NCBI GenBank assembly: GCA_964457755.1
Contig: CAYWGC010000002.1
Coordinates: forward strand, 80,621 to 144,620
Source of the DNA: an uncultured Thermodesulfobacteriota bacterium
GTDB lineage: Bacteria > Desulfobacterota > Anaeroferrophillalia > Anaeroferrophillales > Tharpellaceae
DNA: 64,000 bases
Direction of reading: 5' to 3'
Part shown: piece after piece, positions 1 to 64,000 of the stretch
How positions within the stretch are numbered: the first letter of the stretch is position 1
How the letters are laid out: each line of letters opens with the position of its first letter
Notes under the pieces: generated by a model
The model's input: the letters and a program-made list of their open reading frames with translations, nothing else
Told to the model about the DNA's origin: nothing
The model's database searches: none
Program-made: the position numbers and the translations under genes

Positions 1-1
1 G

Positions 2-388
2 ATCTTCTATGGGGCTCTGCCGGGGGAGGTTTTTTTTGAAAATGAGGCGCAATTCAAGCGGGCTGCATCTCTTGGCGAGTCTCTGTTTAGTGGTCAGGAG
101 CGGGTTTTTGCAGACTGGGCCTGCCCGTTATGCGGCAGCGATGTGATTCAGCTCCTGGGTAAAGATCGGATTCAATGTGTGGTATGTCGAAATTACGGCA
201 ATATCTGCCAGGATGGGGATAAGGTAGAGTTGCAGGTCGAGATAAATCCTGAAAATATCTTTTTTACAAAAGAACAGTCCAGTCGACACGGTCTCTGGCT
301 TCAGGGTATGAAAGCCCGGTTTATGCGCTTGCGGCGTAAACTGGCCACTTTGACCGGGGTCTACTCTGATCAAGGCAAATGGCTATAG
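2..388 (+). CDS. 3' end of a gene that starts upstream of the window; C-terminal fragment with CxxC...CxxC zinc-ribbon-like motifs, function unknown
   Basis: The frame is open from window position 2 to the stop at 388. The translation (…WACPLCGSDVIQLLGKDRIQCVVCRNYGNICQDG…) carries paired cysteines. The antisense ORF 128..373 is treated as a shadow. Confidence 0.4.
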   Translation: MFYGALPGEVFFENEAQFKRAASLGESLFSGQERVFADWACPLCGSDVIQLLGKDRIQCVVCRNYGNICQDGDKVELQVEINPENIFFTKEQSSRHGLWLQGMKARFMRLRRKLATLTGVYSDQGKWL

Positions 389-394
389 GAATTA

Positions 395-1438
395 TTATGG
401 AGATCCTTGTGAGGTCATACGGGAGGCAAGGGTCTCTTCAAAGACTTTCAGGAAGGCTGTAACCGCTTTCGGGTCAAACTGGCTTCCAGAGCCATCCTTG
501 ATCTCTTGGATGGCGATTTTAAGGGGTAGGGGTTTACGGTATGACCGTGCCGAGGTCATTGCGTCAAAAGTGTCACAGACGGCAATTATCCGGGCCATAA
601 ATGGGATTTTTTCTCCCGCCAGGCCTTTGGGGTAACCGGTACCGTCAAACCACTCATGATGACCTTCGATAATCGGCAGAAGATGACCGAGAAAAACGAG
701 AGGCTCAAGGATTTTTACGCCTTTACTGGGATGGGTTTTAATGGTTTCATATTCAACTACATTAAGTTTGCCGGGTTTATTGAGGAGTTGTTCAGAAATT
801 CCGATTTTGCCAATGTCGTGGAGTTGAGCGGCATAGAGCAGGTCGAGCCGATCCTCTTCCGGTAGTTTGAGAGTCTCTGCCATCATGGCAGAATATTCTG
901 AAACTCGTTTTGAGTGGCCTTGGGTGTAGCGGTCTTTCTCTTCGATAGCCAGAATGAAAGAACTGACGGTTTGTACAACCCGGTTGTGGAGAGCTTGAGT
1001 GGCCTCTTCAATTCTCTCTTCAAGGGTATTCTGGTAGGCTATCTTATCCTCTTGGAGTTGGCGGAACTCCAGGGCGCGGTTTAAGAGCAGTAAAAGTTCT
1101 TTGACGCGGAATGGCTTGGTCATGTAGTCAAAAGCCCCAAGTCGCATATGGTCGAGAGCCATATCCAGTTGGGCAAATCCCGTGAGGATGATAATTGGGA
1201 TCAGAGGATATTTCTGGGCGCCATGGGCGATAACCTGATCGCCTGAAACTTTTGGCATCTTGAGGTCGCAGATCACCGCATCAATGCTTTCGTGATGTTG
1301 ATCTAACAGGGCGATAGCTTCGTCGCCATCGCAGGCAGTCAGGTATTCGAAATCAAGACTTTCCAGGGTTTCGGAAAGAATCTCACGAATATCTTCTTCA
1401 TCATCAACAATGAGAACTAATTTTTTATCTTTTTGCAT
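395..1438 (-). CDS. Response regulator receiver fused to an HD-GYP phosphohydrolase domain (putative c-di-GMP phosphodiesterase, RpfG-like)
   Basis: The N-terminal REC domain (LVLIVDDEEDIREIL…D…K) is followed by an HD-GYP signature (…HHEWFDGTGYPKGL…, LHDIGKIGI). Confidence 0.85.
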   Translation of the reverse strand: MQKDKKLVLIVDDEEDIREILSETLESLDFEYLTACDGDEAIALLDQHHESIDAVICDLKMPKVSGDQVIAHGAQKYPLIPIIILTGFAQLDMALDHMRLGAFDYMTKPFRVKELLLLLNRALEFRQLQEDKIAYQNTLEERIEEATQALHNRVVQTVSSFILAIEEKDRYTQGHSKRVSEYSAMMAETLKLPEEDRLDLLYAAQLHDIGKIGISEQLLNKPGKLNVVEYETIKTHPSKGVKILEPLVFLGHLLPIIEGHHEWFDGTGYPKGLAGEKIPFMARIIAVCDTFDAMTSARSYRKPLPLKIAIQEIKDGSGSQFDPKAVTAFLKVFEETLASRMTSQGSP

Positions 1439-1550
1439 TATGGTCTCTTTAATCTGTTAGAGAAAGCTTTGCGCCTTTGGTCTCTGTGCCTTGGGGTTGC
1501 GGGTAAAAAACCCGCACAGGTATCTTTACTTTTATTGATAGTTTCTGTTT

Positions 1551-2081
1551 TTGTCAAGTCGTTATCCCGGCTTTGCCGGCTATGGAGGATTTGTTTTGCT
1601 TGAATCGAATTCTATAATCTCAGCGAAGAGTCTGGTTCCGGTGCTGGGGGAATTGCAAAAAAATGGTAAAAAGATTGTTTTTACAAATGGTTGCTTTGAT
1701 ATCCTGCATCCAGGGCACGTCACTTATCTGGCCGCAGCAAAAGAACTGGGTGATATTCTTGTTATCGGTTTAAACTCTGATGCATCTGTCCGCCGATTGA
1801 AGGGAGAAAAACGACCGATTATGGCCGAAGATGCTCGTGCTCTGCTGCTTGCGGCGTTGGCTTCTGTCGATTATGTAACCATTTTCGATGAAGATGATCC
1901 CTATCAATTGATTAGGGTGTTGCAACCAGATATTCTAGTTAAAGGAGGGGATTGGGATACTGCTTCAATTGTCGGACGAGATCTGGTTGAGGCGCGAGGC
2001 GGCAAGGTCTATTCGCTCCCCTTTGTCGATGAGTACTCAACCACATCAATCGTTGAGGAGATAATTCGGCGATATACCTGA
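1551..2081 (+). CDS. rfaE2: D-glycero-beta-D-manno-heptose 1-phosphate adenylyltransferase (RfaE domain II / HldE C-terminal-like cytidylyltransferase)
   Basis: KIVFTNGCFDILHPGHVTYL…VIGLNSD.SV…KG..RPI…R is the cytidylyltransferase (HxGH) family signature typical of RfaE-II; length ~176 aa. Confidence 0.8.
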   Translation: MSSRYPGFAGYGGFVLLESNSIISAKSLVPVLGELQKNGKKIVFTNGCFDILHPGHVTYLAAAKELGDILVIGLNSDASVRRLKGEKRPIMAEDARALLLAALASVDYVTIFDEDDPYQLIRVLQPDILVKGGDWDTASIVGRDLVEARGGKVYSLPFVDEYSTTSIVEEIIRRYT

Positions 2082-2106
2082 TCAGGTGTTAGTCGTCATT
2101 ATGACT

Positions 2107-3291
2107 TTACTGGAGACTGAAGACTGAAGGCTGACCCCTGCTTTTAAGATACTGTGCAGTTGTCAGATTGTTGCATGGGGTTAGTATCAGGTCCTGCCAA
2201 CCCTTTTTACGGGCGTTATTTATGATCTCTTGTAAGGTCACAATCGATTTTTGTTTCTGTTTGAGTGAGCCGGTTAAAGGTGGGATTTCAAATTTAAAAA
2301 TTATTCTCTCTTTTTCATGGACCTGTCCATTTTTAAAGAGTTTTGTCATCGTTGACGTAAGTTCTCTTTCTGAGGTCAGTTCCAACTCCCTTCTGATTCT
2401 TTCTTGATAAGCCATAACCATCAGGTAATCAGCTTCTGATGCAGCTATTGATGCCAAAGTAGAGGCAAACCAGTCGCGTCCCCAATCAGCATTATAGAGA
2501 AGTTCGTAATGGATATTTTGGGCGCAGAGGATTTTTGGTTTCAAAGTGCGGCAGATCGTGAAAATTTCATTGGCAAGGTGCTGTAGATTTAAGGCTTGTT
2601 GTTGGCGCCAGTTGTAAAATGGGGCTCTGTAAGGTTTGATTTCTCTGGCGGATCTGTAGATATCTGCTGGTATTGGAACGACTGTGTGGTTTATCTTTTT
2701 AAAGCCCTGATTGTGTCTGAGGATGAGGTCGTCCTGGAGAAGGATGCCGTCAATTGGGTAGGCGGCGAGATCTTTAAATAGTTGCTTGAGGAAGGCAATA
2801 TTTTCTGGAGCTTGAGGATCCATAAGGTTTTTTTCACGTATAAAATTACCTCGCTTTTTATCATAACTTAAGACTTGCGGTCTTAATTTGCGGGCGTAGT
2901 TGGCTTTTAAAGTTGTCATCCAGGCGAAGATCTTGAGTCCGTTACGGTGCGCGATTTTGCAGGCTGGAGTTAGGATGTCGGTGATGGTTGGAGACTGGTC
3001 GGTATTGAAGTAGACACCTTCCTGGAAATGTTTGCGAACCGACTCTTTTACCAGGTTATGAAAGCGATCTTTGCGATTATGAAAAACCCGCAGGATAATA
3101 GTATTATAGCCCAATTTTTTAAGACCCTGAAAGTACTTCTCGCAAGTGTCCCAATTGTCACCTTCAAGAATCGAAATCTGGGCTCCGATTAAAGGTTTTT
3201 CTTGTGTGAGCGCGGTTTCGGGAATGGTTATGGCAAGAACTCCGAAAATTAAAAACTTCAGAATTTGTAAAAACAGTTGACTTCGTATCAT
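2107..3291 (-). CDS. Secreted/lipoprotein-like glycoside-hydrolase-like protein (YddW/DUF4015, GH10-like TIM barrel family), function uncertain
   Basis: An N-terminal hydrophobic signal segment is followed by a ~370-aa domain whose composition resembles the family-10-like glycosyl hydrolase-like proteins. Recognition is weak. Confidence 0.4.
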   Translation of the reverse strand: MIRSQLFLQILKFLIFGVLAITIPETALTQEKPLIGAQISILEGDNWDTCEKYFQGLKKLGYNTIILRVFHNRKDRFHNLVKESVRKHFQEGVYFNTDQSPTITDILTPACKIAHRNGLKIFAWMTTLKANYARKLRPQVLSYDKKRGNFIREKNLMDPQAPENIAFLKQLFKDLAAYPIDGILLQDDLILRHNQGFKKINHTVVPIPADIYRSAREIKPYRAPFYNWRQQQALNLQHLANEIFTICRTLKPKILCAQNIHYELLYNADWGRDWFASTLASIAASEADYLMVMAYQERIRRELELTSERELTSTMTKLFKNGQVHEKERIIFKFEIPPLTGSLKQKQKSIVTLQEIINNARKKGWQDLILTPCNNLTTAQYLKSRGQPSVFSLQ

Positions 3292-3370
3292 TAATTTAGA
3301 CCTGAAGGGTTACAAAAATAACCACAAATAGACACAAATAAACACAAATGAGAGTGATTTGGTAACCGAA

Positions 3371-4759
3371 TCATGAAAAGAGTGCTTCAGCCAGTTCCTG
3401 CAAGGTGGAAATCTCTTTTAATCCCTGATTTCCACTTGTTTGTGATGAGAGGTTGCCTTGCGGGACAATGATCTTTTTGAAGCCGAATTTCAAAGCTTCA
3501 CTTAAGCGCTGATCGATCATATTTACGCGTCTGATCTCTCCAGTCAGCCCGACCTCTCCGATAACTAAGGTTGTTGCCGGTATCACCTGATCCAGGTGGC
3601 TGGAAAGAATTGCGGCGATCAGGGCCAGGTCGATGGCTGGTTCGACTACCTTTAAACCACCGACAATATTAAGAAATATATCTTTATTACTGAAATTAAG
3701 GCGCAGGCGTTTCTCCATAATGGCAATCATCAGGGCCGCCCGGTTGCGGTCAATGCCGAGGGTTGTGCGCCGCGGTATACCACCGGAGACGGCAGTGCTG
3801 ACCAAGGCTTGGATCTCGGTCAAAATTGGTCTGGAACCTTCAATTGTGGCACTGACCAGGGAGCCTGCCAGGTTTTGCGGACGCTCATTCAGGAAAATGC
3901 TGGAGGGGCTCTCAACTCCAACAAGACCGCTGCCGGTCATCTCAAAAACACCAATCTCATTGGTTGAACCAAAGCGATTTTTGACGGCTCTGAGAATGCG
4001 GAAAGGGTATTGGGTGTCAGATTCAAAATAGAGAACCGTATCGACCATATGTTCAAGCAGTTTGGGGCCGGCGATAGCACCATCTTTGGTGACGTGGCCA
4101 ATTATAAAGATCGGCGTATTGGTTAGTTTGGCAATCTTGACCAGGTGGGCGGCGGTTTGCCTGATCTGGCTGGTAGTGCCGGGGGGGGATTTTATCTCCG
4201 GGCTGTGGCAGGTCTGGATTGAGTCTATAACCAGGGTTTTCGGTTTGAGTTGCCGAAAATTTTTGATGATCTCTTCAATGCCTGAGGCTGCCAGGAAATA
4301 GAGATGTTCGTTATTGATGCCCATACGTCGGCTGCGCATCTTGCTTTGCCCCGGAGACTCTTCGCCGGAAACATAGAGGGTGATATGCTGGGGAATGCTT
4401 AAGCGGTCGAGGATCTGGAGAAGCAGTGTAGATTTGCCAATCCCCGGATCACCACCTACCAGTACGACTGAGCCTTTGACCAGGCCACCTCCTAAAACCC
4501 GATCAAATTCACTGATACCAGTAGCCTGGCGAGGTTGTTCACTCTCATTAATGTTACTAATCGGAATTGGTACTGCAATATCTCCGAGTTCGCTGATGGC
4601 CGCTATCATCTGCGGGGTTTCATGATCACTTGCGGTTTCAGGAGGGGCCTCCCGCATTGTCTCCCACTCATTACAGCCTGGACATTTACCCAGCCATTTA
4701 GCGCTCTGGTAGCCGCATGAAGTGCAGAAAAAGGAGGTCTTATTTTTTTTGGCAACCAT
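3371..4759 (-). CDS. radA: DNA repair protein RadA/Sms
   Basis: N-terminal C4 zinc finger (CTSCGYQSAKWLGKCPGCNEW), RecA-like Walker A (GGDPGIGKSTLLLQ), C-terminal Lon-protease-like domain. Confidence 0.95.
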   Translation of the reverse strand: MVAKKNKTSFFCTSCGYQSAKWLGKCPGCNEWETMREAPPETASDHETPQMIAAISELGDIAVPIPISNINESEQPRQATGISEFDRVLGGGLVKGSVVLVGGDPGIGKSTLLLQILDRLSIPQHITLYVSGEESPGQSKMRSRRMGINNEHLYFLAASGIEEIIKNFRQLKPKTLVIDSIQTCHSPEIKSPPGTTSQIRQTAAHLVKIAKLTNTPIFIIGHVTKDGAIAGPKLLEHMVDTVLYFESDTQYPFRILRAVKNRFGSTNEIGVFEMTGSGLVGVESPSSIFLNERPQNLAGSLVSATIEGSRPILTEIQALVSTAVSGGIPRRTTLGIDRNRAALMIAIMEKRLRLNFSNKDIFLNIVGGLKVVEPAIDLALIAAILSSHLDQVIPATTLVIGEVGLTGEIRRVNMIDQRLSEALKFGFKKIIVPQGNLSSQTSGNQGLKEISTLQELAEALFS

Positions 4760-4776
4760 GTGTCAGTTCTCAGTCT

Positions 4777-4833
4777 TCAGTCGCCAGTCGTCAGTCACCT
4801 AGTGTCAGGGTTTGCTGACGACTGGCGACTGAC
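4777..4833. other. Inverted-repeat hairpin (~16-bp arms AGTCGCCAGTCGTCAG / CTGACGACTGGCGACT) in the rodA-radA intergenic spacer
   Basis: Direct reading of complementary arms at 4779-4794 and 4815-4830. A T-run follows on the + strand only, so its function as a terminator is uncertain. Confidence 0.45.
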
Positions 4834-4840
4834 AACTGTT

Positions 4841-6037
4841 TTAAGCCTTGCGGCGGTAATGGATATTTAAAAGGATGCTGATCAAGACCAGTGAAGTAAG
4901 CATCGAAGTGCCGCCATAACTAAAGAGAGGCAGGGGGATACCGACTACCGGCATAAGTCCTAAAACCATACCAATGTTGATGGTGACTTGCCAGAAAAAA
5001 ATGGCCGCGATGCCGCTTGCAAGATAGCTTCCAAAGCTGTCTTTTGCTTCCATAGCAATATTTAAAGCCCGGAAAAGAAAGGTGAAATAGAGTGCTAAAA
5101 GGACCATCGTTCCTAAAAATCCCCATTGCTCAGCGTAGGTGGCAAAAATAAAATCAGTATGTTGTTCAGGTAAAAAATGCAGGGTGTTTTGCGTTCCTTT
5201 GAGAAAGCCTTTGCCGAAGAGTTTGCCGGCCCCGATGGCAATTTTCGACTGCGCAATATGGTAGCCGGAGCCTAAAGGGTCGTTTTCAGGGTTGATAAAA
5301 GTTAAAACTCGTTGCTGCTGGTAATCGTGCATGAAGTGCCAGCCCGCAAAAGCGGTTGTCAGGGCGCTTAGTGCAATTGTTATAATTGTTCCTCTGGTAA
5401 TTCCGGCAATGAAAATAACGACCCCTGAAATCAAAATAATAAGTAGGGCTGTACCGAGGTCGGGCTGTTTGAGGATCAGGATAGTCGGTAAGGCGACAAT
5501 GATGGCCGGGGTCAATAACTCTTTCAAGTTGTAGGGTGGGGGCAGACGTCGATCGCTTAAGTAGCGGGCCAGGGCGAGGATGACAGAGAGTTTGGCAAAT
5601 TCCGAAGGTTGCACATTCATGCCGCCAATCGAGAGCCAGCGAGTAGCTCCCATATGGTTACTGCCGGCTATCTCGACTGCCAATAACAGCGCTAAACCGA
5701 GTCCGTAGAGAGGGTAGGCCGCTTGGTAGAGGTAGTTGTAATGGAATATAAAGAGCCCACTGCCAACAACCATGGCGATACCGAACCAGGTAGTTTGCCG
5801 GCGGCAGTAAGCTGTCAGCCAGCCTCCGGCATCGGGGTTGTAGGTGGCGCTGTAGATAGTGACGATTCCTAAAAAAACTAGAGTCAATGTCAATCCCAGG
5901 GTCAGATAATCAAAATCATATAGACGTTTACGTTCAAGGGGTTGTTCTGTCAGGCGATTCTTGGGCCAAGGGGTGTACTGCTCTGATTTGGCATCAATAA
6001 GGTGGGTACGTTGTGGGGTTTGTTTGGATAGGTTCAT
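4841..6037 (-). CDS. rodA: Rod shape-determining protein RodA (SEDS peptidoglycan glycosyltransferase)
   Basis: Polytopic membrane protein with FtsW/RodA motifs (…LPEQHTDFIFA…, GGTSM…). It lies immediately downstream of PBP2 in the mre operon. Confidence 0.9.
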   Translation of the reverse strand: MNLSKQTPQRTHLIDAKSEQYTPWPKNRLTEQPLERKRLYDFDYLTLGLTLTLVFLGIVTIYSATYNPDAGGWLTAYCRRQTTWFGIAMVVGSGLFIFHYNYLYQAAYPLYGLGLALLLAVEIAGSNHMGATRWLSIGGMNVQPSEFAKLSVILALARYLSDRRLPPPYNLKELLTPAIIVALPTILILKQPDLGTALLIILISGVVIFIAGITRGTIITIALSALTTAFAGWHFMHDYQQQRVLTFINPENDPLGSGYHIAQSKIAIGAGKLFGKGFLKGTQNTLHFLPEQHTDFIFATYAEQWGFLGTMVLLALYFTFLFRALNIAMEAKDSFGSYLASGIAAIFFWQVTINIGMVLGLMPVVGIPLPLFSYGGTSMLTSLVLISILLNIHYRRKA

Positions 6038-6090
6038 AAGAGATTCTCAAGGATGAAGGATGAATAAAAAAACATGATGAAATATTTGTC

Positions 6091-7986
6091 TTAACCTTCA
6101 TCCTTTGATAAACGTTTTGTGCCTTGGGTAGTGGGCAAAGCCCACTTTAGTTTGTCAAGATAAAACTCTATTGCTTGTCGGGCAATTGGCGCAGCTGTTG
6201 AACCGCCATGACCACCATGTTCAATTAGAACTGCAATAGCAATCTCAGGGTCGCTGTAAGGGGCAAAAGCGGCAAACCAGGCGTGGTCACGAAAACGCCA
6301 AGGGATCTCTTTAGACCCTTTTAAATCCTCAAGGGTCTGTTTGACAACCTGGGCGGTACCGGTTTTTCCAGCCATCTCCCACCCTTCGGTGGTGATCCGC
6401 GATTTAAAAGCAGTTCCACGTTTGTCATTAACCACTTGCCAGAGAGCTTTACGTATGGCCTGCATATGGGGATCGCTTATTTCGACCCGGGTGCCATCGT
6501 TTTTTGTAGAGGTTTTATGGCGCTTGTCTGAAGTTGGTTGAGCGTTCTTATCTTTAACCAGGTGCGGTTTGTAGTAGATGCCTCCATTGGCGAATACTGT
6601 ATACATGGCGGCGATCTGTAGCGGGGTAGTTGTCAGATAACCCTGGCCGATGCAAACTGAAATTGTATCGCCTGTATACCATTGATCATGAACGTTTTTC
6701 AACTTCCATGACGAACTTGGTAAAAGTCCGCTTTTCTCTTCCTGAAGTTCGATGCCGCTGAGATGACCGAGACCGAAGTTGGACCCGTAGGCAGCAATTC
6801 GATCGATCGGAATTCTGGTTGCGAGATTATAATAATAGACGTCACAGGACTCTTTCAGTGAACGGTAGAGATCGACATGGCCGTGACCATAGCGGTTCCA
6901 GCAGCGAAAATTGCTGCGGCCCAGAGTCATGGAACCGTTACAGGAAAATGATGTTTGCGGGGTTATCACCTGATCAGTAAGGGCGACAGCAGCGATCAAT
7001 GGTTTGATCGTGGAGCCGGGGGGATAACGTCCCTGGATTGGGCGATTTTGTAGAGGGTGCAGGGGGTCGCTGTTGATTGTTTGCCAATCTTTAGTGGAGA
7101 TTCGTGTCGCAAAAAGATTGTTGGAGAATGACGGAGTGCTGACCAGGGCCAGAATCTCACCGTTTTTAGGATTAATGGCAACTACGCTTCCGACTTCTGC
7201 ACCCAGCAGATCGAAAGCATGTTGTTGGAGGTCGATATCTATGGTCAATTCCAGGTTTTTTCCAGATTGGGCCGGTATTGTGGTGTAGGAGGATAGTTCC
7301 CGGCCGCGAGCGTTGACTTCGACTTGGCGTTGGCCGTCCTGACCGCGTAAATATTCCTGGTAACCTGCTTCGATGCCGGAGCGCCCGACAAGATCGTCCC
7401 GGGCATAACTTTTATAAGCCTGTAACCCCAGTTCTCGATCATTGATAAATCCCAGATAACCAATAACATGCGAGCATATTTCATCGTACGGATACTCCCG
7501 TATGGGCTCAGTTTCGATGAGAATGCCCGGTAGTTCAAATTTTCGGGATTCGACTCGGGCCAGCTCATTGGGACAGAGATTTTTTTTTAAGGTGATTGGC
7601 CGATGACGGGCACTGCGGGGAGTTTTATTGTATAGAGTTACAATTGTTTCAGTTTTGAGATCATCGATTTGGGTGGCCAGAAGTTCAGCGACATTTTCAA
7701 TTTCATCAATATTCTCAGGGATTAGCTGCAGGTTGAAAGCCAGAGAATTGTCGGCTAGGATTTCCCGGTTTCGATCTGTGATAATGCCTCTTAAAGCCCG
7801 GATTCGTCTGGTTCTTATACGGTTATCTTGTGATTTTTGATTATAATACTCGCCTTGAACTATTTGGATGTACCAAAGCCGGAGAGTTAGGCAAGAGACT
7901 ATTATTGCCATAGCGATCATGATTATGCGTCCATTGACGGCAATCTGTTCGCGTTTATTTTTTTTACTGTTATCTACATTAGCCAT
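6091..7986 (-). CDS. mrdA: Penicillin-binding protein 2 (peptidoglycan D,D-transpeptidase MrdA)
   Basis: N-terminal membrane anchor, PBP dimerisation domain, transpeptidase STIK (…PGSTIKP…), SxN and KTG(T) motifs (…AGKTGTAQ…). Synteny mreBCD-mrdA-rodA. Confidence 0.9.
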   Translation of the reverse strand: MANVDNSKKNKREQIAVNGRIIMIAMAIIVSCLTLRLWYIQIVQGEYYNQKSQDNRIRTRRIRALRGIITDRNREILADNSLAFNLQLIPENIDEIENVAELLATQIDDLKTETIVTLYNKTPRSARHRPITLKKNLCPNELARVESRKFELPGILIETEPIREYPYDEICSHVIGYLGFINDRELGLQAYKSYARDDLVGRSGIEAGYQEYLRGQDGQRQVEVNARGRELSSYTTIPAQSGKNLELTIDIDLQQHAFDLLGAEVGSVVAINPKNGEILALVSTPSFSNNLFATRISTKDWQTINSDPLHPLQNRPIQGRYPPGSTIKPLIAAVALTDQVITPQTSFSCNGSMTLGRSNFRCWNRYGHGHVDLYRSLKESCDVYYYNLATRIPIDRIAAYGSNFGLGHLSGIELQEEKSGLLPSSSWKLKNVHDQWYTGDTISVCIGQGYLTTTPLQIAAMYTVFANGGIYYKPHLVKDKNAQPTSDKRHKTSTKNDGTRVEISDPHMQAIRKALWQVVNDKRGTAFKSRITTEGWEMAGKTGTAQVVKQTLEDLKGSKEIPWRFRDHAWFAAFAPYSDPEIAIAVLIEHGGHGGSTAAPIARQAIEFYLDKLKWALPTTQGTKRLSKDEG

Positions 7987-8004
7987 AAAAAGAGAGTTGA
8001 CAAA

Positions 8005-8520
8005 TTAGGCGGAGAGAATGTTGGGGTTGCTGGGAATGTAGCGAGCCTGAAGAGTATTCAGGCAAAAGAGGATAGGGATCGCAAATATAGTTGTTGTAAT
8101 GATCCCGCCGAAGGCTTTTAAGATGAGGTTGGAAAAGTCAGGAGAGCCGATTGCAATCCCGAGAAAAATGGTCAGGAGAAGTTTGCAGGTGCCGGCGAAA
8201 AGTGCTTGAGGGAAGATGTGGTTCATGAAAACAGTGCGGTTAAGATGGCATCCGGCAAAGAATATGGCGAGGTGTAAAATTGGTTGTATGATACCTGGAG
8301 AGCTGCTGAATAGAGATGTCGTCAGGGAAATTCCAGCAGCAGCCAATAAACAGCGTAGGCCTAGTGGTCGAGAGGTTAGGAAGACTATGAGTACGAGGTT
8401 TAGGTCTGGAGTGAAGCCCGCCGGGATCCCAAGATTTGGGAAGAAACTTGATTCAATCGCTTTTAGAATGAACGCTAAAAAGGTGAAAAATAGTGGTGAA
8501 AAGAGGGTCAGGGTAGGCAT
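8005..8520 (-). CDS. mreD: Rod shape-determining protein MreD
   Basis: Small polytopic membrane protein placed between mreC and mrdA. Confidence 0.7.
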   Translation of the reverse strand: MPTLTLFSPLFFTFLAFILKAIESSFFPNLGIPAGFTPDLNLVLIVFLTSRPLGLRCLLAAAGISLTTSLFSSSPGIIQPILHLAIFFAGCHLNRTVFMNHIFPQALFAGTCKLLLTIFLGIAIGSPDFSNLILKAFGGIITTTIFAIPILFCLNTLQARYIPSNPNILSA

Positions 8521-8524
8521 CGGT

Positions 8525-9358
8525 TTAGGACGTTTTCCGTGAAGGTATTATATAAACCTCTTCAATAGTGTTGAGATCGAATGTTGGTTTTACTTTGATC
8601 TGTTGGCTGAGGCCGTTAGGGTCTTGTTCAGTTTTAACGACAGTACCGACCGTTATGCCTTTGGGGAACATGTTATCAAGGCCTGAGGTGATCAGCGTGT
8701 CGCCGACTTTGACATCGGCGGTACGCTGGAGATGGGCCAGTTCGCAGAGGTCGCTGCCTGTGCCTTGCAGGGTTCCACGAATACGGTTTCTTTGAATTAT
8801 AACGTCGCAAGCGCTATTTTGATCAACGAGTAGGAGGACTTTGGCAGATTGTGGTCCGCAGGCGATGATGCGGCCGATAACTCCGCCTGGTGTAAATACT
8901 GGGTTATTGATTTTGAGACCTTGACGGGATCCACAATCAATTATAAAAATTTGTGAGAGGCTATCAGTTTGCCGGCCAATAATGTGAGCTGCCAGACCTT
9001 GCTCCAGGGTGTCGTGCTGTTTTTTGAAGTTAAGCAGCTGATGCAGACGCTGGTTTTCGATACGAGCTTCTTCAAATTGGGCCAGGCGATGTTTCATGAG
9101 ATCAAGATCTTTTTTTAATTTGGCATTGTTCTTTTTGGTGCCGACCAGGCTGATGTAGTTGTCAAAAATGTTACTACTGGTAGCAAAGGTCCAGTTAATA
9201 GACTTTTGGATAGGGTAGGTCATCGTCAAAGCTGCACGTTCAGCAATGCTGATAAGGCTACCTCCTTTTTGCAGGCCAAAGCTTACACAGAGGGTGGAAA
9301 AAATAAAAATTAATACCAAGCTTAAGAACCAGGGTAGGCGGTGGCTTAACGTGGTCAT
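8525..9358 (-). CDS. mreC: Rod shape-determining protein MreC
   Basis: N-terminal membrane anchor, coiled-coil region, C-terminal beta domains typical of MreC. Position after mreB. Confidence 0.85.
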   Translation of the reverse strand: MTTLSHRLPWFLSLVLIFIFSTLCVSFGLQKGGSLISIAERAALTMTYPIQKSINWTFATSSNIFDNYISLVGTKKNNAKLKKDLDLMKHRLAQFEEARIENQRLHQLLNFKKQHDTLEQGLAAHIIGRQTDSLSQIFIIDCGSRQGLKINNPVFTPGGVIGRIIACGPQSAKVLLLVDQNSACDVIIQRNRIRGTLQGTGSDLCELAHLQRTADVKVGDTLITSGLDNMFPKGITVGTVVKTEQDPNGLSQQIKVKPTFDLNTIEEVYIIPSRKTS

Positions 9359-9389
9359 GACAGTCTCGCTAAAAGTTTAAAGCCTTGGT

Positions 9390-10424
<1,035 letters not shown>

Positions 10425-10899
10425 TTATATAACTCTCTAAATTGAAATCTATAGTGTGATTATAGGGGAGTTTGAAGCGGGCAACAGTTCAGCAACCTCA
10501 ACTCCATCCATGCGAAACTTAACAGTCTGTAAAAATCAAACAACTCTTTTTTGGTTAAGTAAATTCTAATCTTTAAAAGCTTTATTATGTTAACAGGGAA
10601 AGAAAGAAAATTCAAGAAAAATAAATGGTTCCGTCATTTTTTTTAAAAAAAGAGTGGTTCAGTTGAAAATAGAAAATCGTTCGATTTTAATATTGTGAAA
10701 AGCTGACTTGACTCCACCATAAGGATGGATTAAATCTCCTGGGTTAACTATTCAGTTTACTTTTCTATTATTGTAAATATTTTTCCATATTTTACGAGTT
10801 GGCCGAAGAGTTACCTTTTTTTTCTTTGCGACCTTGCGCCTTAGCGGCTTCGCGTTTAGTGTTTTTGCTTCCGGCTCACCCGGTTAAGGACTTTAAACT

Positions 10900-12306
10900 A
10901 TGAATTCATTAAAGCTTCCAGACGAGTTTTGGCTGGAAGATAGTGGCCAGAGTGATGATTACGATGAGACTCGGCATATCTACAGTGTCTCCCAGCTTAA
11001 CGGTGATATCCGTCTGGTTATCGAGGATAACTTCACCCCGGTCTGGGTCGAGGGTGAGATCTCAAGCCTTCGCACCCCGGCTTCAGGACATGTCTATTTT
11101 ACCCTCAAGGATGATCGCTCTCAGCTGAAAGCGGTATTCTTTCGGCGTCAACAAAGGACTTTGCCATACCAGCCGCAAGAGGGAGATCGGGTTTTGTGCA
11201 ATGGGCGTATCAGCCTTTATGAGCCCCGGGGAGAATATCAGATAATTGTCTCCACTATAGAGCTCCAGGGTATGGGTGGTTTGTGGCGAGCCTTTACTCA
11301 ACTTAAAGAAAAATTGATGCGTGAAGGATTGTTCGATACGGATCGAAAAAAAAAGATTCCCTTGTTACCTCGTACTTTGGCTCTGATAACTTCGGCCACA
11401 GGGGCTGCAGTTCACGATATCCTGCAGGTGATCCGCCGCCGTTTTGCCGGGGTTGAAATTATGGTTGTGCCGGTAATGGTTCAAGGTGAACGGGCGGCTA
11501 CTGAAATTGTGGCGGCTTTGGATCTCGTCAGCCACTACTGGCGAGATCGTATAGATACGGTTATTCTGACTCGAGGTGGTGGTTCTTATGAAGATCTGCA
11601 GCCTTTTAATGATGAACGGGTGGCCCGAGCGATTGCGGCCTGTGCAATCCCCTTGATCAGTGCCGTAGGCCATGAGATTGATTTTACAATTGCCGATTTC
11701 GTGGCTGATCTCAGGGCACCGACCCCTTCAGCTGCGGCTGAGTTAGTGATTGCCAACCAGAGTGAAATGGTTGATCGTCTGCACCATCTCAGGCAGCGTC
11801 TTCAGCAGATCGGGCGTTATCGGATAACTCAGGAACGCCGCCGGCTGCAGATGTTGGGCTTGGCTCTGGATCGGGGGAGCGAGGCCGTTTTGCTTCGCCG
11901 TCAGGACTTTATAGAGTTGAAAATCCGTTTTCGGACGGCAATGCTCTCGCGTTTGCGCTTGGTTCGGGAAAATTTAAAAATTCATGAACTTCGTCTCGGT
12001 CAGGTGTCACCGCTGGTTCGTATAAAGCCACTTGCTTATGAAATAAACTCGCAGGAGCAGCGATTTGGTCAGGCAATACGACATCTTTTGGCTGGCAAAA
12101 GACAGTCAATTACAGCTCAGAGTGATCGACTAAAAGCCGCTAGTCCTTTGGCAGTTTTAGCTCGGGGCTATACAGTTGTTGAAAAAGTCGATAATCATCA
12201 GGTGGTCAGCAAAAGTGATGATCTCGTTGTGGGGGAGCAACTGCGCCTCCGCCTGCATCAGGGTGGGGCCGTGTGTAGGGTTGAGGCAGTGATGAATGAT
12301 GAATGA
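10900..12306 (+). CDS. xseA: Exodeoxyribonuclease VII large subunit
   Basis: OB-fold N-terminus (…VWVEGEISSLR…ASGHVYFTLKD…) followed by the ExoVII catalytic region; 468 aa. Confidence 0.93.
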   Translation: MNSLKLPDEFWLEDSGQSDDYDETRHIYSVSQLNGDIRLVIEDNFTPVWVEGEISSLRTPASGHVYFTLKDDRSQLKAVFFRRQQRTLPYQPQEGDRVLCNGRISLYEPRGEYQIIVSTIELQGMGGLWRAFTQLKEKLMREGLFDTDRKKKIPLLPRTLALITSATGAAVHDILQVIRRRFAGVEIMVVPVMVQGERAATEIVAALDLVSHYWRDRIDTVILTRGGGSYEDLQPFNDERVARAIAACAIPLISAVGHEIDFTIADFVADLRAPTPSAAAELVIANQSEMVDRLHHLRQRLQQIGRYRITQERRRLQMLGLALDRGSEAVLLRRQDFIELKIRFRTAMLSRLRLVRENLKIHELRLGQVSPLVRIKPLAYEINSQEQRFGQAIRHLLAGKRQSITAQSDRLKAASPLAVLARGYTVVEKVDNHQVVSKSDDLVVGEQLRLRLHQGGAVCRVEAVMNDE

Positions 12307-12326
12307 TGAATGATGAAAAGGACGTG

Positions 12327-13289
12327 ATGAGAAATAAGCTATCATTTTCAGTTTTTCTGTTTTTTGTGGTGTTTGTGGTGTTTTTGCAGTCGTTTTCTGT
12401 GTGGGCTGAAAACGGGGATTTTGTTTCGCTTACGCAGTCAGGTTATCAGATTTTTTATGCCCCGGGAATTTCGCAGCCGGGGCAGGCAATTGTAGTCGCT
12501 CTGCACTCTCGAGATAGTCTGGCGCAAGCTTCGGCTCATCAACCTTTGCGTATGAGTTTTAGAGACCGTAAATTCTCTCTAGAAGCGGTTGCTCAAGGTT
12601 GGCGCGGGGTTGCGGCAGTACCTTTGGGAACTGCCGCCGGTAAATATAAGCTTACAATCATGCTGCAAAGTGGGGAAGAACTGATTGTGCCGATCACTGT
12701 ACTGGCTCATGATTACGGTGAACAGCGGCTAACGGTGCCGGAGGAGATGGCGACTCCGATACTTGCGGAAAATTTGCAAAAGATCAAACGTGATCGGCAG
12801 AATCTGGGAGTTGCCTATGCTTCTTCCGGAGAGTCTCTGCTTTTTGCAGAGGTGTTTAGGTCACCACTTTCATCGACCATAACCTCTCCTTTTGGTCGCC
12901 GGCGGCTACTTAACGGTAAACCAAAGTCACCGCATGGTGGAATTGATTTTAAGGCTGCTGTCGGAGTTCCTATTGCAGCCGCAGCGAAAGGTCGGGTAGT
13001 ATTAGCCGAAGAGCTCTATTATAGTGGTAATCTGGTGATTATCGATCATGGTCTTGATATCTTTACGCTATATATGCATCTTGATGAGATACTTTGTCGT
13101 CCCGGTGATATTGTTGCTTCAGAGCAAATTATTGGGAAGGCCGGGAGCAGTGGTCGCGTGACCGGGCCGCATCTGCATTGGGGGGTCAAAATTGCCGGAG
13201 TTTTTGTTGATCCGCTCCGTTTTGTTGGTGACAGTAAACATTTGTTAAAACTGCCGTGGGAGGATGGAAATGGCAAAAGTAAGTTTTGA
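12327..13289 (+). CDS. M23 family metallopeptidase (peptidoglycan DD-endopeptidase-like), secreted
   Basis: Signal peptide, then M23 motifs HGGIDF…, …LYMHLDE…, …GPHLHW…. The start was moved to the ATG at 12327, which has an AAGGA RBS 4 nt upstream. Confidence 0.85.
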   Translation: MRNKLSFSVFLFFVVFVVFLQSFSVWAENGDFVSLTQSGYQIFYAPGISQPGQAIVVALHSRDSLAQASAHQPLRMSFRDRKFSLEAVAQGWRGVAAVPLGTAAGKYKLTIMLQSGEELIVPITVLAHDYGEQRLTVPEEMATPILAENLQKIKRDRQNLGVAYASSGESLLFAEVFRSPLSSTITSPFGRRRLLNGKPKSPHGGIDFKAAVGVPIAAAAKGRVVLAEELYYSGNLVIIDHGLDIFTLYMHLDEILCRPGDIVASEQIIGKAGSSGRVTGPHLHWGVKIAGVFVDPLRFVGDSKHLLKLPWEDGNGKSKF

Positions 13290-13491
13290 AGATTCGATGA
13301 AGAGGCTGGAAGAGGTTGTTGGTAAGCTCGAAGGTGAAGAGGTATCATTAGAGGAATCCTTGAAACTTTTTGAGCAGGGCGTCAAGTTGATGCGTTTCTG
13401 CCATCTGCGCTTGAGTGAGGTTGAAGAGAAGGTGCAGGTTTTGGTGGCGGATGAGAAAGAGGGCGGCCAGCTTGAGGATTTTAAAGAATGA
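13264..13491 (+). CDS. xseB: Exodeoxyribonuclease VII small subunit
   Basis: 75-aa helical protein (…SFEDSMKRLEEVV.KLE…SLEESLKLFEQG…). It overlaps the 3' end of the M23 gene, and its stop overlaps the ispA start. Confidence 0.85.
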   Translation: MEMAKVSFEDSMKRLEEVVGKLEGEEVSLEESLKLFEQGVKLMRFCHLRLSEVEEKVQVLVADEKEGGQLEDFKE

Positions 13492-14402
13492 AGGGTCAAT
13501 TAGCGGTTTATCTTAATGCCTATGTACCTCAAATTAACGCCTATTTGCAGGATTTGCTGTTTGCCGATGAACTTGGAGCTCGATTAGCAGCGCCTTTAAA
13601 TGATTCTATGCACTATAGTGTAGATGCCGGTGGCAAACGTTTACGGCCGATTTTGACAATTATGGCCTACCGTCTTCTGGCCGAAGATTGGCAGCGGGCC
13701 TTGCCCGTGGCAGCAGCCTATGAGTTGGTTCATACCTACTCTCTGATTCATGATGACCTTCCTTCTATGGATGATGATGATCTGCGTCGGGGGCGTCCGA
13801 CTAATCACCGAGTTTACGGTGAAGCGATGGCAATCTTGGCCGGTGACGCTCTTTTGACCGAGGCTTTTCGTCTGCTTTCAGAAGAGGTTGAAACTGATCC
13901 CGAAACCGTGCTTAAACTGGTTTCCGGGTTGTCACGAGCCGCCGGGCGTGACGGTATGGTTGGCGGCCAGGCGATCGATATCTTGAGCCAGGGCGTAGAA
14001 AATCAAACGGAATTTACACTTCAGAGTCAGTTACTTGAAACTCTGCATCGTCGAAAAACCGGGGCTATGATTACTGGTTCTCTGCTGGCCGGGGTTGATC
14101 TGGCCCAAGGTGATCTCCAATTACGTTCCCGACTGGCTGAATTTGGTGCAGTTATCGGTCTCGCTTTTCAAGTAGCTGATGATATACTTGATGAAGTTGG
14201 TGAAGAGGAGAGCCTTGGAAAAGATATTGGCTCTGATCGGGAGTTGGGCAAGTTGACTTTTGTTTCTCTGTTCGGCCTTGAACAGGCCCGGCAAAAACTG
14301 GCTGAGCTGCACCGGCAGGCGCTTCTTCTTCTGGAACCATTAGGTGAAAACGGGTCAGGTCTGAAAGCTCTGGCTGACTATATCGTGGAGCGGGATTGCT
14401 AA
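13488..14402 (+). CDS. ispA: Polyprenyl (farnesyl/geranyl) diphosphate synthase
   Basis: First and second aspartate-rich motifs (LIHDDLPSMDDDDLRRGRPT and …FQVADDILD…). Classic xseB-ispA linkage. Confidence 0.9.
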   Translation: MKGQLAVYLNAYVPQINAYLQDLLFADELGARLAAPLNDSMHYSVDAGGKRLRPILTIMAYRLLAEDWQRALPVAAAYELVHTYSLIHDDLPSMDDDDLRRGRPTNHRVYGEAMAILAGDALLTEAFRLLSEEVETDPETVLKLVSGLSRAAGRDGMVGGQAIDILSQGVENQTEFTLQSQLLETLHRRKTGAMITGSLLAGVDLAQGDLQLRSRLAEFGAVIGLAFQVADDILDEVGEEESLGKDIGSDRELGKLTFVSLFGLEQARQKLAELHRQALLLLEPLGENGSGLKALADYIVERDC

Positions 14403-15082
14403 TGCAGAGAATCCATATTATCGGTTGTGGAAAATTTGGTTATCGGGCGCTGGAGTTTTATGCGCAGAAAAGTGAACCTCAAACCTTGGTTCTTGTAGAT
14501 TCTCTGGAAGAAAATTTGCTTGCCGGAAAAAAACTCCTGTCATCTTCTAATGCAAGTTTTACGGCCAGCGATCGTGATGCGGTTGATTATCTGGTTGATC
14601 TCCTGGAAGATCAGCGAGCCTTGCAAAATGACTGGATTATTCCGACCGTGCCACTTCATCTTGCCTTTGCGGTTTTGTGCAGGGTCACGCAGCGGGAATC
14701 TCTGCCCTTTACAACCCTGCCTTGCTTACCTAATCTTTTTACCGGGGAGCGGAACGAAGTTTACAGTAGTCTTGCCGATTTCTTATGTCCCGCCGATTGC
14801 CCTCAGCCCCGAACTCACTGTTTCCATACCGGGAAAAAACGAGATCCCTCTCTGCTCAACCTTCTGGCCCGTCTGGAGTATCGTTTGCAAGGAGGGCAAG
14901 AGGATAATTTACCCTCTATCGTTCTCTCCAGTACCCAAATCGGCCCTGGTCTTGGTGGTTTCCCGTTACTGCGCCTGCGGCGCATAATCGACTTTATTAA
15001 CGATCGATATCCCGGGCCGCTGCTCTTCAGCACAGCCTGTCGTTGTCATGGGGTTACCAATATTTTAGATAGTTACCGGTAG
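14396..15082 (+). CDS. Hypothetical protein with an N-terminal Rossmann-like GxGxxG motif and a C-terminal cysteine-rich region
   Basis: IIGCGKFGYRALEF… at the N-terminus; multiple Cys near the C-terminus (CPADCP…HC…, …CRCHG). Its start overlaps the ispA stop. No family recognised. Confidence 0.4.
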   Translation: MLMQRIHIIGCGKFGYRALEFYAQKSEPQTLVLVDSLEENLLAGKKLLSSSNASFTASDRDAVDYLVDLLEDQRALQNDWIIPTVPLHLAFAVLCRVTQRESLPFTTLPCLPNLFTGERNEVYSSLADFLCPADCPQPRTHCFHTGKKRDPSLLNLLARLEYRLQGGQEDNLPSIVLSSTQIGPGLGGFPLLRLRRIIDFINDRYPGPLLFSTACRCHGVTNILDSYR

Positions 15083-15097
15083 TTATTTTTAAGGTTT

Positions 15098-15766
15098 ATG
15101 TTGAAATTAAAACGGGAAACTCTGAAAAAACGACGTCTTCGGGTACTTGACATTATCTTGGGCTTGTCCCGTCTCTACCCCTTAGCCACTTGTGGGCTTA
15201 TCTACCATAACTCGATTGAACTTCTGGTGGCGGTTATTCTGTCGGCCCAATGCACCGATGTCCGAGTTAACCTGGTAACTCCGGCTCTTTTTGCGCGTTA
15301 TCCCGATGTTAAAGCTTTTGCGCAAGCTTCGCGCGCCGATCTCGAAGAGGCGATCAAAAGCACCGGTTTTTTTCGTAATAAAGCAAAAAATATCCAACTT
15401 TGCTGCCAACAGTTATTGGTCAGGCATGGTGGCAGAATTCCGCCTTCTTTAACTGAGATGGTAAAACTCCCCGGAGTTGGCCGCAAAACGGCCAATGTGG
15501 TTTTGGGGGAGCTCTATGGTCTGCAGGGGGTTGTGGTTGATACCCATGTTAAACGTTTGAGTTACTTGTTGGGTTTGACCAGAAGTGAAGATCCTGTCAA
15601 AATTGAGCAACAGCTGATGCAGGTGGTGCCGGAAAAAGCCTGGAACCTATTTTCCCATCTCTTGATCTATCATGGTCGCAATCTTTGTCCGGCGCGGCGC
15701 CCCGGATGTGAGATCTGCCCGCTACTTAAAAGTTGCCCGGAAGGGAACAAGAAAGTATTTACATGA
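15098..15766 (+). CDS. nth: Endonuclease III (DNA-(apurinic or apyrimidinic site) lyase)
   Basis: HhH-GPD domain (…LVAVILSAQCTD..VN…LPGVGRKTANVVL…) and a C-terminal 4Fe-4S cluster loop (C-x6-C-x2-C-x5-C). Confidence 0.93.
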   Translation: MLKLKRETLKKRRLRVLDIILGLSRLYPLATCGLIYHNSIELLVAVILSAQCTDVRVNLVTPALFARYPDVKAFAQASRADLEEAIKSTGFFRNKAKNIQLCCQQLLVRHGGRIPPSLTEMVKLPGVGRKTANVVLGELYGLQGVVVDTHVKRLSYLLGLTRSEDPVKIEQQLMQVVPEKAWNLFSHLLIYHGRNLCPARRPGCEICPLLKSCPEGNKKVFT

Positions 15767-16293
15767 TTAAAGATTTCACCATTGTTGATATTCCAAGCCC
15801 TAATTATGATGAACGTCCTCCAGGTATGGTGATCGATCTCGTCGTCATTCATGCGATCAGCTTGCCGCCGGGTAAATTTGGCAACGGTCGGGTAGTCGAT
15901 TTTTTTACGAACACACTGGATCTGCAAGCGGATCCCTATTTTACTGAAATTGCTGAACTTAAAGTATCATCACACTATTTTATTGAGCGCCAGGGAGAAG
16001 TTATTCGTTTTGTGAAGGATGAAAAAAGGGCCTGGCATGCCGGGGTCAGTCATTTTCAGGGACGCTATAACTGTAACGATTTTTCTCTCGGTATAGAACT
16101 TGAAGGCGATGACTTTACTTTTTTCAGTGAAATTCAATACCAACGTTTAAATGATCTGTTGCGGCTTATAAGAAGGCGCTGGCCGGCTGTGACCGGTGAC
16201 GGGATTGTTGGGCATTGTCATGTAGCACCGCAACGCAAAACCGATCCCGGGCCATTTTTTGACTGGTCTAAGATAGGAGTAGATATTGTCTGA
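15733..16293 (+). CDS. ampD: 1,6-anhydro-N-acetylmuramyl-L-alanine amidase AmpD (amidase_2/PGRP fold)
   Basis: …VVIHAISLPPG…, …AWHAGVS…, …NDFSLGIELEG… are typical of AmpD; 186 aa. Confidence 0.85.
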   Translation: MPGREQESIYMIKDFTIVDIPSPNYDERPPGMVIDLVVIHAISLPPGKFGNGRVVDFFTNTLDLQADPYFTEIAELKVSSHYFIERQGEVIRFVKDEKRAWHAGVSHFQGRYNCNDFSLGIELEGDDFTFFSEIQYQRLNDLLRLIRRRWPAVTGDGIVGHCHVAPQRKTDPGPFFDWSKIGVDIV

Positions 16294-17281
16294 GAAAAAA
16301 ATCAGCCAACTTTTGATGCTGGGGGTCGCCGGCGAGGGTCTGTCATCTTTTGAGCGCTCAGTTTTTAAACGATATCCTCCAGGCGGAGTGATCCTCTTTG
16401 CCCGTAACTGTATTGACCCACAAAAAACCAGAAGGCTTATTGCCGAACTCCAGGAGATCGCAATTGCGGCCAGTGGTTTGCCCCTGATTGTTGCCATTGA
16501 TCAGGAAGGTGGGTCCGTGACTCGCTTAAAGGTGGGTTTCCCGGATTTTCCTGGTGCTACTTTTTTAGGTTTGCAAGATGACCTGGAAAAGACCCGGCGG
16601 ACGGCACAATCACTCGGGAAAGCTCTGTTTGAGATTGGTATAAACTGTAATCTGGCTCCAGTTGCCGATCTTTACAACGATTCCAGTCGAGTTCTGTTTA
16701 AGCGTTGTTTTGGAAAAGATCCTGGAATGGTTGCAGATCATGTCAAAGCCTATATTGAGGGGCTCCAGAGTTGTGGGATTGCTGCTTGTGTTAAACATTT
16801 CCCCGGTCATGGCACAGTCACCAGTGATAGCCATAAGATGTTACCGGTTTCAACCATTAAGCGGTCGGAGTTAGATTCTCATCTTAGACCTTTTGCGGCG
16901 GCCATTAATGCCGGAGTGAAGGTTATGATGGCAGCCCATCTCAGGTTTCCTGAAATTGATTCAAGGTCAGTGCCCTTCTCACCCCTTTTTTTAAACGATA
17001 TTGCCCGTCTTGAGATGGGCTTTTCCGGCTTGCTGATTTCAGATGATCTTGATATGGCGGCTGTGTCTGAGAGGCCTCTGCCTGAGGTCATGATTGAAGG
17101 GCTCAAAGCTGGTCTAGATATGGCACTTTGGGGCCGCAACCTGAAGCCGGTTGCAGACCCTGAACCGGTGCTGGCCGGTTTTTGTCAAAATATGCAAAAT
17201 TGTGGTTTGCACAAAGAGTTGCTGCAAGCTAAAATGGATAGGGTTGGGCATTTGCGGAACTTCTTTTTTGATAAAATTTAA
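16286..17281 (+). CDS. nagZ: Beta-N-acetylhexosaminidase NagZ (GH3)
   Basis: GH3 N-terminal domain motifs (…VKHFPGHG…, …ISDDL.M.A…); ~331 aa as in single-domain NagZ. Confidence 0.88.
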   Translation: MSEKKISQLLMLGVAGEGLSSFERSVFKRYPPGGVILFARNCIDPQKTRRLIAELQEIAIAASGLPLIVAIDQEGGSVTRLKVGFPDFPGATFLGLQDDLEKTRRTAQSLGKALFEIGINCNLAPVADLYNDSSRVLFKRCFGKDPGMVADHVKAYIEGLQSCGIAACVKHFPGHGTVTSDSHKMLPVSTIKRSELDSHLRPFAAAINAGVKVMMAAHLRFPEIDSRSVPFSPLFLNDIARLEMGFSGLLISDDLDMAAVSERPLPEVMIEGLKAGLDMALWGRNLKPVADPEPVLAGFCQNMQNCGLHKELLQAKMDRVGHLRNFFFDKI

Positions 17282-17305
17282 TGCCACAGGTCAAAACTTT
17301 TCTTT

Positions 17306-18505
17306 TTGAACCACAGAGATCACAGAGACTCCTGTATGGTTAAACTTGGTTTAGAAAATTTTCTTGAATCGGCGCAAGCTCTTCCGCCGGGCTCTCGGGC
17401 AGCCTTTTTAACCCATCAGGCGGCGGTTGATAGTCGTGGGATAACCTCTTTGGAGCGCGTGCGTCAGGCCTTTCCCGATCTGGTGCAGGCGGTTTGGAGT
17501 CCACAGCACGGTTTTTATGGTGATCGTCAGGCCAATATGATCGCATCTCAGGATTTCTCTGATCCTTTATCCGGCTTGCCGGTTTACAGTCTCTATGGAG
17601 AAAAGCGACAGCCAACCCCGGAGATGTTTTTAGGAATCGACCTGGTGCTGGTTGATCTGGTCGATGTCGGTTGTCGCGTTTACACTTATATCTGGACTCT
17701 CTATCTACTGCTCAAGGCGGCCGCAGAAGCCGGGGTTAAGGTTTTCGTACTTGATCGTCCCAACCCACTGGGAGGGCAGGAGGTTGAAGGAAATCTCACG
17801 CGTTTTGATCACATCTCTTTTGTTGGTTTATATCCATTGCCAATGCGCCACGGTCTAACCGTTGGCGAATTGGCCCTCTATTTTAAACGCTATGAGGGGA
17901 TCGATGTCGAGCTTTATATTATTGAGATGAAGGGCTGGTCACGGTACTCATATTTTAACGAAAGCGGACTTTTCTGGGTCTTACCTTCCCCCAATATGCC
18001 AACTTTAGGGACAGCATTAGTATATCCGGGCCAGGTTTTGTTGGAAGGAAGCAATCTCTCCGAAGGTCGCGGCACAACTCTACCGTTTGAGTTGTGCGGG
18101 GCTCCTTTCATAGATCCCAGAGCTTTGTTGGCAGAGATTGATTCTCGCGCTGCAAGTGGACTATTTCTGCGCCCTACCTGGTTTACGCCGACTTTTGATA
18201 AGTGGGTCGGTGAACTCTGCGGTGGCTTGCAGTTGTATGTTGTAGATCTGAATAAATTTTCACCATACCATTTTACTTTGGCGCTGCTTAAAGCTGTTAT
18301 CAGGCTTTATCCTAATGATTTTTCCTGGCTTGCGCCACCATATGAATATGAGTATGAGAAACTTCCCATTGATATTCTGACTGGTGATCCAGCTATCCGT
18401 CTGGCTCTCGAAAATAACGGTGACCTTATTCGGCTAGCAAAAACCTGGGAACCTGTTCTTGAAGAATTTTGTGATCAGTGTTGCAATGTGCAAATCTATA
18501 GATGA
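17306..18505 (+). CDS. DUF1343 family protein (YbbC/NamZ-like putative exo-beta-N-acetylmuramidase)
   Basis: Length and composition fit the DUF1343 family. It lies immediately downstream of ampD-nagZ, consistent with a cell-wall recycling role. The family call is made by eye only. Confidence 0.6.
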   Translation: MNHRDHRDSCMVKLGLENFLESAQALPPGSRAAFLTHQAAVDSRGITSLERVRQAFPDLVQAVWSPQHGFYGDRQANMIASQDFSDPLSGLPVYSLYGEKRQPTPEMFLGIDLVLVDLVDVGCRVYTYIWTLYLLLKAAAEAGVKVFVLDRPNPLGGQEVEGNLTRFDHISFVGLYPLPMRHGLTVGELALYFKRYEGIDVELYIIEMKGWSRYSYFNESGLFWVLPSPNMPTLGTALVYPGQVLLEGSNLSEGRGTTLPFELCGAPFIDPRALLAEIDSRAASGLFLRPTWFTPTFDKWVGELCGGLQLYVVDLNKFSPYHFTLALLKAVIRLYPNDFSWLAPPYEYEYEKLPIDILTGDPAIRLALENNGDLIRLAKTWEPVLEEFCDQCCNVQIYR

Positions 18506-18616
18506 TGTTGCTCTCATAGTCGACTAAAGCGTTAGTTTGACATGATATATTAACTGCCGTATAACTGTTTGGTAAATGTTTAAACAATTTTGTAAAATAT
18601 GTTTAGGGGTGGAACT

Positions 18617-19114
18617 ATGAATAAACCGAGTAAAGTAATCTTCGTTTTATTGTTTATTATGGTCGTTGGTTATTTTTTTTCAGGATGTGCCGGTAATTGT
18701 GGTTACGAGCGTGGGGCCCGTGTAACTCCAGCTTTTATCGCGGCAAGTGGAGCTAAAGTTTACGTCCATCCGCCCCAAGATCAAACCCTCTCCGGCTGGA
18801 TGGAGATCTATATTGATATGGAGCTTGAACATTTAGGCTTCGCACTGGTCGAAGACCCCCATGCTAGTGATCTTATAGCCTACTATTCTTATGCCTACGA
18901 CCCTTCAGAAACTTCCTACATCCGTAACTTCTTGATTGTTTTCAAACCCTATCCCGGAGACGATTCGGCGCTTATGGCTTCAGCCAGCTGTTATCATCGC
19001 TGCTCATCTTCATTTACTCAGGCTGGCGGCCAGGAGGTCCATGAAGCCTTTACTGCCTTGAGAGAAGAGCTCAATGCGGTGGCTAAAACTGAGTACAAGG
19101 ATTCCTGGTTTTGA
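18617..19114 (+). CDS. Hypothetical lipoprotein
   Basis: Signal peptide with a lipobox-like …FFSGC… after a hydrophobic stretch. Start moved to the ATG at 18617, which has a GGTGGA RBS. Confidence 0.5.
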   Translation: MNKPSKVIFVLLFIMVVGYFFSGCAGNCGYERGARVTPAFIAASGAKVYVHPPQDQTLSGWMEIYIDMELEHLGFALVEDPHASDLIAYYSYAYDPSETSYIRNFLIVFKPYPGDDSALMASASCYHRCSSSFTQAGGQEVHEAFTALREELNAVAKTEYKDSWF

Positions 19115-19141
19115 GTCTAAATAAGATGGTTAGTTATTGTC

Positions 19142-19888
19142 TTATTTCAATACCTTGCCTTTAAGATTAATGACCATCTCTTTAACCGGGGTGACTTTTT
19201 CAGCCTTTTTTAAAGCGTTTTTGACGGCCACCGGGAAACCTGAACAGCATGGGACTTCCATGGTGACTACGGTTACACTTTTGATCTCATTTTTTACGAA
19301 CATTTCGCTGAAACGTTCTTCATAATCAGCTAGATCATCAAATTTCGGACAGCCCATCATGACGACGTGGTCACTCAATAATTCCTGGTGCAGGGCGGCA
19401 TAGGCTACGGCCGCGCAGTCCGCCAGGACAAGGATGTCGGCATTGTTGAGGAAAGGGGCGTGGGCCGGAATCAGGCGAATTTGTACCGGCCAATGGCCGA
19501 GGGCGGAAGCTGGGGCTGGACTGCTGGCAGTTTCTTTATTGTCGTTGCAATTCGAAAAAGTTTGCATTTGAGTCGAGGGGCAACCGCAGGCCAAAGTTTC
19601 AAGTCCATTTGAACTCTTTTTGTCAGTTTCGTTGTCTTCTTCACGGTCTTTAAGGTACTCTTCAACTGCTTCGGGGTCGAAATCTTCGGCCATTCTCTCA
19701 ACTATCGAGATCGCTCCCTGCGGGCAATCGCCCAGGCAGGCACCGAGGCCATCACAATATTTCTCGGCAACAGTTTTAGCCTTACCGTTAATTATTTGGA
19801 TAGCTCCTTCATCACAAGCTGGAACGCACTGGCCGCAGCCGTCACATAACTCTTCATCAATCTCGATAATATTACGTAAAATCTTCAT
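19142..19888 (-). CDS. 4Fe-4S ferredoxin-domain protein with an additional cysteine-rich C-terminal domain
   Basis: Two CxxCxxC…CP-type motifs near the N-terminus (CDGCGQCVPACDEG…; CDGLGACLGDCPQG). C-terminal Cys cluster (…GCPKF…, …VPCCSGFP…). Confidence 0.6.
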   Translation of the reverse strand: MKILRNIIEIDEELCDGCGQCVPACDEGAIQIINGKAKTVAEKYCDGLGACLGDCPQGAISIVERMAEDFDPEAVEEYLKDREEDNETDKKSSNGLETLACGCPSTQMQTFSNCNDNKETASSPAPASALGHWPVQIRLIPAHAPFLNNADILVLADCAAVAYAALHQELLSDHVVMMGCPKFDDLADYEERFSEMFVKNEIKSVTVVTMEVPCCSGFPVAVKNALKKAEKVTPVKEMVINLKGKVLK

Positions 19889-19941
19889 AGTACTTCTCCA
19901 TTATTTAAGTGACTTATCCAGATCATCTGGGTTAATTACAA

Positions 19942-20697
19942 TCAATTTATTATAATACTTTTAGTGGCCAGTTCGCGCCCGCTAGTGGTCGAAAAATCTT
20001 CTTTAATATGGGCTGCAAATTCAGTTTCAGAAAAAGGTTTCTCTTTATTCTGGGTTTGCAGGTGATAGATTTGGATGGCATCCTGGACGCACTTATAATC
20101 AAGATTTTCATGCTCTCCAGGGTGATAAATGTGGTCAAGGATGGCTAGAACCTTTTCACTTAACTCCTCTTTGGCATTGAGTCCTTCCAGGAGCTCTCGA
20201 CTCAAACGGACGGTCTCTTTTTCCAGATCTTCCAGTGATGGTTTTATCTCGCTTTTGTCCGCCAGTTTAGCTCCGATATTGTGGAGGTAGGCGGCACAGA
20301 GGACGACGGCCGGACTGGCTCCCTCTTCGGGCACAATTTTAGCTGCAAAACGGGCCACTTTGGTTGCCTGGCCGATATTTTTAAAATCTTTATGAAAATG
20401 TAGCTTCATTTTGAGGGCGACTCGATCTTTAAGGAGGTCATCCCGGCTGGCAAGCAGTTCGGGCGGCAGTTCTCCCATGCATTGTTCAGCGTATTGACAG
20501 TAGGAGGCACAGCCAAAATCCATTTTGGGATTGACTACCTGTTTACCGCAACCTTTGCATTTACAGGTGGTCTGATCCTTGAAAAACTCGATTTCAGTAC
20601 CGCATTCGGGACATTTTGAGTCGAAGATCGCATCGTGTTTCCAGTAACGGGAATCCTGTCCGGGACAACGCATAATATTTTCTCCAATGTTTGGCAC
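19942..20697 (-). CDS. Zinc-ribbon + HD-domain protein (predicted metal-dependent phosphohydrolase)
   Basis: N-terminal CPECG…CKCKGCGK zinc-ribbon; central H…HD-like motif (…AAYLHNIG…, …ILDHIYHPGEHEN…). Confidence 0.5.
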   Translation of the reverse strand: MPNIGENIMRCPGQDSRYWKHDAIFDSKCPECGTEIEFFKDQTTCKCKGCGKQVVNPKMDFGCASYCQYAEQCMGELPPELLASRDDLLKDRVALKMKLHFHKDFKNIGQATKVARFAAKIVPEEGASPAVVLCAAYLHNIGAKLADKSEIKPSLEDLEKETVRLSRELLEGLNAKEELSEKVLAILDHIYHPGEHENLDYKCVQDAIQIYHLQTQNKEKPFSETEFAAHIKEDFSTTSGRELATKSIIIN

Positions 20698-20752
20698 ATA
20701 ATTTAAACTGTATTGATTCTGTATCTTTTAATCTTTTTAATATATAAATTCT

Positions 20753-20766
20753 TTGACTTAAGTCAA
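20753..20766. promoter_or_regulatory. Perfect palindrome TTGAC-TTAA-GTCAA (Crp/Fnr-family-type binding site) in the divergent intergenic region upstream of the Crp/Fnr regulator gene
   Basis: Read directly from the sequence. The TTGAY-N4-RTCAA architecture is the established FNR/Dnr-type consensus. Confidence 0.5.
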
Positions 20767-20878
20767 CCTGGTGAAATATTATTGGGAATATGTTATTGCT
20801 GATTTCAGTTGGCTGCTTTAGTATCTTCAAACCGTTAAAAAATCTGCGAATTTTTGCAATAGATTTTTATGGTGAAAT

Positions 20879-21577
20879 ATGGTCGATTCAAAAGATAAAT
20901 CCTTGGTTGAATGGCTTGGTGAGACCTCGCTTTTTGACGGGATGGAGGAGCTGCATCTGCGTGCCTTGAGCGGGATTGCCATGGTTGTCAGCTATAAAAA
21001 GCGAGCAGCTATTTTCAGTGAAGGTGATCAAGGTAATGGTTTCTATCTGGTAAAAGAGGGCAAAGTTAAGATTTATATGATCTCTCCAGATGGCAAAGAA
21101 CAAATTTTACATATTTTCGGTCCCGGTGAACCGTTTGGTGAGGTTCCGGTATTTGCTGGTAAAAGTTTTCCCGCTCATGCTATGGCTCTGGAAAACAGTC
21201 GCTTGGTTTTTTTGCCCCGGGATGATTTTATTGCTCTGGTTGCCGCCAATCCGGCTTTGGCCCTCAATCTGTTGGCAGCTCTCTCAATGCGGTTGCGGCA
21301 GTTTACCAAGATGATTGACGCCCTCTCTTTAAAAGAGGTTCCCGGTCGTCTCGCGGCTCATCTCCTGTTTCTCAGCGAAAAACAGTCGGATGGGGACCAT
21401 TTAAAGTTAGAACTCTCCAAAACTCAGCTTGCCAGTTTGTTAGGAACAATTCCGGAAACTCTCTCAAGGATGTTGAGTAAGTTGCAAAGGGAGGGGTTTA
21501 TCACGATTGAGGGTGCCAGTATCTCAATTGTTGATCGCCAAGGACTTGCAGAACTGGCTGAAATTGGTAAATTTTGA
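20879..21577 (+). CDS. Crp/Fnr family transcriptional regulator (cNMP-binding domain + C-terminal HTH)
   Basis: cNMP-binding beta-roll (…GDQGNGFYLVKEGKVKIY…GEPFGE…) and HTH (…LSKTQLASLLGTIPETLSRMLSKL…). It lacks the N-terminal Cys cluster of true FNR. Confidence 0.9.
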   Translation: MVDSKDKSLVEWLGETSLFDGMEELHLRALSGIAMVVSYKKRAAIFSEGDQGNGFYLVKEGKVKIYMISPDGKEQILHIFGPGEPFGEVPVFAGKSFPAHAMALENSRLVFLPRDDFIALVAANPALALNLLAALSMRLRQFTKMIDALSLKEVPGRLAAHLLFLSEKQSDGDHLKLELSKTQLASLLGTIPETLSRMLSKLQREGFITIEGASISIVDRQGLAELAEIGKF

Positions 21578-21581
21578 TGGC

Positions 21582-22700
21582 CTAGATATCTAAATGAAGT
21601 TTCTGGCCGACCATTATCTTTGAACTTTTAAGCTTGTTGATTTTTTTTAGTTTTGTAATCGGGATCTTAAAGCGACGACTGATTGCCCCCAGCGTGTCGC
21701 CGGTTCTGACGGTGTATTTTTGCCGGTTCTGGCTGGTTACTTTTGCTAAAGGCTTCAATTTTTTTAGAACAGATGCAACTTTATGCTTACTGCCTTCCGG
21801 GAGATTTAGGTTGAACTGACCACTGGGAAGCTTTTTGCTGACCAAGTGGTGGTTTAATCTCTTCAGAGTATGGTAGGCTAAGCCTGATTTGAGAGCGAAG
21901 TCGGCCAGTGAGAATTCATTTTTCAGTTTTAATGAAAGCGGTTGGGTCGGCAAAGGTTTATAGTGTTGGTCGGCAGAGATTGTAAAGCCGTAAGCTTGAG
22001 GATCAGTAAGAATTATTTTAATGGCCGCTAATCGATAGAGGTAACGTTCACTCTCTTCGGGTAGGCTGAGTTGGTAGTAATTATTTGAGTGCTGTTCATG
22101 TATGGCATTAGTTACCCTTCGTTCTCCGCAATTGTACGCCGCTAATGCTAAAGACCAATTTGAAAATTTCTCTTTGAGAAAAGCCAGGTATCGTAGGGCT
22201 GATTCGGTTGCGGCTAGAGGGTCGAGCCTTTCGTCTATCGAGTTGGTGATGCGCAGGCCCTGATGGCGGCCGGTATGTTTCATGAATTGCCAGAGACCCG
22301 CGGCGCCGGCCCGGGAGTGAATATCTTCGATTAAAGAGCTTTCAGCCACCGGCAGGAATTTCAAATCATCGGGCAGGCCAGCATCTTTCAGCTTTTTCCC
22401 AAAAAACGGAAGGTAGCGGGAACAGCGTTTCAACCACATCAAAACTTGAGCTCGATTATGGACTGCAATCGTGAATTCCCGGTCGAGCATTTCCCGGCTA
22501 TATTGTTCTTGCAAGGGGAGAGGTTCACCGCAGAAAGAGAAGCTTTCAGGTACTTTGAAACAGGGTACGCATTGACATTCAGTCTCAGTCTCTGCTGTTG
22601 GTTGTTTGTCAGCCCCGGCTGGAGAGCTGTTTACCATTGCTAAAAAGAACCCGATGGCAAGGATAATATATTTGATTTTATAAGCTTTTTTGCAGTACAT
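21582..22700 (-). CDS. Membrane-bound lytic murein transglycosylase (SLT domain) with a C-terminal LysM domain, MltD-like
   Basis: SLT catalytic motif region (…ESSL…, …LALAAYNCGERRV…) and a C-terminal LysM (YTVRTGDTLGAISRRF…). Confidence 0.85.
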   Translation of the reverse strand: MYCKKAYKIKYIILAIGFFLAMVNSSPAGADKQPTAETETECQCVPCFKVPESFSFCGEPLPLQEQYSREMLDREFTIAVHNRAQVLMWLKRCSRYLPFFGKKLKDAGLPDDLKFLPVAESSLIEDIHSRAGAAGLWQFMKHTGRHQGLRITNSIDERLDPLAATESALRYLAFLKEKFSNWSLALAAYNCGERRVTNAIHEQHSNNYYQLSLPEESERYLYRLAAIKIILTDPQAYGFTISADQHYKPLPTQPLSLKLKNEFSLADFALKSGLAYHTLKRLNHHLVSKKLPSGQFNLNLPEGSKHKVASVLKKLKPLAKVTSQNRQKYTVRTGDTLGAISRRFKIPITKLKKINKLKSSKIMVGQKLHLDI

Positions 22701-22783
22701 AAGGAGCTATCTAGTATTTTTTTTGATTTTCGTCAACCTAGATGGTCTGAAACCTATAACTGATGTTTAAAATTTAATTTTCG

Positions 22784-23494
22784 ATGTCTAGGAAAAGCGT
22801 AAAAAATAAAAGATCGAGATTGTGGCGGCAATTTCTATTGATAATGTTGCTGTTGATCTTTTTGTTGACGGTTTTACAGGTGTTTGTTTTTGGTTTTGTC
22901 AGGCCCCCTCTGACGATTCCTCGGGCTCGGGCCTGGGTTGCAAGTGCTCTTAAACAAGGAGTTTCGCCTAAATCTCGGCAGTGGGTTAACCTTGAAGGGT
23001 TTTCACCGCATCTGCGGCGAGCCGTACTGGCCTCTGAAGATCAACGTTTCTTGCGCCATCATGGTTTTGATTTTATTGAATTAGGTCTGGCTTTGCAGGT
23101 TCTGCATGAAGGCGGGGCTTTGCGTGGAGCCAGCACGATCTCCATGCAGACTGCCCGAACTATGTTTCTCTGGCCAGCGCGAAGCTGGTGGCGGAAATTG
23201 GCTGAAGCTTACTATACTATGTTGTTGGAATTGATCTGGAGCAAAGATAAAGTTCTTGAATTTTATCTGAACAGTGTTGATTGGGGGCCGGGGATTTTGG
23301 GCGCTGAAGCAGCCTCTCTAAAATATTTTCATTGTCATGCTCTTGATCTCAGTAGTGAACAGTCCGCTTTGCTGGCAGCAGTCTTGCCGGGGCCTCATCT
23401 TTGGCGTCCTGATCGGCCCTCTGATGCGGTTAAACGGCGGGTCGAAAGGATTCGTCAAGAGATGGAAAAGGTACCTTTGGTTGGAGAAAGGTAA
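22784..23494 (+). CDS. mtgA: Monofunctional biosynthetic peptidoglycan transglycosylase (GT51)
   Basis: N-terminal TM anchor and GT51 motifs (…ASEDQRFLRHHGFD…, …GASTISMQ…). Confidence 0.9.
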   Translation: MSRKSVKNKRSRLWRQFLLIMLLLIFLLTVLQVFVFGFVRPPLTIPRARAWVASALKQGVSPKSRQWVNLEGFSPHLRRAVLASEDQRFLRHHGFDFIELGLALQVLHEGGALRGASTISMQTARTMFLWPARSWWRKLAEAYYTMLLELIWSKDKVLEFYLNSVDWGPGILGAEAASLKYFHCHALDLSSEQSALLAAVLPGPHLWRPDRPSDAVKRRVERIRQEMEKVPLVGER

Positions 23495-23699
23495 ACTTAT
23501 GTTGATAGGGATCTGAAAACATCCTGTTTTTAAAGTTAATTATTGTTTATTTGCGAGCGTGCTAATTGATTTTTGGCTTACGGGTCTCAAGCCCGCATTA
23601 GTTGATTTTTATGGTCTTTCTCCTTGACAAGTTCCCGGCAACCGTTGTAGTCATCGTAACTCTCTATTTTTATTAAAAGAAAATATTTGCAGAATATTT

Positions 23700-24494
23700 A
23701 TGGGTTTTTTGGAGAATATTAAATTCTGGCGGCGCCGAAGATCATCTTTGCCTGCGGATGATGAGAATCTTAGTGCAAGCGGGTTTTCCGAGACGAATGC
23801 TTTGGGAGATTGTGACGATCATTGCGCTCATGTCGATGAGGTCGGGACAGCTCTTTATCAGAGTGGGGAAGGCCGGGTTTTTTTGTTTGGCCTCTTGTTG
23901 AGTGTGCTTTTTATCGGTCTGGTAATATACTATCTGTCTATCGATATAAAAGCCGGGCAGACCCTATTGCTAGCCTTTGTGGCGCACACCCTGGGGGGGC
24001 GTGCGGCTGGTATCGGGCTCTGTATTGCCTTTGGATTTTCAACCTGGGTGACGATCGCCTACAATATGTTTCTTGAGGTCTTGATCGTCTGTTACTGTTA
24101 TTCTCTTTTTGTTTTCTCTTTTAAAAATTATCTCAACTGTAAATGGCTTACTACCGCAACTAAAAATGCTGAAAAACAAGCCCTTAAACACAAAAACATT
24201 GTTGCCCGTTACGGCTGGTTGGGAATTTTTGCTTTTGTCATGATTCCTTTGCCCATTACCGGCCCGGCCGCGGGTTCAATTATTGCGTACTTTCTTAAGT
24301 TCAGTGTTAAGCGTAATTTTGCCGCAGTCTTTTCCGGTACTTTGGCATCAATTGTTATCTGGACTTTCTTTTTTGATTATCTTGACCGACATATCGATGT
24401 TTTTAAATATTTTGTGGTTGTGGTATTGTTGATTGTCTTTGTCTCTTACTTTAAAACCATTAAAAAATGGTTTTCCCAGGAGATAGAGGATTGA
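23700..24494 (+). CDS. Integral membrane protein, possibly COG2426 'small multidrug export'-like family
   Basis: ~70-aa cytoplasmic N-terminus then 4-5 TM helices; …IPLPITGP… resembles the COG2426 signature. Weak assignment. Confidence 0.35.
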   Translation: MGFLENIKFWRRRRSSLPADDENLSASGFSETNALGDCDDHCAHVDEVGTALYQSGEGRVFLFGLLLSVLFIGLVIYYLSIDIKAGQTLLLAFVAHTLGGRAAGIGLCIAFGFSTWVTIAYNMFLEVLIVCYCYSLFVFSFKNYLNCKWLTTATKNAEKQALKHKNIVARYGWLGIFAFVMIPLPITGPAAGSIIAYFLKFSVKRNFAAVFSGTLASIVIWTFFFDYLDRHIDVFKYFVVVVLLIVFVSYFKTIKKWFSQEIED

Positions 24495-24578
24495 TATAAG
24501 TTCTGTAGTTATTGATTTACCCGATATGTTTTGCTTAGAGCTGAGTTGTAAAAATTAATTTTATTTAGGTGGAGGGTT

Positions 24579-24860
24579 TTGATGGAAACGAGATTGGCAC
24601 TTAAGGGTGATGTTGCAAATATTGAAACCTGGGATGAGTTTTCACAAGAGCTTAACGCGGCAACTGATTCCGGGGTGGAGAAACTGGTTCTGGATATGGA
24701 GAGGGTAACTTATCTCAATTCAAGTGCGCTGGGCTCTATTGTTAGTGCCCAGAGAAAAGTTGCCGATCGTGAAGGTGAGATGGTGCTGGTCAATGTTTCG
24801 AAAAAATTACTCCAGTTTTTCGAACTCTACAATCTTACGGAAATTCTGACCATCGAATAG
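24579..24860 (+). CDS. STAS-domain anti-sigma-factor antagonist (SpoIIAA/RsbV-like)
   Basis: Typical STAS sequence with the phosphorylatable Ser region (…YLNSSALGSIV…). The ORF-track start is a TTG; an ATG follows at 24582 after a GGAGGG RBS. Confidence 0.8.
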   Translation: MMETRLALKGDVANIETWDEFSQELNAATDSGVEKLVLDMERVTYLNSSALGSIVSAQRKVADREGEMVLVNVSKKLLQFFELYNLTEILTIE

Positions 24861-24920
24861 AGTAATAAATGCGGCTGACCCGAAAATGTTATTTCCAGCA
24901 ACCGGGATTGGGACCTTTAG

Positions 24921-24993
24921 TTTGTGCCCGAACGGAGTGAGGAAGTACCCTTGGGGTGTCCCCTTCGAGCGCCAAGTGAAGCGAAGTTCACTG
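24921..24993. repeat. Copy of a ~45-bp dispersed intergenic repeat unit (GCCCGAACGRAGTGAGGAAGTRCCCTTGGGGTRTCCCC) plus a related flanking segment
   Basis: Nearly identical to two inverted copies at 45800-45843 and 45904-45956 (compared by eye: about 36-40 of 42 positions identical). Confidence 0.7.
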
Positions 24994-25074
24994 ATTTTCT
25001 CTGTCATTTAAGTGCCAATCACAAGAAAGTCCCTCCCCGAGGACTTGCCTGTTTTCCCCTGGGCCCTACTCCGT

Positions 25075-25914
25075 TTAAAAAAGTTCCGATCTTAGGTATT
25101 CGTTCACTTCGCTGAGAATTTCAATAATCATATCACGTTTTTGGGGGAGTTCCGTCGGAATCAATTCAAGCGTGACGGCACCCTCATAGTTGCGCTCTTT
25201 GAGCATGTAGAGAAAACGGGTTAAAGGGAGGATACCGCGTCCTGGAAAGAGATGTTCCCGACCGTGGCCATAATCACTGAAATGGATGTTTTTAATTCTG
25301 CCACTAACTAAAAGGCGTTGGGCTTCGCCGAGAAAGTTGGGGTTGTGGGAACCTATGTGGGTTGTGTCCAAAGTCATGAAAAGATTATGTTTTTCAATAA
25401 AATCAAGCATTTTTTCGGACTTTCTCAGGATGTTTGGGTTGTAGCGAATTCGGTTGCCGATATAGGGCATGTTCTCAAGGGTGACGATGACTTTGCTGTC
25501 GTCGACCAGAGTCTGATAATCTTCAACTTTATTAAACCAGCGCCGAAAAGTAAATTCCGGTGGGAACCAGAACGGGGGATGGAAATTTACTAGTGGGATC
25601 TCAAAATCTCGGGCCAATTCAACGCATTTAATAAGTGAGGTTCCACTATGGCCCCAGCCATGGAGTTTGAAAAAAGGGGCGTGGATCGAAAGGATTGGGC
25701 AGATAGGGAGCAGTTTTTCAATGATTTTATGGGGGTTACTATTCTCGAAAAGAGCGTTGATGATCAACTCGACTCCATCATAGCCACATTCAGAAGCGAT
25801 CTCGAAGATCTCGGAAAGTTTCCTTGTGAAGAGGGTGCCAGCAGAAAGGACGACAGCCCGTCTGGGTGCGATGATCCGGGGCAACGGGTTAAATGTGTGA
25901 TCTGAATCCATCAC
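25075..25914 (-). CDS. Sugar phosphate isomerase/epimerase (xylose-isomerase-like TIM barrel, AP endonuclease family 2)
   Basis: Composition and length typical of TIM-barrel 'sugar phosphate isomerase/epimerase' proteins (…GYDGVEL…, …HAPF…, …VTLENMP…). Confidence 0.65.
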   Translation of the reverse strand: MMDSDHTFNPLPRIIAPRRAVVLSAGTLFTRKLSEIFEIASECGYDGVELIINALFENSNPHKIIEKLLPICPILSIHAPFFKLHGWGHSGTSLIKCVELARDFEIPLVNFHPPFWFPPEFTFRRWFNKVEDYQTLVDDSKVIVTLENMPYIGNRIRYNPNILRKSEKMLDFIEKHNLFMTLDTTHIGSHNPNFLGEAQRLLVSGRIKNIHFSDYGHGREHLFPGRGILPLTRFLYMLKERNYEGAVTLELIPTELPQKRDMIIEILSEVNEYLRSELF

Positions 25915-25977
25915 TCTCTATTAACAAGAGTTACAAATAAATAAAACCAAAATCTTCAGGCCGAGTCATATTTTATT

Positions 25978-26904
25978 ATGGCTAAAGTTATTACAACGAT
26001 TATTCCAATCTTCATGCTGATTATGTTAGGGGCCGGGGCCCGGCGTTTTGGCTTTATGAAGGCCGATTTTATTGCATCAGCCAATCGCCTGGTCTTTTAT
26101 CTGGCGATTCCGGCTCTGGTTTTTCGGGCCTTGACAAAAGCCTCATTACGTTCTGAATTTGATCCCTGGTCGGTGATTATGATGGTGATTGCCGTGCTTT
26201 TTGTGGTCGCGTTGGCAGTTTTCTGTAATCGATGTCGGAAAGCTTTTGATGGACCTTTTCAGGGAACCTTTGCCCAAGCCACTATCCATGGCAATCTTGG
26301 TTATATCGGTTTGGCGGTGGCTTTTTACTATCTCGATGAGAGTGGTTTTGCCCGAGCCAGTATGATGGTTGGTTTTTTAATGATTCTCCAGAACTTGTTA
26401 GGGGTTGTTCTCCTGCAATACTACTGTTGCGAAAAAGAGGTTTCTCGTCGTGGACGCGACCTGCTCGCTTCAGTTCTTTTCAACCCGGTTATTCTAGCGG
26501 CCTTGGCAGGGATTATTTTCAATCTCAGTAATCTCCCTTTGCCGCAGATTTTTGATCGCTTTCTGATGATTTTAAGTGGCTTGGCTTTGCCTATGGGGCT
26601 TTTGTTGATTGGTGCATCAATCTCTTTTGCTATGCTCCGGCAATGGTTGCCGCAGGCAGTTTTGGTTGCCATCTTAAAACTTTTTTTACTCCCGGCCATC
26701 GGTTTGCTGCTTTTTCGATTGGCTGGGGTTGAGGCGCAAACTTTTGCACCGGGGTTGATCCTGTTGGCGGCACCGACCGCGACGCTGACCTATGTCATGG
26801 CCCGCGAGATGGGCGGCCATGTCGACCTGGCCGTCGCCTCAATCTCTCTGACAACAATCCTCTCGGCCTTCAGCTATGCTTTATGGTTGGGTTTTTTAGG
26901 TTGA
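25978..26904 (+). CDS. AEC (auxin efflux carrier) family membrane transporter
   Basis: ~10 TM protein with two repeated 5-TM halves (…IPIF.LI.LG…, …NPVILAALAG…). Confidence 0.75.
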   Translation: MAKVITTIIPIFMLIMLGAGARRFGFMKADFIASANRLVFYLAIPALVFRALTKASLRSEFDPWSVIMMVIAVLFVVALAVFCNRCRKAFDGPFQGTFAQATIHGNLGYIGLAVAFYYLDESGFARASMMVGFLMILQNLLGVVLLQYYCCEKEVSRRGRDLLASVLFNPVILAALAGIIFNLSNLPLPQIFDRFLMILSGLALPMGLLLIGASISFAMLRQWLPQAVLVAILKLFLLPAIGLLLFRLAGVEAQTFAPGLILLAAPTATLTYVMAREMGGHVDLAVASISLTTILSAFSYALWLGFLG

Positions 26905-26935
26905 GACAGGCCGATTTGGAAGAGTCTCGGCCGGA

Positions 26936-27775
26936 TTAGGTCTGTTTGGGAAAAAAATCTTTGATGATTTTACTGAACGGCCCAGGCTGGCCGTTAGCAA
27001 TTATGGTGTCGTCGATCTTTATAACCGGGATAAGATCCATGGTTGAGCTGGTGATCAAAACTTCATCGGCTTTAAGGGTTTCTGCCAGAGTGCACTCGCG
27101 CTCGATTTGTTTAATGCCGTGGACTTTGGCTTGTTGTAATATGTAGCTTCTGGTGACGCCCTTTAAGATGTGCTGGTCGGCGGGGGGGGTGTGCAGCACT
27201 TCATCCTTGATGAAGAAAATGTTGGCGGCCGTACCTTCACGTACCAATCCCGTTTCCGTAACAAAAAGAGCTTCCTGGTAGCCACTCTCTACGGCCTTTT
27301 GTTTCATCATGATATTGGGCAACAGGGCAATACTTTTTATGTCACAACGGCTCCAACGGATTTCAGGGACAGTCATAATTGCAACCCCTTTAAGGGGGAT
27401 TTGTGGGTCATATTCCGGGTGAGCTCTAAAGGTCATGGTCAGATTGGCTTTGATTTTGGAAGAGTAGTTGTGACGGCGAGGTTCAGTACCCCGGGTTATC
27501 TGGATATAGACCATGGTTTCGCTGAAACCGGCCTCTTTGATGCCGTGTTCTATCATAGTGGTAAGTTCTGTTGAAGATGCGGGCAGTTGCAGGAGTATGG
27601 CGTCAGCACTTCTCTGAAGTCTTTCGAGATGTTCCTGGATGAGAAAGGGCTTGCCGCTACGCGTGACAATGACTTCGTAAATGCCGTCAGCAAAGAGGTA
27701 GCCCCGGTCATTTATCGGAACGAAGGCTTTTTCCAAGGGCATGAATCTGTTATTGATATAGGCTATTTCCGGCAT
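26936..27775 (-). CDS. Class IV (fold type IV) PLP aminotransferase: D-amino-acid or branched-chain aminotransferase
   Basis: …NDRGYLFADGIYEVI… and the catalytic Lys region; a 279-aa size favours D-amino-acid aminotransferase. Confidence 0.8.
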   Translation of the reverse strand: MPEIAYINNRFMPLEKAFVPINDRGYLFADGIYEVIVTRSGKPFLIQEHLERLQRSADAILLQLPASSTELTTMIEHGIKEAGFSETMVYIQITRGTEPRRHNYSSKIKANLTMTFRAHPEYDPQIPLKGVAIMTVPEIRWSRCDIKSIALLPNIMMKQKAVESGYQEALFVTETGLVREGTAANIFFIKDEVLHTPPADQHILKGVTRSYILQQAKVHGIKQIERECTLAETLKADEVLITSSTMDLIPVIKIDDTIIANGQPGPFSKIIKDFFPKQT

Positions 27776-27809
27776 CTTAATGTTCCTCTGTTTTGCAGTT
27801 TACTTTGTT

Positions 27810-28565
27810 TTACGCATTGATTTTTGGTCGTAGGCTGTTCCGGTAGTTCTTGGCCTTTTCATTCCTGCTGTTGATAATCTTTTCCAGTCTGGCAAGGGTG
27901 TTTTGTTGTTTTATCTTGCCCTCTTTCTCTTCGAAATAGTTTATTTCATCATCAATCAATTCAATTGCGCGATCAAAAGGAAAAGGGTCGTGATCAGTAT
28001 GGCTTAAAGGAGGTTTTTTGTGCGAAACCTCTTTGATAAGTTTTATGGTTTCGGCGTCTATCTCTTTACTAGTATTAATCAGAGAAGGTGGATCACTTTT
28101 TTTGATAAATGTCAGGGCTGCACTCAGGGCTTCTGGGTAGTCGTCAGAAATATGGCATTTAAAGGGGATGAAATTGAAAAATTGGCCTATTTTAATGCTT
28201 AACTTTAGGGATGGGTTGAGACCATAATAGATTGCGGCTAACATCTGGTCTCGTTTTTTCATTTTGTCTATAACATAGCGTCGAGTCTCTAGAGATACTT
28301 TTTTCGTAATCCCAGAATAGTTGAAAATGTGAATGTAGGGTCTTTTCTGAAAATATTTCTCAATGATTTTAGCTGTAAAATCAAAAGCTTGTATGGCGTT
28401 ATTTAAATTTGGTGTGCCAAAATTATGGGTTAAAAGAATCTGTTCTCCAATAATATCAACAGAGATTTTATAATCTCCCCCGAAACTGACTTTATGCCAT
28501 TCCGGTTTGTTGAGGATAGGTAGTTTGGTGACGGGGCAGATATATGTATCGATGGGTAAACTCAT
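27810..28565 (-). CDS. Hypothetical protein (AT-rich, K/N-rich), no recognisable domain
   Basis: Long ORF whose stop overlaps the upstream acetyltransferase gene. GC is visibly lower than its surroundings. Confidence 0.4.
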   Translation of the reverse strand: MSLPIDTYICPVTKLPILNKPEWHKVSFGGDYKISVDIIGEQILLTHNFGTPNLNNAIQAFDFTAKIIEKYFQKRPYIHIFNYSGITKKVSLETRRYVIDKMKKRDQMLAAIYYGLNPSLKLSIKIGQFFNFIPFKCHISDDYPEALSAALTFIKKSDPPSLINTSKEIDAETIKLIKEVSHKKPPLSHTDHDPFPFDRAIELIDDEINYFEEKEGKIKQQNTLARLEKIINSRNEKAKNYRNSLRPKINA

Positions 28566-29182
28566 AGATGAAGATTTTCTTCTCTGTCAGATATCAGGTT
28601 GTGATTGATAAATTCTTCAATATTTGGTGTTTCAATCAGGTGTAGTTGTTCTCTGATTTTATCTATAGGCCAGTTCCACCAGGCAATTCTGAGGAGCGAT
28701 TCAATCTCCTCTTGAGAGAAACGAAAAGCGATTCTCAGAGCCGGGTTGCCGCCGACAATCTCATAATCTTCAACATCTTTTGCAACCACACTGGCTGCTG
28801 CAATTACGGCTCCATTGCCAATTCTTACACCTGAGAGGATGACCGCCCCTCGAGCAATCCAGACATCATTGCCGATTTCAATATTACCTTTGCCAGTTGG
28901 GTGCTCCCGGTTTTTAGGGAAATTTTCAAGCAGGCGGCCAAAAGGGTAGGTGCTGATCCAGTCACTGCGGTGATTACCGTCAACCAAAAGATGAACATCA
29001 TCAGCGATCGAACAGAATTTACCGATACGCACCCCGTATTTTTGCGACCATCGGTGAATCTTGGGTTTGCCGTAGCTGTAGGCCCCGATTTCGATGTTGG
29101 TCTCTTCTATCAGGTCGCAGGTAAAAGGGTTTTTCTTTTTATCCTTACCCTTGCTGGAGAGTAATTTCTTAATAAAGTTCAT
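28562..29182 (-). CDS. Hexapeptide-repeat xenobiotic O-acetyltransferase (CatB/Vat family: chloramphenicol/streptogramin A acetyltransferase-like)
   Basis: …YSYGKPKI……IGKFCSIADDV… and the left-handed beta-helix repeats (…IGNDVWIARGAVILSGVRIGNGAVIAAASVV…GGNPA…) are characteristic of Vat/CatB enzymes. Confidence 0.85.
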   Translation of the reverse strand: MNFIKKLLSSKGKDKKKNPFTCDLIEETNIEIGAYSYGKPKIHRWSQKYGVRIGKFCSIADDVHLLVDGNHRSDWISTYPFGRLLENFPKNREHPTGKGNIEIGNDVWIARGAVILSGVRIGNGAVIAAASVVAKDVEDYEIVGGNPALRIAFRFSQEEIESLLRIAWWNWPIDKIREQLHLIETPNIEEFINHNLISDREENLHL

Positions 29183-29282
29183 TGTCGATGGTTAGATGAA
29201 AGGGCAGAGGGTAAAAGAGGTATAACGAGTGGCAGTTTATACGGTGTGGTGGTCTTTAAAGTCAAGTTTTTCTTTGTTTTTT

Positions 29283-29360
29283 AACCACGGATTACACGGA
29301 TAACACGAATACCCAAAAGAGTCTTGGTTTTATCCGTGCCAATCCGTGTGATCCGTGGTT
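29283..29360. repeat. 78-bp nested palindromic element (three CACGRAT units facing three ATCCGTG units; perfect 10-bp outer arms AACCACGGAT/ATCCGTGGTT)
   Basis: Read directly. It lies between the FAD-oxidase stop and the acetyltransferase start, at the edge of the low-GC islet. Confidence 0.7.
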
Positions 29361-29391
29361 TTGAAATTTGTTTGGGCTATGTATGATTAGC

Positions 29392-30999
29392 TCAGGGAAT
29401 AAAAACATTGCCGCGGTTGATCAAAAAATCAGGATCGATGGCAGCTTTGCACGCTTTTAACTGCTCGATTGCAGCTTGGTTATAGAGGGTGAGGAAATCT
29501 TTACGTTTGCGTTTACCGGTGCCATGTTCGCCCGAATAGACACCGCCCAAATCTACCGCTTTGCTAATGAAAAGGTCGTAGAGCTCGGCGGCTCGTTTTA
29601 ATTTTTCTTGTTCGGGGAGGAGCGTGAAGTGGAGATGGCAGTCGCCAAAATGGCCAAAAGATAGATAGTCTATACCTTCACTTTTGAGCAGGGCGTGAAT
29701 ATAATCAAGGAATTTGGCGAAATGCTCAGGTGGGACGACGGTGTCGGTCATGATTGTGTAGGTGCCGTGTTTTTGGATTACTTCAAGAGCGTTGGCTGGT
29801 ATTGAGTGGCGAGACTCCATGAAAATCCTGCGTTTTTGATCGCTGTCTAAGGGAAGCACGGCTTCGGGGTCAATTCCGCAGTCAGCCGCCAGGAGACGGT
29901 TGAACCAGAATTCAATTTGCTCCTCGGGGTTTTCGTTACCGATTGGGATTTGCAGGTAAATGGCGACCTGATTGTCACCGTAAAAGAGGCGCTCTTTGTG
30001 ATCCATGTAGCTTAATGAATTGACTCCGAAATACTCAAAAGCGCTTAAAGTACCAAAATTTCCATTAAGTTCACGGTCGAGGAACTGATAAAAAGCAATG
30101 GCCTGTTTTTCATCAGGGAGTGAAAAAAAGAGGTCAAGATAGGCTTTGGGCCGCCGGGATAGTTTTAAGGTGCTGCCGGTAACCAGGCCAAAGAGACCTT
30201 CACTGCCGATAAACATATCGATCAAATCTATTTTACCGTCCGGTGAAGAAAAGGGGCCGCTGGCATTCTTAATCTCTGGTCGGGGGTAAGTCGGTACTGG
30301 CCAAACTCTTTCATGGTCACCACTGTTTAGGATGAATTTCCCTTTGTCAGATATATATTGTCCGCGCACAGCGCTAACTTTCAAGCCGTCGGGCATGAGA
30401 ATGTCAAGTCCCTCAACCCAGTCTCTGGTGGCACCGATTTCACCTGGAGTGAAGCCGGAAGCGTTACAGGCGATGGCTCCTCCGACCCAGGCGTCACCGC
30501 GGCTGGTAGGGTCGACCGGGTAGTAGAGGGTTTTGCTGGTCTCTTCAAGAATCATTTCACGCAACTCTTCAAGGATAATATTGACCGGACTGGTTACCAA
30601 AAGTTTATTCTGATCTATGGAAACCTTGGGTTTATCAAGTTTTGCGGTCGAAAGGACGATGCCGCCTTCAGCAGTTGCGCTGCCAGTTAGATTAGAGCGC
30701 CCACCGGAGAGTGTTATTGGAATCTTCGCCGCCCGGCCAGCCCTCAGGATTATGGCTGCCTGCAGTTCGTTCTCCGGCCGGCAGAGGGCTTCAGCCTGGG
30801 CCGGCAGGTTAGAGCTGTCAGCGGCAAAGCCAGCAATAATCTCGGGATCCAGAACTATCCTTAAAGAGAATTTTTCGTCTAGAAATTCAGCAATTTCCAA
30901 AAGATTTTCTACCCCTTGATGGGTGCTGCAAAAAATATCAATCTCTTGGTATTCAGAATCGCTCAAAACTTTCGTCAGGGGGATGATGTTGGTGCTCAT
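29392..30999 (-). CDS. FAD-linked oxidase (PCMH-type FAD-binding domain; D-lactate dehydrogenase/glycolate oxidase GlcD-like) with an N-terminal extension
   Basis: FAD-binding PCMH region (…GGRSNLTGSA…GGIVL…) and a C-terminal FAD-oxidase domain; 535 aa. Confidence 0.75.
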   Translation of the reverse strand: MSTNIIPLTKVLSDSEYQEIDIFCSTHQGVENLLEIAEFLDEKFSLRIVLDPEIIAGFAADSSNLPAQAEALCRPENELQAAIILRAGRAAKIPITLSGGRSNLTGSATAEGGIVLSTAKLDKPKVSIDQNKLLVTSPVNIILEELREMILEETSKTLYYPVDPTSRGDAWVGGAIACNASGFTPGEIGATRDWVEGLDILMPDGLKVSAVRGQYISDKGKFILNSGDHERVWPVPTYPRPEIKNASGPFSSPDGKIDLIDMFIGSEGLFGLVTGSTLKLSRRPKAYLDLFFSLPDEKQAIAFYQFLDRELNGNFGTLSAFEYFGVNSLSYMDHKERLFYGDNQVAIYLQIPIGNENPEEQIEFWFNRLLAADCGIDPEAVLPLDSDQKRRIFMESRHSIPANALEVIQKHGTYTIMTDTVVPPEHFAKFLDYIHALLKSEGIDYLSFGHFGDCHLHFTLLPEQEKLKRAAELYDLFISKAVDLGGVYSGEHGTGKRKRKDFLTLYNQAAIEQLKACKAAIDPDFLINRGNVFIP

Positions 31000-31018
31000 A
31001 TGCTTTCCTCTCCAGGTT

Positions 31019-32293
31019 TTATGAAAGTTGCAGAATTAGTAGCGGCCCATCTGGAACTACGGCCCAGCGGGCTTGGGGGCCATGTTTTTGCAGTAATTCC
31101 GCTATCGCTTTCTCTAAAGATTTAACTGGTTTCATGTGATATCTCTCAATCTCGTTCAAACTTAAGCCGTCACTGTAGAGCCAGATCGGATGGTCAAGCA
31201 TTATCTGGTAGGTCTCTTGGGCGCACCACTGATCGGGAATAAAAAATTCCCGATCCAAAAGACGTTTTATAAAATTTTTTGGGTTGTCGACCAGATTTAG
31301 AATTTCGATATATTCAGCGCTCCCGGCACCTTCGCTGCAAGCGCTGGCAATAACTATTTCACCGCCCTTTTTAACAACCGGTGCAGCTCCGGTAATGCCC
31401 TTTACAGATTGGTAGAGGTTGCAGTCGAGCGGGGCTCCGGAATTGGTCGTGACGATGAAATCCAGTGGGGCATCAATCTTTTGGCTGCAGAAGGGTGCCA
31501 GAAAACGACAACCTTCCAGATGAGCTTTGATCGGATCACCGGCAAAAACCCGGGTGATCTCTTTTTTAGGGTTGAGGGTTACATTGACAACAAAATCGGC
31601 GCCGACTTTGGTCATAATAGTGATCCCTGATTCATGGAAAGGATTTCCTTCAAGAGCTCCGTAAACCGTCATGGGGTGAGAAATCATCTCTGGGCCATGC
31701 ATGTATTCAAGGGTCTCTATTGAGGCAATGCCGGGTAAAATAGATTTGCGACCGCCGGAGAAACCCGCCCACATGTGGGGTTCGATAAAACCGGTTAGTA
31801 TCTTTAGGTCGGCTGCTATATAGTGGCGATTGATCAAAGCCGCTACTCCGTCATTAATCTCTCCGACCAGAATCATATCCTCTTTTTTTTTAGAAAAGTG
31901 ATTAATTATTTGGTAGTTTTTTGCAATCTCCTCTCCTACCAGTGAGATAAGTTCATCTCCTTCATTAGGGCGATGGCTGCCAGTGGCGATAAGAATAGTG
32001 ATCTCTTCTCTTTTAATACCGGCTTTTTCAATCTCGGCAAGCAGGGGTGGGAGGATGATCCGGTTGGGCACCGGCCGTGTAATGTCACTGATAACTATAC
32101 AGGCGCTCTGTCGGCCTTTGGCGATGTCTGATAAGGGTTTTGCGGCAAACGGGTTTCGCAGGGCATCCAGGATTGCTTTATCCGGGTTTGCGACGGCCGG
32201 TACATCTTGGGGCCGTAATATTCCTTGAAATCCAGGGCTTTTCGGTATTTCAAGTGGCAAACCGTCCAAGCCGTAGCTTAGTGTAACTTTCAT
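31019..32293 (-). CDS. larA: Lactate racemase-like protein (LarA family / DUF2088, nickel-pincer cofactor enzyme)
   Basis: ~424 aa and N-terminal composition typical of LarA-family proteins. Adjacent to an FAD-linked lactate-dehydrogenase-like gene. Confidence 0.65.
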   Translation of the reverse strand: MKVTLSYGLDGLPLEIPKSPGFQGILRPQDVPAVANPDKAILDALRNPFAAKPLSDIAKGRQSACIVISDITRPVPNRIILPPLLAEIEKAGIKREEITILIATGSHRPNEGDELISLVGEEIAKNYQIINHFSKKKEDMILVGEINDGVAALINRHYIAADLKILTGFIEPHMWAGFSGGRKSILPGIASIETLEYMHGPEMISHPMTVYGALEGNPFHESGITIMTKVGADFVVNVTLNPKKEITRVFAGDPIKAHLEGCRFLAPFCSQKIDAPLDFIVTTNSGAPLDCNLYQSVKGITGAAPVVKKGGEIVIASACSEGAGSAEYIEILNLVDNPKNFIKRLLDREFFIPDQWCAQETYQIMLDHPIWLYSDGLSLNEIERYHMKPVKSLEKAIAELLQKHGPQARWAVVPDGPLLILQLS

Positions 32294-32336
32294 TGCTTCT
32301 CCTTCCCTGGGTTCCGTCTTCGCTGGGCTGCTTATT

Positions 32337-32350
32337 TTACCTTAAGTCAA
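32337..32350. promoter_or_regulatory. TTACC-TTAA-GTCAA: near-palindromic Crp/Fnr-type box (12/14 match to the box at 20753) ~45 bp upstream of larA
   Basis: Read directly; shares the TTAAGTCAA half with the perfect palindrome upstream of the Crp/Fnr gene. Confidence 0.35.
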
Positions 32351-32503
32351 ATATCTATGTGCCTGTAATAAATCACAAGATGGTTTGGTGGAAATTTAAA
32401 TCTGTAAGGTGTAATGATTTTTAAACTGAAAAACCACTACGCCCTGCTGGCAGATAATTGAGAGTGTATTAGACTTTTTACAACCTTATCTCAGGGCTCA
32501 ACT

Positions 32504-34459
32504 TCAGCTTTTCAAAGCTTCAAGATCCTTGAAATTTTCCAAGGCTTCAGGGTTAGCCAGAGCATCGCGGTTGGTGATCGGCAGGTTATGAACCATGCGT
32601 TTAACGGCAAGTTCGACCTTTTTGCCGCTGATTGTGTAGGGGATATCAGCCACCGGAATGATTTTGGCTGGAACGTGGCGTGGGGTTGTGCTTTTACGAA
32701 TAGTCGTTTTTATCTGTTTTTCTAATTCGGGGGTCAGTTCAACCCCATCTTCCAGAACAACAAAGAGGACAACCCGAACGTCACTCTCTTCCCAGGTTTG
32801 ACCGATAACGACACTATCTTTAATTTCGGGAATAGTTTCCACCTGACGATAGATTTCGGCGGTGCCGATGCGGACACCACCAGGATTCAAGGTTGCATCA
32901 GAACGACCATAGATGATGACACCACCGGTTTCAGTGATCATGACATAGTCGCCGTGGCACCAGATATTGTTGTAGCGGTCAAAATAGGCATCATGATATT
33001 TCTGGTTGTCGGGATCGTTCCAGAAGTAGATCGGCATTGAGGGGAAGGTGGCCGTGCAGACAAGTTCTCCTTTTTCGCCGTAGAGCGGTTGGCCATAATC
33101 GTCAAAGGCTTCAACTTTCATACCTAAACCGCGGCACTGTAACTCTTCAATATAGACCGGTAGAATCGGATTGCCGAGAGCAAAACAGGAGACAATATCA
33201 GTGCCGCCCGAGATTGAAGCGAGATTGACATCTTTTTTGATGTCGCGGTAGACATACTCAAAACTTTCGGCTGACAGGGGTGAACCGGTCGAGCAGATCG
33301 TCTTGATTGAGCTTAAATCAAAAGTTGTCCCCGGTTTAAGCCCGCTCTGTTGGACGGCGGCCAGAAATTTGGCGCTGGTCCCGTAAACCGAGATTTTTTC
33401 ACTCTCTGCCAGTTTGAAAGTGGCGCCGCCATCGGGATAGAAGGGGGATCCGTCAAAAAGTATAGTGGTTGCGCCTACTGCCAGGGCACTGACGAGCCAG
33501 TTCCACATCATCCAGCCGCAGGTTGTAAAGTAGTAGATACGGTCTTCTCGTTTCAGGTCAACATGGAAGAGATGCTCTTTTAAATGCTGAATCAGGGTGC
33601 CGCCGGTACCGTGGACAATACATTTTGGCGTGCCGGTGGTACCTGATGAGTACATGATGTAGAGGGGGTGATCAAAAGGGAGCTGGGCAAATTCAATCTC
33701 AAGATTATCTTGTTTTTTGAGAAAATCTTGATAATGAACGGCTTTGTCGATAGCGCTGATATCGGCTCTCTCTTCGGTGTAGGGGATGACTACGACTTTT
33801 TTGATGGAGGGCAGAGAACCTAATATTTCGCCAATTTTCTCAAGGGAGCTGAACTTTTTGCCGTTGTAGGAGTAACCGTTGGCGGTAAAAAGGATTTTGG
33901 GCTCGATCTGACCAAAGCGGTCAAGTACGCCTTTGATACCGAAATCGGGTGAACATGAAGACCAGATCGCACCAATACTGGTGGCTGCCAGCATGGCGAC
34001 CACGGTTTCAATCATATTGGGGACAAAGCCGGCGACGCGATCACCGCACTGGACTCCGGCTTCTCGCAAAGCCGCCGCCAGCCGGGCAACCTGATCGTAA
34101 AGTTCAGCGTAGCTGATGCGGACGGCTTCCTGGTCTTCGCCTTTAAAGACTAAAGCTTCGCGATCATCGCGGAAACGTAAAAGGTTTTCAGCAAAATTGA
34201 GACGGGCTCCGCTAAACCATTTGGCTCCTGGCATCTTGTCGCCATCAACCAGTACTTTATCGTAAGTGGTGCTGGCGATGATGCCGCCATACTCCCAGAT
34301 ACTTTCCCAGAAATCAGCTCGTTCAGTAACCGACCATTTGTAGAGTTCGTCGTAGGTTGAGAAATTAAGGCCCTTTTTCTCTTTCAATTGAGTCATCAAA
34401 CAACTCAGATTGGAGTTTTTAATACGTTCGGCAGAGGGTTGCCAGAGTGGTGTTTTCAT
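32504..34459 (-). CDS. Acetoacetate-CoA ligase (acetoacetyl-CoA synthetase)
   Basis: 651 aa; N-terminus (…LWQPS.ERI..SN…F……W…) and AMP-binding motifs (…YSSGTTGTPK…) match acetoacetyl-CoA synthetase. Confidence 0.88.
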   Translation of the reverse strand: MKTPLWQPSAERIKNSNLSCLMTQLKEKKGLNFSTYDELYKWSVTERADFWESIWEYGGIIASTTYDKVLVDGDKMPGAKWFSGARLNFAENLLRFRDDREALVFKGEDQEAVRISYAELYDQVARLAAALREAGVQCGDRVAGFVPNMIETVVAMLAATSIGAIWSSCSPDFGIKGVLDRFGQIEPKILFTANGYSYNGKKFSSLEKIGEILGSLPSIKKVVVIPYTEERADISAIDKAVHYQDFLKKQDNLEIEFAQLPFDHPLYIMYSSGTTGTPKCIVHGTGGTLIQHLKEHLFHVDLKREDRIYYFTTCGWMMWNWLVSALAVGATTILFDGSPFYPDGGATFKLAESEKISVYGTSAKFLAAVQQSGLKPGTTFDLSSIKTICSTGSPLSAESFEYVYRDIKKDVNLASISGGTDIVSCFALGNPILPVYIEELQCRGLGMKVEAFDDYGQPLYGEKGELVCTATFPSMPIYFWNDPDNQKYHDAYFDRYNNIWCHGDYVMITETGGVIIYGRSDATLNPGGVRIGTAEIYRQVETIPEIKDSVVIGQTWEESDVRVVLFVVLEDGVELTPELEKQIKTTIRKSTTPRHVPAKIIPVADIPYTISGKKVELAVKRMVHNLPITNRDALANPEALENFKDLEALKS

Positions 34460-34595
34460 TTTATATCTCTTTTTTTATTATAATTTTATGGAATTAGCTT
34501 TCGTTGTATTCTGTTATAGTTTCACGGGTTGCGATTTCCTCATCGGAGAGTACTGATTTTTCCCTATCGTTAAAGCATGCTGATAAAAAATGCTA

Positions 34596-36227
34596 TCAAC
34601 TGAGCCTGGCAACAACCTTCTCTCTTAAAGCGAGTTTGTCGATTTTACCCGAGCCCAATAGGGGCCATTCATTGTCGTTAAAAAATAGTACATTTTTGGG
34701 GATTTTATAGCGGCTGATCTTGTCTTTGCAGAAGGTGGCGACATCTTCTTGGGCAAAGCTGTGATCTTGATCGGTTTCGATTATAGCGGTAACGGCTTCA
34801 CCCCATTTTTCATGGGGAACCCCAACAACCTGGACGTTTCTAATGCCGGGCATGCTTTCAAGGAAAATTTCAACTTCTTTTTCCGAGACATTTTCACCGC
34901 CGGTTTTGATCATCATCTTGTAGCGGCCGCGGTAAGAGATATTGCCATTTTGGTCTTTACTGCCGTAATCTCCAGAATGGAAAAAACCATCATCGTCAAT
35001 GGCTTTGTTGGTTTCTTCCTGGTTTTTATAATAGCCTTTGAAACGACTCCATCCACGCAGGCAAAGTTCACCGTTTTCACCTGCATCAACCTCTGTTCCG
35101 GTAACCGGATCGACCACTTTTACAGCGATTCCGGGCCAAGGTTTACCATTGGTATATTTTCTGATTTCGGGATCCCTTTCTTCAAACATCATGCTCACAC
35201 CGGTACCTTCACTGAAACCGTAGTGGTGCGCTATAAGTTGGGTGCCGGGGAATACTTTTTTACATTTATCGTACCATTCTGGCCCCGCCGCAAGGAGAAT
35301 ATTTTTGACGGATTTAAGGTCGTGCTTTTCGAATTCAGGGGCGTTGGCAAGAGCGTTGAAATGGGCTTCGAAACCGAAGAAAAAATCAATTTTTTCGGTT
35401 TCTATGATCTCCAGAACCTCCGTTGCCACAAATTCATTGATATGGAGTTGGTAGCCACCGGTCAGTGCTCCTAAAGGAAAATAGACACATCCGGCAATGT
35501 GATAAAAAGGGGAGTTGCAGAGGAGACGGCTGCCGGGCTCCATCCTGAAGGTTCCCGGTAACAGGTGCCAGCCGATGCCAAGGAGGCTGGTGTGGCTAAG
35601 CATCACACCTTTCGGAAATGCCGTACTTCCAGAAGTGAAAAGAATATTGCAGGTATCGGTTGGGGATCCAGCCGCTATCATTGCATCAATCTCTGGTTCG
35701 CTGTATTTAGGATCGGCTGTCTGGAGTTGGAAAAAATCATAGGCGTAAGGATATTTCTGTTCTGTGGGACTAAAACAGATGATTCTCTCCAAGTCGGGGA
35801 GTTCTTTTGATTTGACGTTACGATCTTTCGATGCCGTGATCTCCGGGTCGACTTCACTCAACAGTTGTATGTAATTATTTGGTTTGAGTTGATCTGTCGT
35901 GATCAGGGTTCGTATATCACCCTGGCGGAGAAGATATTTAACCTCTTTGGCGCGGAAGTTGATGTTTATCGGGATGATCACGGCACCGATGATATGCAGG
36001 GCGTATTTAGTGAAAATCCATTCCGGTGTGTTGCCGAAAATGGTTCCTACGTGATCACCCTTTTTTACCCCTAATTCTCGTAGCTGGGCCGCCAGTTTTC
36101 TGACCTTTTGGTAGAGTTGGACATAGGTCATTTTTTCATTTTTGGCAGCAATGGCAATTTTGTTCTCATGAATATCAGCGGCATTACGTAGTGCCTGTGC
36201 GATGGTAACGTTTTCCCAGGTTGACAT
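34596..36227 (-). CDS. AMP-dependent acyl-CoA synthetase/ligase (fatty-acid/short-chain acyl-CoA ligase family)
   Basis: AMP-binding motif (…FTSGSTAFPKGV…), …GYG.SE…, C-terminal …GKI.K… lysine. Confidence 0.8.
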   Translation of the reverse strand: MSTWENVTIAQALRNAADIHENKIAIAAKNEKMTYVQLYQKVRKLAAQLRELGVKKGDHVGTIFGNTPEWIFTKYALHIIGAVIIPININFRAKEVKYLLRQGDIRTLITTDQLKPNNYIQLLSEVDPEITASKDRNVKSKELPDLERIICFSPTEQKYPYAYDFFQLQTADPKYSEPEIDAMIAAGSPTDTCNILFTSGSTAFPKGVMLSHTSLLGIGWHLLPGTFRMEPGSRLLCNSPFYHIAGCVYFPLGALTGGYQLHINEFVATEVLEIIETEKIDFFFGFEAHFNALANAPEFEKHDLKSVKNILLAAGPEWYDKCKKVFPGTQLIAHHYGFSEGTGVSMMFEERDPEIRKYTNGKPWPGIAVKVVDPVTGTEVDAGENGELCLRGWSRFKGYYKNQEETNKAIDDDGFFHSGDYGSKDQNGNISYRGRYKMMIKTGGENVSEKEVEIFLESMPGIRNVQVVGVPHEKWGEAVTAIIETDQDHSFAQEDVATFCKDKISRYKIPKNVLFFNDNEWPLLGSGKIDKLALREKVVARLS

Positions 36228-36444
36228 TAGATTCTCCTTGTTTCATGAATTTGCGCAGTTAGCCCGGCAAAGGAAGTGGGTCTTTAGAAATTTTTCGTAT
36301 ATTTTAATTTGTGGTGAAGTTGTTGTTATTCTCAGATCAAGGCATTGTTTGAAAGTAAACATAGGTATACACTTGGTATTCCGAGGATTGTTTTCAAAAA
36401 AGATTACGCTGAGCTGGGGGAAAAGAGCATATTCTGACAGTCTC

Positions 36445-37782
36445 CTAGTTGAAGAGCACGCTCGGCAGCCAGGTGATGATGTCGGGAAAGATGATTAAGA
36501 GTGCTAAGCCTATTAACTGGAGGCCGACAAAGGGGATTATGCCACGATAGATATGCCCAATCTCAATCCCTTCAGGTGCAACCCCTTTGAAATAGAAGAG
36601 AGCGTAGCCGAAGGGAGGGGTTAAAAATGAGGTTTGTAGATTGACGCACATCAACATCGCAAACCATAACGGGTTGAAATCGAGTTCCATAGCAATAGGC
36701 GTGAAGATTGGTACGGTGACCAGAAGGATGGCCGCCCAATCGATGAACATCCCCATGAAAAAGACGATAGCCATCATAATTGCCAGTACCATAAAGCGGT
36801 TGAGACCGCCGCCTAAGAGAAAGTCGGCGACGACATCACCTCCGCCGATACTGAGAAAGACGGTACTGAAGAATTTACCCCCGATAAAGAGCATCATAAT
36901 CATAGCTGTGGTTCTATAGGTTGAGATGCTCGCCTCTTTTAATACTCGCCAATTAAGTTGTCGGTTAGCCAGAGCTAGAAACATGGCGCCGGCGACACCT
37001 AAAGCCGCGGCTTCAGTCGGGGTCGCAATGCCGGTCAAGATGGTGCCCATTACGGTCAGGATAAGACCTAAGGGGGGGACTAATGATTTTAAGGTCATTG
37101 CCCATTTTTGCATGGCAGTGTGGGTGCGATCACTCTCTTTAATGGGGGGGCCGATTTTGGGGTTGATATGGCAGAGAACGACAATGTAGATAAAATAGAG
37201 GGTGGCAAGTAAGATGCCAGGTAAAATAGCCCCAGCGAAGAGGTTGCCGACCGAGGTCTCTTTATAACCGGTCAGGCCACCATAAATAACCAGCATGATA
37301 CTCGGGGGGATAAGAATCCCCATAGTTCCAGAGGCGCAGATAATGCCGGCGGTCAGCTCTTTCTGGTACCCTTTTTTGATCAGGGCGGGGCCTGCCATTA
37401 GTCCCATAGCGACGACTGAGGCTCCTATGATTCCGGTGGTGGCGGCAAATACTGTGCTCACAACGACTACGGCCAAACCCAGGCCTCCCTTTAAACCGCC
37501 AAGGACAATATAGAGGGATTCAAAGAGTTTTTCCGATACTTTTGAGCGATCCAGAACCTGGGCCATCATGATAAAAAGGGGTACCGCGACGATGACATAG
37601 TTTTGCATCAAGCCCCATGAATTATTGGCAAACATGTCAAAGAGGATGGGGACATTAAAACCGTTGTCTATAAGTCCAAAAAGTGCTGCAACTGCAGCCA
37701 GGGTATAGGCTAAAGGATGACCCATGACGATAGCTATAATCAGGGTGGCGAACATCAGGATAGTGAGGACTTCTGCACTCAT
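36445..37782 (-). CDS. dctM: TRAP transporter large permease subunit (DctM family)
   Basis: 445-aa ~12-TM protein with DctM family composition. Its start overlaps the dctQ stop. Confidence 0.88.
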   Translation of the reverse strand: MSAEVLTILMFATLIIAIVMGHPLAYTLAAVAALFGLIDNGFNVPILFDMFANNSWGLMQNYVIVAVPLFIMMAQVLDRSKVSEKLFESLYIVLGGLKGGLGLAVVVVSTVFAATTGIIGASVVAMGLMAGPALIKKGYQKELTAGIICASGTMGILIPPSIMLVIYGGLTGYKETSVGNLFAGAILPGILLATLYFIYIVVLCHINPKIGPPIKESDRTHTAMQKWAMTLKSLVPPLGLILTVMGTILTGIATPTEAAALGVAGAMFLALANRQLNWRVLKEASISTYRTTAMIMMLFIGGKFFSTVFLSIGGGDVVADFLLGGGLNRFMVLAIMMAIVFFMGMFIDWAAILLVTVPIFTPIAMELDFNPLWFAMLMCVNLQTSFLTPPFGYALFYFKGVAPEGIEIGHIYRGIIPFVGLQLIGLALLIIFPDIITWLPSVLFN

Positions 37783-38294
37783 GATTGATTCTCCTCAGGT
37801 TTGCTGATGACGGTGTTCCAGTCCTGTATCAGTTTGGCGATCATCTGGATTAAAAGTAGGGAAAAGCCTATTGCCATTATGGTTTTAAAGGGGTAGATCG
37901 GAGGGGCCCAGCTGGTCGATAGACGCTCCCAGTTTTTCCATGAATCGAGAGCGTAGCGCCAGGAGTAAAAGGTCATACAGGCAAATGTCGGGAAAAATAT
38001 GATCAGGCTCGTAATGATGCTTAAAATAGCCCTTTTTTTAGTGGGTAGCCGGGCTTCAAAAATATCAATTGAAACGTGGCCTTTATGGAGTTGTGTGTAG
38101 CTTATAGCAAGAATATAGTGGACGCCGTAAATGAAGGTTGTGACTTCAAACCCCCATGAGGTTGGTGCAGCAAATATGTAGCGCATGGCAACCTCGTAGA
38201 TAATAACCGCGACCATTGGCAAAATCAGGAGGGCACCCACGCGGCCGATTTTTTCGTTGATCTGGCCAATCCTACTGTCTAATGTGTGGCTCAT
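37779..38294 (-). CDS. dctQ: TRAP transporter small permease subunit (DctQ family)
   Basis: 171 aa, 4 TM; positioned between dctP and dctM. Confidence 0.8.
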   Translation of the reverse strand: MSHTLDSRIGQINEKIGRVGALLILPMVAVIIYEVAMRYIFAAPTSWGFEVTTFIYGVHYILAISYTQLHKGHVSIDIFEARLPTKKRAILSIITSLIIFFPTFACMTFYSWRYALDSWKNWERLSTSWAPPIYPFKTIMAIGFSLLLIQMIAKLIQDWNTVISKPEENQS

Positions 38295-38403
38295 CTTTTC
38301 TCCGAATATTGAGAAATAAGGATATCAACATCCGGCATGAGTCGTTAATCATTAAAACTCATGCCGGATGCGGTTGCCGGATTTCTTCTAAATCTAATAT
38401 CGT

Positions 38404-39561
38404 TTAATTGGTTTTGCCGTCAATAAAGGTCTGGTAAGGCCAGGGAGTGATGCCGGAACGGATTTCACGCCAATCGGCAAAATCATCAATAAGGGTTTCC
38501 TGAGAGTCGAGAGCCTTTTTAACATCGGGATATTTGGCTTTCAAAGAGTCAAGATGAGTTTTGGCAGTCTTTTTGAAGGCGATGATGGTCTCTTTGTCCA
38601 TTTTAAGAAATTCGACATTCTTTTTAAAGAGTTTGATCGCTTTAATGTCGAGGTTGGTTGTCCAGCTATAACTCCAGAGTTGGGTTTCCTTGGCGCAGGT
38701 TTTGACAATCCACTTGAGATCCTCAGGGAGCTTGTTCCAGGCGTCGGTGTTGAAGGCGAAGCCGAACTGACTGCTGGGTTGATGGACGCCGGGTTCGATG
38801 ACGTATTTGGTGATTTCATCAAAACCCATCGGGTAGTTGAGGGAGGGAGATGAGAACTCGGCCGCATCGATAACGCCGCGTTCGAGGGCGAGATAGACTT
38901 CACCGCCGGGTATCGGGGTGGCTGAGGCCCCCATCATAGTCATAATATCCATAAACCAACCTGCAGTTCTAACCTTTAAGCCTTTGAAATCTTTAAGTTT
39001 AGTGGCTGCTTTGTTAGAGAGCAGGCCCATTTCCTGACCACACTGACCACCCGGTAAGGCAACCATATTATAGCGGCCGTAGAGTTCGTTCATCATCTCA
39101 GCCCCGCCCCGTTCATAGAGCCAGACGTTGTAGAGCTCGGCATCTAAGCCCATGGGGACTGCAGCAAAAGCGACAAAAGCCTCATTTTTACCCTTCCAGT
39201 AGCCGGGCCAATCATGCATGCATTGAGCTGAACCCTTACTCACTGCATCAAAACTCTGCATCGCAGGAACCAGTTCTCCGGCGGAGAAACATTTTATTAA
39301 AAGACGGCCGCCGGATGCAAGTCTTACAGAGTCGGAAAAATGCTGAGCGTAATCAAAAAAGAGTAGTCCTTTTGACCAAGGCATGACCATCTTCCACTTA
39401 ATTGGTTTTTCACTGGAGGTTTCAACTTTTAAACGTTTGACAATTTTATGTCTGGTGTCGGTGCCGAATTTTTCGCGCTTTGCGGCTTCGGCGCCAGTCG
39501 ACATAGCAAACAGCGACAGGGTAAAAGCAATAGCGACCAATAGACTTAAACTTTTCTTCAT
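38404..39561 (-). CDS. dctP: TRAP transporter substrate-binding subunit (DctP family), periplasmic
   Basis: Signal peptide (MKKSLSLLVAIAFTLSLFAMSTGAEA). Start moved to the ATG at 39561, which has a GGGAGAG RBS. Family composition. Confidence 0.78.
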   Translation of the reverse strand: MKKSLSLLVAIAFTLSLFAMSTGAEAAKREKFGTDTRHKIVKRLKVETSSEKPIKWKMVMPWSKGLLFFDYAQHFSDSVRLASGGRLLIKCFSAGELVPAMQSFDAVSKGSAQCMHDWPGYWKGKNEAFVAFAAVPMGLDAELYNVWLYERGGAEMMNELYGRYNMVALPGGQCGQEMGLLSNKAATKLKDFKGLKVRTAGWFMDIMTMMGASATPIPGGEVYLALERGVIDAAEFSSPSLNYPMGFDEITKYVIEPGVHQPSSQFGFAFNTDAWNKLPEDLKWIVKTCAKETQLWSYSWTTNLDIKAIKLFKKNVEFLKMDKETIIAFKKTAKTHLDSLKAKYPDVKKALDSQETLIDDFADWREIRSGITPWPYQTFIDGKTN

Positions 39562-39642
39562 TTTTTCTCTCCCTTTGAAGATTGGTTTGAAAAAAATGCT
39601 TGAAGCTAATTCTTCAAACATTGTTGAAACTAGAATTAATTT

Positions 39643-40420
39643 TTACGAAAAGGTCCAGCCGCCATCAATACTTAAAGCTTGACCGGTAATACATTGGGCT
39701 GACGGCCCGGCGAGATATAGAGCCATGGCAGCTAGGTCTTCGGTTGTAACCAGCTTTTTTAAAGGCTGATTTTTTAAAAGTACCTGCTCTGGAACTTGTT
39801 CTTCGCTGATGCCGTGCTGTTTGGCGAGGTCTATGATCTGTTTTTCGACCAGAGGAGTAAGGACATAGCCGGGACAGATGGAGTTGGCAGTGATGTTCCA
39901 TTCAGCCAGTTCGCAAGCCATGACTTTGGTAAAACCAATAATTCCATGCTTTGCTGAAACATAAGCACATTTCCATGGTGATGGAGTTTTGCCATGGGCT
40001 GAAGATATATTGATGATACGTCCCCAGTTGCCTTTTTTCATGTGGGGGACACAGGCTTTAGTGCAGAGGAAGGTGCCAGTCAACATGACCGAAATCAACT
40101 GATTCCATTTTTCGAGCGGAAATTCTTCAACTTTGCTAATGAATTGGAGGCCGGCGTTATTGACTAGAATATCAACTGAATCGAAGCTTGCGACCGCTTG
40201 CTTGACCATCTCGTTGACACTTTGTTCATTGGCGACATCACAAGCAACCGCCAAAGCTTTACCATTTTGCTCTTTGATTTCGTCGGCACTTGTTTGCGCC
40301 GTAGCTTGGTTGAGGTCCGCGACCACAACCCGGGCTCCATTTTTAGCAAGGTGGGTTGCAATCGCTTTGCCGATACCGCTGCCTGCTCCTGTGATGATCG
40401 CTGTTCTGTTACTGAGCATG
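39643..40420 (-). CDS. bdhA: 3-hydroxybutyrate dehydrogenase (classical SDR)
   Basis: TGxxxGIG (…AIITGAGSGIGKAIA…), NNAG, and …SSAHG… plus the YxxxK region closely match BdhA. The ORF-track N-terminal extension (to 40575) lacks SDR homology, so the start was moved to MLSNR…. Confidence 0.85.
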
Positions 40421-40888
40421 ATTTGGTTTCCTTTGTTAGGATTGTTAGCTGGAAATGATTTTATGGGTTCACCTGTTTTATTAGATTTTAGTTTTGTCCG
40501 GTGGGGGGCCGCGTTTCCATCTGTTTGAGACTGTATTGACTGTTGTGGGGTGGATGAGTGGCATGTTTTTTTCACTTATTATCAATGTGTTTGTAATAAG
40601 GTATACTTTATATAGTTACAGCTATAGTAGGTTGTCGGTGTGAGTCTGATTATTTTAGTCAGCAAAAAACAGACCAGTTGTTAAGAGTGGTTGTGTCGAA
40701 GTTTTTGAAATGGATGATTGTTCTTATAAAACAGTAATTTAAACTTGTAATCAGTATTTATGACTGAACCATCATTGGTTATTAGATTGACGTAATTAAA
40801 TCATTCTAGTATGAATGTGTAGCATATCTTATACACTGTGGTTTTATGTGCTTTTGGATTTTTTGTTGTTGGGTCTAAAGAATGAGGT

Positions 40889-42364
40889 TTGTTTCTTGTT
40901 TTTCAATCTTTTTTCCTTGAACACCGATGTGATTTTAGGGCTTTTAAGTTATTTTGGAAAAGTGGGGGAGCAGTGTCAATAAAACTCTCAAGAGCAGAGC
41001 TTCTTTCATCTTTGGAACTTTGTCACCTGATTATTGATAATATTCATAATGGTGTTATTGTGACCGATGCTGATGGATATATAATTTTTTTCAATAAACT
41101 TTACGGTAGGTTTTTAGGCATTGATCCTGCAGCTCAAATCGGTAAACATACTACTGATGTTATCGAGAATACCCGGATGCATATAGTTGCCAAAACGGGC
41201 ATAATTGAGATTAATAATGCCCATCATTTGAAAAATCAGGATATGGTGGTCCATCGTATTCCGATTAAAAAAGATGGTAAGGTTGTTGCTGTTTACGGTC
41301 AGGTGATATTCAAAGATGTTGGTGATGTGAAGAAATTGGCAGGAGGTCTTTCTCTACTTGAAAGCAAAGTAAAGCTTTACGAAGAGGAGATTTTATCGTT
41401 ACGTTCGACCCGTTATACCTTTGATAGTATTATTGCTGAAAGTTTAGTAATGGGACAATTAAAAAGGGAGGCTTTGAAGGCGTCTGCAACATCTTTATCA
41501 GTTCTGATTACTGGGGAGTCGGGAACTGGTAAAGAGATGTTTGCTCAAGCTATTCACCATGCCAGTAATCGACGGATTCACCCTTTTGTTCGGATTAACT
41601 GTGCTTCTATCCCTCGAGAATTACTTGAAGCTGAGCTTTTTGGTTATGAAAAAGGGGCTTTTACCGGGGCGCTTACTTCCGGTAAGCCAGGTAAATTTGA
41701 ACTGGCTAATCAAGGTTCTATTTTTCTTGATGAAATTGGTGATATGCCGCTTGAAATGCAGCCCAAATTGTTGCGGGTTCTTGAAGAGAAAGAGTTTGAG
41801 CGGGTTGGAGGTATCTCGCCGGTTCGTTCAGATTTTCGGCTTATTGCTGCGACTAATCATCGTTTGATTGAAAAAGTGAAAAATGGTTCATTTCGGGCTG
41901 ATCTCTATTATCGAATCAAAGGTATTCCTCTTGTCATCCCACCATTGCGGGAGCGGCGTGAAGATATTATTTTTTTAGCCCGTGCTCTTTTGCAGGAAAT
42001 GATTCAAGATCTATTTAGACCTGAGATTACTTTTAGCTCTGAGGCGGCCAACGCTTTACTTCTTTATGATTGGCCTGGTAATGTGCGAGAGATGAGCAAT
42101 GTCTTGGGCCAGATTCTTGCTAGCATTGAACATGATGTTATTTCGCTGGCTGATATTCCTTTTTATATAAGGCAGCAGCAGGGGGTTACAGCAAGTCTCA
42201 GTTCGACTCAGAGTTTGGCTCAGATTTTGGCATCTACCGAGCTAAATACAATTCGTCAGGCCTTGGAACTGGCCCAGGGAAATAAAAGTAAAGCAGCTCG
42301 GCAGCTCGGCATCCATCGTACACTTCTCTATAAAAAAATGAAGCGTCATGGTCTGGAATGTTAA
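40889..42364 (+). CDS. Sigma-54-dependent transcriptional activator (PAS sensor + AAA+ sigma-54 interaction domain + Fis-type HTH)
   Basis: GESGTGKE Walker A, GAFTGA sigma-54 contact motif (…EKGAFTGAL…), C-terminal HTH (…AARQLGIHRTLLYKKMK…). The true start may lie downstream of 40889. Confidence 0.9.
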   Translation: MFLVFQSFFLEHRCDFRAFKLFWKSGGAVSIKLSRAELLSSLELCHLIIDNIHNGVIVTDADGYIIFFNKLYGRFLGIDPAAQIGKHTTDVIENTRMHIVAKTGIIEINNAHHLKNQDMVVHRIPIKKDGKVVAVYGQVIFKDVGDVKKLAGGLSLLESKVKLYEEEILSLRSTRYTFDSIIAESLVMGQLKREALKASATSLSVLITGESGTGKEMFAQAIHHASNRRIHPFVRINCASIPRELLEAELFGYEKGAFTGALTSGKPGKFELANQGSIFLDEIGDMPLEMQPKLLRVLEEKEFERVGGISPVRSDFRLIAATNHRLIEKVKNGSFRADLYYRIKGIPLVIPPLRERREDIIFLARALLQEMIQDLFRPEITFSSEAANALLLYDWPGNVREMSNVLGQILASIEHDVISLADIPFYIRQQQGVTASLSSTQSLAQILASTELNTIRQALELAQGNKSKAARQLGIHRTLLYKKMKRHGLEC

Positions 42365-42385
42365 GTTTGTAAAAAGTTAAGAGCG

Positions 42386-42449
42386 GAAAAACACTATGTA
42401 GCATAATGGCTATATAGGTGTAGTCATTATGCTACATAGTGTTTTTTTG
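42386..42449 (+). terminator. Rho-independent terminator: 22-bp perfect stem (AAAAACACTATGTAGCATAATG…CATTATGCTACATAGTGTTTTT) followed by a T-run, after the sigma-54 activator gene
   Basis: Read directly from the sequence. Confidence 0.8.
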
Positions 42450-42510
42450 TAAACGCTTGTAATGAGATGATTTCTAGTTTTGTTAATATAATCCATTTTT
42501 TTGGAGTTTT

Positions 42511-43071
42511 TTGATGGATTTTTTGAGTACTGACATAGGTGGAGCCTGTTTGATCAAGCCTGATATCTTTCGTGACAGGCGTGGTTTTTTTATGGAGACC
42601 TTTAACCAAGGTAAGTACGCTGATGGAGGGGTGCCTTACAGTTTTGTTCAGGACAATATGTCCTTTTCTGAAAGGGGGACGGTGCGCGGTCTTCACTATC
42701 AGCTTAAACAGCCGCAAGGGAAATTGGTCTTTGTCTTGAAGGGGGAGATTTTTGATGTTGCCGTTGATATCCGGCGAGGTTCACCGAGTTTTGGCTGCTG
42801 GATCGGTTATGATCTTTCTGAGAGTAACCGGCACCAACTTTTTGTGCCTCCCGGTCTGGCCCATGGTTTTATGGTGTTGAGCGAGACTGCGGAAGTCTAT
42901 TACAAATGCACTGACCTCTATTCCCATGGAGATGAGTACGGGTTGCTCTGGAATGATCCTGAAATCGGGATAGAGTGGCCCGGTCAAGAGGTTATCCTTT
43001 CGCAAAAGGATACCTCTCTACCGATCTTGGCCACAATCAACAAAGAACATCTGCCGGTCTGGCAGGGGTAG
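42511..43071 (+). CDS. rfbC: dTDP-4-dehydrorhamnose 3,5-epimerase
   Basis: Cupin-fold RmlC motifs (…FMETFNQ…, …RGLHYQ…, …LFVPPGLAHGF…). Confidence 0.9.
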   Translation: MMDFLSTDIGGACLIKPDIFRDRRGFFMETFNQGKYADGGVPYSFVQDNMSFSERGTVRGLHYQLKQPQGKLVFVLKGEIFDVAVDIRRGSPSFGCWIGYDLSESNRHQLFVPPGLAHGFMVLSETAEVYYKCTDLYSHGDEYGLLWNDPEIGIEWPGQEVILSQKDTSLPILATINKEHLPVWQG

Positions 43072-43190
43072 TATTTTAACCACAAAAGGGCACGAAAAAT
43101 CACGAATTTTTTTTGTGTATGTTCGTGGCTAAAAATTAATGTCGGAACTATTTGGATAGATTGTTTAGTAACGGCTGTTCCGAATTAGAA

Positions 43191-44588
43191 CTATTCAAGT
43201 TTATAGCCCGCGGCTTTCCAGGTGCTCATGCCGCCGATGACGCTGTAGACATTTTTATAGCCCCGCTGCTTAAGGATTGAAGCCGCAATATTAGAACGAT
43301 AACCGGACATGCAGATAACACTGATGTGTTGTTCCTGGTCGCGATTGAAGTCCTGGTTAATTAGTTCCGGCAGGGGCAGGTGCTCGGCATTCTCAATATG
43401 ACCACTAAGCCACTCTGATTCATTACGGACATCGAGAACCATGTGGTTGCTGTATTTATCGAGGACATGGTGCAGAGAGTGAACCGTTATCTGGGGTAGA
43501 AAACCGGTCTCTTCGGCGGCCAGAATCCAGCCGCTTAAGCCGATAATATAGCCGTTAATGTTGTCGTAACCAACGCGGCGGAACATGGTTGTGGCGTTCT
43601 CTATATCTTCATGGTTGTTGGCCAGAAGTAGAAGCTCACTCTCCGGTTTGACTACATTCCCTATCCAAGTGGCGGAGTTGGGTGACATGCCGATATTAAA
43701 ACTGCCGGGAATATGGGCTCCGCCGAAGGCAGTTGCCTCCCTTAAGTCAATGAGTATATGGTTTTCCGGGTCTTCAGCCAGAAAATTTTTGCAGGTCAAA
43801 GGTTTGTAGTCACTGATTTTGGGCAGGTCTTTTGTGAGGGGCTGCCCTTTAAGGTTGGTGTCGATGATATGGGTGAAATTTATGGGGCGATGGGGAGTGT
43901 TCTGGCTGAGCTGGGTTCTGAAATCTTCAAAGTTGAGCTCCATGAAAGGGTTGGTACGCCTTTCAAAGCCTAAGGTTGACGAAGGCTTTGCACTGATTCC
44001 AGCACCACAGAGGGAACCAGCTCCGTGGGCAGGGTAGATTTCGACATAATCAGGAAACTCATCCAGTTTTACCCGGAGACTGTGATAGGCATTTCTGACT
44101 TGTTCTTCCAAAAGTTCTCCACCGGCCAGATCGGGGCGGCCGATACTGCCGACAAAGAGCAGGTCGCCAGTTAAGAGCATTTCGACAATATCGCCGCGTG
44201 CCAGATCTGAGATCGCTAAAGATATTGAATTTGGGGTATGTCCCGGAGTTGTGACAACCCTGATTTTGGCATTACCGAGAGTCATTTCATCGCCGTCATT
44301 TAGAGGCAGATGGTCATAGTTAACCGGAGAACCTGCCCCGATATGGATCGCTGCACCGGTTTGGTGACTAAGTTCGGCCGCACCTGATATATGGTCAGCA
44401 TGGACATGGGTCTCGATGATAGCCGTGATTTTTAACTTGTTGATCTGGGCGGCTTTCAGATAGTCGTCAATATCACGTTTTGGGTCAACCACAACGGCAC
44501 GACCATCTTGCGGGCAACCGATCAAGTATGATAGACAGCCGAGTCCTTCGACTTTAAATTGTTGAAAAAGCATTTTCGCCTCCTGCAA
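43191..44588 (-). CDS. MBL-fold metallo-hydrolase fused to two rhodanese domains (persulfide dioxygenase/CstB- or Blh-like sulfur-transfer protein)
   Basis: HxHxDH motif (…ETHVHADHISG…) in the N-terminal beta-lactamase fold; C-terminal rhodanese active-site Cys loops (…LICMSGYRS…). Confidence 0.75.
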   Translation of the reverse strand: MQEAKMLFQQFKVEGLGCLSYLIGCPQDGRAVVVDPKRDIDDYLKAAQINKLKITAIIETHVHADHISGAAELSHQTGAAIHIGAGSPVNYDHLPLNDGDEMTLGNAKIRVVTTPGHTPNSISLAISDLARGDIVEMLLTGDLLFVGSIGRPDLAGGELLEEQVRNAYHSLRVKLDEFPDYVEIYPAHGAGSLCGAGISAKPSSTLGFERRTNPFMELNFEDFRTQLSQNTPHRPINFTHIIDTNLKGQPLTKDLPKISDYKPLTCKNFLAEDPENHILIDLREATAFGGAHIPGSFNIGMSPNSATWIGNVVKPESELLLLANNHEDIENATTMFRRVGYDNINGYIIGLSGWILAAEETGFLPQITVHSLHHVLDKYSNHMVLDVRNESEWLSGHIENAEHLPLPELINQDFNRDQEQHISVICMSGYRSNIAASILKQRGYKNVYSVIGGMSTWKAAGYKLE

Positions 44589-44720
44589 GTATTTAGATTT
44601 TTTAAAATACTAATCTTATTAAGTTTGATTTGATTGGATAGTATGTTAAAAAAGATGAGCTGTCAAGGTCTTTTACCGAACTATTTCTTGTAATTATATC
44701 AATTAATCAGGGAGCGATCG

Positions 44721-45677
44721 ATGTCGGTGAGTGGTCATGAAAATTGTTTTGTCTGTCAAGATGGATTTTGTTTATCAGATATAGATGATTGTCAGTTGGG
44801 GGTCGAGGCGAAGATGGTTTTTGGTTTCGACCATGAAGGGTGGCAGGGCATCCCTCATGGCGGCGTTGCCATGACGGCTCTTCTCGATTTGGCAGATCAT
44901 TGCTGGTTACGGCAAAAAGGTGTGAACCTGGTCTACCCCTTAGAAATTGACTGGCGTTTTGCTGACAGCGTTATTATTGGCAATGAGATGAATTTAAAGG
45001 CGCTTGTTAAAGACGAAAACAGCCTGCTTTTATCGATGCGGCGCCAGGGGAGTGATAAAATATATCTGAGTGCTGAAGTCAAAATGGGCACGGAAGCCGC
45101 AGGGGTTGACTATCCTCTTTTAGACCCGGAAATACTAATGGAAAACCGGGCCCGGCATCAGGCTTTGGACGTTTACGAAAATTGTTTTGTCTGTGGTTTG
45201 AAAAGGCAAAAACCGGGTTTGCAACGCCGCTTTTTTAGAAAGATGGAGATCTCTGGTGAACAATCGGCTGTGATTGTGCGTTTTGGCGGCGTAGCCGATT
45301 CGCAACTGATTGATTCGTTTCAACAGACTCGGGGAATTTTGCATCCCGGTGTCTTAGCGGCTCTTTTGGATGAACTTTGTGGCTGGAGTGGGATTCTGGC
45401 CGAAGACCTATATGGCTATACGGTGCGTTTTAAATTACAGATTAACCGTTTGCCTGCTCTTGGTGAAGAGCTTTTCGGGATGGCACCAACTCCTTCAGTA
45501 CGGGGGCGTGGCGCTCGAAAATTCTACCATCCTCAAGGTGCTCTATATCATAAAAAAGCCGATGGCACTCTGGAGATTATTGTGGTCGCCAGGGGTCAGT
45601 GGATGGCCCGGGAAGAGTTACGGCAGCAGTTTGATGAGACTCATGTCGAAGAGGATCTTTCAGAGGTTGTATTTTGA
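44721..45677 (+). CDS. Hypothetical tandem hotdog-fold (PaaI/YbgC-like thioesterase-like) protein with an internal duplication
   Basis: Two halves each beginning with …ENCFVC… and containing …HGG/HPGV…LLD-type hotdog motifs. Confidence 0.45.
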   Translation: MSVSGHENCFVCQDGFCLSDIDDCQLGVEAKMVFGFDHEGWQGIPHGGVAMTALLDLADHCWLRQKGVNLVYPLEIDWRFADSVIIGNEMNLKALVKDENSLLLSMRRQGSDKIYLSAEVKMGTEAAGVDYPLLDPEILMENRARHQALDVYENCFVCGLKRQKPGLQRRFFRKMEISGEQSAVIVRFGGVADSQLIDSFQQTRGILHPGVLAALLDELCGWSGILAEDLYGYTVRFKLQINRLPALGEELFGMAPTPSVRGRGARKFYHPQGALYHKKADGTLEIIVVARGQWMAREELRQQFDETHVEEDLSEVVF

Positions 45678-45799
45678 GCCTGATATAGACAAAAGGCACA
45701 AAAAAACCGTCTCGCTGTTGGTTCAGGATACTAAAGGGTTAAAATTTGTAACTATTCAGCCAACCTACCGTAAAGTTGGGCTTCAGACTGCCTCGATGC

Positions 45800-45956
45800 G
45801 GGGATACCCCAAGGGCACTTCCTCACTTCGTTCGGGCGCAGCCTCCAGACCGGGCTTTCACCCTAAAGGGCACAAGAGCCCGTGGCGGGCTGAGCCGCGC
45901 TGTGAGCGAAGCGAGGAAGTACTCTTGGGGTGTGTCCCCCTCGAAGTGGGCGAAGC
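45800..45956. repeat. Two inverted copies of the ~45-bp dispersed repeat unit (arms 45800-45843 and 45904-45956) separated by ~60 bp; a hairpin-capable MITE/REP-like element
   Basis: The arms are reverse complements of each other, and both match the unit at 24921-24965. Confidence 0.7.
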
Positions 45957-46014
45957 AAAATTCGACGCCTTTTTTAGTAGCTTTATGCGAAGACTGAATA
46001 GTTACATTGTTTTT

Positions 46015-46503
46015 TTAGTTCTCTTTTTTAAAACTTTTAGAGGCAAGGTCAATGTCTTCGGGGCAGAAGATGAAGAGGGTTTTACCTTCGGATGGTGATA
46101 CCGAACCATAGACATAACTGATGTTGATGCCAGCATCGCCGATCTTTTTGGCCGTGGCTGCCAGGGTGCCGGGTTCGTTGTCAAGTTCGATGGCCATGAC
46201 CGGGGTGATTTCGTAGAGGTAGTCAGCATTAGCAAGCAGATCTAAGGTTTTATCGGTATCGTTTGTCAATAGACGAACCAGAGCAAATTGCGCTGACTCT
46301 TTCTGGATCATGCTGTAACTTGCAGCTGTAGCATGGCGTTTTAGAGCTTTGCCACGTGCTTTGAAAAGTTCCTCGACGTAGCTGGTGGCATCTTGGATAG
46401 TGATGGCATCGATGTTGATATTGTTCTCTGAAAACATTAAAGTGAGTTTGGCCAACTCGCCGGGAACATTTTTAAGAAAAAGGGTTATTTCGGTACGAAC
46501 CAT
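46015..46503 (-). CDS. ACT-domain protein (two tandem ACT domains)
   Basis: Two ~70-aa ACT-like beta-alpha-beta-beta-alpha-beta repeats (…LKNVPGELAKLT…NNINIDAITI…; …LDNEPGTLAATAKKIGDAGINISYVY…). Confidence 0.65.
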   Translation of the reverse strand: MVRTEITLFLKNVPGELAKLTLMFSENNINIDAITIQDATSYVEELFKARGKALKRHATAASYSMIQKESAQFALVRLLTNDTDKTLDLLANADYLYEITPVMAIELDNEPGTLAATAKKIGDAGINISYVYGSVSPSEGKTLFIFCPEDIDLASKSFKKEN

Positions 46504-46607
46504 GATTTTCTCCTGGTTGAAGTATTGTAAGAATCAATTATATTGAAAAATCAGATTACAGGATATTATGATTGTCCATCGCTTGTCAAGAACTTAGACT
46601 ATTATAT

Positions 46608-46647
46608 CACAAAAAGGCCATCGTAAAAGATATTTTACGATGGCCTT
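46608..46647 (-). terminator. Rho-independent terminator (stem AAGGCCATCGTAAAA / TTTTACGATGGCCTT, U-run on the minus strand) downstream of the RR-PP2C gene
   Basis: Read directly from the sequence. Confidence 0.7.
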
Positions 46648-46700
46648 GATATTTATTGAACTCAGTTATTATTTGATTTCAATTTATTTTTACGCCGCCA

Positions 46701-47897
46701 TCAAGGTTTGATCTCGAGGGCCAGTATAGAAACATCATCGCCACAGCCTAATCCTACAGTCCAGAGGTCAACCTCTTTAGTGATTATCTCGAGACTTTCA
46801 TTGAGAGAGAAAGATCTCGAGTTGTTAAGTTTTTCGGTTAGGCGCTCAACCCCGTATTGTTCTCTCTTTGGGTCCATCGCTTCGATAATACCGTCCGAAT
46901 AGAAATAGAGTCGGTCTCCCGGTTGTAAATCGAGGGTCTGTTCTTTGTAGACTTTGCCGACGCCAACCATAAAGCCGATCGGCATGCTGCGCACCTGAAT
47001 CGCCTGGCTGCTGCCATCGACTTTGACATGGATCATCGGCGGGTGACCTGCCGAAATGAAGGTCAATGTTCCCGATTTAACATTTAATTGGCCGTATTGG
47101 ATGGTGAAGTACTGTTCTGTGCTGCTGTCTAAGGGGAAGCGTTGATTGAGGCGGTCGGCAACCTCTTCGGGGCGGACAAGATGGTATCTCTGGGTGCCGG
47201 GGATCTGTTCTTTCAAGAGATCAGATTGTCCCGGGTTGGGATTGATAATCCGGGAGAGGTTGACTGAGAGCAGGGCCGCGGGTACCCCATGACCACTGAC
47301 ATCAAGCAGATAGAGGCCAATATGATCCTCATCTAGATGAAACAGATTTAAAGTGTCACCGGCAAGTTCGTCGCAAGGGACATACTTCCAGGCAAAATTA
47401 ACGGTTTCGCATTCCGGTAATTTAGTGGGCAGCAGAGATTGCTGGATTTTGGCGGCCGCTTCAAGATCCCGGCGCATACGTTCGTTGATTTTTTCCAGTT
47501 CCTGGTTGCGTTGGGCTAGATCTCGTTCAAGGTCGGTTATGCGAAGGCCAACCTTGAGTCGGGCCAGAAGTTCGTCTTTGTCAAAGGGTTTTGTGATAAA
47601 ATCGTCAGCTCCCGAATCCATGCCCGCCAGGATATCCTCTTTTTCGGTGCGGGCTGTCAATAATATGGTGTAGACATAGCCGGGTCGTTCACTTGAGCGG
47701 ATGCGCCGTAAGAGCTCAAGGCCATCCATCTCCGGCATCATCCAGTCGCTGATGACCATCGGAAAATGCTCTTTCTGGAAAAGTTCCCAAGCCTCTTTGC
47801 CATTTTCGGCAGAGGTAACTTCATAGCCCCACTTTTTCAGGCGACTTTCCAAAAGGCGTCGTGACACCCTCTCATCTTCAGCAATCAGAATTTTCAT
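46701..47897 (-). CDS. Response regulator receiver fused to a PP2C/SpoIIE-type serine phosphatase (RsbU-like)
   Basis: REC domain (MKILIAEDERVSRRLL…DWMMPEMDG…) and a PP2C domain (…DVSGHGVPAALLS…, …LYFYSDG…). Confidence 0.85.
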   Translation of the reverse strand: MKILIAEDERVSRRLLESRLKKWGYEVTSAENGKEAWELFQKEHFPMVISDWMMPEMDGLELLRRIRSSERPGYVYTILLTARTEKEDILAGMDSGADDFITKPFDKDELLARLKVGLRITDLERDLAQRNQELEKINERMRRDLEAAAKIQQSLLPTKLPECETVNFAWKYVPCDELAGDTLNLFHLDEDHIGLYLLDVSGHGVPAALLSVNLSRIINPNPGQSDLLKEQIPGTQRYHLVRPEEVADRLNQRFPLDSSTEQYFTIQYGQLNVKSGTLTFISAGHPPMIHVKVDGSSQAIQVRSMPIGFMVGVGKVYKEQTLDLQPGDRLYFYSDGIIEAMDPKREQYGVERLTEKLNNSRSFSLNESLEIITKEVDLWTVGLGCGDDVSILALEIKP

Positions 47898-47908
47898 TTT
47901 TTCCTGTG

Positions 47909-49249
47909 TTAAAAGTAATAACGGCCCATGGGGGTTAATTCAAATTCGTTTACAGTCAGGTATTCCTGTTCTCTGCGGTTGATAAATTTTATGGTTTTTC
48001 CTTTAAAATTTAGACGTCCTTCTTTGAGTAGTCGATAACCTTCATTGCGGCAGCGTTGGCAGGCATCGATCGGGATTTCAATACCCATGCAGGATGAGTT
48101 GCGTTGTGTTTTGGAAGTCAGATGGCGCACTCCGGAGCAACTTGTGCAGACCATTATCTGTTCAAGTTGCTGGTCGCTGATACCGTCGGTATCGTAATAG
48201 ACCGCTTTGGAACGGGTGTCGTATTGGTTTGGTTTGACATTTAAAGGGGGAGGTTTAAGATAGTTCTGCATGGTTTGCGCGCAAAGTTTTTTGATGTACT
48301 CGGTGATTTGAGGGCTTTGGCGCAGGCTTTCAGGATCATAGTCCGGTTCACGTACCTGACTGTAGTCAAGACCGGCCATCGCCAGCACAATCCCGAGGTT
48401 GACATAGGGCAGAGCTCCCTGAATTGAGTAGCCCCCCTCTAAAACGGCAATATCCGGGTTGAGTTTTTCATTGAGGCGGGCGTAGCCCTGGGCCGAAAAG
48501 TTCATATTAGTGATGGGGTCGCCATAATGGTTGTCCTGGCCCGCCGAGTTAATGATCAGATCAGGTTTAAAATCATCAAGAATCGGCTGCACCAGATTAT
48601 CTATGACATGAAGAAAACCTTCATCTGAGGTGTTGGGGGGCAGGGGGATATTGATAGTTCGACCTCGGGCTGTCGGGCCGCCAAGTTCATCACTGAAACC
48701 GGTGCCAGGATAGAGGGTGCGGCCATCCTGGTGCAGGGATATAAAGAGAATATTGGGATCGTGCCAATAGATATCCTGGGTGCCGTCGCCGTGGTGGCAG
48801 TCGGTGTCAACGATGGCGATTTTTTTATTGCCGTAGTTCTCACGAATAAATTCTATCAAGATAGCTTCATTGTTGATATTACAAAACCCCCGATTGCCGT
48901 GAACCACCTTCATGGCGTGGTGGCCGGGAGGGCGAACTAAGGCAAAGGCTTTGTCGACCTGTTTTTCCATGACCAGGCGGGCTGCTTTAATGGCTCCGCC
49001 GGCGGCAACCAAGTGGGATTCGGTACTGACCTCCTGGGGGCCGGGAAAACAGAAGTGAGTTCTTTCGATATCGGCATAGGTGGCAATTTCGGGTTTATAT
49101 TCAGTGATATTTGGAAGATCAAAAACCCCCTCTTCTCGAAGTTGATCCTGAGTATAGAGAAGACGTTCTTCACGTTCCGGGTGGGTCGGACTGATGGCCC
49201 AGTCATAAGCCGGGAAAAAGATGACGCCAAGATGGGTAGAGGTTTTCAT
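47909..49249 (-). CDS. Histone deacetylase-family (arginase/deacetylase fold; AcuC/acetoin-utilisation-like) protein with a C-terminal Cys-rich zinc-ribbon extension
   Basis: HDAC motifs (…RPPGHHA…, …DCHHGDGTQDI…, …GGY…) and a C-terminal CTSCSG…CQRC. Start moved to the internal ATG that abuts the upstream gene's stop. Confidence 0.75.
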   Translation of the reverse strand: MKTSTHLGVIFFPAYDWAISPTHPEREERLLYTQDQLREEGVFDLPNITEYKPEIATYADIERTHFCFPGPQEVSTESHLVAAGGAIKAARLVMEKQVDKAFALVRPPGHHAMKVVHGNRGFCNINNEAILIEFIRENYGNKKIAIVDTDCHHGDGTQDIYWHDPNILFISLHQDGRTLYPGTGFSDELGGPTARGRTINIPLPPNTSDEGFLHVIDNLVQPILDDFKPDLIINSAGQDNHYGDPITNMNFSAQGYARLNEKLNPDIAVLEGGYSIQGALPYVNLGIVLAMAGLDYSQVREPDYDPESLRQSPQITEYIKKLCAQTMQNYLKPPPLNVKPNQYDTRSKAVYYDTDGISDQQLEQIMVCTSCSGVRHLTSKTQRNSSCMGIEIPIDACQRCRNEGYRLLKEGRLNFKGKTIKFINRREQEYLTVNEFELTPMGRYYF

Positions 49250-49250
49250 A

Positions 49251-50933
49251 TTATTTAATTCCTTGAAGATAGTTTGTTTCAAGACCGGGTCTGATTTGGC
49301 AGCTTACGCGGATAGTTTTACTGCCGACCGCGTAATCGTCGACCATGTTAAAGGCCTCGGCCTCTACCACGGAAACGTCTCTATTCAGGATTTCGGGATG
49401 CCCGTTTTCTTTAAGGTGCTGGGTCAGTGCGTTGACGCCATCCTCTTTAGCCTGGTTCAATGAATAAGAGCTGCTGACTTCCTGTTTTATGTCGAGATTA
49501 GGAATAAGCATGACTTTTTTACCGGTATCGGCAAAGAGTTCAATCTCCATAGTCGTTCGGGTCAAAGCTGCCCCGATGGCATTGGCAACCGCAAAATTTT
49601 CCGGGACTTCAGTCTTAAGGTTGAAGACCTGTCCCAGGTTCTGAGCTAAAATTGCTGCGGGCCCGCCCATAATATAGATTTTTTGCGGGTCGATTTTTTG
49701 ACCATGAACAACCTCTTCGACCGTATAGACAGGTCTTTGATTGATCGCTTCCAAAAGTTTGTTGGTTTCTTTATGAATAGTTTTCATAGTCAGTTCAAGA
49801 ACCCTGTCGGCTAATTCGACAACCTTCATCTGGTTTTTTTCGGCAAGGATTTGGAGGCCGGCAAATGATTTTTTACTATTGCCAAGATCGCATAATTTTT
49901 TAACATTACAGGCATCAATCAAAGTTGCTTGTGAACCGCCCAGAGCCAGCGGCGGGCCTAAACGTTTGGGTCCGACCATTATTTTAGCGTTCTTGCCAAT
50001 AGTAATTGCCGAATCGCCGCCAATGCCGATGGAATGCGTGTCGATCGCCCGTACTGAAGTTGCCCGCCCGCCAAAACTAACCCCCTCTTTTTCAAGCAGG
50101 GGAGCGCCATTAGCAAAAATGGCGATGTCCGTGGTGGTGCCGCCGATATCAAGAATGATGGCATCTTCTGTGATTGAACTCAAAGCGATAATCCCCATGA
50201 CGCTGGCCGCCGGCCCCGAAAGAATGGTCTGGATCGGGTTGTTGCGGGAATTTTTGAAGTCGATGGTGCCGCCGTCGGCTTTTAAAATATTTACAGGTGC
50301 GTTCAGGTTATGCTTTTTGAGGCTTTGCGTGATCGCGTCGGCAAAAGTGTTGAAATGCCGCCAAACTGCGGCATTGTAGTAAGCGGTTGCCAGACGTCTG
50401 GGAAAATTGAGGCGGCCGGAAAGGCGATGGCCGATGGCGATAAAGTCGGCCTGTGTGGTGACGAGGTCGGCTAGGGTCTGTTCAATCTCGGGGTTGCGAA
50501 TTGAGAATTTACTGACAACCGCAAAAACTTTGAGTTGCTTTTTTTGGCAGTCGGCAACCGCGTTGTTTGCGGAAAATTCATCTAATTTAAGTTGTAGGGT
50601 GCCGCGATGGTCGATTGAGCCTGCGAGAAGGTAAAAGTTATGGCCGAGGTCACTACTGAAATAGTAAGGCGCCAGGCCCGGGCCGGAGACGGCGAGAACT
50701 CCGACCTCCTCAAGCTCGTTTTCAACAATGGCATTGGTCGTCAGGGTCGTACTCAGATTAATCTTGCTGATGGGTCGAGTTAGGTGGGAGCTTAAGATTC
50801 TTTCTAAAACCGCATCCAGAGAGCCGATCAAATCATTATGGTCAGTCTCGACTTTAGCGGTTGCTACGACCCCTTTATGATCAATAATAACTGCATCCGT
50901 ATGGGTGCCGCCAACATCTATTCCCAATAACAT
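49251..50933 (-). CDS. Hydantoinase/oxoprolinase (HyuA-like, ASKHA superfamily) family protein
   Basis: N-terminal …LGIDVGGTHTDAV… and a second …DIGGTTTD… sugar-kinase/Hsp70/actin-fold phosphate loop; 560 aa. Confidence 0.7.
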   Translation of the reverse strand: MLLGIDVGGTHTDAVIIDHKGVVATAKVETDHNDLIGSLDAVLERILSSHLTRPISKINLSTTLTTNAIVENELEEVGVLAVSGPGLAPYYFSSDLGHNFYLLAGSIDHRGTLQLKLDEFSANNAVADCQKKQLKVFAVVSKFSIRNPEIEQTLADLVTTQADFIAIGHRLSGRLNFPRRLATAYYNAAVWRHFNTFADAITQSLKKHNLNAPVNILKADGGTIDFKNSRNNPIQTILSGPAASVMGIIALSSITEDAIILDIGGTTTDIAIFANGAPLLEKEGVSFGGRATSVRAIDTHSIGIGGDSAITIGKNAKIMVGPKRLGPPLALGGSQATLIDACNVKKLCDLGNSKKSFAGLQILAEKNQMKVVELADRVLELTMKTIHKETNKLLEAINQRPVYTVEEVVHGQKIDPQKIYIMGGPAAILAQNLGQVFNLKTEVPENFAVANAIGAALTRTTMEIELFADTGKKVMLIPNLDIKQEVSSSYSLNQAKEDGVNALTQHLKENGHPEILNRDVSVVEAEAFNMVDDYAVGSKTIRVSCQIRPGLETNYLQGIK

Positions 50934-51152
50934 AATTTTGTCCCGATTCGTTCAATAATAGATAGATTTAATGGGAATTGCATAGCACAAACCCATGACT
51001 TGCGTCCAGTTTAATGTAGAGATTTTAAGATTTTTTGAGAGGGGACTGATTTTAAATCGGTTCCCTTTTTTTGTGGTCTATTGTAAAATGTATATGGCAT
51101 ACACAGAGTTCGCCGTTAGCGGCACAAATATTTTGACAACACAGTAAGATTA

Positions 51153-52196
51153 ATGAGCAAAAATCAGAGAGTAGTCTTAGGTTTTAGTGGCGGGGTTGAT
51201 AGTGCAGCGGCCGCTATTTTACTGCAGCGCCAAGGATACCAAGTAGTTCCGGTCGTCCTTGATATGGGTGGGGCAGATACTTCATTTCTGTTGCAGAGGG
51301 CTGCAAAGATGGCAAAGCATCTTGGGTTAGATTTGCTGGTTGAGTCGGCAGCCGATACTTTTGCCCAGGAAGTGATTGAATATCTGCTTTTTGCCTATAC
51401 TCATGCGCAAACCCCGAATCCCTGTATTCGCTGTAATGCTCGGGTTAAATTTGCCCGGTTGGCGGCGGTGGCCGACCGTCTAGGAATTGAAAAAATGGCT
51501 ACCGGGCACTATTTTAAAAAACTTTCCGGAGTTTCAGACAGCCCGGAAATTTCCTACCATAAAGCTTATGACAAGCGTAAAAATCAGAGTTATTTTCTCT
51601 TTGCAGTGCCGGAATTGTTATTGCGGCGCACTCTTTTTCCATTGGGTGGAATGAGTAAGAGTGAGGCCCTGATTTTGGCAGATGCAGCGGGTTATGAACT
51701 TGATAATTATCGTGAGAGCCAGGAGCTCTGTTTTCTCAACGGCGAAAAATATCAAGAGTATCTGGCCCGGCGGGGAGTGATGGGTGGTCACGGTGAGATT
51801 GTCAATTGTCAGGGGCGTGTAATGGGTAAGCATAACGGTCTGCAAAACTACACGATTGGCCAACGCCGCGGTATGGGGATTGCGCATCCTGAACCCCTCT
51901 ATGTTCTGAAACTTGATTATCCACATAACCGTTTACTGGTTGGTGAGCGGGATGAGGCCTATGGTTGCAATCTAAAAGTGGATAAAATCAACTGGCTGAT
52001 TGAACCACCATCTCAACCTCTTAATATTGAGTGCCAAATTCGTTATCGCCACCAACCAGCCCCGGCTCTTCTGACTCCGCTTTCCGATGGCCGGTTCGAG
52101 ATTGAATTCGAGTCTCCTCAGTTTGCCATAACTCCGGGCCAAGGAGCTGCTTTTTATAATGGAGAGCAGCTGTTAGGCGGTGGTATTATCATATGA
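51153..52196 (+). CDS. mnmA: tRNA-specific 2-thiouridylase
   Basis: PP-loop SGGxDS (…GFSGGVDSAAAA…), catalytic Cys residues, C-terminal beta-barrel. Confidence 0.93.
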   Translation: MSKNQRVVLGFSGGVDSAAAAILLQRQGYQVVPVVLDMGGADTSFLLQRAAKMAKHLGLDLLVESAADTFAQEVIEYLLFAYTHAQTPNPCIRCNARVKFARLAAVADRLGIEKMATGHYFKKLSGVSDSPEISYHKAYDKRKNQSYFLFAVPELLLRRTLFPLGGMSKSEALILADAAGYELDNYRESQELCFLNGEKYQEYLARRGVMGGHGEIVNCQGRVMGKHNGLQNYTIGQRRGMGIAHPEPLYVLKLDYPHNRLLVGERDEAYGCNLKVDKINWLIEPPSQPLNIECQIRYRHQPAPALLTPLSDGRFEIEFESPQFAITPGQGAAFYNGEQLLGGGIII

Positions 52197-52219
52197 GTCG
52201 TGATTATATGGAGGTTGAG

Positions 52220-54340
52220 ATGAAGAAAATAATCACTTCGGTTTTATGGATCATAATTACTCTCCTTTGTTATAGTGAAGCCAACGCTTTCATCGTTGAT
52301 CATCAATGTACGGATAGTAGCAAAATTCCTGTTGCATGGTTGCAGGCAGCCAGAAACAATCTGCGCATGGGCTATTCTCATACATCTCATGGCAGTCAGT
52401 TGATCAGCGGCATAAACGCATTTCGTGGTAGTGAAGGTTCGAGATATTATTTCACCAGTTCCGGTTGGGGGGCCGTAAGCGGAGTTTTTATAAATGATTA
52501 CTGGGCGAATGATGGGGCCGGAGACCTTGGTCATAATGGTGACTTGAGTTGGGTGACTGCAACTGAAACCATGCTTGATAATCCTGCCAATGACCGGAAT
52601 GTGGTGATGTGGTCATGGTGTGGCGGCGTTAGCGATAACACTGCAAGCGGTATCGATATATACTTAAATGCCATGAACCGCCTTGAACAACTCTATCCTC
52701 AGGTTTCTTTCATCTACATGACCGGTCATCTGGATGGCGGTGGAGTGGTGGGTAATTTGCATCAGATGAATGAGCGCATTCGCAATTACTGCCAAGATCA
52801 CAATAAGATACTTTTTGATTTTGCCGACATTGAAAGTTATGATCCCGATGGTGCAATCAACTATATGCAACTTAATGCCAATGATAATTGTGATTATAAC
52901 AGTAATGGCAACAATCGAAATTGGGCCCGTGAATGGCTTTCTGCTAATCCGGCCAGCACCTTGGCAGTGGAGGCCGAGAGTTGTGGGGGCTGCGCTCATT
53001 CACAATATTTAAACTGCGTTCTTAAAGGCCGGGCCTTTTGGTGGATGATGGCCCGTATTGCCGGTTGGGAGCCTGGCATTCCAGATCCTCCGGTTACGCT
53101 CTCAAAACTCTATTACCCGCATGTGGTCAGTGGGGATGGAGTTTGGGGAACCGAGATATGCGTACTCAATCCCAATAGTAATCAGACAGTTAATGGGATT
53201 TTTAAGGCCTTCGCTAATGACGGCCGAGCGGTTTCTGACAATCTAATTTTAAGCCTTGCTCCGCAGGCTCGTCGAGTAATAAACATCGCCACGCAATTTA
53301 GAGACCCTCAAAGTATTGGCTATATTGTTCTAGAAAGTGATTCCGAGAATCTTACCGGATATATGAAATTTTTTATCAACGGAGTCTGTCGGGTTGCCAT
53401 ACCCGTGGTCTCTCAGCTTAATTCAGGAGCTGTACCAATCTCTCATATTGCTTCAGATCAGTACTGGTGGACCGGTATAAGTTTGCTTAATACGACACTA
53501 TCGGAAAAAATATTGTCCATATATTTCAATAATGGAGTGCTGAAAAACGTAACACTCAGTGCTGGAGAACATCGGGCTTTTTCGATAAAAAGTCTGTTTG
53601 ATAACACTCCTCAAGCAGATATCAATTCTGCGATAATAGAGGGCATGACCGGAGTCATTGGTTTGGAACTTTTCAGCAATTCTAACCAGTTAAGCGGCAT
53701 ATTGTTAAGTGATAAGAGCTCTACTGAAATCTGTTACCCTCATGTCGTCGATGACCTGCAGTGGTGGACGGGGATTGTGGCATACAATCCATTTGATATG
53801 GAATCTATTTTGACAATTTCACCCTTTACTGGAGACGGTTCACCATTACCGCTTAAGACGGCAACACTTTTACCATTTTCAAAGTACTGGGGGTCTGTGA
53901 GTTCGCTTGCTTTAGCGTCGGAAACTGCCTGGTTTAAGGTTGAAAGCACCACTGGGATTTCCGGCTTTGAGCTTTTTGGCAGCAATGATAGTCAGCGTCT
54001 GGCCGGCTACTCCGGGGTTGCGATCAGTGGAACTGACGGCGTTTTGGCTAATCTTGAAGAAGATGGTTGGTCAGGTATCGCATTGGTCAATATCAGAGCA
54101 ACCTCGGTAACCGTTCAACTTAAAGCATATGATGATTCTGGCGCTCTTATTGCGACTAAATCAATAGATCTCAAAGCTTACGAGAAAAAAGTGGAAGTTG
54201 CCTCCACATTTTTCAGCACCAGTATCGCCGGCGCCACTTACATTACCTACACCGTGGAAGGTGATGGTGAATTGGTTGCTTTCCAGCTCAACAATAGCAG
54301 TGACAACACCATGCTTGATGCCTTACCAGCTATCAGATAG
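52220..54340 (+). CDS. Large secreted hypothetical protein: ~240-aa N-terminal domain of unknown function followed by several ~100-aa repeats with the conserved motif …[YN]PH[VI]…W(W)TG[IV]…N…
   Basis: Signal peptide (MKKIITSVLWIIITLLCYSEANA) after a GGAGG RBS. Internal repeats seen directly (YPHVVSGDGVWGTEICVLNP… / YPHVVDDLQWWTGIVAYNP… / YWWTGISLLN…). It is paralogous to the ORF at 59135. Confidence 0.5.
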   Translation: MKKIITSVLWIIITLLCYSEANAFIVDHQCTDSSKIPVAWLQAARNNLRMGYSHTSHGSQLISGINAFRGSEGSRYYFTSSGWGAVSGVFINDYWANDGAGDLGHNGDLSWVTATETMLDNPANDRNVVMWSWCGGVSDNTASGIDIYLNAMNRLEQLYPQVSFIYMTGHLDGGGVVGNLHQMNERIRNYCQDHNKILFDFADIESYDPDGAINYMQLNANDNCDYNSNGNNRNWAREWLSANPASTLAVEAESCGGCAHSQYLNCVLKGRAFWWMMARIAGWEPGIPDPPVTLSKLYYPHVVSGDGVWGTEICVLNPNSNQTVNGIFKAFANDGRAVSDNLILSLAPQARRVINIATQFRDPQSIGYIVLESDSENLTGYMKFFINGVCRVAIPVVSQLNSGAVPISHIASDQYWWTGISLLNTTLSEKILSIYFNNGVLKNVTLSAGEHRAFSIKSLFDNTPQADINSAIIEGMTGVIGLELFSNSNQLSGILLSDKSSTEICYPHVVDDLQWWTGIVAYNPFDMESILTISPFTGDGSPLPLKTATLLPFSKYWGSVSSLALASETAWFKVESTTGISGFELFGSNDSQRLAGYSGVAISGTDGVLANLEEDGWSGIALVNIRATSVTVQLKAYDDSGALIATKSIDLKAYEKKVEVASTFFSTSIAGATYITYTVEGDGELVAFQLNNSSDNTMLDALPAIR

Positions 54341-54493
54341 TGCTATGAGAAAACCCACACAAGGGAATTTGCTTAATTGTTTAATTTACTGGGTGCAATA
54401 AAAAATAATTAAAAAGAATATTTTCATTGCTTTAGAATGTTAAAAGAATTTATATGAATATAAATGAATAACAGATGGCGGGGAGGTTTCCAG

Positions 54494-54754
54494 ATGTCAA
54501 AAGTAGTGACCCTTAGACTTTCAGATGAAGAATATAATCTCTATGCAAAAGCCGCTAAAGTTGTCAAACGGCCGATATCCAACCTGATTAACTACCTGGC
54601 ACAACAACAGCTTGAAGAGAGTATTTTTATTGACCAGATAGAGATGGATGAGATTATTGGGAACCCAACTTTGCTTGAATCCCTGAAACAGGGTTCCATC
54701 GATGCAGAACTCAATCAAGGATCGTTTGTTGATGTATATGATATTCGAGACTAA
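54494..54754 (+). CDS. Type II antitoxin (ribbon-helix-helix/RelB-DinJ-like)
   Basis: 86-aa protein, N-terminal …VVTLRLSDEEYNLYAKAAK… RHH-like. Its stop overlaps the downstream RelE/ParE-like toxin. GGGGAGG RBS. Confidence 0.6.
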   Translation: MSKVVTLRLSDEEYNLYAKAAKVVKRPISNLINYLAQQQLEESIFIDQIEMDEIIGNPTLLESLKQGSIDAELNQGSFVDVYDIRD

Positions 54755-55004
54755 AACTTTTTTGAAGTCGCTTGAGCAAGTTTTTGGTGGACAACAGGGA
54801 AAAATTAAAAAGAAACTCCGGGGATATGTTTACCAGCAACTAAAAATCTCACCGGCGTTTGGCTCTAATATTAAAAAGCTCCGAGATTGGGATCCTCCCA
54901 CTTGGAGATACAGAATAAGCTCTTACCGATTCTTTTATCAAATTGATGAAAATCAGAAAATTGTCTCTATGATCCTGGCTGAACATCGTGGTAAGGCTTA
55001 TTAA
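54732..55004 (+). CDS. RelE/ParE-family type II toxin (mRNA interferase-like)
   Basis: ~90 aa; C-terminal …YRISSYRFFYQIDENQKIVSMILAEHRGKAY is typical of RelE/ParE. Its start overlaps the antitoxin's last codons. Confidence 0.7.
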   Translation: MYMIFETKTFLKSLEQVFGGQQGKIKKKLRGYVYQQLKISPAFGSNIKKLRDWDPPTWRYRISSYRFFYQIDENQKIVSMILAEHRGKAY

Positions 55005-55069
55005 GGCATAATGGTTGATTTGACACCGACCCCAATTCTACTCACTATGACAAACGAAAGGGAAAATGA

Positions 55070-55231
55070 ATGACTAATGGTAAAAACAACGGAGCGAACC
55101 TTGGCTTCGAAAACAAATTATGGGGAATGACCGACAAAATACGCGGTCATATGGACGCTGACGAATTGCGTGTTCTCAGTGTTGAGAAGTTGGTTGACGG
55201 ATTAAACCTTAATGGGGTTCACAATGGCTAG
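55070..55231 (+). pseudogene. hsdM: 5' remnant of a type I restriction-modification methyltransferase gene (hsdM N-terminal ~30 codons, then divergent sequence and a stop)
   Basis: MTNGKNNGANLGFENKLWGMTDKIRGHMDA… matches the widely conserved HsdM N-terminus (…LGFE.KLW.AADKLRG.MDA.EYK…). Homology is lost after ~aa 30, and the ORF stops at codon 54, overlapping the ATPase start. Confidence 0.6.
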
Positions 55232-56219
55232 AGCTGACTTGCTAACCGCTCTCGTCAAATTTGGAATGGCTGACGACAAGATCCGGTTCCAAAAAGTTGT
55301 CGAGTCGATCATCGCAGAAGAGCGAGCGAAGAAACACACAGTGTTGGCCGAGAAGCTGGAAGATCTGTTGCGCTCGATTCCTGTAGCGAAACCAGTTTCT
55401 AACGGAACCGCCATATTGGATCATCGGGTCAGTAATTTCGTCCGAGAAGTGATACCAGAGCGGAAACTCGACGATCTTATATTGCCATCGGAAGTACTTG
55501 AGATAGTGCGGGAAGTTGTTCAAGAGTACCATCGAATTGACCTGCTTCGATCATACAATTTGGAACCTCGCAATCGAGTACTGCTCATCGGTCCACCAGG
55601 AAACGGTAAGACGTCTCTGGCTGAAGCCATTGCTGAATCGTTGATGGTACCGTTACTTGTCGTTCGGTACGATGGTGTGGTGGGCACCTACCTTGGTGAA
55701 ACTGCCGTTCGTTTGCGAAGGTTGATGGAATATGCCGCCACACGGAAATGTGTTCTGTTCCTTGATGAGTTTGAGACGTTAGGCAAGGAGCGGGGCGACA
55801 CTCACGAAACCGGGGAAATAAAACGAGTCGTCAGTTCCTTGCTTCTACAGATTGACTCGCTGCCCAGCCACGTGGTCGTGGTTGGAGCCACCAATCACGC
55901 AGAGCTTCTCGACCGGGCTGTCTGGCGACGGTTTCAAGTTCGTATGGTTTTGCCCGAACCGACTCGTGCGAGACTGGCCGATTGGTTTGCAAGGTTTGAA
56001 CGTAGGATCAATGTGCCACTGGGATATGCACCAGAGACATTAGCGAAGAAGCTCCAAGGTGTGAATTTTGCCGAAGCTGAGGAATTCGGGGCGAGTGTGT
56101 TTCGCAAGTACGTACTCGAACAACCTGATTCAGACATGAAATCGATTGTTAATCGTACGTTGAAGACCTGGTCAGCACGTTCGGCCAAAACGAAACAGCA
56201 AAACGGGGGCAAAGACTAA
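55212..56219 (+). CDS. Classical AAA-family ATPase (single AAA domain, short N-terminal helical region); first gene of a two-gene ATPase-peptidase operon
   Basis: Walker A LLIGPPGNGKTSLAEAIA, Walker B VLFLDEFETL, sensor-1 …VVVGATNHAELLD…, Arg-finger region …AVWRRFQ…. Alternative start at ATG 55224. Its stop overlaps the next gene's start (TAATG). Confidence 0.85.
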   Translation: MGFTMARADLLTALVKFGMADDKIRFQKVVESIIAEERAKKHTVLAEKLEDLLRSIPVAKPVSNGTAILDHRVSNFVREVIPERKLDDLILPSEVLEIVREVVQEYHRIDLLRSYNLEPRNRVLLIGPPGNGKTSLAEAIAESLMVPLLVVRYDGVVGTYLGETAVRLRRLMEYAATRKCVLFLDEFETLGKERGDTHETGEIKRVVSSLLLQIDSLPSHVVVVGATNHAELLDRAVWRRFQVRMVLPEPTRARLADWFARFERRINVPLGYAPETLAKKLQGVNFAEAEEFGASVFRKYVLEQPDSDMKSIVNRTLKTWSARSAKTKQQNGGKD

Positions 56220-58798
56220 TGCCGGTTCGACCATTATTGCTATTTCCCGCTCCCGAACTTGCAGAAAAGGGTAATTTGCCCCAAGGTTTTAGACGGACTC
56301 ATAAACCTTCGCATGGCAGGCAAGGAGAGAGGGTGTCTCCCATCTTCGCTCAACTTCAGGCGGCATTCGATGCGCGGCAAGTCGAACTACAGAAAACGGC
56401 TGCCGGTGTAGAGCCAGAACAGGTTTTGGTGATTGAAACCATCGGTAACATCGAGGATTTTGCCAATGCTGTTCGTCGGATTGAAGGGCTTGAATGGATG
56501 GGGGAAATTGAAGTTGAGGAGATTACACCGGATGAGGATTTCTATGACGAGAAAAAACCGGAAAAAGAATTAAGTGGTCGTCTCTATCTGGTCATGACAA
56601 ATCAGCAGGCATTGCGAGAACTGCTTTCATTGTGGAATCGCTATAAAAATGATGAGAACATGACCTTTGATCGTGGCTTTGCCAAGTTTCGCGACGTGTT
56701 TCTCTGCCTTAATGATATTCGGCGTTGGGATGTGCAAGACCGCCTCGCTGAAACCGGTGTGTTGGATGTTTGGCGTGAGGATATGGAGCATTTTCCCGAT
56801 CAGCCGGTTCGAGGTGAAATCGAACTGTGGTTTCGCAATTCTGAAAGCAAGCGGCAAGACGCGGAGCTTCAGCTCACTTTATTGATTGAGGTGCTTGGTG
56901 GAAGAGTTTTGAGCCAATGTGTTCTTAGCGATATTGCCTATCACTCGATCTTGGCCGAATTGCCGAGGCAAGTTGCACAACAGGTGATGGATCACTCGAG
57001 TGTAGAGTTGGTCAAATGCGACAGCGTCATGTTCTTCAGGCCAGTAGGCCAAATGGCGACGGGCAAGTCACCGGTTGAAGGTGACCTGACGGATTTTGAA
57101 GTTTCTGAGGATCAAGAACGGCCATCCGGTGATCCGGTTGTTGCTATTTTTGACGGGCTTCCTTTGACCAATCACAGGTTGTTAGCAGATCGTTTAGTAA
57201 TCGATGATCCAGACGATTTCGCCTCGTATTACACTGTGGCCGATCGTGTGCATGGGACTGCAATGAGTTCGCTTGTCGTTCAAGGTGATTTAAGCAACGG
57301 GGAAAACCCGTTGGCTCGGCCTGTCTATGTTCGCCCGATCATGAAACCCATCGATTGGCATCGGTCTCCTCGTCCCGAGTATATCCCAGCAGATGTGCTT
57401 GTTGTTGATCTTATTCACCGCGCGGTTCGTCGCATGTACGAGGGTGATGGTGCGGGTGATGCGGCGGCGCCTGGCATTCGAATCATCAACCTGTCGATAG
57501 GCGACTCGAGCCGTCAATTTACGCAAGCCATGAGCCCCCTCGCACGACTCTTGGATTGGTTGAGTGTAAAATACAAGGTGCTCTTTGTCATCAGTGTGGG
57601 AAACTACCCTGATGACATTGACACCGGGATTTCGGTAGATGACTTTAATGATCTTGGCGATCAAGATCTCGAAGAGCTCAGTGTCAAGAAGCTATACGAG
57701 AACGCACGCCATCGGAGCCTACTCTCTCCCGCCGAGAGCATCAACGGCATCACGGTAGGTGCGCTGCACCGTGATGATTCTACTGTGAGCCATAGCGGAG
57801 ACACCATCAACCTGTTTGAAAATGCTCTTCCAAGTCCGGTGTCTGCATTTGGCAGCGGATACCGCCGCTCCGTAAAACCTGATTTAATCTGCCATGGTGG
57901 CCGAGTTTTTTACAATCGACCTATAGGCACGAATGCCAACGCCATTCTCAAATCCCGCCATCTTCGAATAGCGCCGGGCAACGAAGTTGCGTCACCGAGT
58001 AGCCATCCTGGCGACTTAAACAAGACTGCGTATTGTTGCGGAACCAGCAATTCGGCTGCGCTTATAAGTCGAGCGTTGTCTATTTGTCACGACTCGTTGT
58101 TGGATATATTCAATGAGCAAGCGCCTGACATTGAATTCACCACGTATATTGCCCCCTTGCTCAAGGCGATGATTGTACATGGATGTTCGTGGGATGATAT
58201 TGGGGAACGCCTTCAACAAATACTGCAAACTGCTGACAATGGTCGCCAAATCCGCAATTGGATAAGCAGATGGCTTGGGTATGGGGTTCCAGATTATTCG
58301 AGGGTTTTAGATTGTACGGAACAACGGACATCAATACTCGGGTTTGGGCAACTCAATGATGGAGAGGCCCATGTGTTTAGTCTGCCACTTCCGCCGTCAT
58401 TGGCCGCTCGACGTGACAGGCGTAGACTAACCGTGACATTGGCGTATTTGTCGCAAGTCGCCTCAAGCACCCAACGATATCGAATTGCCAACCTATGGTT
58501 CGAAATCGAAGGCGTTGCTTTGGCTTCCGGCAGACAAGATGCCGAGTGGCGTACAGTTAGACGTGGAACCGTTCAACATGAAGTATTTGAAGACGATAGA
58601 GCGGTCCCATTCAGCGACGGTGATACTTTGACAATTAAAGTCAACTGTCGAAAGGACGCACGTCGAATGGAAGAGCCGACTACTTATGGATTGGCAGTAT
58701 CACTCGAAGTAGCGGAGGGCATTGATATACCCATTTATAACGAGGTACGTACTCGAATAGCAACTGCTATTGAGATTCGAGCTAGAGAAGGGCTGTAG
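56219..58798 (+). CDS. Intracellular S8-family serine peptidase (subtilase) with an unrecognised ~300-aa N-terminal domain; second gene of the ATPase-peptidase operon
   Basis: Complete subtilase catalytic elements in order: Asp (…VVAIFDGLPLTNH…), His (…VHGTAMSSLVV…), oxyanion Asn (…IINLSIGDS…), Ser (…YCCGTSNSAALISRA…). No signal peptide; 859 aa. Confidence 0.85.
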   Translation: MPVRPLLLFPAPELAEKGNLPQGFRRTHKPSHGRQGERVSPIFAQLQAAFDARQVELQKTAAGVEPEQVLVIETIGNIEDFANAVRRIEGLEWMGEIEVEEITPDEDFYDEKKPEKELSGRLYLVMTNQQALRELLSLWNRYKNDENMTFDRGFAKFRDVFLCLNDIRRWDVQDRLAETGVLDVWREDMEHFPDQPVRGEIELWFRNSESKRQDAELQLTLLIEVLGGRVLSQCVLSDIAYHSILAELPRQVAQQVMDHSSVELVKCDSVMFFRPVGQMATGKSPVEGDLTDFEVSEDQERPSGDPVVAIFDGLPLTNHRLLADRLVIDDPDDFASYYTVADRVHGTAMSSLVVQGDLSNGENPLARPVYVRPIMKPIDWHRSPRPEYIPADVLVVDLIHRAVRRMYEGDGAGDAAAPGIRIINLSIGDSSRQFTQAMSPLARLLDWLSVKYKVLFVISVGNYPDDIDTGISVDDFNDLGDQDLEELSVKKLYENARHRSLLSPAESINGITVGALHRDDSTVSHSGDTINLFENALPSPVSAFGSGYRRSVKPDLICHGGRVFYNRPIGTNANAILKSRHLRIAPGNEVASPSSHPGDLNKTAYCCGTSNSAALISRALSICHDSLLDIFNEQAPDIEFTTYIAPLLKAMIVHGCSWDDIGERLQQILQTADNGRQIRNWISRWLGYGVPDYSRVLDCTEQRTSILGFGQLNDGEAHVFSLPLPPSLAARRDRRRLTVTLAYLSQVASSTQRYRIANLWFEIEGVALASGRQDAEWRTVRRGTVQHEVFEDDRAVPFSDGDTLTIKVNCRKDARRMEEPTTYGLAVSLEVAEGIDIPIYNEVRTRIATAIEIRAREGL

Positions 58799-59134
58799 AA
58801 ATGAACCATCTCAACGAAGCAAAAATATGACCATGGTGTGCTTTGAGAATTTCACTACATTGAATATGGATCGGACGTTGCTTTTGATGGCTCGAGCACA
58901 GAAAGTAATGCGGAAGCAGATTATATCGACATTGTTCTCATCGGATGCTCACCGAGAGCTCTGAACTTGTGCTCGAATAGGCGACGGTTGCTTTGTAAGG
59001 AATGTGCAGTAGAGTTAATGAAACCGCTCAACAAAGCGCTGTACTGATCGGTTGTTCCGCTACGCTCCATTGCCGTCAATGAGCCTGCTCGTTATTTACC
59101 CAACCAATGGCAAAGTTTACGCCGGATACAATAC

Positions 59135-59860
59135 ATGGGTGTTTGGGCAAATACTGGTTCTGCCCGAACTGGAACAGTGACGATAGGCGGTATTTTAAGT
59201 GATACATTTAAGGTGTCACAGGAAGCTGCACCTGGAACTTATAGCTATGAATATTTTTCACCATATTACTCTTCTTCAGAAGTTGACTGGACTGGTGTTG
59301 CCTTAAGTAATGCTAGTTATGATCATGAGGCTTCTATAGAGGTTGTAGTTCGTGGTATGAATGGAGACCTTTTAAGACAGATTTATAAAAATCTTCCAGC
59401 CAGTGGCAAAACAACTTTAGTAGTAGATGATTTAAGTTCCGGATGGTTGCATGTTAGATCAGATCAACCTTTGTCCGGCCTTGTCTTTCTAGGTCGTGGC
59501 CTGTATATGGCTGATATTCCTTTTGTTGACAATCTCGAACAAAATCTTGTTATCCCCCATATTGCTCAGGATGATGATTGGGATACGACTCTTATGATCT
59601 GTAACCCACAGACCAGCAGCGTTAATGTAAATGTAATAAATGTTAACGATCAAGGGCTAATAGTGGCTCTGAGAAACTTAACACTTGCGGCTAAAGGCAG
59701 CGGTTGTTTTCTGTTAAGTGATCTTTTTGGGTCTCAAGCTCTAACCGGTAAAATATATCTTCATGCAACTTCAGGAATATCTGCTTTTGCGCTTTATAAC
59801 AATGTGAAGAGCGGCGGCAGCTGGTTTGCCGGTATCAATGCTACACTATTAACTGATTAA
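59135..59860 (+). CDS. Repeat-domain protein fragment paralogous to the C-terminal repeats of the 52220..54340 protein; lacks a signal peptide (possibly 5'-truncated)
   Basis: …NLVIPHIAQDDDWDTTLMICNP… and …ISAFALYNN… align with …YPHVVDDLQWWTGIVAYNP… / …ISGFELFGSN… of the upstream paralogue. An in-frame stop lies at 59078. Confidence 0.45.
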   Translation: MGVWANTGSARTGTVTIGGILSDTFKVSQEAAPGTYSYEYFSPYYSSSEVDWTGVALSNASYDHEASIEVVVRGMNGDLLRQIYKNLPASGKTTLVVDDLSSGWLHVRSDQPLSGLVFLGRGLYMADIPFVDNLEQNLVIPHIAQDDDWDTTLMICNPQTSSVNVNVINVNDQGLIVALRNLTLAAKGSGCFLLSDLFGSQALTGKIYLHATSGISAFALYNNVKSGGSWFAGINATLLTD

Positions 59861-60113
59861 GTTAGAATTGCCGATGAATTGATTTTGAAGGTTATTTCTC
59901 CATTAAATTTTTTCAACGGCAGAATTCAATGGAGATTGACCTTCCCAGATTGAAATATTTTATGGTACTCTACAAAGAGTCCGGCAATATAGCCGGGCTC
60001 TTTGTCATTCAGATGCTTTTGGGAACAAAGTGAATAAAAGGTGATGCCCGATTAGCGTGAGCGAAAGCTTTCCTATGTGGTTAAAAAGGCATGGCGCCGG
60101 GCTGGAGTTGTAA

Positions 60114-61466
60114 ATGCAGAAAAAAAAATTACAACGTGTCAAGATCGAAACCCTAGGTTGTAAGGTGAATCATTATGAGAGTCAGGGGTTGGCTGCCGAG
60201 TTTCGTCGGCAGGGTTGGCAGGTTGTTAAAAAAGGGCCCTGTGAGGCGGTGGTTATTAATAGTTGTGCGGTTACCGCAGAAGCGGGACGGCAGAGTTTGC
60301 AAACCGCGAGAAGAGCCCTTAAACGTTATCCCGAGGCTCAGGTAGCTCTGGCGGGCTGTGCGGTGGTGGCTGAGCCTCAAAAGGCTGTAGAAGTTGAAAA
60401 ACTAGGGGCGGTTTTCGGCAATGCCGGGAAAAAAGATCTGGTCTCCAGATTAACCGGGCAACTCGAAGGAGAGGCCGTTGACTTAGCTGAGCAAATCGGC
60501 ATTTATGGTGAGCTTGCGGTTGATCTTTTGCGGGCCGATTTAGACCGAGGCCGGAGTCGGGCTGTAGTCAAGATTCAGGATGGTTGCAACTCTTTCTGTC
60601 GTTACTGTATTATTCCTTATCTGCGGGGTCGTTGTCGCAGTTTGCTGCCAGAAACAGTGTTGGCCGAATGTTGCGAATTGGTTGACGCAGGATTTCACGA
60701 GGTGGTTTTGACCGGCATTCATATCGGTCGTTATGGGGAAGATTTAGGGGGTGGTTTCAGCCTGACTTCGCTGCTTCTGCAGCTGGTTGCTGAATTTCCT
60801 GAACTGCGTCTGCGGCTTGGCTCCCTACAGCCGCATGAGATAACCCCGGAGATCATTTCACTATTGCTCGATCCGCAAGCTTCGGTCTGTGAACATCTGC
60901 ATCTCTCGTTGCAGTCGGCCAGTGACCGGGTTCTGGGGGCTATGGGACGCCCTTATCGGCGTCACGATATTGAAAATATCTTTACTTTGCTTGCCGCAGG
61001 TGCCGGACATTTGAATATCGGTACTGACCTGATTGTCGGGTTTCCGGCCGAAGATGAAAAGTCGTTTCAAGAAACTCTGGATCTGGTCAAAACGGTTGAA
61101 CTTGGTTATCTTCACGTCTTTCCCTATTCCCCTCGTCGGGGCACGGTGGCCGCCTCATGGCCGGATCGGATTCCGGCAAGCGAAAAAAAGGCGCGGGCCG
61201 CAGAGTTGGGGGCTTTGGGCCAAAGTAAGCGGGAGGCTTTTGCTGAAAAAAATCTGGGCTGTAATCTTAAAGTATTGCTCGAAAAAAAGGTCGAAGATAA
61301 ACGTTATGGGGAAGGTTGGTTTGGCCATAGTCGTAACTATCTGCCGGTACTGGTGACCAAACAAGCAGTTGATACTTGTTTGCAGATTGGATCACAGGTG
61401 ACGGTCCAGGCGCATACCTGGGATGGTCGTCGATTGATAGGCTCTTGGGAGAGATCCCGGTGTTAG
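60114..61466 (+). CDS. Radical-SAM methylthiotransferase of the MiaB/MtaB/RimO family (450 aa, MtaB-like)
   Basis: N-terminal MTTase domain Cys triad (…ETLGCKVNHYE…), radical-SAM CxxxCxxC (…CNSFCRYCIIP…), C-terminal TRAM-like region. Confidence 0.88.
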   Translation: MQKKKLQRVKIETLGCKVNHYESQGLAAEFRRQGWQVVKKGPCEAVVINSCAVTAEAGRQSLQTARRALKRYPEAQVALAGCAVVAEPQKAVEVEKLGAVFGNAGKKDLVSRLTGQLEGEAVDLAEQIGIYGELAVDLLRADLDRGRSRAVVKIQDGCNSFCRYCIIPYLRGRCRSLLPETVLAECCELVDAGFHEVVLTGIHIGRYGEDLGGGFSLTSLLLQLVAEFPELRLRLGSLQPHEITPEIISLLLDPQASVCEHLHLSLQSASDRVLGAMGRPYRRHDIENIFTLLAAGAGHLNIGTDLIVGFPAEDEKSFQETLDLVKTVELGYLHVFPYSPRRGTVAASWPDRIPASEKKARAAELGALGQSKREAFAEKNLGCNLKVLLEKKVEDKRYGEGWFGHSRNYLPVLVTKQAVDTCLQIGSQVTVQAHTWDGRRLIGSWERSRC

Positions 61467-61486
61467 TGGCTTGTTTCCGTGTGACT

Positions 61487-62533
61487 TCAGCGAGGAGAAG
61501 CAGGCTGGATTTTCTTTAAGTTATCAAGGCTCTCTTCGACCTCTGCCAAGTACTTTTGGAGCTTGCAGTTATCCGGTGCCAAGCGCAGAGCCCCTTTCCA
61601 CAAATCCCGGGCCTTGGAGAAGTTGCCAGCGGAGAAGAGCTTCAATCCTAAAAGTCGGGTAAACTTAACAATGTCTGTGGTCAAAGGTTCTCCGGGTGAA
61701 GACAGCTCCAAAACGTACATTGTATGGCAGGCCGCACTCTCCAGATCATTTTTCTGCTCGGCCTTTTTGGCCGCCAAAAGACCATTGCTGATAATATCCT
61801 GGCGTTGAGTTCGTATCGCCTGTAAATGTTCTGCACCATCTTTGCCAAAGAGTTTTGCCGCAGCTTCGTCTTGCAAAAGTTGCTTGATCTTTTCGGAAAG
61901 GCCGGAATCCATATGCATCAGCATTTTTGCAAAGTGTTTTTGCTCCATCTCCTCATGTAGTAAGATATGCATAGCATTTTGTATTCTTGCCGCTTCCAGT
62001 TTGAGATCATTGTTGTCAGGGGAGAGAACTATTGCATCCTGCACCAATGAAAGAGCCTCATCCAGATTTCCATTTGATTCCAGACTGCGAGCTTCCTCTT
62101 TTAAACCGCTTATTTGTGCATTGATGGAGCGCTCAACTTTTTTGAGTAAATTTCGGGCCCAATAGTATTTAGGGTAAATGTCGAGGGACTTCTGGAGAGT
62201 AGTCTGGGCCTCAAGAAGTTTTCCCTCTTTCTTGTATTTTAAGGCCTCAAATACATAGGCATCGGCCTGGTTAAGCTTAAATCGTGAAAGCTGGATTGTT
62301 TCCGAAACCTTTTCTGGACATTTTAAACCGCTCTTGATGAGTTTGTCGGCGAGATCAACGGCTTTTTTATGTTCGCCTGTTTGAGAAAATTTTAGAATTT
62401 CAGTGTATTGAGGATTATTCTCGGTTTCAGTTTCGGTTTTGGTTTCGGTTTTGGTTTTTGAATTTGGAACTGTATATTTTGCATCAAGTACTGTTTCAGG
62501 TTTGGTAAGAGCACATCCCGATGTCATACTCAA
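61487..62533 (-). CDS. TPR-repeat lipoprotein with an N-terminal (TE/TK)n low-complexity linker
   Basis: Lipobox (…MTSGC…), …TKTETKTETETEN… encoded by a hexanucleotide tandem repeat at 62421-62462, then multiple TPR-like helical repeats. Confidence 0.65.
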   Translation of the reverse strand: MSMTSGCALTKPETVLDAKYTVPNSKTKTETKTETETENNPQYTEILKFSQTGEHKKAVDLADKLIKSGLKCPEKVSETIQLSRFKLNQADAYVFEALKYKKEGKLLEAQTTLQKSLDIYPKYYWARNLLKKVERSINAQISGLKEEARSLESNGNLDEALSLVQDAIVLSPDNNDLKLEAARIQNAMHILLHEEMEQKHFAKMLMHMDSGLSEKIKQLLQDEAAAKLFGKDGAEHLQAIRTQRQDIISNGLLAAKKAEQKNDLESAACHTMYVLELSSPGEPLTTDIVKFTRLLGLKLFSAGNFSKARDLWKGALRLAPDNCKLQKYLAEVEESLDNLKKIQPASPR

Positions 62534-62559
62534 AAGAAAAAGCCCTATAATGGTTACTG

Positions 62560-63990
62560 CTATTGCATCTTTGATTGCTCTACCTCCCTTAAAATAGCAT
62601 CAATTTGTCCATCTTTTTCGAGTTTTAATAAAATATCTACAGGGCCAGGATCAAACTGTTTGCCGCACTCTTTTTTGATTCTTGAGAGTGCTTCCTCTCT
62701 TGACAACGCTTTTCGATATGGGCGGTTTGAAGTCATCGCATCAAAAGCATCAACCAAATTGATAATCCGTGCAGCTAGGGGGATCTCATCTTCTTTGAGC
62801 CCATCCGGATAGCCTGAGCCATCGTAATTTTCGTGATGGTGCCGGACAAACAGGGCAATCTCCTGATAATTTGAGAGTGGACTTAGAATCTTGGCACCCA
62901 TTTCAGGATGACACTGTATCTCCTTGAACTCTTTATCCGTCAGAGGGCCTGCTTTACATAAAATACCTACCTTTACCCCGATTTTTCCCACATCGTGAAG
63001 GATTGCCGCAAGTTCCAGCTCTTCGCACTGTTTTTTATCCATTTCGAGGTGGTTGCCGATCGCCACGGAAATTTGTGCAACCCGGTCACAATGACCTCGC
63101 GTGTAGGCGTCTTTCGCTTCTACGGCTTCAGCCAGGGCACTTACAGTCTCTTTGAAGTTTCGCTGATTTTGTTGACGGGCCGAGTGGAGTTGGTCGACCA
63201 TTTTGTTAAAGTGCCGTGTGAGTCTGCCGACTTCATCAAGACTATTATTTTCAACTCGGACAAGCAGATCTCCAGATCCTAAGGCCTGGACAGCCTCTTC
63301 CAATCTTTTGATGCGGTTAACGTGGATGCCGGCAAGCAGAAAAACCCCTAAAATCCCTAATCCTGCACCCAGAGCAAGAGGGAGAATCAGGCCTGTTGCG
63401 GTTTCTAGCATAGCTTGGTCAATGTGTTTGACTCCCAAGCCGACAACTGCAGTTCCGACCTGAATGCTTTCAACCTCAATCGGTTGAGAAGCCTGGATGA
63501 TATCCTTGTTCGGACTGGGGACTCCATCCGGTAACATACTTCCTGTTTTTGCTGGATCAGAATGGTAGAGGATACAACCGCGATGATCCATGAGGTAGGC
63601 ATATTGAACTTCGCTGTTTTGACTTACAGATTCTATCAGGGAACCAAGACGCAGTTCGTCCTGATTTAACAGTGGGTCTCTTGCGTTAATAACAATATTG
63701 TTTGCCAGTGATTGCGCCCTTTTCTGACTTTCAAGGGAGAGAAAAATCTTTTCGTAACGCATGAAGGCAAAGAAAAGTAAAGCTACAACAAGTAGGAGCA
63801 GGACGGAAAAAGAGAGAGCTACCTTCCACCGTAAAGAAAAGGTCAATGGGTTGCGGAAATCATTTTGGGGTTTTTGTGTTGCCGATTTTTTTTGAGACAA
63901 GGCAAAGTTTGCCTTGTTTTTCATGAGAACTTGGAGGTTGCTGCGGCACTGAATATTGGAACTGCTTTCTGGAGCTCCATTTTTCCACAT
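62560..63990 (-). CDS. Membrane-anchored sensor HD-GYP phosphohydrolase (periplasmic/extracytoplasmic sensor + HAMP-like linker + HD-GYP)
   Basis: Two TM segments flanking a ~150-aa sensor region, HD-GYP core (…HDVGKIGV…, …HHENYDGSGYPDGL…). Confidence 0.85.
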   Translation of the reverse strand: MWKNGAPESSSNIQCRSNLQVLMKNKANFALSQKKSATQKPQNDFRNPLTFSLRWKVALSFSVLLLLVVALLFFAFMRYEKIFLSLESQKRAQSLANNIVINARDPLLNQDELRLGSLIESVSQNSEVQYAYLMDHRGCILYHSDPAKTGSMLPDGVPSPNKDIIQASQPIEVESIQVGTAVVGLGVKHIDQAMLETATGLILPLALGAGLGILGVFLLAGIHVNRIKRLEEAVQALGSGDLLVRVENNSLDEVGRLTRHFNKMVDQLHSARQQNQRNFKETVSALAEAVEAKDAYTRGHCDRVAQISVAIGNHLEMDKKQCEELELAAILHDVGKIGVKVGILCKAGPLTDKEFKEIQCHPEMGAKILSPLSNYQEIALFVRHHHENYDGSGYPDGLKEDEIPLAARIINLVDAFDAMTSNRPYRKALSREEALSRIKKECGKQFDPGPVDILLKLEKDGQIDAILREVEQSKMQ

Positions 63991-64000
63991 ACATTTATCA

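Follow-up and report, generated by a model that had tools for sequence, protein, structure and literature searches.

The window, i.e., the whole 64-kb stretch of DNA that was analysed, carries copies of a short repeat at two loci. Locus 1 lies between two convergent genes, a STAS gene at 24579-24860 (+) and a xylose-isomerase-like TIM-barrel gene at 25075-25914 (-). Locus 2 is likewise flanked by convergent genes, a 318-aa ORF at 44721-45677 (+), for which no Pfam match was obtained, and an ACT-domain gene at 46015-46503 (-). The first-pass annotation had described a family of about 45 bp at these two intergenic loci with an inverted pair at the second, and this description was borne out by sequence matching and by a repeat finder. 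The 19-nt core, GAGGAAGTRCYCTTGGGGT, is found at 24939 (+), 45806 (-), and 45913 (+), three occurrences against 0.03 expected in the 64-kb window. Exact matches to a 38-nt consensus were located at 24926-24963 (+) and 45800-45837 (-), where shuffled sequences are expected to give 0. The repeat finder independently returned the pairs I1 (41 nt, 90%) and D13 (30 nt, 87%), and a covariance model built from relatives recovered those three copies alone in 64 kb. The repeated unit, which we call the module, and the larger repeats in which it sits, its carriers, are as follows.

24908-25012 (+): locus 1 carrier, ends approximate; GGGAC..TTTAGTTTG-[module]-TCCCCTTCGAG..hairpin..CTGTCATTTAAG
24925-24958 (+): module copy 1, 34 nt, TGCCCGAACGGAGTGAGGAAGTACCCTTGGGGTG; covariance-model match of 48 bits, E 4e-10
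24975-24992 (+): carrier hairpin, AGTGAA-gcgaag-TTCACT, a predicted stem; the "second related segment" of the first-pass annotation
45748-46005 (+): MITE-like palindromic element, 258 bp; from TIR search, family copies, 9-copy alignment and DNA fold
45748-45759 (+): left terminal inverted repeat (TIR), GTAACTATTCAG, 12 bp, perfect
45805-45838 (-): module copy 2, 34 nt, type A, CGCCCGAACGAAGTGAGGAAGTGCCCTTGGGGTA; left arm of the MITE; covariance model
45839-45897 (+): MITE apex between both modules; 9-copy alignment
45898-45932 (+): module copy 3, 35 nt, type B, CGCTGTGAGCGAAGCGAGGAAGTACTCTTGGGGTG; right arm of the MITE; covariance model
45940-45969 (+): carrier segment CTCGAAGTGGGCGAAGCAAAATTCGACGCC, the locus 2 copy of the "second related segment"
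45994-46005 (+): right TIR, CTGAATAGTTAC, 12 bp, perfect

Copy 1 is flanked by ...TTTG on the left and TCCCC on the right, its boundaries having been transferred from filled and empty sites of other copies. Type A copy 2 and type B copy 3 differ at ~7 positions. All three copies are intergenic and occupy the 3′ regions of convergent genes; their length of 34-35 nt would disrupt a reading frame, and they are probably inert passengers in 3′ intergenic DNA. Two ORFs, 45370-46098 and 45776-45997, which had been flagged earlier as spurious products of the repeat, do exist and cross the locus 2 repeat, and they are best read as artefacts. A scan of the window for tRNA genes gave neither tRNA nor tmRNA. 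Prediction of intrinsic terminators gave none in locus 2, and a terminator-like hairpin at 25027-25046 near locus 1 falls outside the repeat. A lone TIR-like 12-mer at 10744 was examined and no element was found there. The Logan contig L105, which stems from an independent assembly of the same organism, ends at window position 45821, i.e., within module copy 2, as multi-copy repeats are expected to stop short-read assemblies.

Carrier repeats at the two loci

The carrier at locus 1 is roughly 105 nt long and has the architecture of the Ca. Tharpella elements L007 and L074, in which the flanks GGGAC..TTTAGTTTG and TCCCC..hairpin..CTGTNANTTAA recur. In relatives the carrier hairpin reads GGCGAA-gcaaag-TTCGCC, with compensatory changes relative to the window. 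The second related segment reported for both loci was thereby recovered as a hairpin, and it is part of the carriers. Locus 1 alone is not unusually structured (z +0.35 and +0.8).

A long hairpin-capable structure had been proposed for locus 2, and folding agrees with the proposal. Positions 45780-45975 fold as RNA into one long hairpin of −106 kcal/mol (z = −6.9), the opposite strand gives −100.8 kcal/mol (z −6.2), and the whole of 45748-46005 folds as DNA with −61 kcal/mol (z = −5.8). The same 12-bp ends, paired 130-260 bp apart, are present in many Desulfobacterota-like and Ca. Tharpella MAG contigs, with 10 or more paired-end copies in other genomes. The family copies, of 130-258 bp in several MAGs, are small, non-coding and multi-copy. 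No consistent direct repeat indicative of a target-site duplication was found flanking eight MITE copies, and among the loci examined there was no autonomous copy or parent insertion sequence with the same ends. An extra segment of the apex with CACCCTAAAGGGCA (45859-45872) is missing from most family members.

The composition of locus 2 was clarified by the 9-copy alignment. Three sequences (the window, L038 and L017) have a module in the left arm, which is empty in L091, L042, L057, L064 and L025; in the right arm, L017 is the only member without one. Filled and empty arms differ by exactly CGC...GGGGTR, with clean edges and no target duplication, and the empty MITE sites read ...TG|T..., e.g., GAGCTG|TGATCCCC and CAATG|TCCCCGC. 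From this arm-by-arm presence and absence it follows that the "inverted pair" of the window consists of two insertions, one of type A and one of type B, which occupy mirror-image targets of the palindromic carrier. Locus 2 resembles a long hairpin because one module sits in each MITE arm. The earlier description had merged two elements, 34-35 nt modules and a 258-bp MITE around them, whose own TIRs were overlooked.

Anatomy, insertion sites and reach of the module

The module has the form CGCYNYGA-[small variable hairpin]-GAGGAAGTRCYCTTGGGGTR, in which the hairpin is optional; the full parse of the copies is (G)CGCYNY-GA-[hairpin P2]-GA-GGAAGTRCYCTTGGGGTR(T). It measures 34-35 nt in the window and 27-51 nt elsewhere. 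P2 can be as short as 1 bp, closed by a GAA loop, or form a stem of up to 9 bp, and some copies are without it. One pair of P2 was observed as GC 70, AU 8, GU 5 and CG 1 times, another as CG 67, GC 5 and UA 3 times, so the pairing of P2 is maintained by two-sided changes. Alignment of bare modules by MAFFT misplaced the long P2 stems and was left out. The ends are well defined, with CGC... and ...GGGGTR in 96 of 100 contexts. The apparent invariance of the 21-nt core is inflated because the core served as the search key.

Modules of 34-36 nt as single-stranded DNA reach only −1.3 to −3.0 kcal/mol (z −0.7 to +1.0), the 27-nt minimal form gives a clear hairpin of −5.5 kcal/mol (z −1.9), and the energy-based consensus fold of −3.6 kcal/mol is uninformative. 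Two pairings are available to the GGGGTR tail. The first is a local hairpin with GTRCYC, which is 100% paired, its variable positions having been preset as R/Y by the search pattern; the second is a G-U-rich, long-range helix with the 5′ CGCYNYGA, 90% paired, from which P2 emerges as a side branch. The two are mutually exclusive, exist on the shown strand only, and may fit single-stranded DNA or RNA alike.

Insertion is seamless at TG|T in either orientation and without target-site duplication. Across 100 non-redundant contexts, T was found at −2 in 68%, G at −1 in 84% and T at +1 in 90%. Direct comparisons are afforded by L022, where an empty motif GGCATGTGGAAA adjoins the filled GGCATG[module]TGGAAA, and by a Methylocystaceae repeat (L034), where the empty GGAGGTGTGTCCCCC can be set against its filled version. 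With filled and empty sites of this kind, the repeated unit is a very small non-autonomous mobile insert, and we consider it very likely that the module moves independently of the carrier repeats in which it is nested. Preference for palindromes as targets was considered and rejected, as flanking inverted repeats are barely enriched (mean 2.43 vs 2.15) and the excess is largely due to the ACATG|T target in Campylobacterota. The orientation of copies relative to GC skew shows a weak bias (22 vs 10), which is confounded by reading-frame selection.

The repeat extends far beyond the two-locus scale on which it was first described, to many phyla and, within them, to in-frame positions in genes, tRNA T-arms and tandem arrays. 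A scan with the 21-nt core, with one genome per species, gave at least 104 loci, and the covariance model found 122 copies in 0.7 Mb of loci against three in the window. Among the matches listed, the module is carried by Campylobacterota including Sulfurimonas, Ca. Tharpellota, Thermodesulfobacteriota and "Deltaproteobacteria", by rumen and gut Clostridia and Propionigenium (Fusobacteriota), by Gracilibacteria and Parcubacteria (Patescibacteria), and by Methylocystaceae, Thiotrichales and Acidiferrobacterales (Pseudomonadota). The module was present in each of the phylum-level groups sampled, and near-identical copies of its core are common to at least seven such groups. This spread is not a binning artefact, since isolates such as Sulfurimonas indica NW8N and Propionigenium maris DSM 9537 are included. 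It is accordingly not the case that the window holds the only copies and that these correspond to conserved coding sequence; relatives carry many more.

The window gave no Rfam match at gathering score, the element and the arrays gave noise only at E up to 10, and the Clostridia loci gave nothing at gathering or permissive thresholds. There were zero module matches in 2.9 million viral contigs and none in 72,556 plasmids. No shared neighbouring gene emerged when 873 ORFs from the 104 loci were clustered, and a crude HUH...Y motif screen of loci L001-L105 and the window gave no Y1-transposase-like ORF. Searches of open-access text by exact DNA core, encoded peptides and topic returned nothing specific.

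In Campylobacterota the module lies in long ORFs of real enzymes, where it contributes 11-12 extra residues at positions that differ among homologues. Hosts include HypF, nitrite/sulfite reductase, a sulfatase, an aldolase-SDR, LpxB, a PriA-like helicase, an ExoX-like nuclease, an HI0933 flavoprotein and UbiD. Among four homologous flavoproteins the insert was found at three different positions, one protein being without it. The ortholog P0007, 75% identical to the L037 protein, has exactly 11 residues fewer, a difference that corresponds to the 33 nt of the module, without any duplication. About 25 to 28 copies in relatives are in frame inside real genes, in both orientations. Among the matches listed, the length is divisible by 3 in 28 of 36 open-frame copies vs 25 of 81 elsewhere, and about 25 of those 36 use one of two frames, HPKSTSS..LTAH in antisense or CAVSDSEEVLLGC in sense. 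The pattern of length and frame fits selection acting on translated inserts. A protein-word search for the encoded peptide with 11 candidates gave no matches.

A different setting is found in Clostridia, where the module is found within an incomplete duplicate of the 3′ part of a neighbouring tRNA (Gln, Leu, Met, Asn, Glu), in the T-arm, either exactly between G53 and T54 or within the T loop. In L039 a block that runs from the T loop to the 3′ end and continues with a terminator, a spacer and the module occurs four times, with a period of 196 nt. The tRNA-linked duplications span 100-200 nt, and simple insertion does not account for them. Head-to-tail arrays of the module itself also occur. 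L019 holds at least four 36-nt units, and a junction scan of metagenomes gave at least 24 arrays, mostly with a 27-nt period and otherwise with periods of 35, 36, 44 and 47 nt. The 27-nt array unit CGCCCCGAAGGAAGTGCCCTTGGGGTG is a simple hairpin and represents the minimal unit. Many of the single metagenome matches are chance matches in GC-rich genes.

Mechanism and competing readings

The explanation that we favour overall, with moderate confidence, is a tiny mobile insert nested in carriers and mobilised in trans. The insert has neither coding content nor an accompanying gene, hence the mobilising enzyme would have to be encoded elsewhere. A trans-acting single-strand nick-and-join reaction could move the module, and the candidates for the enzyme would be an IS200/IS605 or RAYT-like Y1 transposase, an IS91/Helitron-like Rep or a relaxase-like nickase. 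Nick-and-join is proposed on account of the precise ends (5′ CG..., ...TG/TA 3′) without target duplication, the right junction that recreates the TG|T target, the existence of head-to-tail arrays, and helices that accept G-T/G-U pairs on one strand only. The absence of target duplication disfavours a typical DDE cut-and-paste transposase. Assignment of the reaction to an HUH-type enzyme, favoured by the conserved sequence 5′ of the right-hand cut, is tentative. The hairpins of 34-36 nt modules are poorer than IS200/IS605 ends or REPs, and the left-flank target is merely "TG" against 4-5 nt for known Y1 transposases, both of which speak against such an enzyme. RNA-based copying, IS110-type recombination or serine-recombinase routes may also be considered.

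The first-pass annotation had called the family REP/MITE-like. The MITE-like mobile family stands, whereas the REP part does not, given a weak palindrome, the absence of a tag and copies in coding sequence. In its fuller form the REP/REPIN reading would make the unit a palindrome and the locus 2 pair a REPIN doublet, spread by a single-copy RAYT, whose gene typically has REPs on either side. Small units between convergent genes, an inverted pair with a ~60-nt spacer and a long hairpin, and the lack of target duplication all speak for it, and the 27-nt minimal unit is indeed an imperfect palindrome (CCCCGAAGG / CCCTTGGGG). The pair, however, is enclosed by a larger element that ends in 12-bp TIRs of its own and whose arms are filled or empty independently, the two copies belong to different subtypes, A and B, and the 34-36 nt module folds only weakly by itself. 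REPs have at one of their ends a conserved tetranucleotide, GTAG or CGTC (Di Nocera et al. 2013, PMC3733652), and the module has neither. Copies that lie in frame in coding sequence, arrays that are direct and not inverted, and the absence of a RAYT-like ORF near any copy at the loci examined are further difficulties, and REPs are genome-specific whereas the 21-nt core crosses phyla. We therefore regard this reading as unlikely.

A structured RNA, either a cis-regulatory or protein-binding motif or an RNA copied into DNA by a reverse transcriptase, would account for several features of the anatomy. The compensatory changes and large length variation of P2 are like those of a peripheral RNA stem, the GA...GA that flanks it gives a tandem sheared-pair arrangement, the long-range and terminal helices rely on G-U pairs that become C-A mismatches on the other strand, and the core is strongly conserved across phyla. 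Against this, the R/Y positions of the search pattern themselves give rise to the one-sided G-U changes in the core, and the consensus fold has next to no stability (−3.6 kcal/mol). Inside genes the copies stand in both orientations, open and in frame, which fits translation and not removal; their position relative to genes is inconsistent, and an Rfam family is absent even at E up to 10. Overall, the RNA reading is improbable.

Relaxase substrates offer another comparison. The module could be a mimic of a relaxase or Rep nick site, a linearised "oriT-only" unit cut and rejoined by a MOBQ-like relaxase. When the two ends of the unit are joined, 3′ to 5′, the resulting GGGGTGCGCCCTGA includes the MOBQ oriT core GTGCGCCCT, and real array junctions match 9/9 bases of the MOBQ consensus NWACCNNTAAGTGCGCCCTYNN (PMC3832669). 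The internal AAGTGCCCTT resembles AAGTGCGCCCTT (PMC10333310), and a hairpin upstream of a conserved single-stranded stretch is the arrangement of relaxase substrates. Nevertheless, with respect to the MOBQ core TAAGTGCGCCCT, the motif (9/12) is recreated at type A head-to-tail junctions only; type B modules start with CGCTGT and not CGCCCT. The RSF1010 nick is TAAGTGCG/CCCTCCC, or GTGCG/CCCT (PMC4814116), and it falls 2 nt from the module boundary TG|CGCC, the boundary being upstream and set by several empty sites. P2 is ~22 nt from the module boundary, while the MOBQ nick lies 8 nt after the inverted repeat, and the sequence of P2 varies whereas relaxases read their inverted repeat. Nor was a match found in the 72,556 plasmids or 2.9 million viral contigs, or a relaxase gene nearby at the loci examined. 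The nick offset and the lack of the motif in type B have demoted the MOBQ idea to a minor rival, which we hold to be quite improbable. That the 45-nt unit is just the best-conserved part of one MITE family, with both loci as its fragments, is very hard to maintain, for although both loci share the CGAAG...TTC hairpin segment and GGGAC/GTCCCC flanks, otherwise intact MITE copies hold zero or one module and the module occurs without MITE sequence in Campylobacterota genes, Clostridia tRNA copies, Gracilibacteria and Methylocystaceae.

Place among known elements and meaning

Closest in function to the module are the Rickettsia palindromic elements (RPEs), REP/REPIN elements and IS200/IS605-derived miniatures. 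RPEs are about 100-150 bp long and clearly palindromic and, to our knowledge, are confined to Rickettsia. Like the module, they are short non-coding repeats that have spread within genomes and occur in intergenic DNA as well as in housekeeping genes; in the latter they lie in frame, contribute a short peptide and survive only in stop-free frames. In relatives, as with RPEs, the insert is present in some homologues and not in others with the frame kept, the window copies being excepted. In contrast to RPEs, the module is 27-51 nt long, barely palindromic in its common form, and its core recurs in seven or more phylum-level groups; head-to-tail arrays and the targeting of tRNA T-arms likewise set it apart.

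With REP/REPIN elements the module shares a size of tens of nucleotides, a hairpin, possible inverted doublets, the lack of target duplication and dependence on an enzyme in trans. It differs in that its doublet consists of two insertions into a TIR element, in its weak palindrome, and in lacking both the tag and the confinement to extragenic DNA. The carrier at locus 2 is like a MITE in its 130-260 bp length, perfect 12-bp TIRs, intergenic position, multiple copies and long hairpin. Unlike a MITE, it shows no consistent target duplication at the eight copies, and it serves as a landing pad for a smaller element.

The ends of IS200/IS605 elements, PATEs and Helitron/IS91 elements resemble the module in seamless insertion by a short fixed motif without duplication. 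IS200/IS605 and rolling-circle elements further have in common with it asymmetric ends, a hairpin near the 3′ end, strand-specific structure and tandem multimers. As in IS200/IS605-type insertion, empty and filled pairs differ by the module alone, and the left-flank motif of the module is just 2 nt long. Known minimal IS200/IS605 derivatives measure 100 nt or more; their target is 4-5 nt long, and near each end they have one of a matching pair of subterminal hairpins, the structures that TnpA recognises. The whole module, by comparison, can be 27 nt with only TG|T as its target; it has P2 and a weak 3′ hairpin. A further parallel is found in the GC clusters of yeast mitochondria, which are inserts of about 30-50 nt, rich in GC and prone to form hairpins, that are scattered over an AT-rich genome and also interrupt its coding regions, and for which AT-rich target duplications have been reported. 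Their likeness to the module lies in being small, GC-rich and hairpin-prone, but they are organellar and eukaryotic, and their sequence is unrelated to it.

Taken together, the module is a small non-autonomous mobile repeat that is unusual in its size, its exact insertion at TG|T, its conservation across phyla and its nesting. A further-reaching claim, which we consider rather doubtful, is that it might be the smallest self-defined bacterial mobile DNA unit yet (27-36 nt), cross-phylum in reach and moved by a mechanism undescribed for such substrates. In one variant, an HUH nickase or relaxase would treat the hairpin-plus-tail as both origin and terminator and paste it into TG|T, sometimes as rolling-circle concatemers, with exposed loops such as tRNA T-arms preferred. 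In the alternative variant, a reverse transcriptase would copy a small structured RNA. If either were true, essential proteins would be remodelled by added loops of 9-12 residues.

In annotation, spurious ORFs and breaks between contigs can be traced to the module. Short in-frame inserts in LpxB, PriA and HypF can be flagged as selfish DNA and not as lineage-specific protein features, and the presence/absence alleles are useful as strain markers. The module nests not only in other repeats but also within tRNA-like arms and within itself. This nesting, together with the exact ends, the lack of duplication and the cross-phylum 21-nt core, makes it a sharp probe for a trans-acting enzyme. Should the mechanism turn out to be an ordinary, RAYT-like one, the module would still be a well-defined new family with an unusual host range.

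Module arrays and tRNA-linked copies

On metagenome contigs, units of the module, the short mobile insert with an optional internal hairpin (P2), were found arrayed head-to-tail with a period of either 27 nt, where the unit is CGCCCCGAAGGAAGTGCCCTTGGGGTG, or 47 nt, where the units carry a long P2. A 42-nt insertion was observed in the terminal loop of the last unit of the L127 and L147 arrays.

Metagenome contig loci with module arrays
L159:8441-8540
L135:67-175
L184:5200-5435
L141:596-730
L127:9824-10010
L147:3021-3210

In MAGs of Clostridia, an intact tRNA gene was observed to have a partial copy of its 3′ part lying 100-200 nt downstream. The module is positioned in these partial copies exactly at G53|T54 or within the T loop, and in L039 a tRNA-linked block of 196 nt is present four times. 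The tRNA duplication itself is not accounted for by simple module insertion.

tRNA-linked partial copies with the module, Clostridia MAGs
L039:2275-3117, minus strand
Further loci: L006, L016, L026, L028, L030, L054, L079, L101-L103

Further repeats in the window

The apex of the palindromic MITE of the window holds a second small segment, CACCCTAAAGGGCA(C/T)AA (45859-45872), which is missing from most other members of the MITE family. The segment was also noted at L009, L015, L067, L076 and L104, and at L025:3032-3102, where it sits within the P2 hairpin of a module. It may be another nested mini-insert.

Other repeats and a shared stretch were also noted.

Additional features of the window
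42387-42446, inverted repeat AAAAACACTATGTAGCATAATGGCTA / TAGTCATTATGCTACATAGTGTTTTT (26 nt, 96% complementary, 8-nt loop), flanked by ORFs 40889-42364 (+) and 42511-43071 (+)
2109-2143 and 4754-4838, inverted pairs I2 (35 nt, 80%) and I7 (24 nt, 92%, gap 20 nt), built from successive short repeats of the CAGTCTTCAGTC / GACTGAAGACTG type, both at ORF ends (2107-3291 (-), 3371-4759 (-))
3306-3359, CACAAAT(A/G)NA short tandem repeats, intergenic, upstream of ORF 2107-3291 (-)
43064-43107, stretch 70% similar to these tandem repeats, adjoining the stop codon of ORF 42511-43071 (+)
36326-36449, ~120 nt with 79-81% identity to L038:2446-2564 and L033:7829-7950, both on contigs of 'Pseudomonadota bacterium MAG240', overlapping ORFs 36202-36498 (+) and 36445-37782 (-)

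The CACAAAT(A/G)NA repeats and the similar stretch may be protein-binding sites. The stretch common to MAG240 may be part of a conserved gene or a further shared repeat.

The module at a start codon in Sulfurimonas

In four Sulfurimonas genomes (L044:259-312; L045; L068; L092), two genes of the same direction are separated by a short gap that holds an antisense module. The genes possibly belong to the dTDP-rhamnose pathway, as suggested by an NAD-binding motif. The GTG start codon of the downstream gene overlaps the 5′ edge of the module, and the module therefore provides the sequence immediately upstream of the start codon.

Follow-up and report, generated by a model that had tools for sequence, protein, structure and literature searches.

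The conserved gene pair mnmA-mtaB, two housekeeping genes of tRNA modification, is interrupted in our window, the 64,000-nucleotide stretch of DNA analysed as a whole, by an accessory segment of 7.9 kb, which is very probably a patchwork that arose in several steps, has no recognisable recombinase and contains an IetAS block derived from a type I restriction-modification (R-M) operon. The parts from which the segment would have been put together are a gene for a secreted surface protein, a RelE/ParE toxin-antitoxin (TA) pair, a 3.8-kb block carrying the IetAS genes, 310 bp that could not be assigned, and the 3' two-thirds of a second surface-protein gene (Table 1). The order of events that we infer, together with the mode of transfer, is the following. 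In an ancestral type I R-M operon, ietA would have lain directly behind hsdS, with overlapping stop and start codons; an internal deletion would then have removed nearly all of hsdM and hsdS, leaving a 53-codon hsdM'-'hsdS scar ORF, and this deletion would have preceded the arrival of the block at mnmA|mtaB. The gene rep241 would have lost its 5' end by deletion, so that the 3' two-thirds of a BACON/beta-sandwich gene were left. The whole is a defence islet of the ordinary type and not a new kind of element.

Table 1. Features of the mnmA-mtaB region, with coordinates counted from the first letter of the window.
Feature	Coordinates	Strand	Description
mnmA (tRNA 2-thiouridylase)	51153..52196	+	conserved left anchor of the site; Pfam tRNA_Me_trans, E 2.2e-46
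Accessory segment, 7.9 kb	52197..60113		between mnmA and mtaB; missing from L056 and 11 other mnmA-mtaB loci
rep715, secreted modular surface-type protein	52220..54340	+	signal peptide, N-terminal domain of ~270 aa of no known function, four beta-sandwich repeats of ~110 aa
Putative antitoxin (RHH/RelB-like), type II TA	54464..54754	+	upstream of the toxin gene and overlapping it; matches that fall short of the cut-offs to Pfam DUF6290 (E 2e-4) and NCBIfam RelB_antitoxin (E 2.7e-3)
RelE/ParE-superfamily toxin	54732..55004	+	PHROG 1213 "RelE-like toxin", E 3.9e-12
Transferable block, 3.8 kb	55049..58824	+	hsdM'-'hsdS scar, ietA, ietS and 26 nt
Chimeric scar ORF, 53 codons	55070..55231	+	in-frame fusion of hsdM codons 1 to ~32 with the ~21 terminal codons of hsdS
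ietA, AAA+ ATPase, 331 aa	55224..56219	+	IetAS antitoxin/regulator by family; PADLOC IetA PDLC04232, E 2.5e-149, positions 1-326 of 330
ietS, S8 subtilisin-like serine protease, 859 aa	56219..58798	+	IetAS toxin/effector by family; PADLOC IetS PDLC04233, E 0, 1104 bits, positions 1-851 of 855
310 bp between ietAS block and rep241	58825..59134		no recognisable coding remnant
rep241, 5'-truncated BACON + two-beta-sandwich-repeat surface-protein gene	59135..59860	+	signal peptide, first BACON domain and the greater part of the second are missing
mtaB-like radical-SAM methylthiotransferase	60114..61466	+	conserved right anchor; Pfam UPF0004 + Radical_SAM

The limits of the segment were set by comparison with relatives. 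The nearest syntenic one, L056, is colinear with positions 43194-52193 of the window (9 kb); its mnmA (8909-9946) is 58% identical to ours and is followed directly, after a gap of 55 nt, by an mtaB that is 63% identical. Including L056, mnmA lies 2-55 nt ahead of mtaB in 12 of the closest mtaB loci. Because the two genes directly adjoin each other in these relatives, all of 52197-60113 is accessory, both repeat-protein genes included, and the empty site in relatives is mnmA|mtaB, the two genes having nothing between them. The comparison set contains no sister genome above 90% identity, and the proteins of L056 are only 58-84% identical to those of the window, a distance at which the timing and number of insertions lie beyond the resolution of the comparison. 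A scan of genome contigs in which the 715-aa repeat protein served as the query returned non-syntenic orthologues only. Upstream of the closest relative of our mtaB, that of L055 (78% identical), we found a different TA pair and a fragment of an IS110-type transposase; L055 and the window share mtaB alone. The junction mnmA|mtaB therefore seems to be a variable site in this group, with hotspot behaviour seen at the single locus L055.

A preliminary description of this stretch had proposed, for a single island of ~4.8 kb (54341-59134), insertion into or expansion of a tandem array formed by two paralogous repeat genes native to the site, possibly with beheading of the second; we now consider this reading improbable. 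Every element on which it was built was confirmed, close to or exactly where it had been placed: the ORF of the 715-aa protein ends at 54340, on the left flank; a RelE-like toxin with its antitoxin (54464-55004) and an intact ATPase-S8 pair (55224-58798) lie inside; acquired modules differing in composition and distribution make up the interior as a mosaic; and the gene on the right flank has no signal peptide, aligns remotely with the repeats of the 715-aa protein and is truly truncated at its 5' end. The two genes do have a repeat domain in common, and in L003, a distant genome from Syntrophales, a paralogue of the repeat region stands in tandem behind a gene of the 715-aa type. An empty site was also found in relatives, as that description had expected, but it lies outside the repeat genes and not between them: where mnmA directly adjoins mtaB, neither repeat gene is present. 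Also against the array, the two genes are 28% identical over one repeat only (131 aa, E 3e-6) and have unlike architectures; the orthologues of rep715 in L001, L002 and L145 have no neighbouring repeat-protein paralogue; the interior consists of at least three separate modules, unlike in composition and distribution; and the part missing from the 5' end of rep241 is absent at the left junction, so that no simple split took place.

In the patchwork that we favour, the two surface-protein genes are separate components that have just a widespread beta-sandwich repeat in common. The listed ORF of rep715 (715 aa) starts at 52193 and its homology to orthologues at 52211, so the start is probably the ATG at 52220. 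No match to rep715 was found in Pfam, NCBIfam or PDB; its orthologues, 68-76% identical, lie in unrelated contexts, and its homologues show domain shuffling. The closest full-length homologue of rep241, P0122, is 415 aa long and 67% identical; it possesses both a signal peptide and a pair of BACON domains, and its alignment with the window begins at P0122 residue 169, which corresponds to position 59135; the missing BACON-coding part was searched for throughout the window and found nowhere else in it. The AF2 model of rep241 (mean pLDDT 81) predicts that the N-terminal 31 residues left are disordered (pLDDT <50) and that the rest is all-beta, with a fold match to TM1070 (PDB 1nc7, TMt 0.80).

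The ATPase-S8 pair is identified by profile and motif as an intact IetAS, a known toxin-antitoxin and abortive-infection system. IetA also matches Pfam AAA (E 2.1e-29) and carries Walker A (GPPGNGKT, from residue 123), Walker B (VLFLDE) and sensor-1 (GATN) motifs, while IetS matches Pfam Peptidase_S8 (E 3.9e-13) and has intact triad motifs: D312 (AIFDG), H345 (HGT), N462 and S610 (GTSNS). The co-oriented genes overlap by 1 nt, the ietA stop and the ietS start meeting at 56219, in an arrangement that is the same in all homologous loci; the homologues of IetA are 331 aa long, and the likely start of ietA is 55224. Compared with L138, L048, L052, L051 and L135, ietS is 89-97% identical at codon positions 1+2 and 67-82% at position 3, and this concentration of substitutions at the third position indicates purifying selection. 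The preliminary description had not recognised the pair as a known system.

The NCBIfam equivalog models IteA and IteS gave 221.6 bits (cut-off 510) and 76.2 bits (cut-off 900), respectively, and IetS is 31-39% identical to plasmid-borne relatives; this places the clade far from the IetAS systems tested by experiment, and the pair of the window represents a divergent subfamily and not an equivalog. Among the matches listed in a plasmid search there were distant relatives only, with ~67-71% nucleotide identity over the AAA core, and viral contigs, scanned for a phage that might carry this clade of IetS, gave nothing. The clade is widespread, with more than 2,000 database homologues, none of which has a solved structure, and a PDB sequence search with IetS gave nothing useful. 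Defence activity is what we infer from family membership: IetS would be a subtilisin-like protease toxin restrained by IetA, the AAA+ ATPase, until a phage protein frees or activates the protease, and the infected cell would arrest or die before the release of phage progeny, that is, by abortive infection. The pair might also stabilise the DNA that carries it. Gao and colleagues reportedly described IetAS in 2020 as an anti-phage abortive-infection system. IetAS was first described on pTiC58, where a protease acting as toxin and an ATPase acting as antitoxin form a TA system that stabilises the plasmid (PMC5006074; PMC13069673); it acts against phages via abortive infection, the trigger being a phage protein (bioRxiv 10.1101/2022.08.27.505566).

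The origin of the block can be read from the scar ORF, whose stop overlaps the ietA start (ATGGCTAG). Residues 9-36 of the scar match PADLOC MTase_I (E 6.3e-7), so that the hsdM remnant noted previously is present, but the scar holds hsdS as well. The scar of L138 is longer, by ~80 nt (..RMRDTLLPKRISVELRISAVEKLFDGLNINGVHNG*), and aligns with PADLOC Specificity_I profiles at their extreme C-terminal end (E 2.9e-5), the genuine HsdS of L051 ends in ..LRDTLLPKLMSGEIRIPDAEKMVEELVL, and the hsdS tail upstream of ietA is conserved in 7 contexts. This overlap of the hsdS stop with the ietA start argues that the IetAS clade of the window originated within a type I R-M operon. A complete system (hsdM, hsdS and hsdR) is not found here, and in no sampled context is ietA preceded by an intact hsdM-hsdS; in L051 a full hsdMSR lies downstream.

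Both ends of the block are shared, within 2 nt, by L048 and L138, and a nested shorter stretch, from 55184 to 58782..58803, is common to L052, L051 and L135. Nucleotide identity over the block is 83-91% (pairwise blastn) in at least six unrelated genomic contexts; in L048, L051, L052, L135 and L138 the neighbours are unrelated, for example rnc/fab genes, hsdMSR, BREX/WYL or HEPN-MNT. Together with the atypical composition and codon usage of the block, this speaks for its horizontal spread. It is conceivable, though rather unlikely, that hsdM'-'hsdS-ietA-ietS is a discrete 3.8-kb cassette with fixed ends, moving between unrelated chromosomal sites without repeats or a recombinase of its own, and that the scar mini-ORF, with the ribosome-binding site and start codon of hsdM and an hsdS stop overlapping the ietA start, is not a neutral remnant but is kept to drive translationally coupled expression of ietA.

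Since the same scar and the same outer ends occur in other genomes, the main hsd deletion probably predates the arrival of the block in this lineage. The opposite view, that the lineage once possessed, at this very site, a complete type I R-M operon in which ietAS was embedded, and that the scar formed locally, is very unlikely. The remnants of hsdM and hsdS do directly abut ietA, and the shorter scar of the window means that at least one deletion may be local; however, the hsdM'-'hsdS fusion and both outer ends are common to L138 and L048 in unrelated contexts, and no hsdR or further hsd homology was found elsewhere in the window. A misjoined metagenome contig, bridged by a block common to several community members, is hardly credible: the source, a long contig, does occur in metagenome-derived collections and other organisms carry relatives of the ietAS block with ~90% identity, but those relatives, at 83-91% identity, are too divergent for assembly collapse, the block junctions are unique sequence, and the expected syntenic partner mtaB resumes after the segment, as it would not after a chimeric join.

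Among the separately acquired parts of the patchwork, the RelE-like TA pair would probably be an addiction or stress module aiding the persistence of the islet. Residues 1-90 of the toxin align with positions 2-87 of the 88 in the PHROG 1213 profile, that is, over its full length, and its score against Pfam ParE_toxin is 22.7 bits, with a cut-off of 23; the gene likely starts at 54732 or 54738. In a PDB sequence search the best two matches of the toxin were RelE proteins, both non-significant, and the antitoxin, whose family we assign only tentatively, gave nothing useful. An AF2 model of the toxin from a single sequence had a pLDDT of 49.7 and was set aside.

No vehicle was recognised for any of these parts. 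Between 52197 and 60113 there is no recognised integrase or transposase ORF, no tRNA genes lie at the junctions, and direct or inverted repeats at all junctions are limited to short matches at chance level, in agreement with the earlier remark that att-like direct repeats are lacking. The segment thus shows none of the marks of an integrase-mediated island or an IS-bounded transposon (recombinase, att/attC, terminal inverted repeats, target-site duplication). The stretch 58825-59134 had no blastn or tblastx match to any compared locus; its six-frame fragments had no significant match to Pfam or PADLOC, and it had none to Rfam. An integron cassette was considered and rejected, as no attC-like site was present. 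In L048 and L143, Y1 transposase genes adjoin the block; mobilisation by an IS200/IS605 element was likewise rejected, because no element ends were found despite these neighbours.

The pair resembles the IetAS of Agrobacterium pTiC58 in being a two-gene operon with the ATPase first, the subtilase second and a 1-nt overlap, in its full-length PADLOC IetA/IetS matches, in its intact Walker A/B motifs and Asp-His-Ser triad, and in its location among other defence and TA genes. It differs in being chromosomal, in an uncultured lineage, and in belonging, by profiles and alignments, to a distant clade, with the scar of a type I R-M operon lying upstream. That defence genes can be embedded in operons of type I R-M systems is known, and in the accessible text of the two sources IetAS is not named among the embedded systems (PMC11411939; bioRxiv 10.1101/2024.01.29.577857). 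Like such genes (PrrC; TgvAB of V. cholerae VPI-2; "guilt-by-embedding" cassettes), ietA starts exactly at the hsdS stop and in the same orientation; unlike them, it stands with ietS alone, the R-M host having been cut down to the 53-codon scar. The small, overlapping antitoxin-toxin pair is similar to type II RelBE/ParDE systems, with a toxin that matches a RelE-like profile over its full length, whereas in Pfam and NCBIfam the scores stay below threshold, and the family of the antitoxin is tentative. As in defence islands and hotspots, variable cargo of atypical composition sits in a conserved gene pair, with a mix of defence and TA genes and remnants; in contrast to them, the islet is very small, lacks integrase, tRNA and att repeats, and carries surface-protein genes unrelated to defence.

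What our analysis adds is an IetAS on the chromosome of an uncultured lineage, from a clade that is both divergent and widespread, scars that point to the origin of this clade inside a type I R-M operon, and the documentation of mnmA|mtaB as a variable site. Current concepts are unchanged, as defence islets, embedded systems and TA-stabilised cargo are already established. The practical value lies in annotation (ietAS, the hsd scar and the truncated pseudogene) and in natural variants that form a clean set for work on the relocation of small defence cassettes.

The heterogeneous composition reported in the preliminary description was confirmed in most respects. The GC content is 36.8% in the TA part, below that of 96% of 400-bp windows, 49.7% in the ietAS part and 40.5% in rep241, whose GC3 of 0.278 is the minimum of the window; the block as a whole has 49.6%, compared with ~40% in the flanks of L048. 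By GC alone, the segment falls inside the spread shown by other genes of the window. Of the codons said to be frequent in the ATPase-S8 pair, GAC is not enriched relative to 26 core genes, but TCG (p 6e-5) and CGA (p 5e-3) are. In tetranucleotide distance, the block is the top outlier: positions 55001-59000 reach z = 3.0-3.9, the maximum of the window.

Pfam and PADLOC searches upheld the gene labels that the preliminary description had given to the region between mnmA and a mtaB-like gene, and made them more precise (see table). For the small toxin, PHROG 1213 ("RelE-like toxin") gives a full-length match (E 3.9e-12), and the putative antitoxin has only weak matches to DUF6290/RelB in Pfam and NCBIfam.

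Features of the region from mnmA to the mtaB-like gene (positions in the window)
Feature	Position	Strand	Remark
mnmA	51153-52196	+	
rep715, secreted repeat protein, 715 aa	start listed 52193, stop 54340	+	
putative antitoxin ORF, 96 codons	54464-54754	+	overlaps toxin ORF
toxin ORF, ~90 codons	end 55004	+	overlapped by antitoxin ORF
scar ORF, 53 codons	55070-55231	+	type I methyltransferase N-terminus match (E 6.3e-7)
ietA, AAA+ ATPase, 331/335 codons	end 56219	+	PADLOC IetA
ietS, S8 peptidase, 859 codons	56219-58798	+	PADLOC IetS
stretch without convincing ORF, 336 bp	between ietS and 59135		
rep241, repeat protein, 241 codons	59135-59860	+	
mtaB-like radical-SAM gene	60114-61466	+	

The ATPase matches the PADLOC IetA profile with an E-value of 2.5e-149 (positions 1-326 of 330), and the peptidase matches IetS with an E-value of 0 and 1104 bits (positions 1-851 of 855). 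IetA carries the Walker A (GPPGNGKT), Walker B (VLFLDE) and sensor-1 (GATN) motifs, IetS has subtilase motifs around D312, H345, N462 and S610, and both proteins are as long as their nearest relatives in the database (331 and 856-861 aa). Compared with five related loci, codon positions 1 and 2 are 89-97% identical and position 3 is 67-82% identical, a third-position-biased divergence which shows that purifying selection acts on ietAS. The pair is IetAS, intact and selectively maintained. Its scores, far under the NCBIfam IteA/IteS equivalog cut-offs, and the 31-39% identity of its IetS to plasmid-borne IetS proteins indicate that it belongs to a divergent clade; a PDB sequence search found no solved structure for IetS relatives. 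Two reports (PMC5006074; PMC13069673) describe IetAS as first found on Agrobacterium pTiC58, as a plasmid-stabilising toxin-antitoxin (TA) pair of protease toxin and ATPase antitoxin. It was later shown to be anti-phage, acting by abortive infection with a phage protein as trigger (bioRxiv 10.1101/2022.08.27.505566), and its molecular mechanism was still called unknown in 2026 (PMC13069673).

Metagenome contigs were scanned with the mtaB-like protein. One of them (L056), with proteins 58-84% identical, is colinear with window 43194-52193 and has mtaB 55 nt after mnmA, and in each of eleven further loci, with a more distant mtaB, mnmA lies 2-55 nt upstream. These loci indicate that the adjacency of mnmA and mtaB is ancestral for the wider group. 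Since 7.9 kb separates the pair in the window, positions 52197-60113 are accessory relative to L056 and the eleven loci. The repeat-protein genes, which had been regarded as native flanks, are both inside this segment. Misassembly of the contig is unlikely, because past the segment it resumes with the syntenic partner gene. The closest mtaB relative (78%) is on a short contig, L055, whose upstream part contains no mnmA and no sequence from the window; its positions 1-1380 carry a C-terminal fragment of an IS110-type transposase and a different TA pair (Unstab_antitox and a ParE-like toxin). This one contig suggests that the mnmA-mtaB site may be a hotspot. The accessory segment has no recognisable integrase or transposase ORF and encodes no mobility function; we conjecture that it came in through recombination following transfer, or as part of a larger element that has since eroded. 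On the other side of mtaB, synteny with L056 stops immediately (window 61487 onward versus L056 11320 onward), so that mtaB adjoins a second rearrangement boundary; the TPR and HD-GYP genes downstream of it have no counterpart in L056.

The block formed by the hsd scar and ietAS appears to be horizontally mobile. A database search gave IetS relatives with 79-92% protein identity, and on their contigs the ietA-ietS DNA is 83-91% identical to window 55184-58800, with quite different neighbours. These are an IS200/IS605 transposase gene upstream and rnc and fab genes downstream (L048/L049), a complete hsdM-hsdS-hsdR (L051), DUF5131 and other small genes (L052), umuDC-like, WYL and BREX genes (L135), and a HEPN/nucleotidyltransferase pair with a Fic fragment (L138). 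The GC content of the block in L048 is 49.6%, versus ~40% in the core-gene flanks. More distant ietAS relatives (67-73% nucleotide identity) have phage-like or methyltransferase genes and another Y1 transposase gene nearby. The ends of the block coincide within 2 nt in the window (55049-58824), L048 (8884-12606) and L138 (2751-6608), and the sequence beyond them differs; no terminal repeats, duplications, attC-like sites or recombinase were found at these ends in the three contexts. We see only a slim chance that such fixed ends reflect either a discrete cassette with an uncharted route of movement or selection to keep the scar ORF as a leader in the translation of ietA. Y1 (IS200/IS605) transposase genes adjoin the block in L048 and a more distant relative in L143.

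The 53-codon ORF in front of ietA had been called an hsdM remnant; the HsdM N-terminus is indeed present, but an hsdS tail accompanies it. Besides ietAS, the window has the start region of hsdM (55049-55164, 87% identity) in common with three loci (L138-L140), which carry ~80 nt more between the two. The scar of L138 translates as MTDEKNNGANLDFENKLWEMADKMRGYVNAAESKPVALGLVF*LARMRDTLLPKRISVELRISAVEKLFDGLNINGVHNG*, of which the first part is the HsdM N-terminus and the second matches type I specificity-subunit profiles of PADLOC at their extreme C-terminus (E 2.9e-5) and resembles the end of the genuine HsdS in L051 (..LRDTLLPKLMSGEIRIPDAEKMVEELVL). In the five closest contexts examined, the hsdS-tail frame closes with ..GVHNG* (in L048, GVQNG*), and the stop codon overlaps the start of ietA (ATGGCTAG); a mere trace of the tail is left in L141 and none in L143. 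The shared tail frame, the stop/start overlap and the profile matches together identify the window's ORF as an hsdM'-'hsdS fusion, in which codons 1 to ~32 of hsdM run on in frame into the final ~21 codons of hsdS. No further hsd homology was found elsewhere in the window. In the simplest history, ietAS of this clade would once have stood directly behind hsdS, on its downstream side, in a type I restriction-modification (R-M) operon, and a later internal deletion would have removed the bodies of hsdM and hsdS, leaving the scar. This presumed position resembles that of the defence genes embedded in type I R-M operons, whose role as hosts is well documented for other systems (PMC11411939; bioRxiv 10.1101/2024.01.29.577857). 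The same scar and block ends occur elsewhere, which contradicts decay in situ of a resident R-M operon.

Composition is uneven across the segment, as the preliminary description had proposed: the TA part has a GC content of 36.8%, the ietAS block 49.7% and the rep241 ORF 40.5% (400-bp windows: mean 46.2%, sd 4.3%). GC alone does not separate ietAS from core genes; tetranucleotide usage does set it apart, with the 2-kb windows in 55001-59000 at the top of the 64-kb window (z = 3.0-3.9). Codon choice in ietAS also differs, with TTG, TCG, CGA, GCG and ACG enriched; thus, of the codons singled out earlier, CGA and TCG stand, but GAC is not enriched. Searches for junction repeats, tRNA genes and RNA families found none, in agreement with the earlier remark that no repeats were obvious at the junctions. 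The window's sole other tetranucleotide outlier (z 2.35) holds a sigma-54-dependent activator gene (40889-42361; PAS, Sigma54_activat and HTH_8) of unusually low GC3 (0.32), preceded by a very AT-rich stretch (40400-41000). The lowest GC content among the window's genes (37.5%) is that of a 251-codon ORF at 27813-28565 on the minus strand, which has no Pfam match.

The rep715 protein consists of a signal peptide, a ~270-aa N-terminal domain (window 52220-53100) and four ~110-aa repeats. Homology to its orthologues (68-76%), which occur in unrelated contexts with no rep241 relative after them, begins at window 52211, so the true start is probably the ATG at 52220. The N-terminal domain and the repeats are each found in thousands of proteins from many phyla, joined to various surface-protein domains. 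More than 2,000 proteins homologous to the N-terminal domain, many at 45-65% identity, span Acidobacteriota, Chloroflexota, Planctomycetota, Desulfobacterota and other phyla, with fusions to PKD, Calx-beta, FG-GAP, T9SS-sorting and other surface modules. Widespread and apparently uncharacterised, this domain gave no match in Pfam, NCBIfam and PDB sequence searches.

The best full-length homologue of rep241 (P0122, 415 aa, 67% identity) combines a signal peptide with two BACON domains and then two repeats, and the alignment starts at its residue 169, exactly at window 59135, which bears out the suspected truncation. No BACON-coding remnant was found elsewhere in the window, which argues that the 5' end was deleted, not displaced; what is left is probably a pseudogene. 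In an AlphaFold model from six sequences (mean pLDDT 81) the fold is all-beta and the first 31 residues (the BACON stump) are unstructured, and each repeat resembles the TM1070 beta-sandwich of Thermotoga maritima (PDB 1nc7, TMt 0.80), the best solved match. This ~110-aa repeat, present at window 53100-54340 in rep715 and 59240-59860 in rep241, follows S8, papain-C1 or transglutaminase-like heads in other proteins. The repeats of the two genes do align, yet with only 28% identity over 131 residues (E 3e-6). To call the genes tandem paralogues was an overstatement, as this module is all that they have in common, and rep241 is the tail of a different architecture. A single island inserted into a paralogue array would account for the truncation of rep241, but the empty mnmA-mtaB site contradicts it, as does the way the repeat genes are distributed.

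We infer instead that the segment was built stepwise, through several independent gains and losses of DNA at a permissive intergenic site. Both the TA pair and the TA-like IetAS would favour the keeping of the DNA that carries them, and IetAS may provide abortive-infection defence. Taken as a whole, the finding is a small and ordinary defence/TA islet, with a known system from a divergent clade and an informative evolutionary scar.

The sole real tandem arrangement seen was in a Syntrophales genome (L003 10007-13448), where the gene immediately after a rep715 homologue is a paralogue of the repeat region alone (50% identity). The repeat family has several members in the host genome, since the 248,434-bp source contig also encodes a 661-aa protein (P0183) with the same module (46% identity) and a PF19202 domain.

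Follow-up and report, generated by a model that had tools for sequence, protein, structure and literature searches.

The window, the whole stretch of 64,000 nucleotides analysed here, carries on its forward strand two co-oriented open reading frames, one for an ATPase of 335 aa (55212-56219) and one for a peptidase of 859 aa (56219-58798). They are very probably the two genes of an IetAS module, a toxin-antitoxin-like, abortive-infection anti-phage system, the function being assigned by homology, and they lie between short remnants of type I restriction-modification (R-M) genes. The features are given below with the evidence for each.

54464..55004, + strand: probable type II toxin-antitoxin (TA) pair outside IetAS (sub-threshold matches only)
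54464-54754, + strand: RHH/RelB-like antitoxin candidate (DUF6290, 21.9 bits, cut-off 27; RelB_antitoxin, 18 bits, cut-off 50)
54702-55004, + strand: RelE/ParE-fold toxin candidate (ParE_toxin, 22.7 bits, cut-off 23)
55070..55231, + strand: hsdM'-'hsdS in-frame fusion mini-ORF, 53 aa (tblastn)
55214..55217, + strand: Shine-Dalgarno-like GGGG, 6 nt 5' of ATG 55224 (read directly from the sequence)
55224..56219, + strand: ietA, single-module classical AAA+ ATPase, 331 aa from ATG 55224 (PADLOC, Pfam, PDB, motifs, dN/dS)
56219..58798, + strand: ietS, predicted cytoplasmic S8 peptidase, 859 aa, IetAS toxin/effector by homology (PADLOC, Pfam Peptidase_S8, fold matches, dN/dS)
56219..57118, + strand: IetS N-terminal region, aa 1-300 (AF2 model, phmmer, invariant residues)
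57119..58318, + strand: IetS subtilase catalytic domain, aa ~301-700 (72-sequence alignment; hhalign to pTiC58 IetS)
57152-57154, + strand: catalytic D312 (conserved column)
57251-57253, + strand: catalytic H345 (conserved column)
57602-57604, + strand: oxyanion N462 (conserved column)
58046-58048, + strand: catalytic S610 (conserved column)
58319..58795, + strand: IetS C-terminal beta-sandwich domain, aa ~701-859 (resembles a P-domain, PPC, GOLD or jelly-roll fold)
58859..58963, + strand: hsdR' remnant, about 35 codons, from the N-terminal region of a type I restriction subunit (tblastn)

The gene pair and the predicted proteins

The stop TAA of the ATPase gene and the start ATG of the peptidase gene overlap in GACTAATGCCG (TAATG at 56217-56221), as the preliminary description had read them, and the retention of this junction at 16 of 19 homologous loci marks it as conserved rather than accidental. 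At all 19 loci with upstream DNA ietA lies directly 5' of ietS, adjacent and co-oriented, and the identities of the window's IetA and IetS to their homologues covary among the loci (Spearman 0.88). The dN/dS values against two relatives, 0.10-0.12 for ietA and 0.14-0.15 for ietS, with all three IetS domains within 0.10-0.15, indicate that purifying selection acts on both genes. No convincing promoter of the pair was found.

The ATPase ORF is real but its mechanical start at 55212 is most likely not the true one. ATG 55224 (MARADLL) is preferred because the match to the PADLOC model starts at residue 5 and all relatives have ATGGCTAGA after GGAG; when the upstream regions of 19 loci are aligned on the ietA start codon, GGAG stands in the relatives at the position of the window's GGGG. 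In IetA a helical stretch of about 105 aa at the N-terminus precedes the AAA+ module, and Pfam recognises a single AAA domain at residues 123-248 (E 2e-29). Walker A is GPPGNGKT, G127-T134 with K133 in the numbering of the 335-aa ORF, and it is accompanied by the pore-loop YLGET, Walker B LDEF, sensor-1 ATNH and RRF, all in invariant or aromatic-conserved columns among 21 homologues including the founder from pTiC58. The best PDB relatives are VCP/Cdc48 D2 domains (E 3e-40).

In IetS, Pfam Peptidase_S8 spans residues 307-622, and among 72 homologues D312, H345, G461 and S610 are invariant while N462 is at least 90% conserved. The motifs of both enzymes, namely Walker A/B, sensor-1 and Arg in the ATPase and the Asp-His-Ser triad with the oxyanion Asn in the protease, are intact, as had been described at the outset. 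The best matching folds are those of KP-43, SubHal, PCSK9 and Kex2. A crude Kyte-Doolittle scan with a 19-residue window gave a maximum of 1.46 and revealed neither a signal peptide nor a transmembrane segment, and the N-terminus, MPVRPLLLFPAPELAEKGN..., has no long hydrophobic stretch and is conserved in the 72 homologues, so that the earlier view of a peptidase without a signal peptide holds.

The N-terminal ~300 aa, which could not be assigned before, gave no Pfam or PDB sequence match. An N-terminal peptide, MPxRPLLLFPxPE, is nearly invariant. In the full-length AF2 model, whose pLDDT is about 70-89 over aa 30-260, the region has a long helix at aa 32-58 and two alpha/beta modules of ferredoxin-like fold, and its fold matches are weak (ACT-like, ribosomal-S6-like and POIA1, a subtilisin-propeptide-like inhibitor). 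A phmmer search with this region gave 1323 matches among 1.84 billion representatives; in 150 matches listed of the 1323, all but one begin in the first ~27 residues of the protein, and full-length matches among those listed are about 835-925 aa long. Judged by this search, the region is specific to IetS-type proteins.

Type I restriction-modification remnants and the neighbourhoods of related pairs

The gene fragment upstream of ietA had been called a decayed hsdM. It does begin with an hsdM 5' end (about codons 1-30), but this is fused in frame to the 3' tail of hsdS (about codons 30-53), and an hsdR remnant lies downstream of the pair at 58859-58963. By tblastn, 55070-55171 shares 68-75% identity with the N-terminal ends of HsdM from the related loci L003 and L007, and 55157-55228, ADELRVLSVEKLVDGLNLNGVHNG, corresponds to the C-terminal ends of HsdS from L004, L003 and L007, for example SGELRVPDAEELLDGLNIHGGQHG. 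The mini-ORF ends in TAG (55229-55231), which overlaps the likely ietA start in ATGGCTAG; a similar, shorter fusion ORF lies 5' of ietA in L002. The hsdR' remnant has 49% identity over 35 aa to residues 72-106 of the L007 HsdR (E 1e-5) and matches the HsdR of L003 and L004 more weakly, and no intact ORF continues from it. Complete hsdM, hsdS and hsdR genes are absent from the window, where approximately 30, 24 and 35 codons of them, respectively, are left.

Pairs related to that of the window occur within an hsdM-hsdS-ietAS-hsdR operon at five of 18 distinct places (L003, L004, L007, L020 and L022), flanked at each by hsdS and hsdR, and the surrounding type I R-M operon is intact at L003, L007, L020 and L022. 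The ATGGCTAG overlap of the window recurs in L003, L004 and L007, there between the stop codon of hsdS and the start of ietA. Comparison with these operons indicates that the ietAS of the window is the intact survivor of a former operon hsdM-hsdS-ietA-ietS-hsdR that decayed around it. The deletion would have spared only the hsdM'-'hsdS mini-ORF and the short hsdR' fragment, and the mini-ORF would keep the 5' end of the operon and the translational coupling into ietA.

A degraded operon without a strong promoter, together with a homologue that is clearly pseudogenised (L012), might suggest that the pair itself lost its function in the decay that took the R-M genes. This is very improbable, since neither ORF is truncated, no catalytic residue is missing, dN/dS is 0.10-0.15 against two relatives, and the deletion left the 5' end of the operon in frame and coupled into ietA.

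PrrC, an anticodon nuclease, is the abortive-infection effector of the EcoprrI type Ic R-M locus, whose hsdS and hsdR flank prrC. The same place is taken by ietAS in L003, L004, L007, L020 and L022, as it once was in the window, although the likeness is one of gene position, a nuclease and a protease/ATPase pair being unrelated proteins. It invites the explanation that this IetAS subfamily is coupled as a guard to the type I R-M complex, as PrrC is to EcoprrI: HsdMSR would keep the pair silent, a phage anti-restriction protein that disables restriction would make it fire, and the window copy would be an orphaned guard. The hsdS stop/ietA start overlap and the fall of the R-M-embedded copies into three subclades of the IetS tree agree with this. 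However, around many close homologues R-M genes are lacking (L005, L006, L008 and L019) or other systems are found, unrelated genes (NYN, TIR, Phd/PIN and RhuM) also occupy this site in R-M-embedded loci, as if type I operons were a general landing site for defence genes, the copies in the window and L002 are still under purifying selection without any R-M, and the tested IetAS systems were cloned alone, without R-M genes. A guard of this kind is accordingly judged unlikely.

Other related loci adjoin BREX (L015, L016), DISARM-like, Kiwa and Cas9 (L023), GmrSD (L010) or Mrr (L012) genes, and L013 and L021 have an SNF2 helicase and a DUF1156 methylase as neighbours. Together with the R-M-embedded loci they place homologous pairs in variable defence neighbourhoods, and these, with the published homologues, bear out the original proposal of a defence/abortive-infection module in which a cytoplasmic protease effector has an NTPase partner. 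The RelE/ParE TA module reported next to the pair fits a type II TA system in its gene sizes and overlapping arrangement, but its family matches are all sub-threshold (22.7 against 23 bits and 21.9 against 27 bits for the best of each gene), and it is absent from all 14 loci L001-L014.

IetS is 60-89% identical in metagenome-assembled genomes (MAGs) of KSB1, Chlorobium, Anaerolineales, Planctomycetota and Myxococcales, while the identity of the host RadA falls from 92% to about 54% outside the window's own 'Deltaproteobacteria' MAG lineage. The two sets of identities, set against each other across lineages, indicate that ietAS moves horizontally; on the comparative evidence it is inherited and transferred as one translationally coupled unit, landing in defence neighbourhoods.

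Assignment to the IetAS family

The preliminary description had regarded the pair as outside the named, experimentally characterised systems. This novelty is lost, because a database match to a characterised pair was found: both proteins match PADLOC models of IetAS over their full length, IetA PDLC04232 (E 2.5e-149, residues 5-330 to model 1-326 of 330) and IetS PDLC04233 (E 0, 1104 bits, residues 1-854 to model 1-851 of 855). Three further PADLOC IetA models match the ATPase (E 1e-66 to 1e-87) and seven further IetS models match the peptidase. The best NCBIfam matches are IteA_antiphage for the ATPase (221.5 bits, equivalog cut-off 510) and IteS_antiphage for the peptidase (76.2 bits, cut-off 900, with only residues 163-578 aligned). 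Because both scores lie below the equivalog cut-offs, the window pair is assigned to a diverged IetAS subfamily and not taken as an equivalog of the proteins behind the NCBIfam models. The caveat that the pair might belong to a predicted-only family thus stands for the subfamily, which is matched only by the later PADLOC models, but not for the IetAS family, which is characterised. No experimentally tested system was found in the window's subfamily (PDLC04232, PDLC04233), and none of the tested IetAS systems, namely those of pTiC58, SGI1 (SgiAT), E. coli and B. cereus, could be placed in it.

The founder pair of pTiC58 (Yamamoto et al. 2009, J Bacteriol 191:4656) was located in L024 at 27874-28860 (ietA) and 28864-31374 (ietS). 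It has the same order, an AAA+ ATPase and then an S8 peptidase, and similar sizes (328 + 836 aa against 331 + 859 aa). The two IetA proteins are 35% identical over 252 aa (E 2e-44) and share the same motifs. For IetS, hhalign shows homology of the peptidase and C-terminal domains (probability 96%, E 2e-9, columns 300-851 against 284-828), although the catalytic region is only about 21% identical, and the N-terminal ~300 aa gave no alignment to pTiC58 IetS by BLASTP or hhalign. As this region is not alignable, trigger and regulation in the window's subfamily may differ from those of pTiC58. In addition, the pTiC58 genes are 3 nt apart, without the TAATG overlap of the window, and the founder is on a plasmid whereas the window copy is chromosomal and inside an R-M remnant.

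The anti-phage ietAS (Gao et al. 2020), which is represented by NCBIfam IteA_antiphage/IteS_antiphage and was later tested from B. cereus m1293 and E. coli ECOR52, belongs to the same PADLOC family as the window pair, but the latter scores far under the NCBIfam equivalog cut-offs. SgiAT of Salmonella genomic island 1, a subtilisin-like toxin with an AAA-ATPase antitoxin, is described in PMC5006074 as an IetAS homologue that stabilises an integrated mobile element; compared by description, it is chromosomal like the window copy but lies on an integrative mobilisable element. ietHAS (Liu-DS4; NAR 2026, PMC13069673) is IetAS with an extra SNF2 helicase gene. Such a helicase gene is upstream of the pair in the window's relatives L013, where it ends 4 nt before ietA, and L021, but none adjoins the window pair.

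Predicted mode of action

IetAS was first described as a protease/ATPase TA pair of pTiC58 (Yamamoto 2009, as cited in PMC5006074 and PMC13069673), in which IetS is the toxin and IetA the antitoxin, SgiAT being the SGI1 homologue (PMC5006074). Its anti-phage activity is credited to Gao 2020 in PMC13069673 and bioRxiv 2022.08.27.505566. The B. cereus homologue acts by abortive infection with SPbeta YosG (yosG) as the trigger (bioRxiv 2022.08.27.505566), phage protection needs protease activity and an ietA mutant was not clonable (PMC13069673), and homologous proteases are toxic on their own, an effect that the partner ATPase relieves (PMC5006074, PMC13069673).

Going by these published homologues, IetS of the window, a cytoplasmic subtilase, would be a toxic effector and IetA, an AAA+ ATPase, would be needed to keep it harmless; phage protection would depend on the protease activity, and a phage protein could release the toxicity, so that the infected cell would halt growth before phage is made. 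Since IetA has the pore loop of the classical clade (Y-L-G-E-T) and is closest to the Cdc48/VCP D2 domain, it probably restrains IetS by ATP-driven engagement or remodelling. IetA would plausibly act on the N-terminal domain found only in IetS-type proteins and on the invariant peptide at its start, and a phage trigger would upset the restraint.

The classical AAA+ module with an intact aromatic pore loop, the similarity of IetA to the unfoldases Cdc48, PAN and FtsH and the translational coupling of ietA and ietS could also point to a two-component ATP-dependent protease like ClpXP, in which the ATPase unfolds and the peptidase degrades in housekeeping or regulatory proteolysis. It is scarcely credible here: subtilases are not self-compartmentalised ring proteases, and the pair occurs patchily, spreads by horizontal transfer and is associated with defence islands. 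Moreover, a homologous protease that is toxic alone and relieved by its ATPase is the opposite of a peptidase with an obligate activator (PMC5006074, PMC13069673).

A tentative alternative, possible though it is not favoured, is that the pair serves mainly as an addiction (post-segregational killing) module securing itself and the neighbouring DNA, with phage defence secondary or absent in this host. According to PMC5006074, the founder came to light as a determinant of plasmid stability and incompatibility, and SGI1 is maintained with the help of SgiAT; full-length homologues are on 60 plasmid records, and the window and L002 have lost the flanking R-M genes but retain ietAS intact under purifying selection, as an addictive module would produce. 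On the other hand, the two roles are compatible, homologues protect from phage by abortive infection, and anti-phage systems, not replication or partition genes, dominate the neighbourhoods. For the window pair as an IetAS module, the expected phenotype is protease-dependent abortive infection. IetAS was known already as a named system; what is new is its anatomy within a type I R-M operon that appears to have decayed around it.

Identity of the gene pair

Two open reading frames (ORFs), which overlap as the preliminary description had stated, constitute the pair:

55212-56219, + strand, ATPase ORF, 335 aa
56219-58798, + strand, peptidase ORF, 859 aa

The last A of the TAA stop of the first is shared with the ATG of the second (TAATG), and this junction is conserved in 16 of 19 related loci. 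The ATPase contains a single Pfam AAA domain (residues 123-248, E 2e-29) and the peptidase a Peptidase_S8 domain (residues 307-622, E 4e-13) with no further Pfam domain. Walker A (GPPGxGKT), an aromatic pore loop ([YF][LM]GET), Walker B (DEF), sensor-1 (ATNH) and RRF occupy invariant or aromatic-conserved columns when 21 ATPase homologues, the founder from the plasmid pTiC58 among them, are aligned. The 72 peptidase homologues compared all have D312, H345, G461 and S610, and at least 90% of them have N462. By a crude test, neither protein has a hydrophobic stretch sufficient for a signal peptide or membrane helix (Kyte-Doolittle 19-residue maxima, 1.57 for the ATPase and 1.46 for the peptidase). 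The earlier claims of intact ATPase motifs and of a complete D-H-N-S catalytic set in a peptidase lacking a signal peptide are thus borne out. The real start of the ATPase gene is most likely 55224, not 55212, because all relatives share ATGGCTAGA (M-A-R) with GGAG before it at this point and the PADLOC model described below begins at residue 5. In addition, dN/dS is 0.10-0.15 in both genes and in each of three regions of the peptidase, as compared with the KSB1 metagenome-assembled genome (MAG) locus L002 and with locus L015, so the pair is held in place by selection. A relic pseudogene pair is contradicted by the intact ORFs and these ratios.

The preliminary description took the pair for an unnamed, uncharacterised system and proposed a PADLOC search, and that search settles the identity otherwise. 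The ATPase corresponds to the IetA model PDLC04232 (E 2.5e-149, residues 5-330 on model positions 1-326 of 330) and the peptidase to the IetS model PDLC04233 (E 0, 1104 bits, residues 1-854 on positions 1-851 of 855), three IetA and seven IetS models matching in addition; these full-length matches are to IetAS, which is already described. The best NCBIfam matches are “anti-phage ATPase IteA” and “S8 family anti-phage peptidase IteS”, with scores far under the equivalog cut-offs (221 vs 510 bits and 76 vs 900 bits, respectively). The founder genes were found on the pTiC58 record (L024, 27874-28860 and 28864-31374). The two IetA proteins are 35% identical over 252 aa (E 2e-44), whereas the IetS proteins are about 21% identical in the catalytic region; a profile comparison aligned founder residues 284-828 to columns 300-851 of the window profile with a probability of 96%, leaving the N-terminal approximately 300 aa unaligned. 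Because of the PADLOC, NCBIfam and pTiC58 comparisons, the pair is assigned by sequence to the IetAS family as a member of a diverged subfamily.

According to secondary accounts, IetAS was first found on pTiC58 as a plasmid-stabilising toxin-antitoxin system, in which the toxin is a serine protease and the antitoxin an AAA-ATPase (Yamamoto 2009, via PMC13069673 and PMC5006074). SgiAT, a homologue of IetAS carried by Salmonella genomic island 1, works as a toxin-antitoxin pair (PMC5006074). Two later papers credit the anti-phage role of ietAS to Gao et al. 2020 (PMC13069673; bioRxiv 2022.08.27.505566). The ietAS of Bacillus cereus m1293 acts by abortive infection and becomes toxic once the SPbeta gene yosG is expressed (bioRxiv 2022.08.27.505566). 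Furthermore, defence needs the protease activity, attempts to clone mutated ietA were unsuccessful, a variant with an added SNF2 helicase is named ietHAS, and the anti-phage mechanism was still unknown as of 2026 (PMC13069673). In Escherichia coli, ietAS co-localises with type III restriction-modification (R-M) and is synergistic with Zorya II (bioRxiv 2022.08.21.504612). No paper on the molecular mechanism or structure of IetAS was found in the literature. Judged by homologues, the idea of a defence or abortive-infection module was right: IetAS homologues are anti-phage and many related loci lie in a defence context.

The N-terminal region of IetS

The full-length AlphaFold2 model of IetS (mean pLDDT 66.6, pTM 0.75) has an N-terminal region with a long helix (aa 32-58) followed by two beta-alpha-beta-type modules (pLDDT about 70-89), a subtilase core of patchy confidence and a C-terminal beta-sandwich (pLDDT 70-90). 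By fold, the model comes closest to subtilases with extra C-terminal domains, SubHal (Foldseek E 4e-8) and then PCSK9, Kex2 and furin, and its C-terminal domain is similar to jelly-roll, GOLD and PPC folds. For the N-terminal modules of this model, all matches are ferredoxin-like (ACT, S6, POIA1), a common fold. The N-terminal 300 aa folded alone gave a poor model (pLDDT 52, pTM 0.40, from a 19-sequence alignment), with which Foldseek found no match at E < 0.01. The domain is therefore left unassigned, and a propeptide-like role is no more than a possibility. By sequence, the PDB contained no match to IetS at E <= 0.01 and only generic Cdc48/VCP-type AAA+ proteins for IetA; it offers no structure of IetAS.

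When residues 1-300 were compared by phmmer with 1.84 billion representatives, 1323 proteins matched, 538 of them at E <= 1e-30. The subfamily is widespread, the domain being shared by about 1,300 clusters at 50% identity. The domain appears to be specific to IetS-type proteins because, among the 150 matches listed, the match begins within the first approximately 27 residues of the protein in all but one and the full-length proteins have about 835-925 aa. Moreover, IetS residues 1-14 (window 56219-56260) carry the peptide MPxRPLLLFPxPE, which is near-invariant in homologues at 59-92% identity and recognisable in those of L010 (46% identical) and L008 (54%), while Pro-rich, looser versions occur in the Rhizobium rhizogenes pTi (L001) and pTiC58 proteins. 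This peptide may be what the AAA+ partner takes hold of.

Remains of a type I R-M operon and the neighbourhoods of relatives

Three further features lie around the pair:

54464-55004, upstream toxin-antitoxin-like pair, family matches sub-threshold
55070-55231, hsdM'-'hsdS mini-ORF, 53 aa, sequence match to HsdM and HsdS
58859-58963, hsdR' remnant, 35 residues 49% identical to residues 72-106 of the HsdR of L007 (E 1e-5)

The mini-ORF had been regarded as a decayed hsdM. Over its first approximately 34 residues it does share 68-75% identity with the N-termini of HsdM in L003 and L007, but it is not hsdM alone, since the last approximately 24 residues, ADELRVLSVEKLVDGLNLNGVHNG, match the HsdS C-terminal tail in L003, L004 and L007; it is therefore a deletion product in which hsdM' and 'hsdS are joined in frame. 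In ATGGCTAG, the TAG stop of the mini-ORF and the ietA start overlap, just as the stop of intact hsdS overlaps that start in L003, L004 and L007. No ORF continues from the hsdR' remnant. The order in the window is thus hsdM'-'hsdS, ietA, ietS and hsdR', of which ietAS alone is intact. DNA similarity to other loci begins at 55183-55224 and ends at 58758-58824, and because of these limits the transferable unit is taken to be the pair plus a short leader.

A toxin-antitoxin-like pair does adjoin this unit, as previously noted, although its assignment to RelE/ParE is sub-threshold; it is absent from the 14 loci searched (L001-L014). The “defense island” once proposed is reduced to an islet of about 4.5 kb in an ordinary chromosome, in which the mreB/mreBCD region, PBP2, rodA, radA and xseA were recognised by eye. 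At the islet borders there were no noteworthy direct or inverted repeats, the window has no tRNA gene and no Rfam family at gathering score, and counts of promoters and terminators are not above those of shuffled sequence. The composition shift is weak (GC about 49-52% in the pair, 38-46% in the flanks). The genes on either side (52193-54340, 715 aa with a signal-peptide-like N-terminus, and 59135-59860, 241 aa) are paralogous and have in common a repeated module of about 100 aa (28% identity over 135 aa, E 2e-6); neither has a Pfam match. Because the 241-aa ORF seems to start mid-domain (“ANTGSARTGTVTI”, BACON-like by eye), it may have lost its 5' end in the insertion or deletion event that gave the islet its shape.

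IetS has 2309 matches at E <= 1e-10 in a collection of 5.8 billion proteins, the top one being 92% identical. The pair moves horizontally, because IetS proteins of 46-89% identity occur in species-level genomes of KSB1, Chlorobium, Anaerolineales, Spirochaetaceae, Myxococcales, Planctomycetota, Paracoccaceae and Bacteroidota, whereas the host RadA (3374-4759, - strand) is 91-92% identical solely to that of uncultured “Deltaproteobacteria” MAGs and falls to about 54% in the next best match (Geobacteraceae), which places the host in that MAG lineage. Full-length homologues (28-39% identity) are carried by 60 plasmid records, many of them rhizobial; tblastn with IetS against 50,697 phage genomes gave no match. 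Loci whose IetA is more similar to the window copy also tend to have the more similar IetS (Spearman 0.88 between the identities, n=19, the loci being phylogenetically non-independent). Of the relatives that carry an organism name, L002 (KSB1 MAG JAJDAE010000141.1) is closest, with an IetS that is 89% identical.

Neighbourhoods of ietAS in related loci:
L003, L007, L020, L022: hsdM-hsdS-ietAS-hsdR; also L004 (short contig, no hsdM visible)
L020 5087-5722: NYN-domain gene as extra cargo in the hsd operon
L022 4359-6815 and 11128-11822: 818-aa TIR protein and Phd/PIN pair, extra cargo
L003 12668-13684: RhuM-family gene, extra cargo
L015, L016 (one and the same element): BREX
L013 2396-8990, L021 1-6912: SNF2 helicase and DUF1156 methylase (DISARM-like) adjoining ietAS
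L023: hsdM, Kiwa, Cas9
L010: GmrSD
L012: Mrr beside frameshifted ietS
L002, L017, L018: methylases, toxin-antitoxin pair or IS200 transposase

The gene-neighbourhood comparison proposed earlier thus gave R-M, BREX, Kiwa/Cas9, GmrSD and Mrr contexts, and no obvious defence neighbours at L005, L006, L008 and L019. The L013 and L021 arrangement is similar to ietHAS, the helicase gene of L013 ending 4 nt before ietA. At L012 (Phycisphaerae MAG), the toxin gene has decayed: frameshifts split ietS into four ORFs (10004-12570) with ietA seemingly intact. Upstream, the opposite strand encodes a truncated restriction endonuclease of the Mrr type. At L002, an hsdM'-'hsdS-like mini-ORF (8900-9010, MADEKNNSTNVNSENKLREMAYKLGGLINIGVQNG*), shorter than that of the window, ends in the ietA start, and about 500 nt upstream there is a Y1 transposase of the IS200 type. 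Loss of R-M with retention of the leader and ietAS is therefore seen in two phyla.

The additional cargo of L020, L022 and L003 is placed between hsdM/hsdS and hsdR, which suggests that defence genes in general tend to land in the type I R-M operons that carry ietAS. PrrC with EcoprrI is the model for a guard of an R-M complex, and the coupling of hsdS to ietA could be understood likewise: the subfamily would form a second defence line in which IetA/IetS monitor HsdMSR, or its inhibition by phage anti-restriction proteins, and free the protease when restriction is disabled, this coupling and the IetS N-terminal domain serving as sensing devices and the window and L002 copies being guards that outlived the guarded system. 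Such a guard is possible but not favoured, and indeed improbable, since R-M is absent from many relatives and unrelated cargo occupies the same slot. In a neighbour-joining tree, the R-M-embedded copies fall in three subclades, interleaved with non-R-M copies.

Proposed restraint and release of the protease

The observations made here are that the two proteins belong to the IetAS family with their catalytic machinery intact, and that the genes are under selection, move together and occur in a defence context. As in the homologues, IetS would be the toxic effector whose protease activity is required for defence, IetA would be required for its neutralisation and phage proteins would be able to trigger toxicity. 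Because of the Cdc48-like module and the intact pore loop, we infer that IetA probably restrains IetS by ATP-driven engagement, plausibly through the invariant N-terminal peptide and the domain, and infection would disturb this restraint. The 5' end of the operon, with its coupled entry into ietA, would have survived the hsdM/hsdS deletion, which would keep the pair expressed. A ClpXP-like housekeeping protease is contradicted by homologue genetics and the patchy distribution. A primarily addictive pair is compatible with restraint and release by IetA, and the deletion of R-M with retention of IetAS, twice (the window and L002), hints that the pair is addictive or independently useful.

The original observation is sound, and the locus is a new, diverged IetAS member among the remnants of a type I R-M operon. 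Its value lies in correct annotation, in which a false “novel system” call is replaced by ietA/ietS flanked by type I R-M pseudogene fragments, and in leads on the mechanism of IetAS, for which the diverged subfamily offers as handles the N-terminal domain, the invariant N-terminal peptide, the recurrence in hsdMS-hsdR operons and the retention of the pair after R-M loss.

Follow-up and report, generated by a model that had tools for sequence, protein, structure and literature searches.

A 53-codon open reading frame (ORF) at 55070..55231 (+) of a 64,000-nucleotide stretch of bacterial DNA (the window), with the product MTNGKNNGANLGFENKLWGMTDKIRGHMDADELRVLSVEKLVDGLNLNGVHNG, runs into the start of a gene pair for an ATPase and an S8 protease. 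This mini-ORF raises the question of what it is a relic of, and whether the gene pair behind it struck an older locus or had been part of that locus from the beginning. The first-pass annotation, made from the sequence alone, took the ORF for the decayed 5′ end of hsdM, the methyltransferase gene of a type I restriction–modification (R–M) system, and proposed that the ATPase–S8 cassette had disrupted the locus or recombined with it. The analysis described below leads to a different structure, hsdM′::hsdS′-ietA-ietS-hsdR′, which is very probably the deletion scar of a type I R–M operon with an embedded IetAS system.

The IetAS genes and the HsdM part of the mini-ORF

The two genes behind the mini-ORF are intact. 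The first, ietA (55224..56219, +), encodes an AAA+ ATPase of 331 aa (PADLOC IetA profile PDLC04232, E = 2.5e-149; Pfam AAA, E = 2e-29), and the second, ietS (56219..58798, +), an S8 subtilase-family protease of 859 aa (PADLOC IetS profile PDLC04233, E = 0; Pfam Peptidase_S8, E = 3.9e-13). Both proteins match the PADLOC profiles over their full length, and the genes are adjacent with a one-base overlap. The true start of ietA is the ATG at 55224, because all close homologues have 331 aa; IetA homologues are uniformly of this length, are 75–93% identical and comprise thousands of metagenomic proteins, with metagenome-assembled genomes (MAGs) of many phyla represented. Exact look-ups of the window toxin ORF (see below) and of a 335-aa IetA call returned no record. 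The ATPase–S8 pair is, as judged by profile match, an IetAS system, a horizontally mobile, predicted defence system whose nucleotides are 85–91% identical to those of copies in unrelated contexts. IetAS was first described as a plasmid stability or toxin–antitoxin pair on an Agrobacterium Ti plasmid and was reportedly found by Gao et al. (2020) to protect against phage. With ietA and ietS of the window matching the profiles of this system, the feature under study here is the R–M debris that surrounds them.

The assignment of the first part of the mini-ORF to HsdM, and with it the marking of a former type I R–M locus, was borne out by three kinds of search. Positions 4–31 of the PADLOC MTase_I profile match mini-ORF aa 9–36 with E = 6.3e-7, and HsdM N-termini are 62–83% identical to the first ~30 residues. 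A phmmer search of 5.8 billion proteins aligned HsdM_N-containing proteins to aa ~3–31 (E = 9e-9 to 1e-5, 66–83% identity). With tblastn, the full-length HsdM proteins of three loci described below (L013, L014 and L015) gave E = 3e-10, 1.5e-8 and 4.6e-6, respectively, against the whole window. At the nucleotide level, the hsdM of locus L009 is 79% identical over 55081–55166 (86 nt). Similarity stops at 55166, in agreement with the annotated break near 55160. The fragment designated hsdM′ (55070..55159, +) comprises the first 30 codons of the gene with its start codon and the upstream ribosome-binding region.

What is present of HsdM is the HsdM_N helix region (…NLGFE..LW..AD.LRG.MD..EYKHVVLGLIFLKY…) in its first ~30 residues only, ending before EYKHVVLGL. 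When four HsdM proteins were used as tblastn queries, no part of the window matched the N6_Mtase catalytic domain, with its AdoMet-binding and NPPF motifs. The mini-ORF is a gene fragment and not a methyltransferase. That the HsdM resemblance is a product of chance or low complexity, the ORF being a spurious intergenic frame, could be argued from its very short length and from the outcome of the Pfam search, in which HsdM_N gave 0 matches on the 53-aa ORF; the fragment is too short for this model. The probability of this explanation is vanishingly small when weighed against E values of 6.3e-7 (PADLOC), down to 9e-9 (phmmer) and 3e-10 (tblastn), the 79% nucleotide identity to a real hsdM over 86 nt, and the presence of hsdS and hsdR stubs in the expected order.

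A short ORF conserved as a stand-alone gene would have been an alternative to gene decay. Among the 5.8 billion proteins searched with phmmer, the mini-ORF product has no full-length homologue but itself, so that no such conserved gene is apparent. Locus L001 was considered as support for conservation of the ORF and was rejected, being 100% identical to the window over 54577–55606.

The HsdS tail and intact operons

After codon 30 the mini-ORF had been described as merely losing its similarity. Codons 31–53 in fact correspond to the C-terminal tail of HsdS, the specificity subunit: the stretch DELRVLSVEKLVDGLNLNGVHNG, followed by the stop codon, needs no gap when aligned with the C-terminal ends of HsdS from L013, L014 and L015 (shuffle p ≤ 1e-4, 5e-5 and 1.5e-4, respectively), and in tblastn HsdS_L013 and HsdS_L015 match it with E = 0.003 and E = 0.022. 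The conserved HsdS C-terminal helix and tail (…LLPKLISGELRVPDAEKLV…), which ends at the gene stop, is present as mini-ORF aa 31–53. Around the junction the mini-ORF reads HMDA/DELRVLSVEKLVDGLNLNGVHNG-stop, and the second stub, hsdS′ (55160..55231, +), consists of the last 23 codons plus stop, in frame with hsdM′. On the strength of these alignments, the mini-ORF is an in-frame fusion of HsdM(1–30) to the last 23 residues of HsdS.

The operons that provide the comparison were obtained from a scan that covered a single genome for each species and yielded 37 further IetA loci onto which Hsd proteins were mapped with tblastn. The gene order hsdM-hsdS-ietA-ietS-hsdR is found in L013 (Chlorobium MAG), L014 (Myxococcales MAG) and L015 (Desulfobulbus MAG). 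The hsd genes of L013 contain the Pfam domains N6_Mtase (E = 1e-107), HsdM_N, Methylase_S, HSDR_N, SWI2_SNF2 and T1RH-like_C, and its HsdS matches PADLOC Specificity_I with E = 8e-91. In all three operons IetAS lies between hsdS and hsdR, with frames that overlap or are 2 nt apart. The hsdS gene ends in ...SGELRVPDAE.L...LNINGG.HG-stop, overlapping the ietA start: the C-terminus is ...LRDTLLPKLISGELRVPDAEALLYELNINGGQHG-stop in L013 and ...RLISDELCVPNTKEVLDDLNIYGGQHG-stop in L014, while L015 reads ...SGEIRIPEAEKLVEDLDRNGGGNG... and, with its stop 14 nt beyond the ATG of ietA, overlaps this gene as well. In the window the position between hsdS and hsdR is preserved as a fossil only, by stubs in the same order.

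The register of the fusion can be followed to the nucleotide. The TAG stop of the mini-ORF (55229–55231) overlaps the ietA start (ATG at 55224), as had been noticed in the first-pass annotation, and the overlap, ATGGCTAG, is identical in the window, L013 and L014. From 55184 on, hsdS′ is 85–91% identical in nucleotides to the closest IetAS loci, and the ribosome-binding site of ietA, a GGAG located 7–8 nt upstream of the ATG, falls within this part. The hsdM′/hsdS′ junction falls within 55157–55166, where a shared GAA-T microhomology is found (both parents would read G-N-N-GAA-T). An intact parent operon at >90% nucleotide identity, which would place the deletion end-points base by base, was not found, and a scan of metagenomes with a degenerate hsdM′ peptide pattern for an intact parent returned only the unrelated L009 contig.

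The remainder of hsdS was not detected: the two target-recognition domains (Methylase_S, Specificity_I) gave no profile match, and tblastn gave nothing beyond the tail. The hsdS′ and hsdR′ stubs fall below every PADLOC and Pfam threshold for HsdS and HsdR, so the hsdS′ assignment rests on its position and on alignment to three to five tails. PADLOC likewise gave 0 matches on the isolated hsdR′ frame piece, a 35-aa ORF of locus L012 and a 27-aa hsdS tail, because these stubs are too short.

The hsdR stub and the limits of homology

A search for hsdS or hsdR remnants in 58800–59130 had been suggested in the first-pass annotation, and it revealed an hsdR remnant. The stub hsdR′ (58801..58966, +), recognized by tblastn with L014 HsdR and by frame-by-frame comparison, holds ~55 decayed 5′ codons. 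L014 HsdR is 48.6% identical over 35 aa to the segment 58859–58963 (IEYGSDVAFDGSSTESNAEADYIDIVLIGCSPRAL vs IAHGPDIAFDGQAAERDEAANYTDVVLIGRLQSAL), with E = 6.9e-6 when only the region is searched and 8.4e-5 for a search of the whole window; the matched query residues are aa 72–106 of an over-extended ORF (true aa ~24–58). The ATG at 58801 is 2 nt past the ietS stop, the same spacing as that of hsdR in L014. Taken frame by frame, the stub reads MNHLNEAKI / ..CFENF.. / HYIEYGSDVAFDG..., to about 58966, and it carries at least two frameshifts as well as in-frame stops. No intact nuclease domain (HSDR_N), SF2 motor or C-terminal domain is left, with no further HsdR similarity in the window; outside the three stubs, tblastn detected no hsd similarity in the 64 kb. 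Detection depended on the query, since the hsdR stub was found only with HsdR of IetAS-linked operons; when the Hsd proteins of L008 alone were used in tblastn, the hsdR stub was missed and the hsdM match was weak.

The homology limits of the IetAS region were examined by blastn with the seven metagenomic loci that have the closest IetA. Homology, with 85–91% nucleotide identity, begins at exactly 55184 in three independent contexts besides the window (L002–4, L005–7 and L008) and ends at 58800–58803, 2–5 nt past the ietS stop; in L012 it spans 55199 to 58824. Taken by themselves, the blastn limits would resemble those of a 3.6-kb mobile cassette that begins 24 nt after the similarity to HsdM has ended. 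Position 55184 was considered as the end of a mobile element and was rejected, as diverged hsdS codons continue upstream in the other loci. The common boundary is best understood as marking how far selective constraint extends: the last 40 nt of hsdS hold the start region of ietA and its GGAG ribosome-binding site. So sharp a "cassette boundary" calls for caution when homology limits serve to infer the ends of mobile elements.

These data bear directly on the proposal that an incoming IetAS cassette struck a resident hsdM or underwent illegitimate recombination with it, with ~55160 as the insertion breakpoint. IetAS is clearly mobile, with 85–91% nucleotide identity in four other genomic contexts, the shared homology starts at 55184 and ends at 58800–58824, and the GC content of IetAS differs from that of its surroundings, all of which would suit an insertion. 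However, the 24 nt at 55160–55183 and the conserved 40-nt leader together form an HsdS tail (ELRV...EKLV...LNxNGxxxG-stop) whose frame and register are those of intact hsdS–ietA junctions, and the 23 HsdS codons lie as they do in L013 and L014, which speaks against a junction with an incoming cassette. A disrupted hsdM would be expected to continue downstream of the cassette, but the stub found there is hsdR, in the operon position that it has in L014, and not the rest of hsdM. The 55184 boundary, for its part, is explained by constraint on the translation-initiation region of ietA, with diverged hsdS codons upstream of it elsewhere. An insertion into hsdM is therefore very unlikely. Of the horizontal acquisition that had been proposed for the downstream operon, the mobility of IetAS stands, given its 85–91% nucleotide identity elsewhere, whereas an insertion breakpoint at 55160 does not.

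The DNA upstream of hsdM′ is of a different composition. GC content is 0.50 in IetAS, 0.46 in the window and 0.37 in a toxin–antitoxin stretch with adjoining intergenic DNA (54341–55069). This stretch contains a candidate RHH/DUF6290-type antitoxin gene (54464..54754, +; Pfam DUF6290, E = 2e-4, and RHH_5, E = 0.017, neither of which reaches the curated cut-off) and a candidate ParE/RelE-type toxin gene (54732..55004, +; Pfam ParE_toxin, E = 1.5e-4, 22.7 bits vs a cut-off of 23), the latter a 90-aa gene call taken from L001. The pair was considered as a possible part of the ancestral operon, but no toxin–antitoxin homologues were found near hsdM in any related locus. A consensus promoter and terminator scan gave no convincing sigma-70 promoter in 55005–55069, and a repeat search for island-end or att-like flanking repeats gave chance-level matches only.

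Decay in relatives and the probable history of the locus

The closest relatives of the window IetAS display the same debris in other states of decay. A decayed hsdS tail is found directly upstream of ietA in all six distinct contexts with IetA 87–93% identical to that of the window, and these stubs differ in length and in their defects. The hsdS-frame tail is ...ARIPDAEKLLDGLNMNGVHNG-stop in L002–4, with a further stop ahead of the tail, ...FPISEKLSDGLNINGDYNG-stop in L005–7, ...ELPISHAEKLLDGIIINGVHNG-stop in L008, with frameshifted LP.K codons further upstream, and GEIYLPETEKLLDGLTN-stop-GVHNG-stop in L057/58; in L016 and L017 the tails are diverged or frameshifted. L012 (KSB1 MAG, IetA 91%) carries a 35-codon ORF, MADEKNNSTNVNSENKLREMAYKLGG/LINIGVQNG-stop, with its own Shine–Dalgarno site. 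This ORF combines a degenerate HsdM N-terminus (similarity to four HsdM N-termini, p ≤ 5e-5) with the final ~10 codons of hsdS, and its junction differs from the one in the window. Of the L012 hsdR, the first ~24 nt are left, with the ATG mutated to ATA. Of the relatives whose IetA is 73–81% identical, three carry the intact operon and two carry debris; the other three, L018, L059 and L060, show none. Since no hsdS tail lies upstream of ietA in L059 and L060 (IetA 81%), not every relative visibly descends from an embedded copy. A scan of viral contigs yielded two distant IetA loci only and was uninformative.

Several things are observed directly: the three stubs with their homology and their order, intact operons of this type in other genomes, and stub lengths that vary among the relatives. 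From them we conclude with high confidence that the window locus goes back to such an operon, which underwent an internal hsdM–hsdS deletion and lost most of hsdR, and, likewise with high confidence, that IetAS was resident cargo of the operon and not its disruptor. The locus is a case of ordinary gene decay and is not an insertion site. The ancestor would have been a five-gene operon, hsdM-hsdS-ietA-ietS-hsdR, with the IetAS pair between the specificity and restriction genes. A single deletion, beginning at hsdM codon 31 and sparing only the last 23 codons of hsdS with the stop, would have joined the ends in frame at 55157–55166; its size can be estimated at ~2.8 kb from the gene sizes of L013. 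In a second loss, hsdR beyond about codon 55 would have disappeared, and the remaining stub would then have gained its frameshifts.

Such a history would have kept, upstream of ietA, the hsdM 5′ end, comprising the start codon, the ribosome-binding region and, probably, the promoter of the operon, together with the hsdS 3′ end, which would supply the ietA ribosome-binding site and whose stop overlaps the ietA start. The two ends may have persisted because they still supply the 5′ control region, and thereby transcription and translation initiation, for ietAS, a suggestion that we make with low to moderate confidence. IetAS would now run as a stand-alone system, and the mini-ORF peptide itself would probably be without function.

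A contrary possibility is that the mini-ORF has been kept by selection, as a translated leader that couples ribosomes to ietA at ATGGCTAG or as a short peptide with a regulatory role. The two parts are joined in frame, the native hsdS/ietA overlap is retained together with the start codon and Shine–Dalgarno region of hsdM, and the 35-codon version in L012, independently shaped, is likewise open and in frame. In two unrelated loci, P0005 and P0011, in-frame HsdM-N::HsdS-C mini-ORFs also overlap the next, non-hsd gene by 4 nt. Yet ietA has its own GGAG site, and IetAS is intact in L002–4, L005–7, L008 and L057/58 even though the tails there contain stops or have no start codon, from which it follows that translational coupling is not essential. 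The L012 peptide has diverged strongly from the HsdM consensus, which argues against selection on the peptide; an in-frame joint has a chance of 1/3 per event; P0005 and P0011 were found via protein sequence and are subject to ascertainment bias; and L001, identical to the window here, is not independent. A selected leader is for these reasons unlikely, and decay without selection on the peptide is the preferred account.

P0002/L009, in which hsdM is fragmented, and P0005 and P0011 are hsd pseudogenes or deletion derivatives and are the same kind of object as the window scar. The window differs from them in that its stubs of 30, 23 and ~55 codons surround an intact, highly conserved cargo.

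Embedding of a defence gene in a type I operon has well-known precedents, and within ecoprrI the gene prrC lies between hsdS and hsdR. IetAS in L013–L015 occupies prrC's place within the operon, and its arrangement there also resembles that of tgvAB inside a type I cluster; the window clade is accordingly of the R–M-embedded kind of IetAS. The prrC gene is carried inside ecoprrI, a type I R–M system (PMC12707154), tgvAB inside the Vibrio cholerae VPI-2 type I cluster (PMC11411939), and the "guilt-by-embedding" catalogue comprises thousands of genes located within BREX, DISARM and type I R–M systems (Payne et al. 2024). In contrast to these cases, the host R–M system of the window has been lost and only stubs remain. 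The embedding of IetAS-like cassettes is already on record, and the window locus is a further example, if an unusually legible one. Our literature searches found no study that links IetAS activity to type I R–M and none that describes the stub structure.

The proposed history changes how the locus is labelled, from a hypothetical 53-aa protein plus IetAS to a degraded type I R–M operon with embedded IetAS. It also offers a stepwise view of an embedded defence cassette outliving its host R–M system, from the intact operons of L013–L015 to ever shorter stubs of hsdM, hsdS and hsdR. By analogy with PrrC, this IetAS clade might act as a back-up that is co-transcribed and translationally coupled with the R–M genes and senses inhibition of R–M, in which case the recurrent hsdM′::hsdS′ leaders (in the window and L012, with analogues ahead of other embedded genes in P0005 and P0011) might be selected adaptors that keep the cargo expressed after the loss of R–M. 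We regard this extension as doubtful. Were it correct, it would show how embedded defence genes in general can reach autonomy, and the tight hsdS–ietA and ietS–hsdR packing makes a PrrC-type link between IetAS and type I R–M worth testing.

A further observation concerns the profiles by which the system was recognized. The two-gene cassette CAS_00044, with a count of 514, stands among the BREX-, DISARM- and type I R–M-embedded cassettes in Sup. Table 8 of Payne et al. 2024, where it is marked "Incorporate into IetAS model". The best-matching PADLOC IetA and IetS profiles for the window proteins, PDLC04232 and PDLC04233, are high-numbered, and they may be models that were added from this cassette.

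Spread of the IetAS clade and its operon contexts

The IetA protein of the window's ietA-ietS unit (55224-58798) was compared with those of loci L012-L017, whose MAGs are assigned to KSB1, Chlorobium, Myxococcales, Desulfobulbus, Pontiellaceae and a spirochaete. Amino-acid identities of 73-91% across these MAGs indicate that horizontal spread of this IetAS clade has been very recent and wide.

Intact type I R-M operons bearing IetAS were found to carry additional embedded genes at varied positions. A RhuM-family gene (PADLOC PDC-S05; 11663-12679) occupies the ietS-hsdR interval of the Chlorobium locus L013, an ORF6N-domain gene (5540-6523) lies between hsdM and hsdS in the Desulfobulbus locus L015, and hsdS of the Myxococcales locus L014 is split by a BstXI-like restriction endonuclease ORF (3271-4470). 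At four loci, L008 (4320-9684), L016, L030 and L032, a complete hsdM(-hsdS)-hsdR set is located downstream, not upstream, of IetAS. At L008, a metagenomic locus with a close ietA, 55 nt separate the IetAS unit from the hsdM start, and a decayed hsdS tail persists upstream of ietA. The downstream placement suggests that R-M systems at one hotspot stand in tandem or have been replaced. On the Candidatus Haliotispira prima chromosome (L017), a 25-codon HsdS C-terminal scrap (11608-11682), 76% identical to the HsdS of L008, closely follows ietS, and a full hsdS is present ~0.9 kb upstream of ietA.

HsdM-HsdS mini-ORFs at other loci

In-frame HsdM-N::HsdS-C mini-ORFs are also encoded at two unrelated loci, with products of 80 aa (P0005, at L050-L053) and 59 aa (P0011, at L054), and the stop of each overlaps the start of a non-hsd gene by 4 nt. 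The P0005 mini-ORF is followed by a Y1_Tnp-like 231-aa ORF and then a SWIM/PDC-S62 protein, the P0011 mini-ORF by a 276-aa ORF and then DUF3800/PDC-M04A. Loss of the hsdM-hsdS interior ahead of embedded cargo may be recurrent.

In the KSB1 locus L012, the hsdM'::hsdS' stub is preceded, at a distance of ~400 nt, by an IS200/REP-type Y1 transposase-like ORF (MPQSLTQIYLHIIFSTKNRQPFL...; 7054-7509); the Y1_Tnp-like ORF at the P0005 locus lies 3' of the stub.

Mismatches in ietA, decay of ietS and flanking genes

L001, a 1507-nt ENA contig, aligns to window 54577-56083 and is 100% identical from 54577 to 55606; beyond this point, inside ietA, 42 mismatches occur in 477 nt (8.8%), of which 34 are synonymous and eight non-synonymous. 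Either IetA alleles have formed a mosaic by homologous recombination, or the metagenome assembly is chimeric. The IetAS copy of L005, another metagenomic locus with a close ietA, is itself degraded: its ietS (7758-8840) is shortened to 360 codons, toxin-antitoxin genes of the PemK and NTP_transf_2/HEPN types come after it, and nucleotide homology to the window stops at window 57226.

The island in the window is bordered on the left by a gene for a 715-aa secreted-looking protein (52193-54340) and on the right by a 241-aa ORF (59135-59860), the products of which have a repeated module in common (LYYPHVVSGDGVWGTEICVLNPN / LVIPHIAQDDDWDTTLMICNPQ) with weak similarity (E=0.13). The 241-aa ORF may be 5'-truncated, as its frame is open for ~30 more codons 5' of its ATG, to a stop near 59043.
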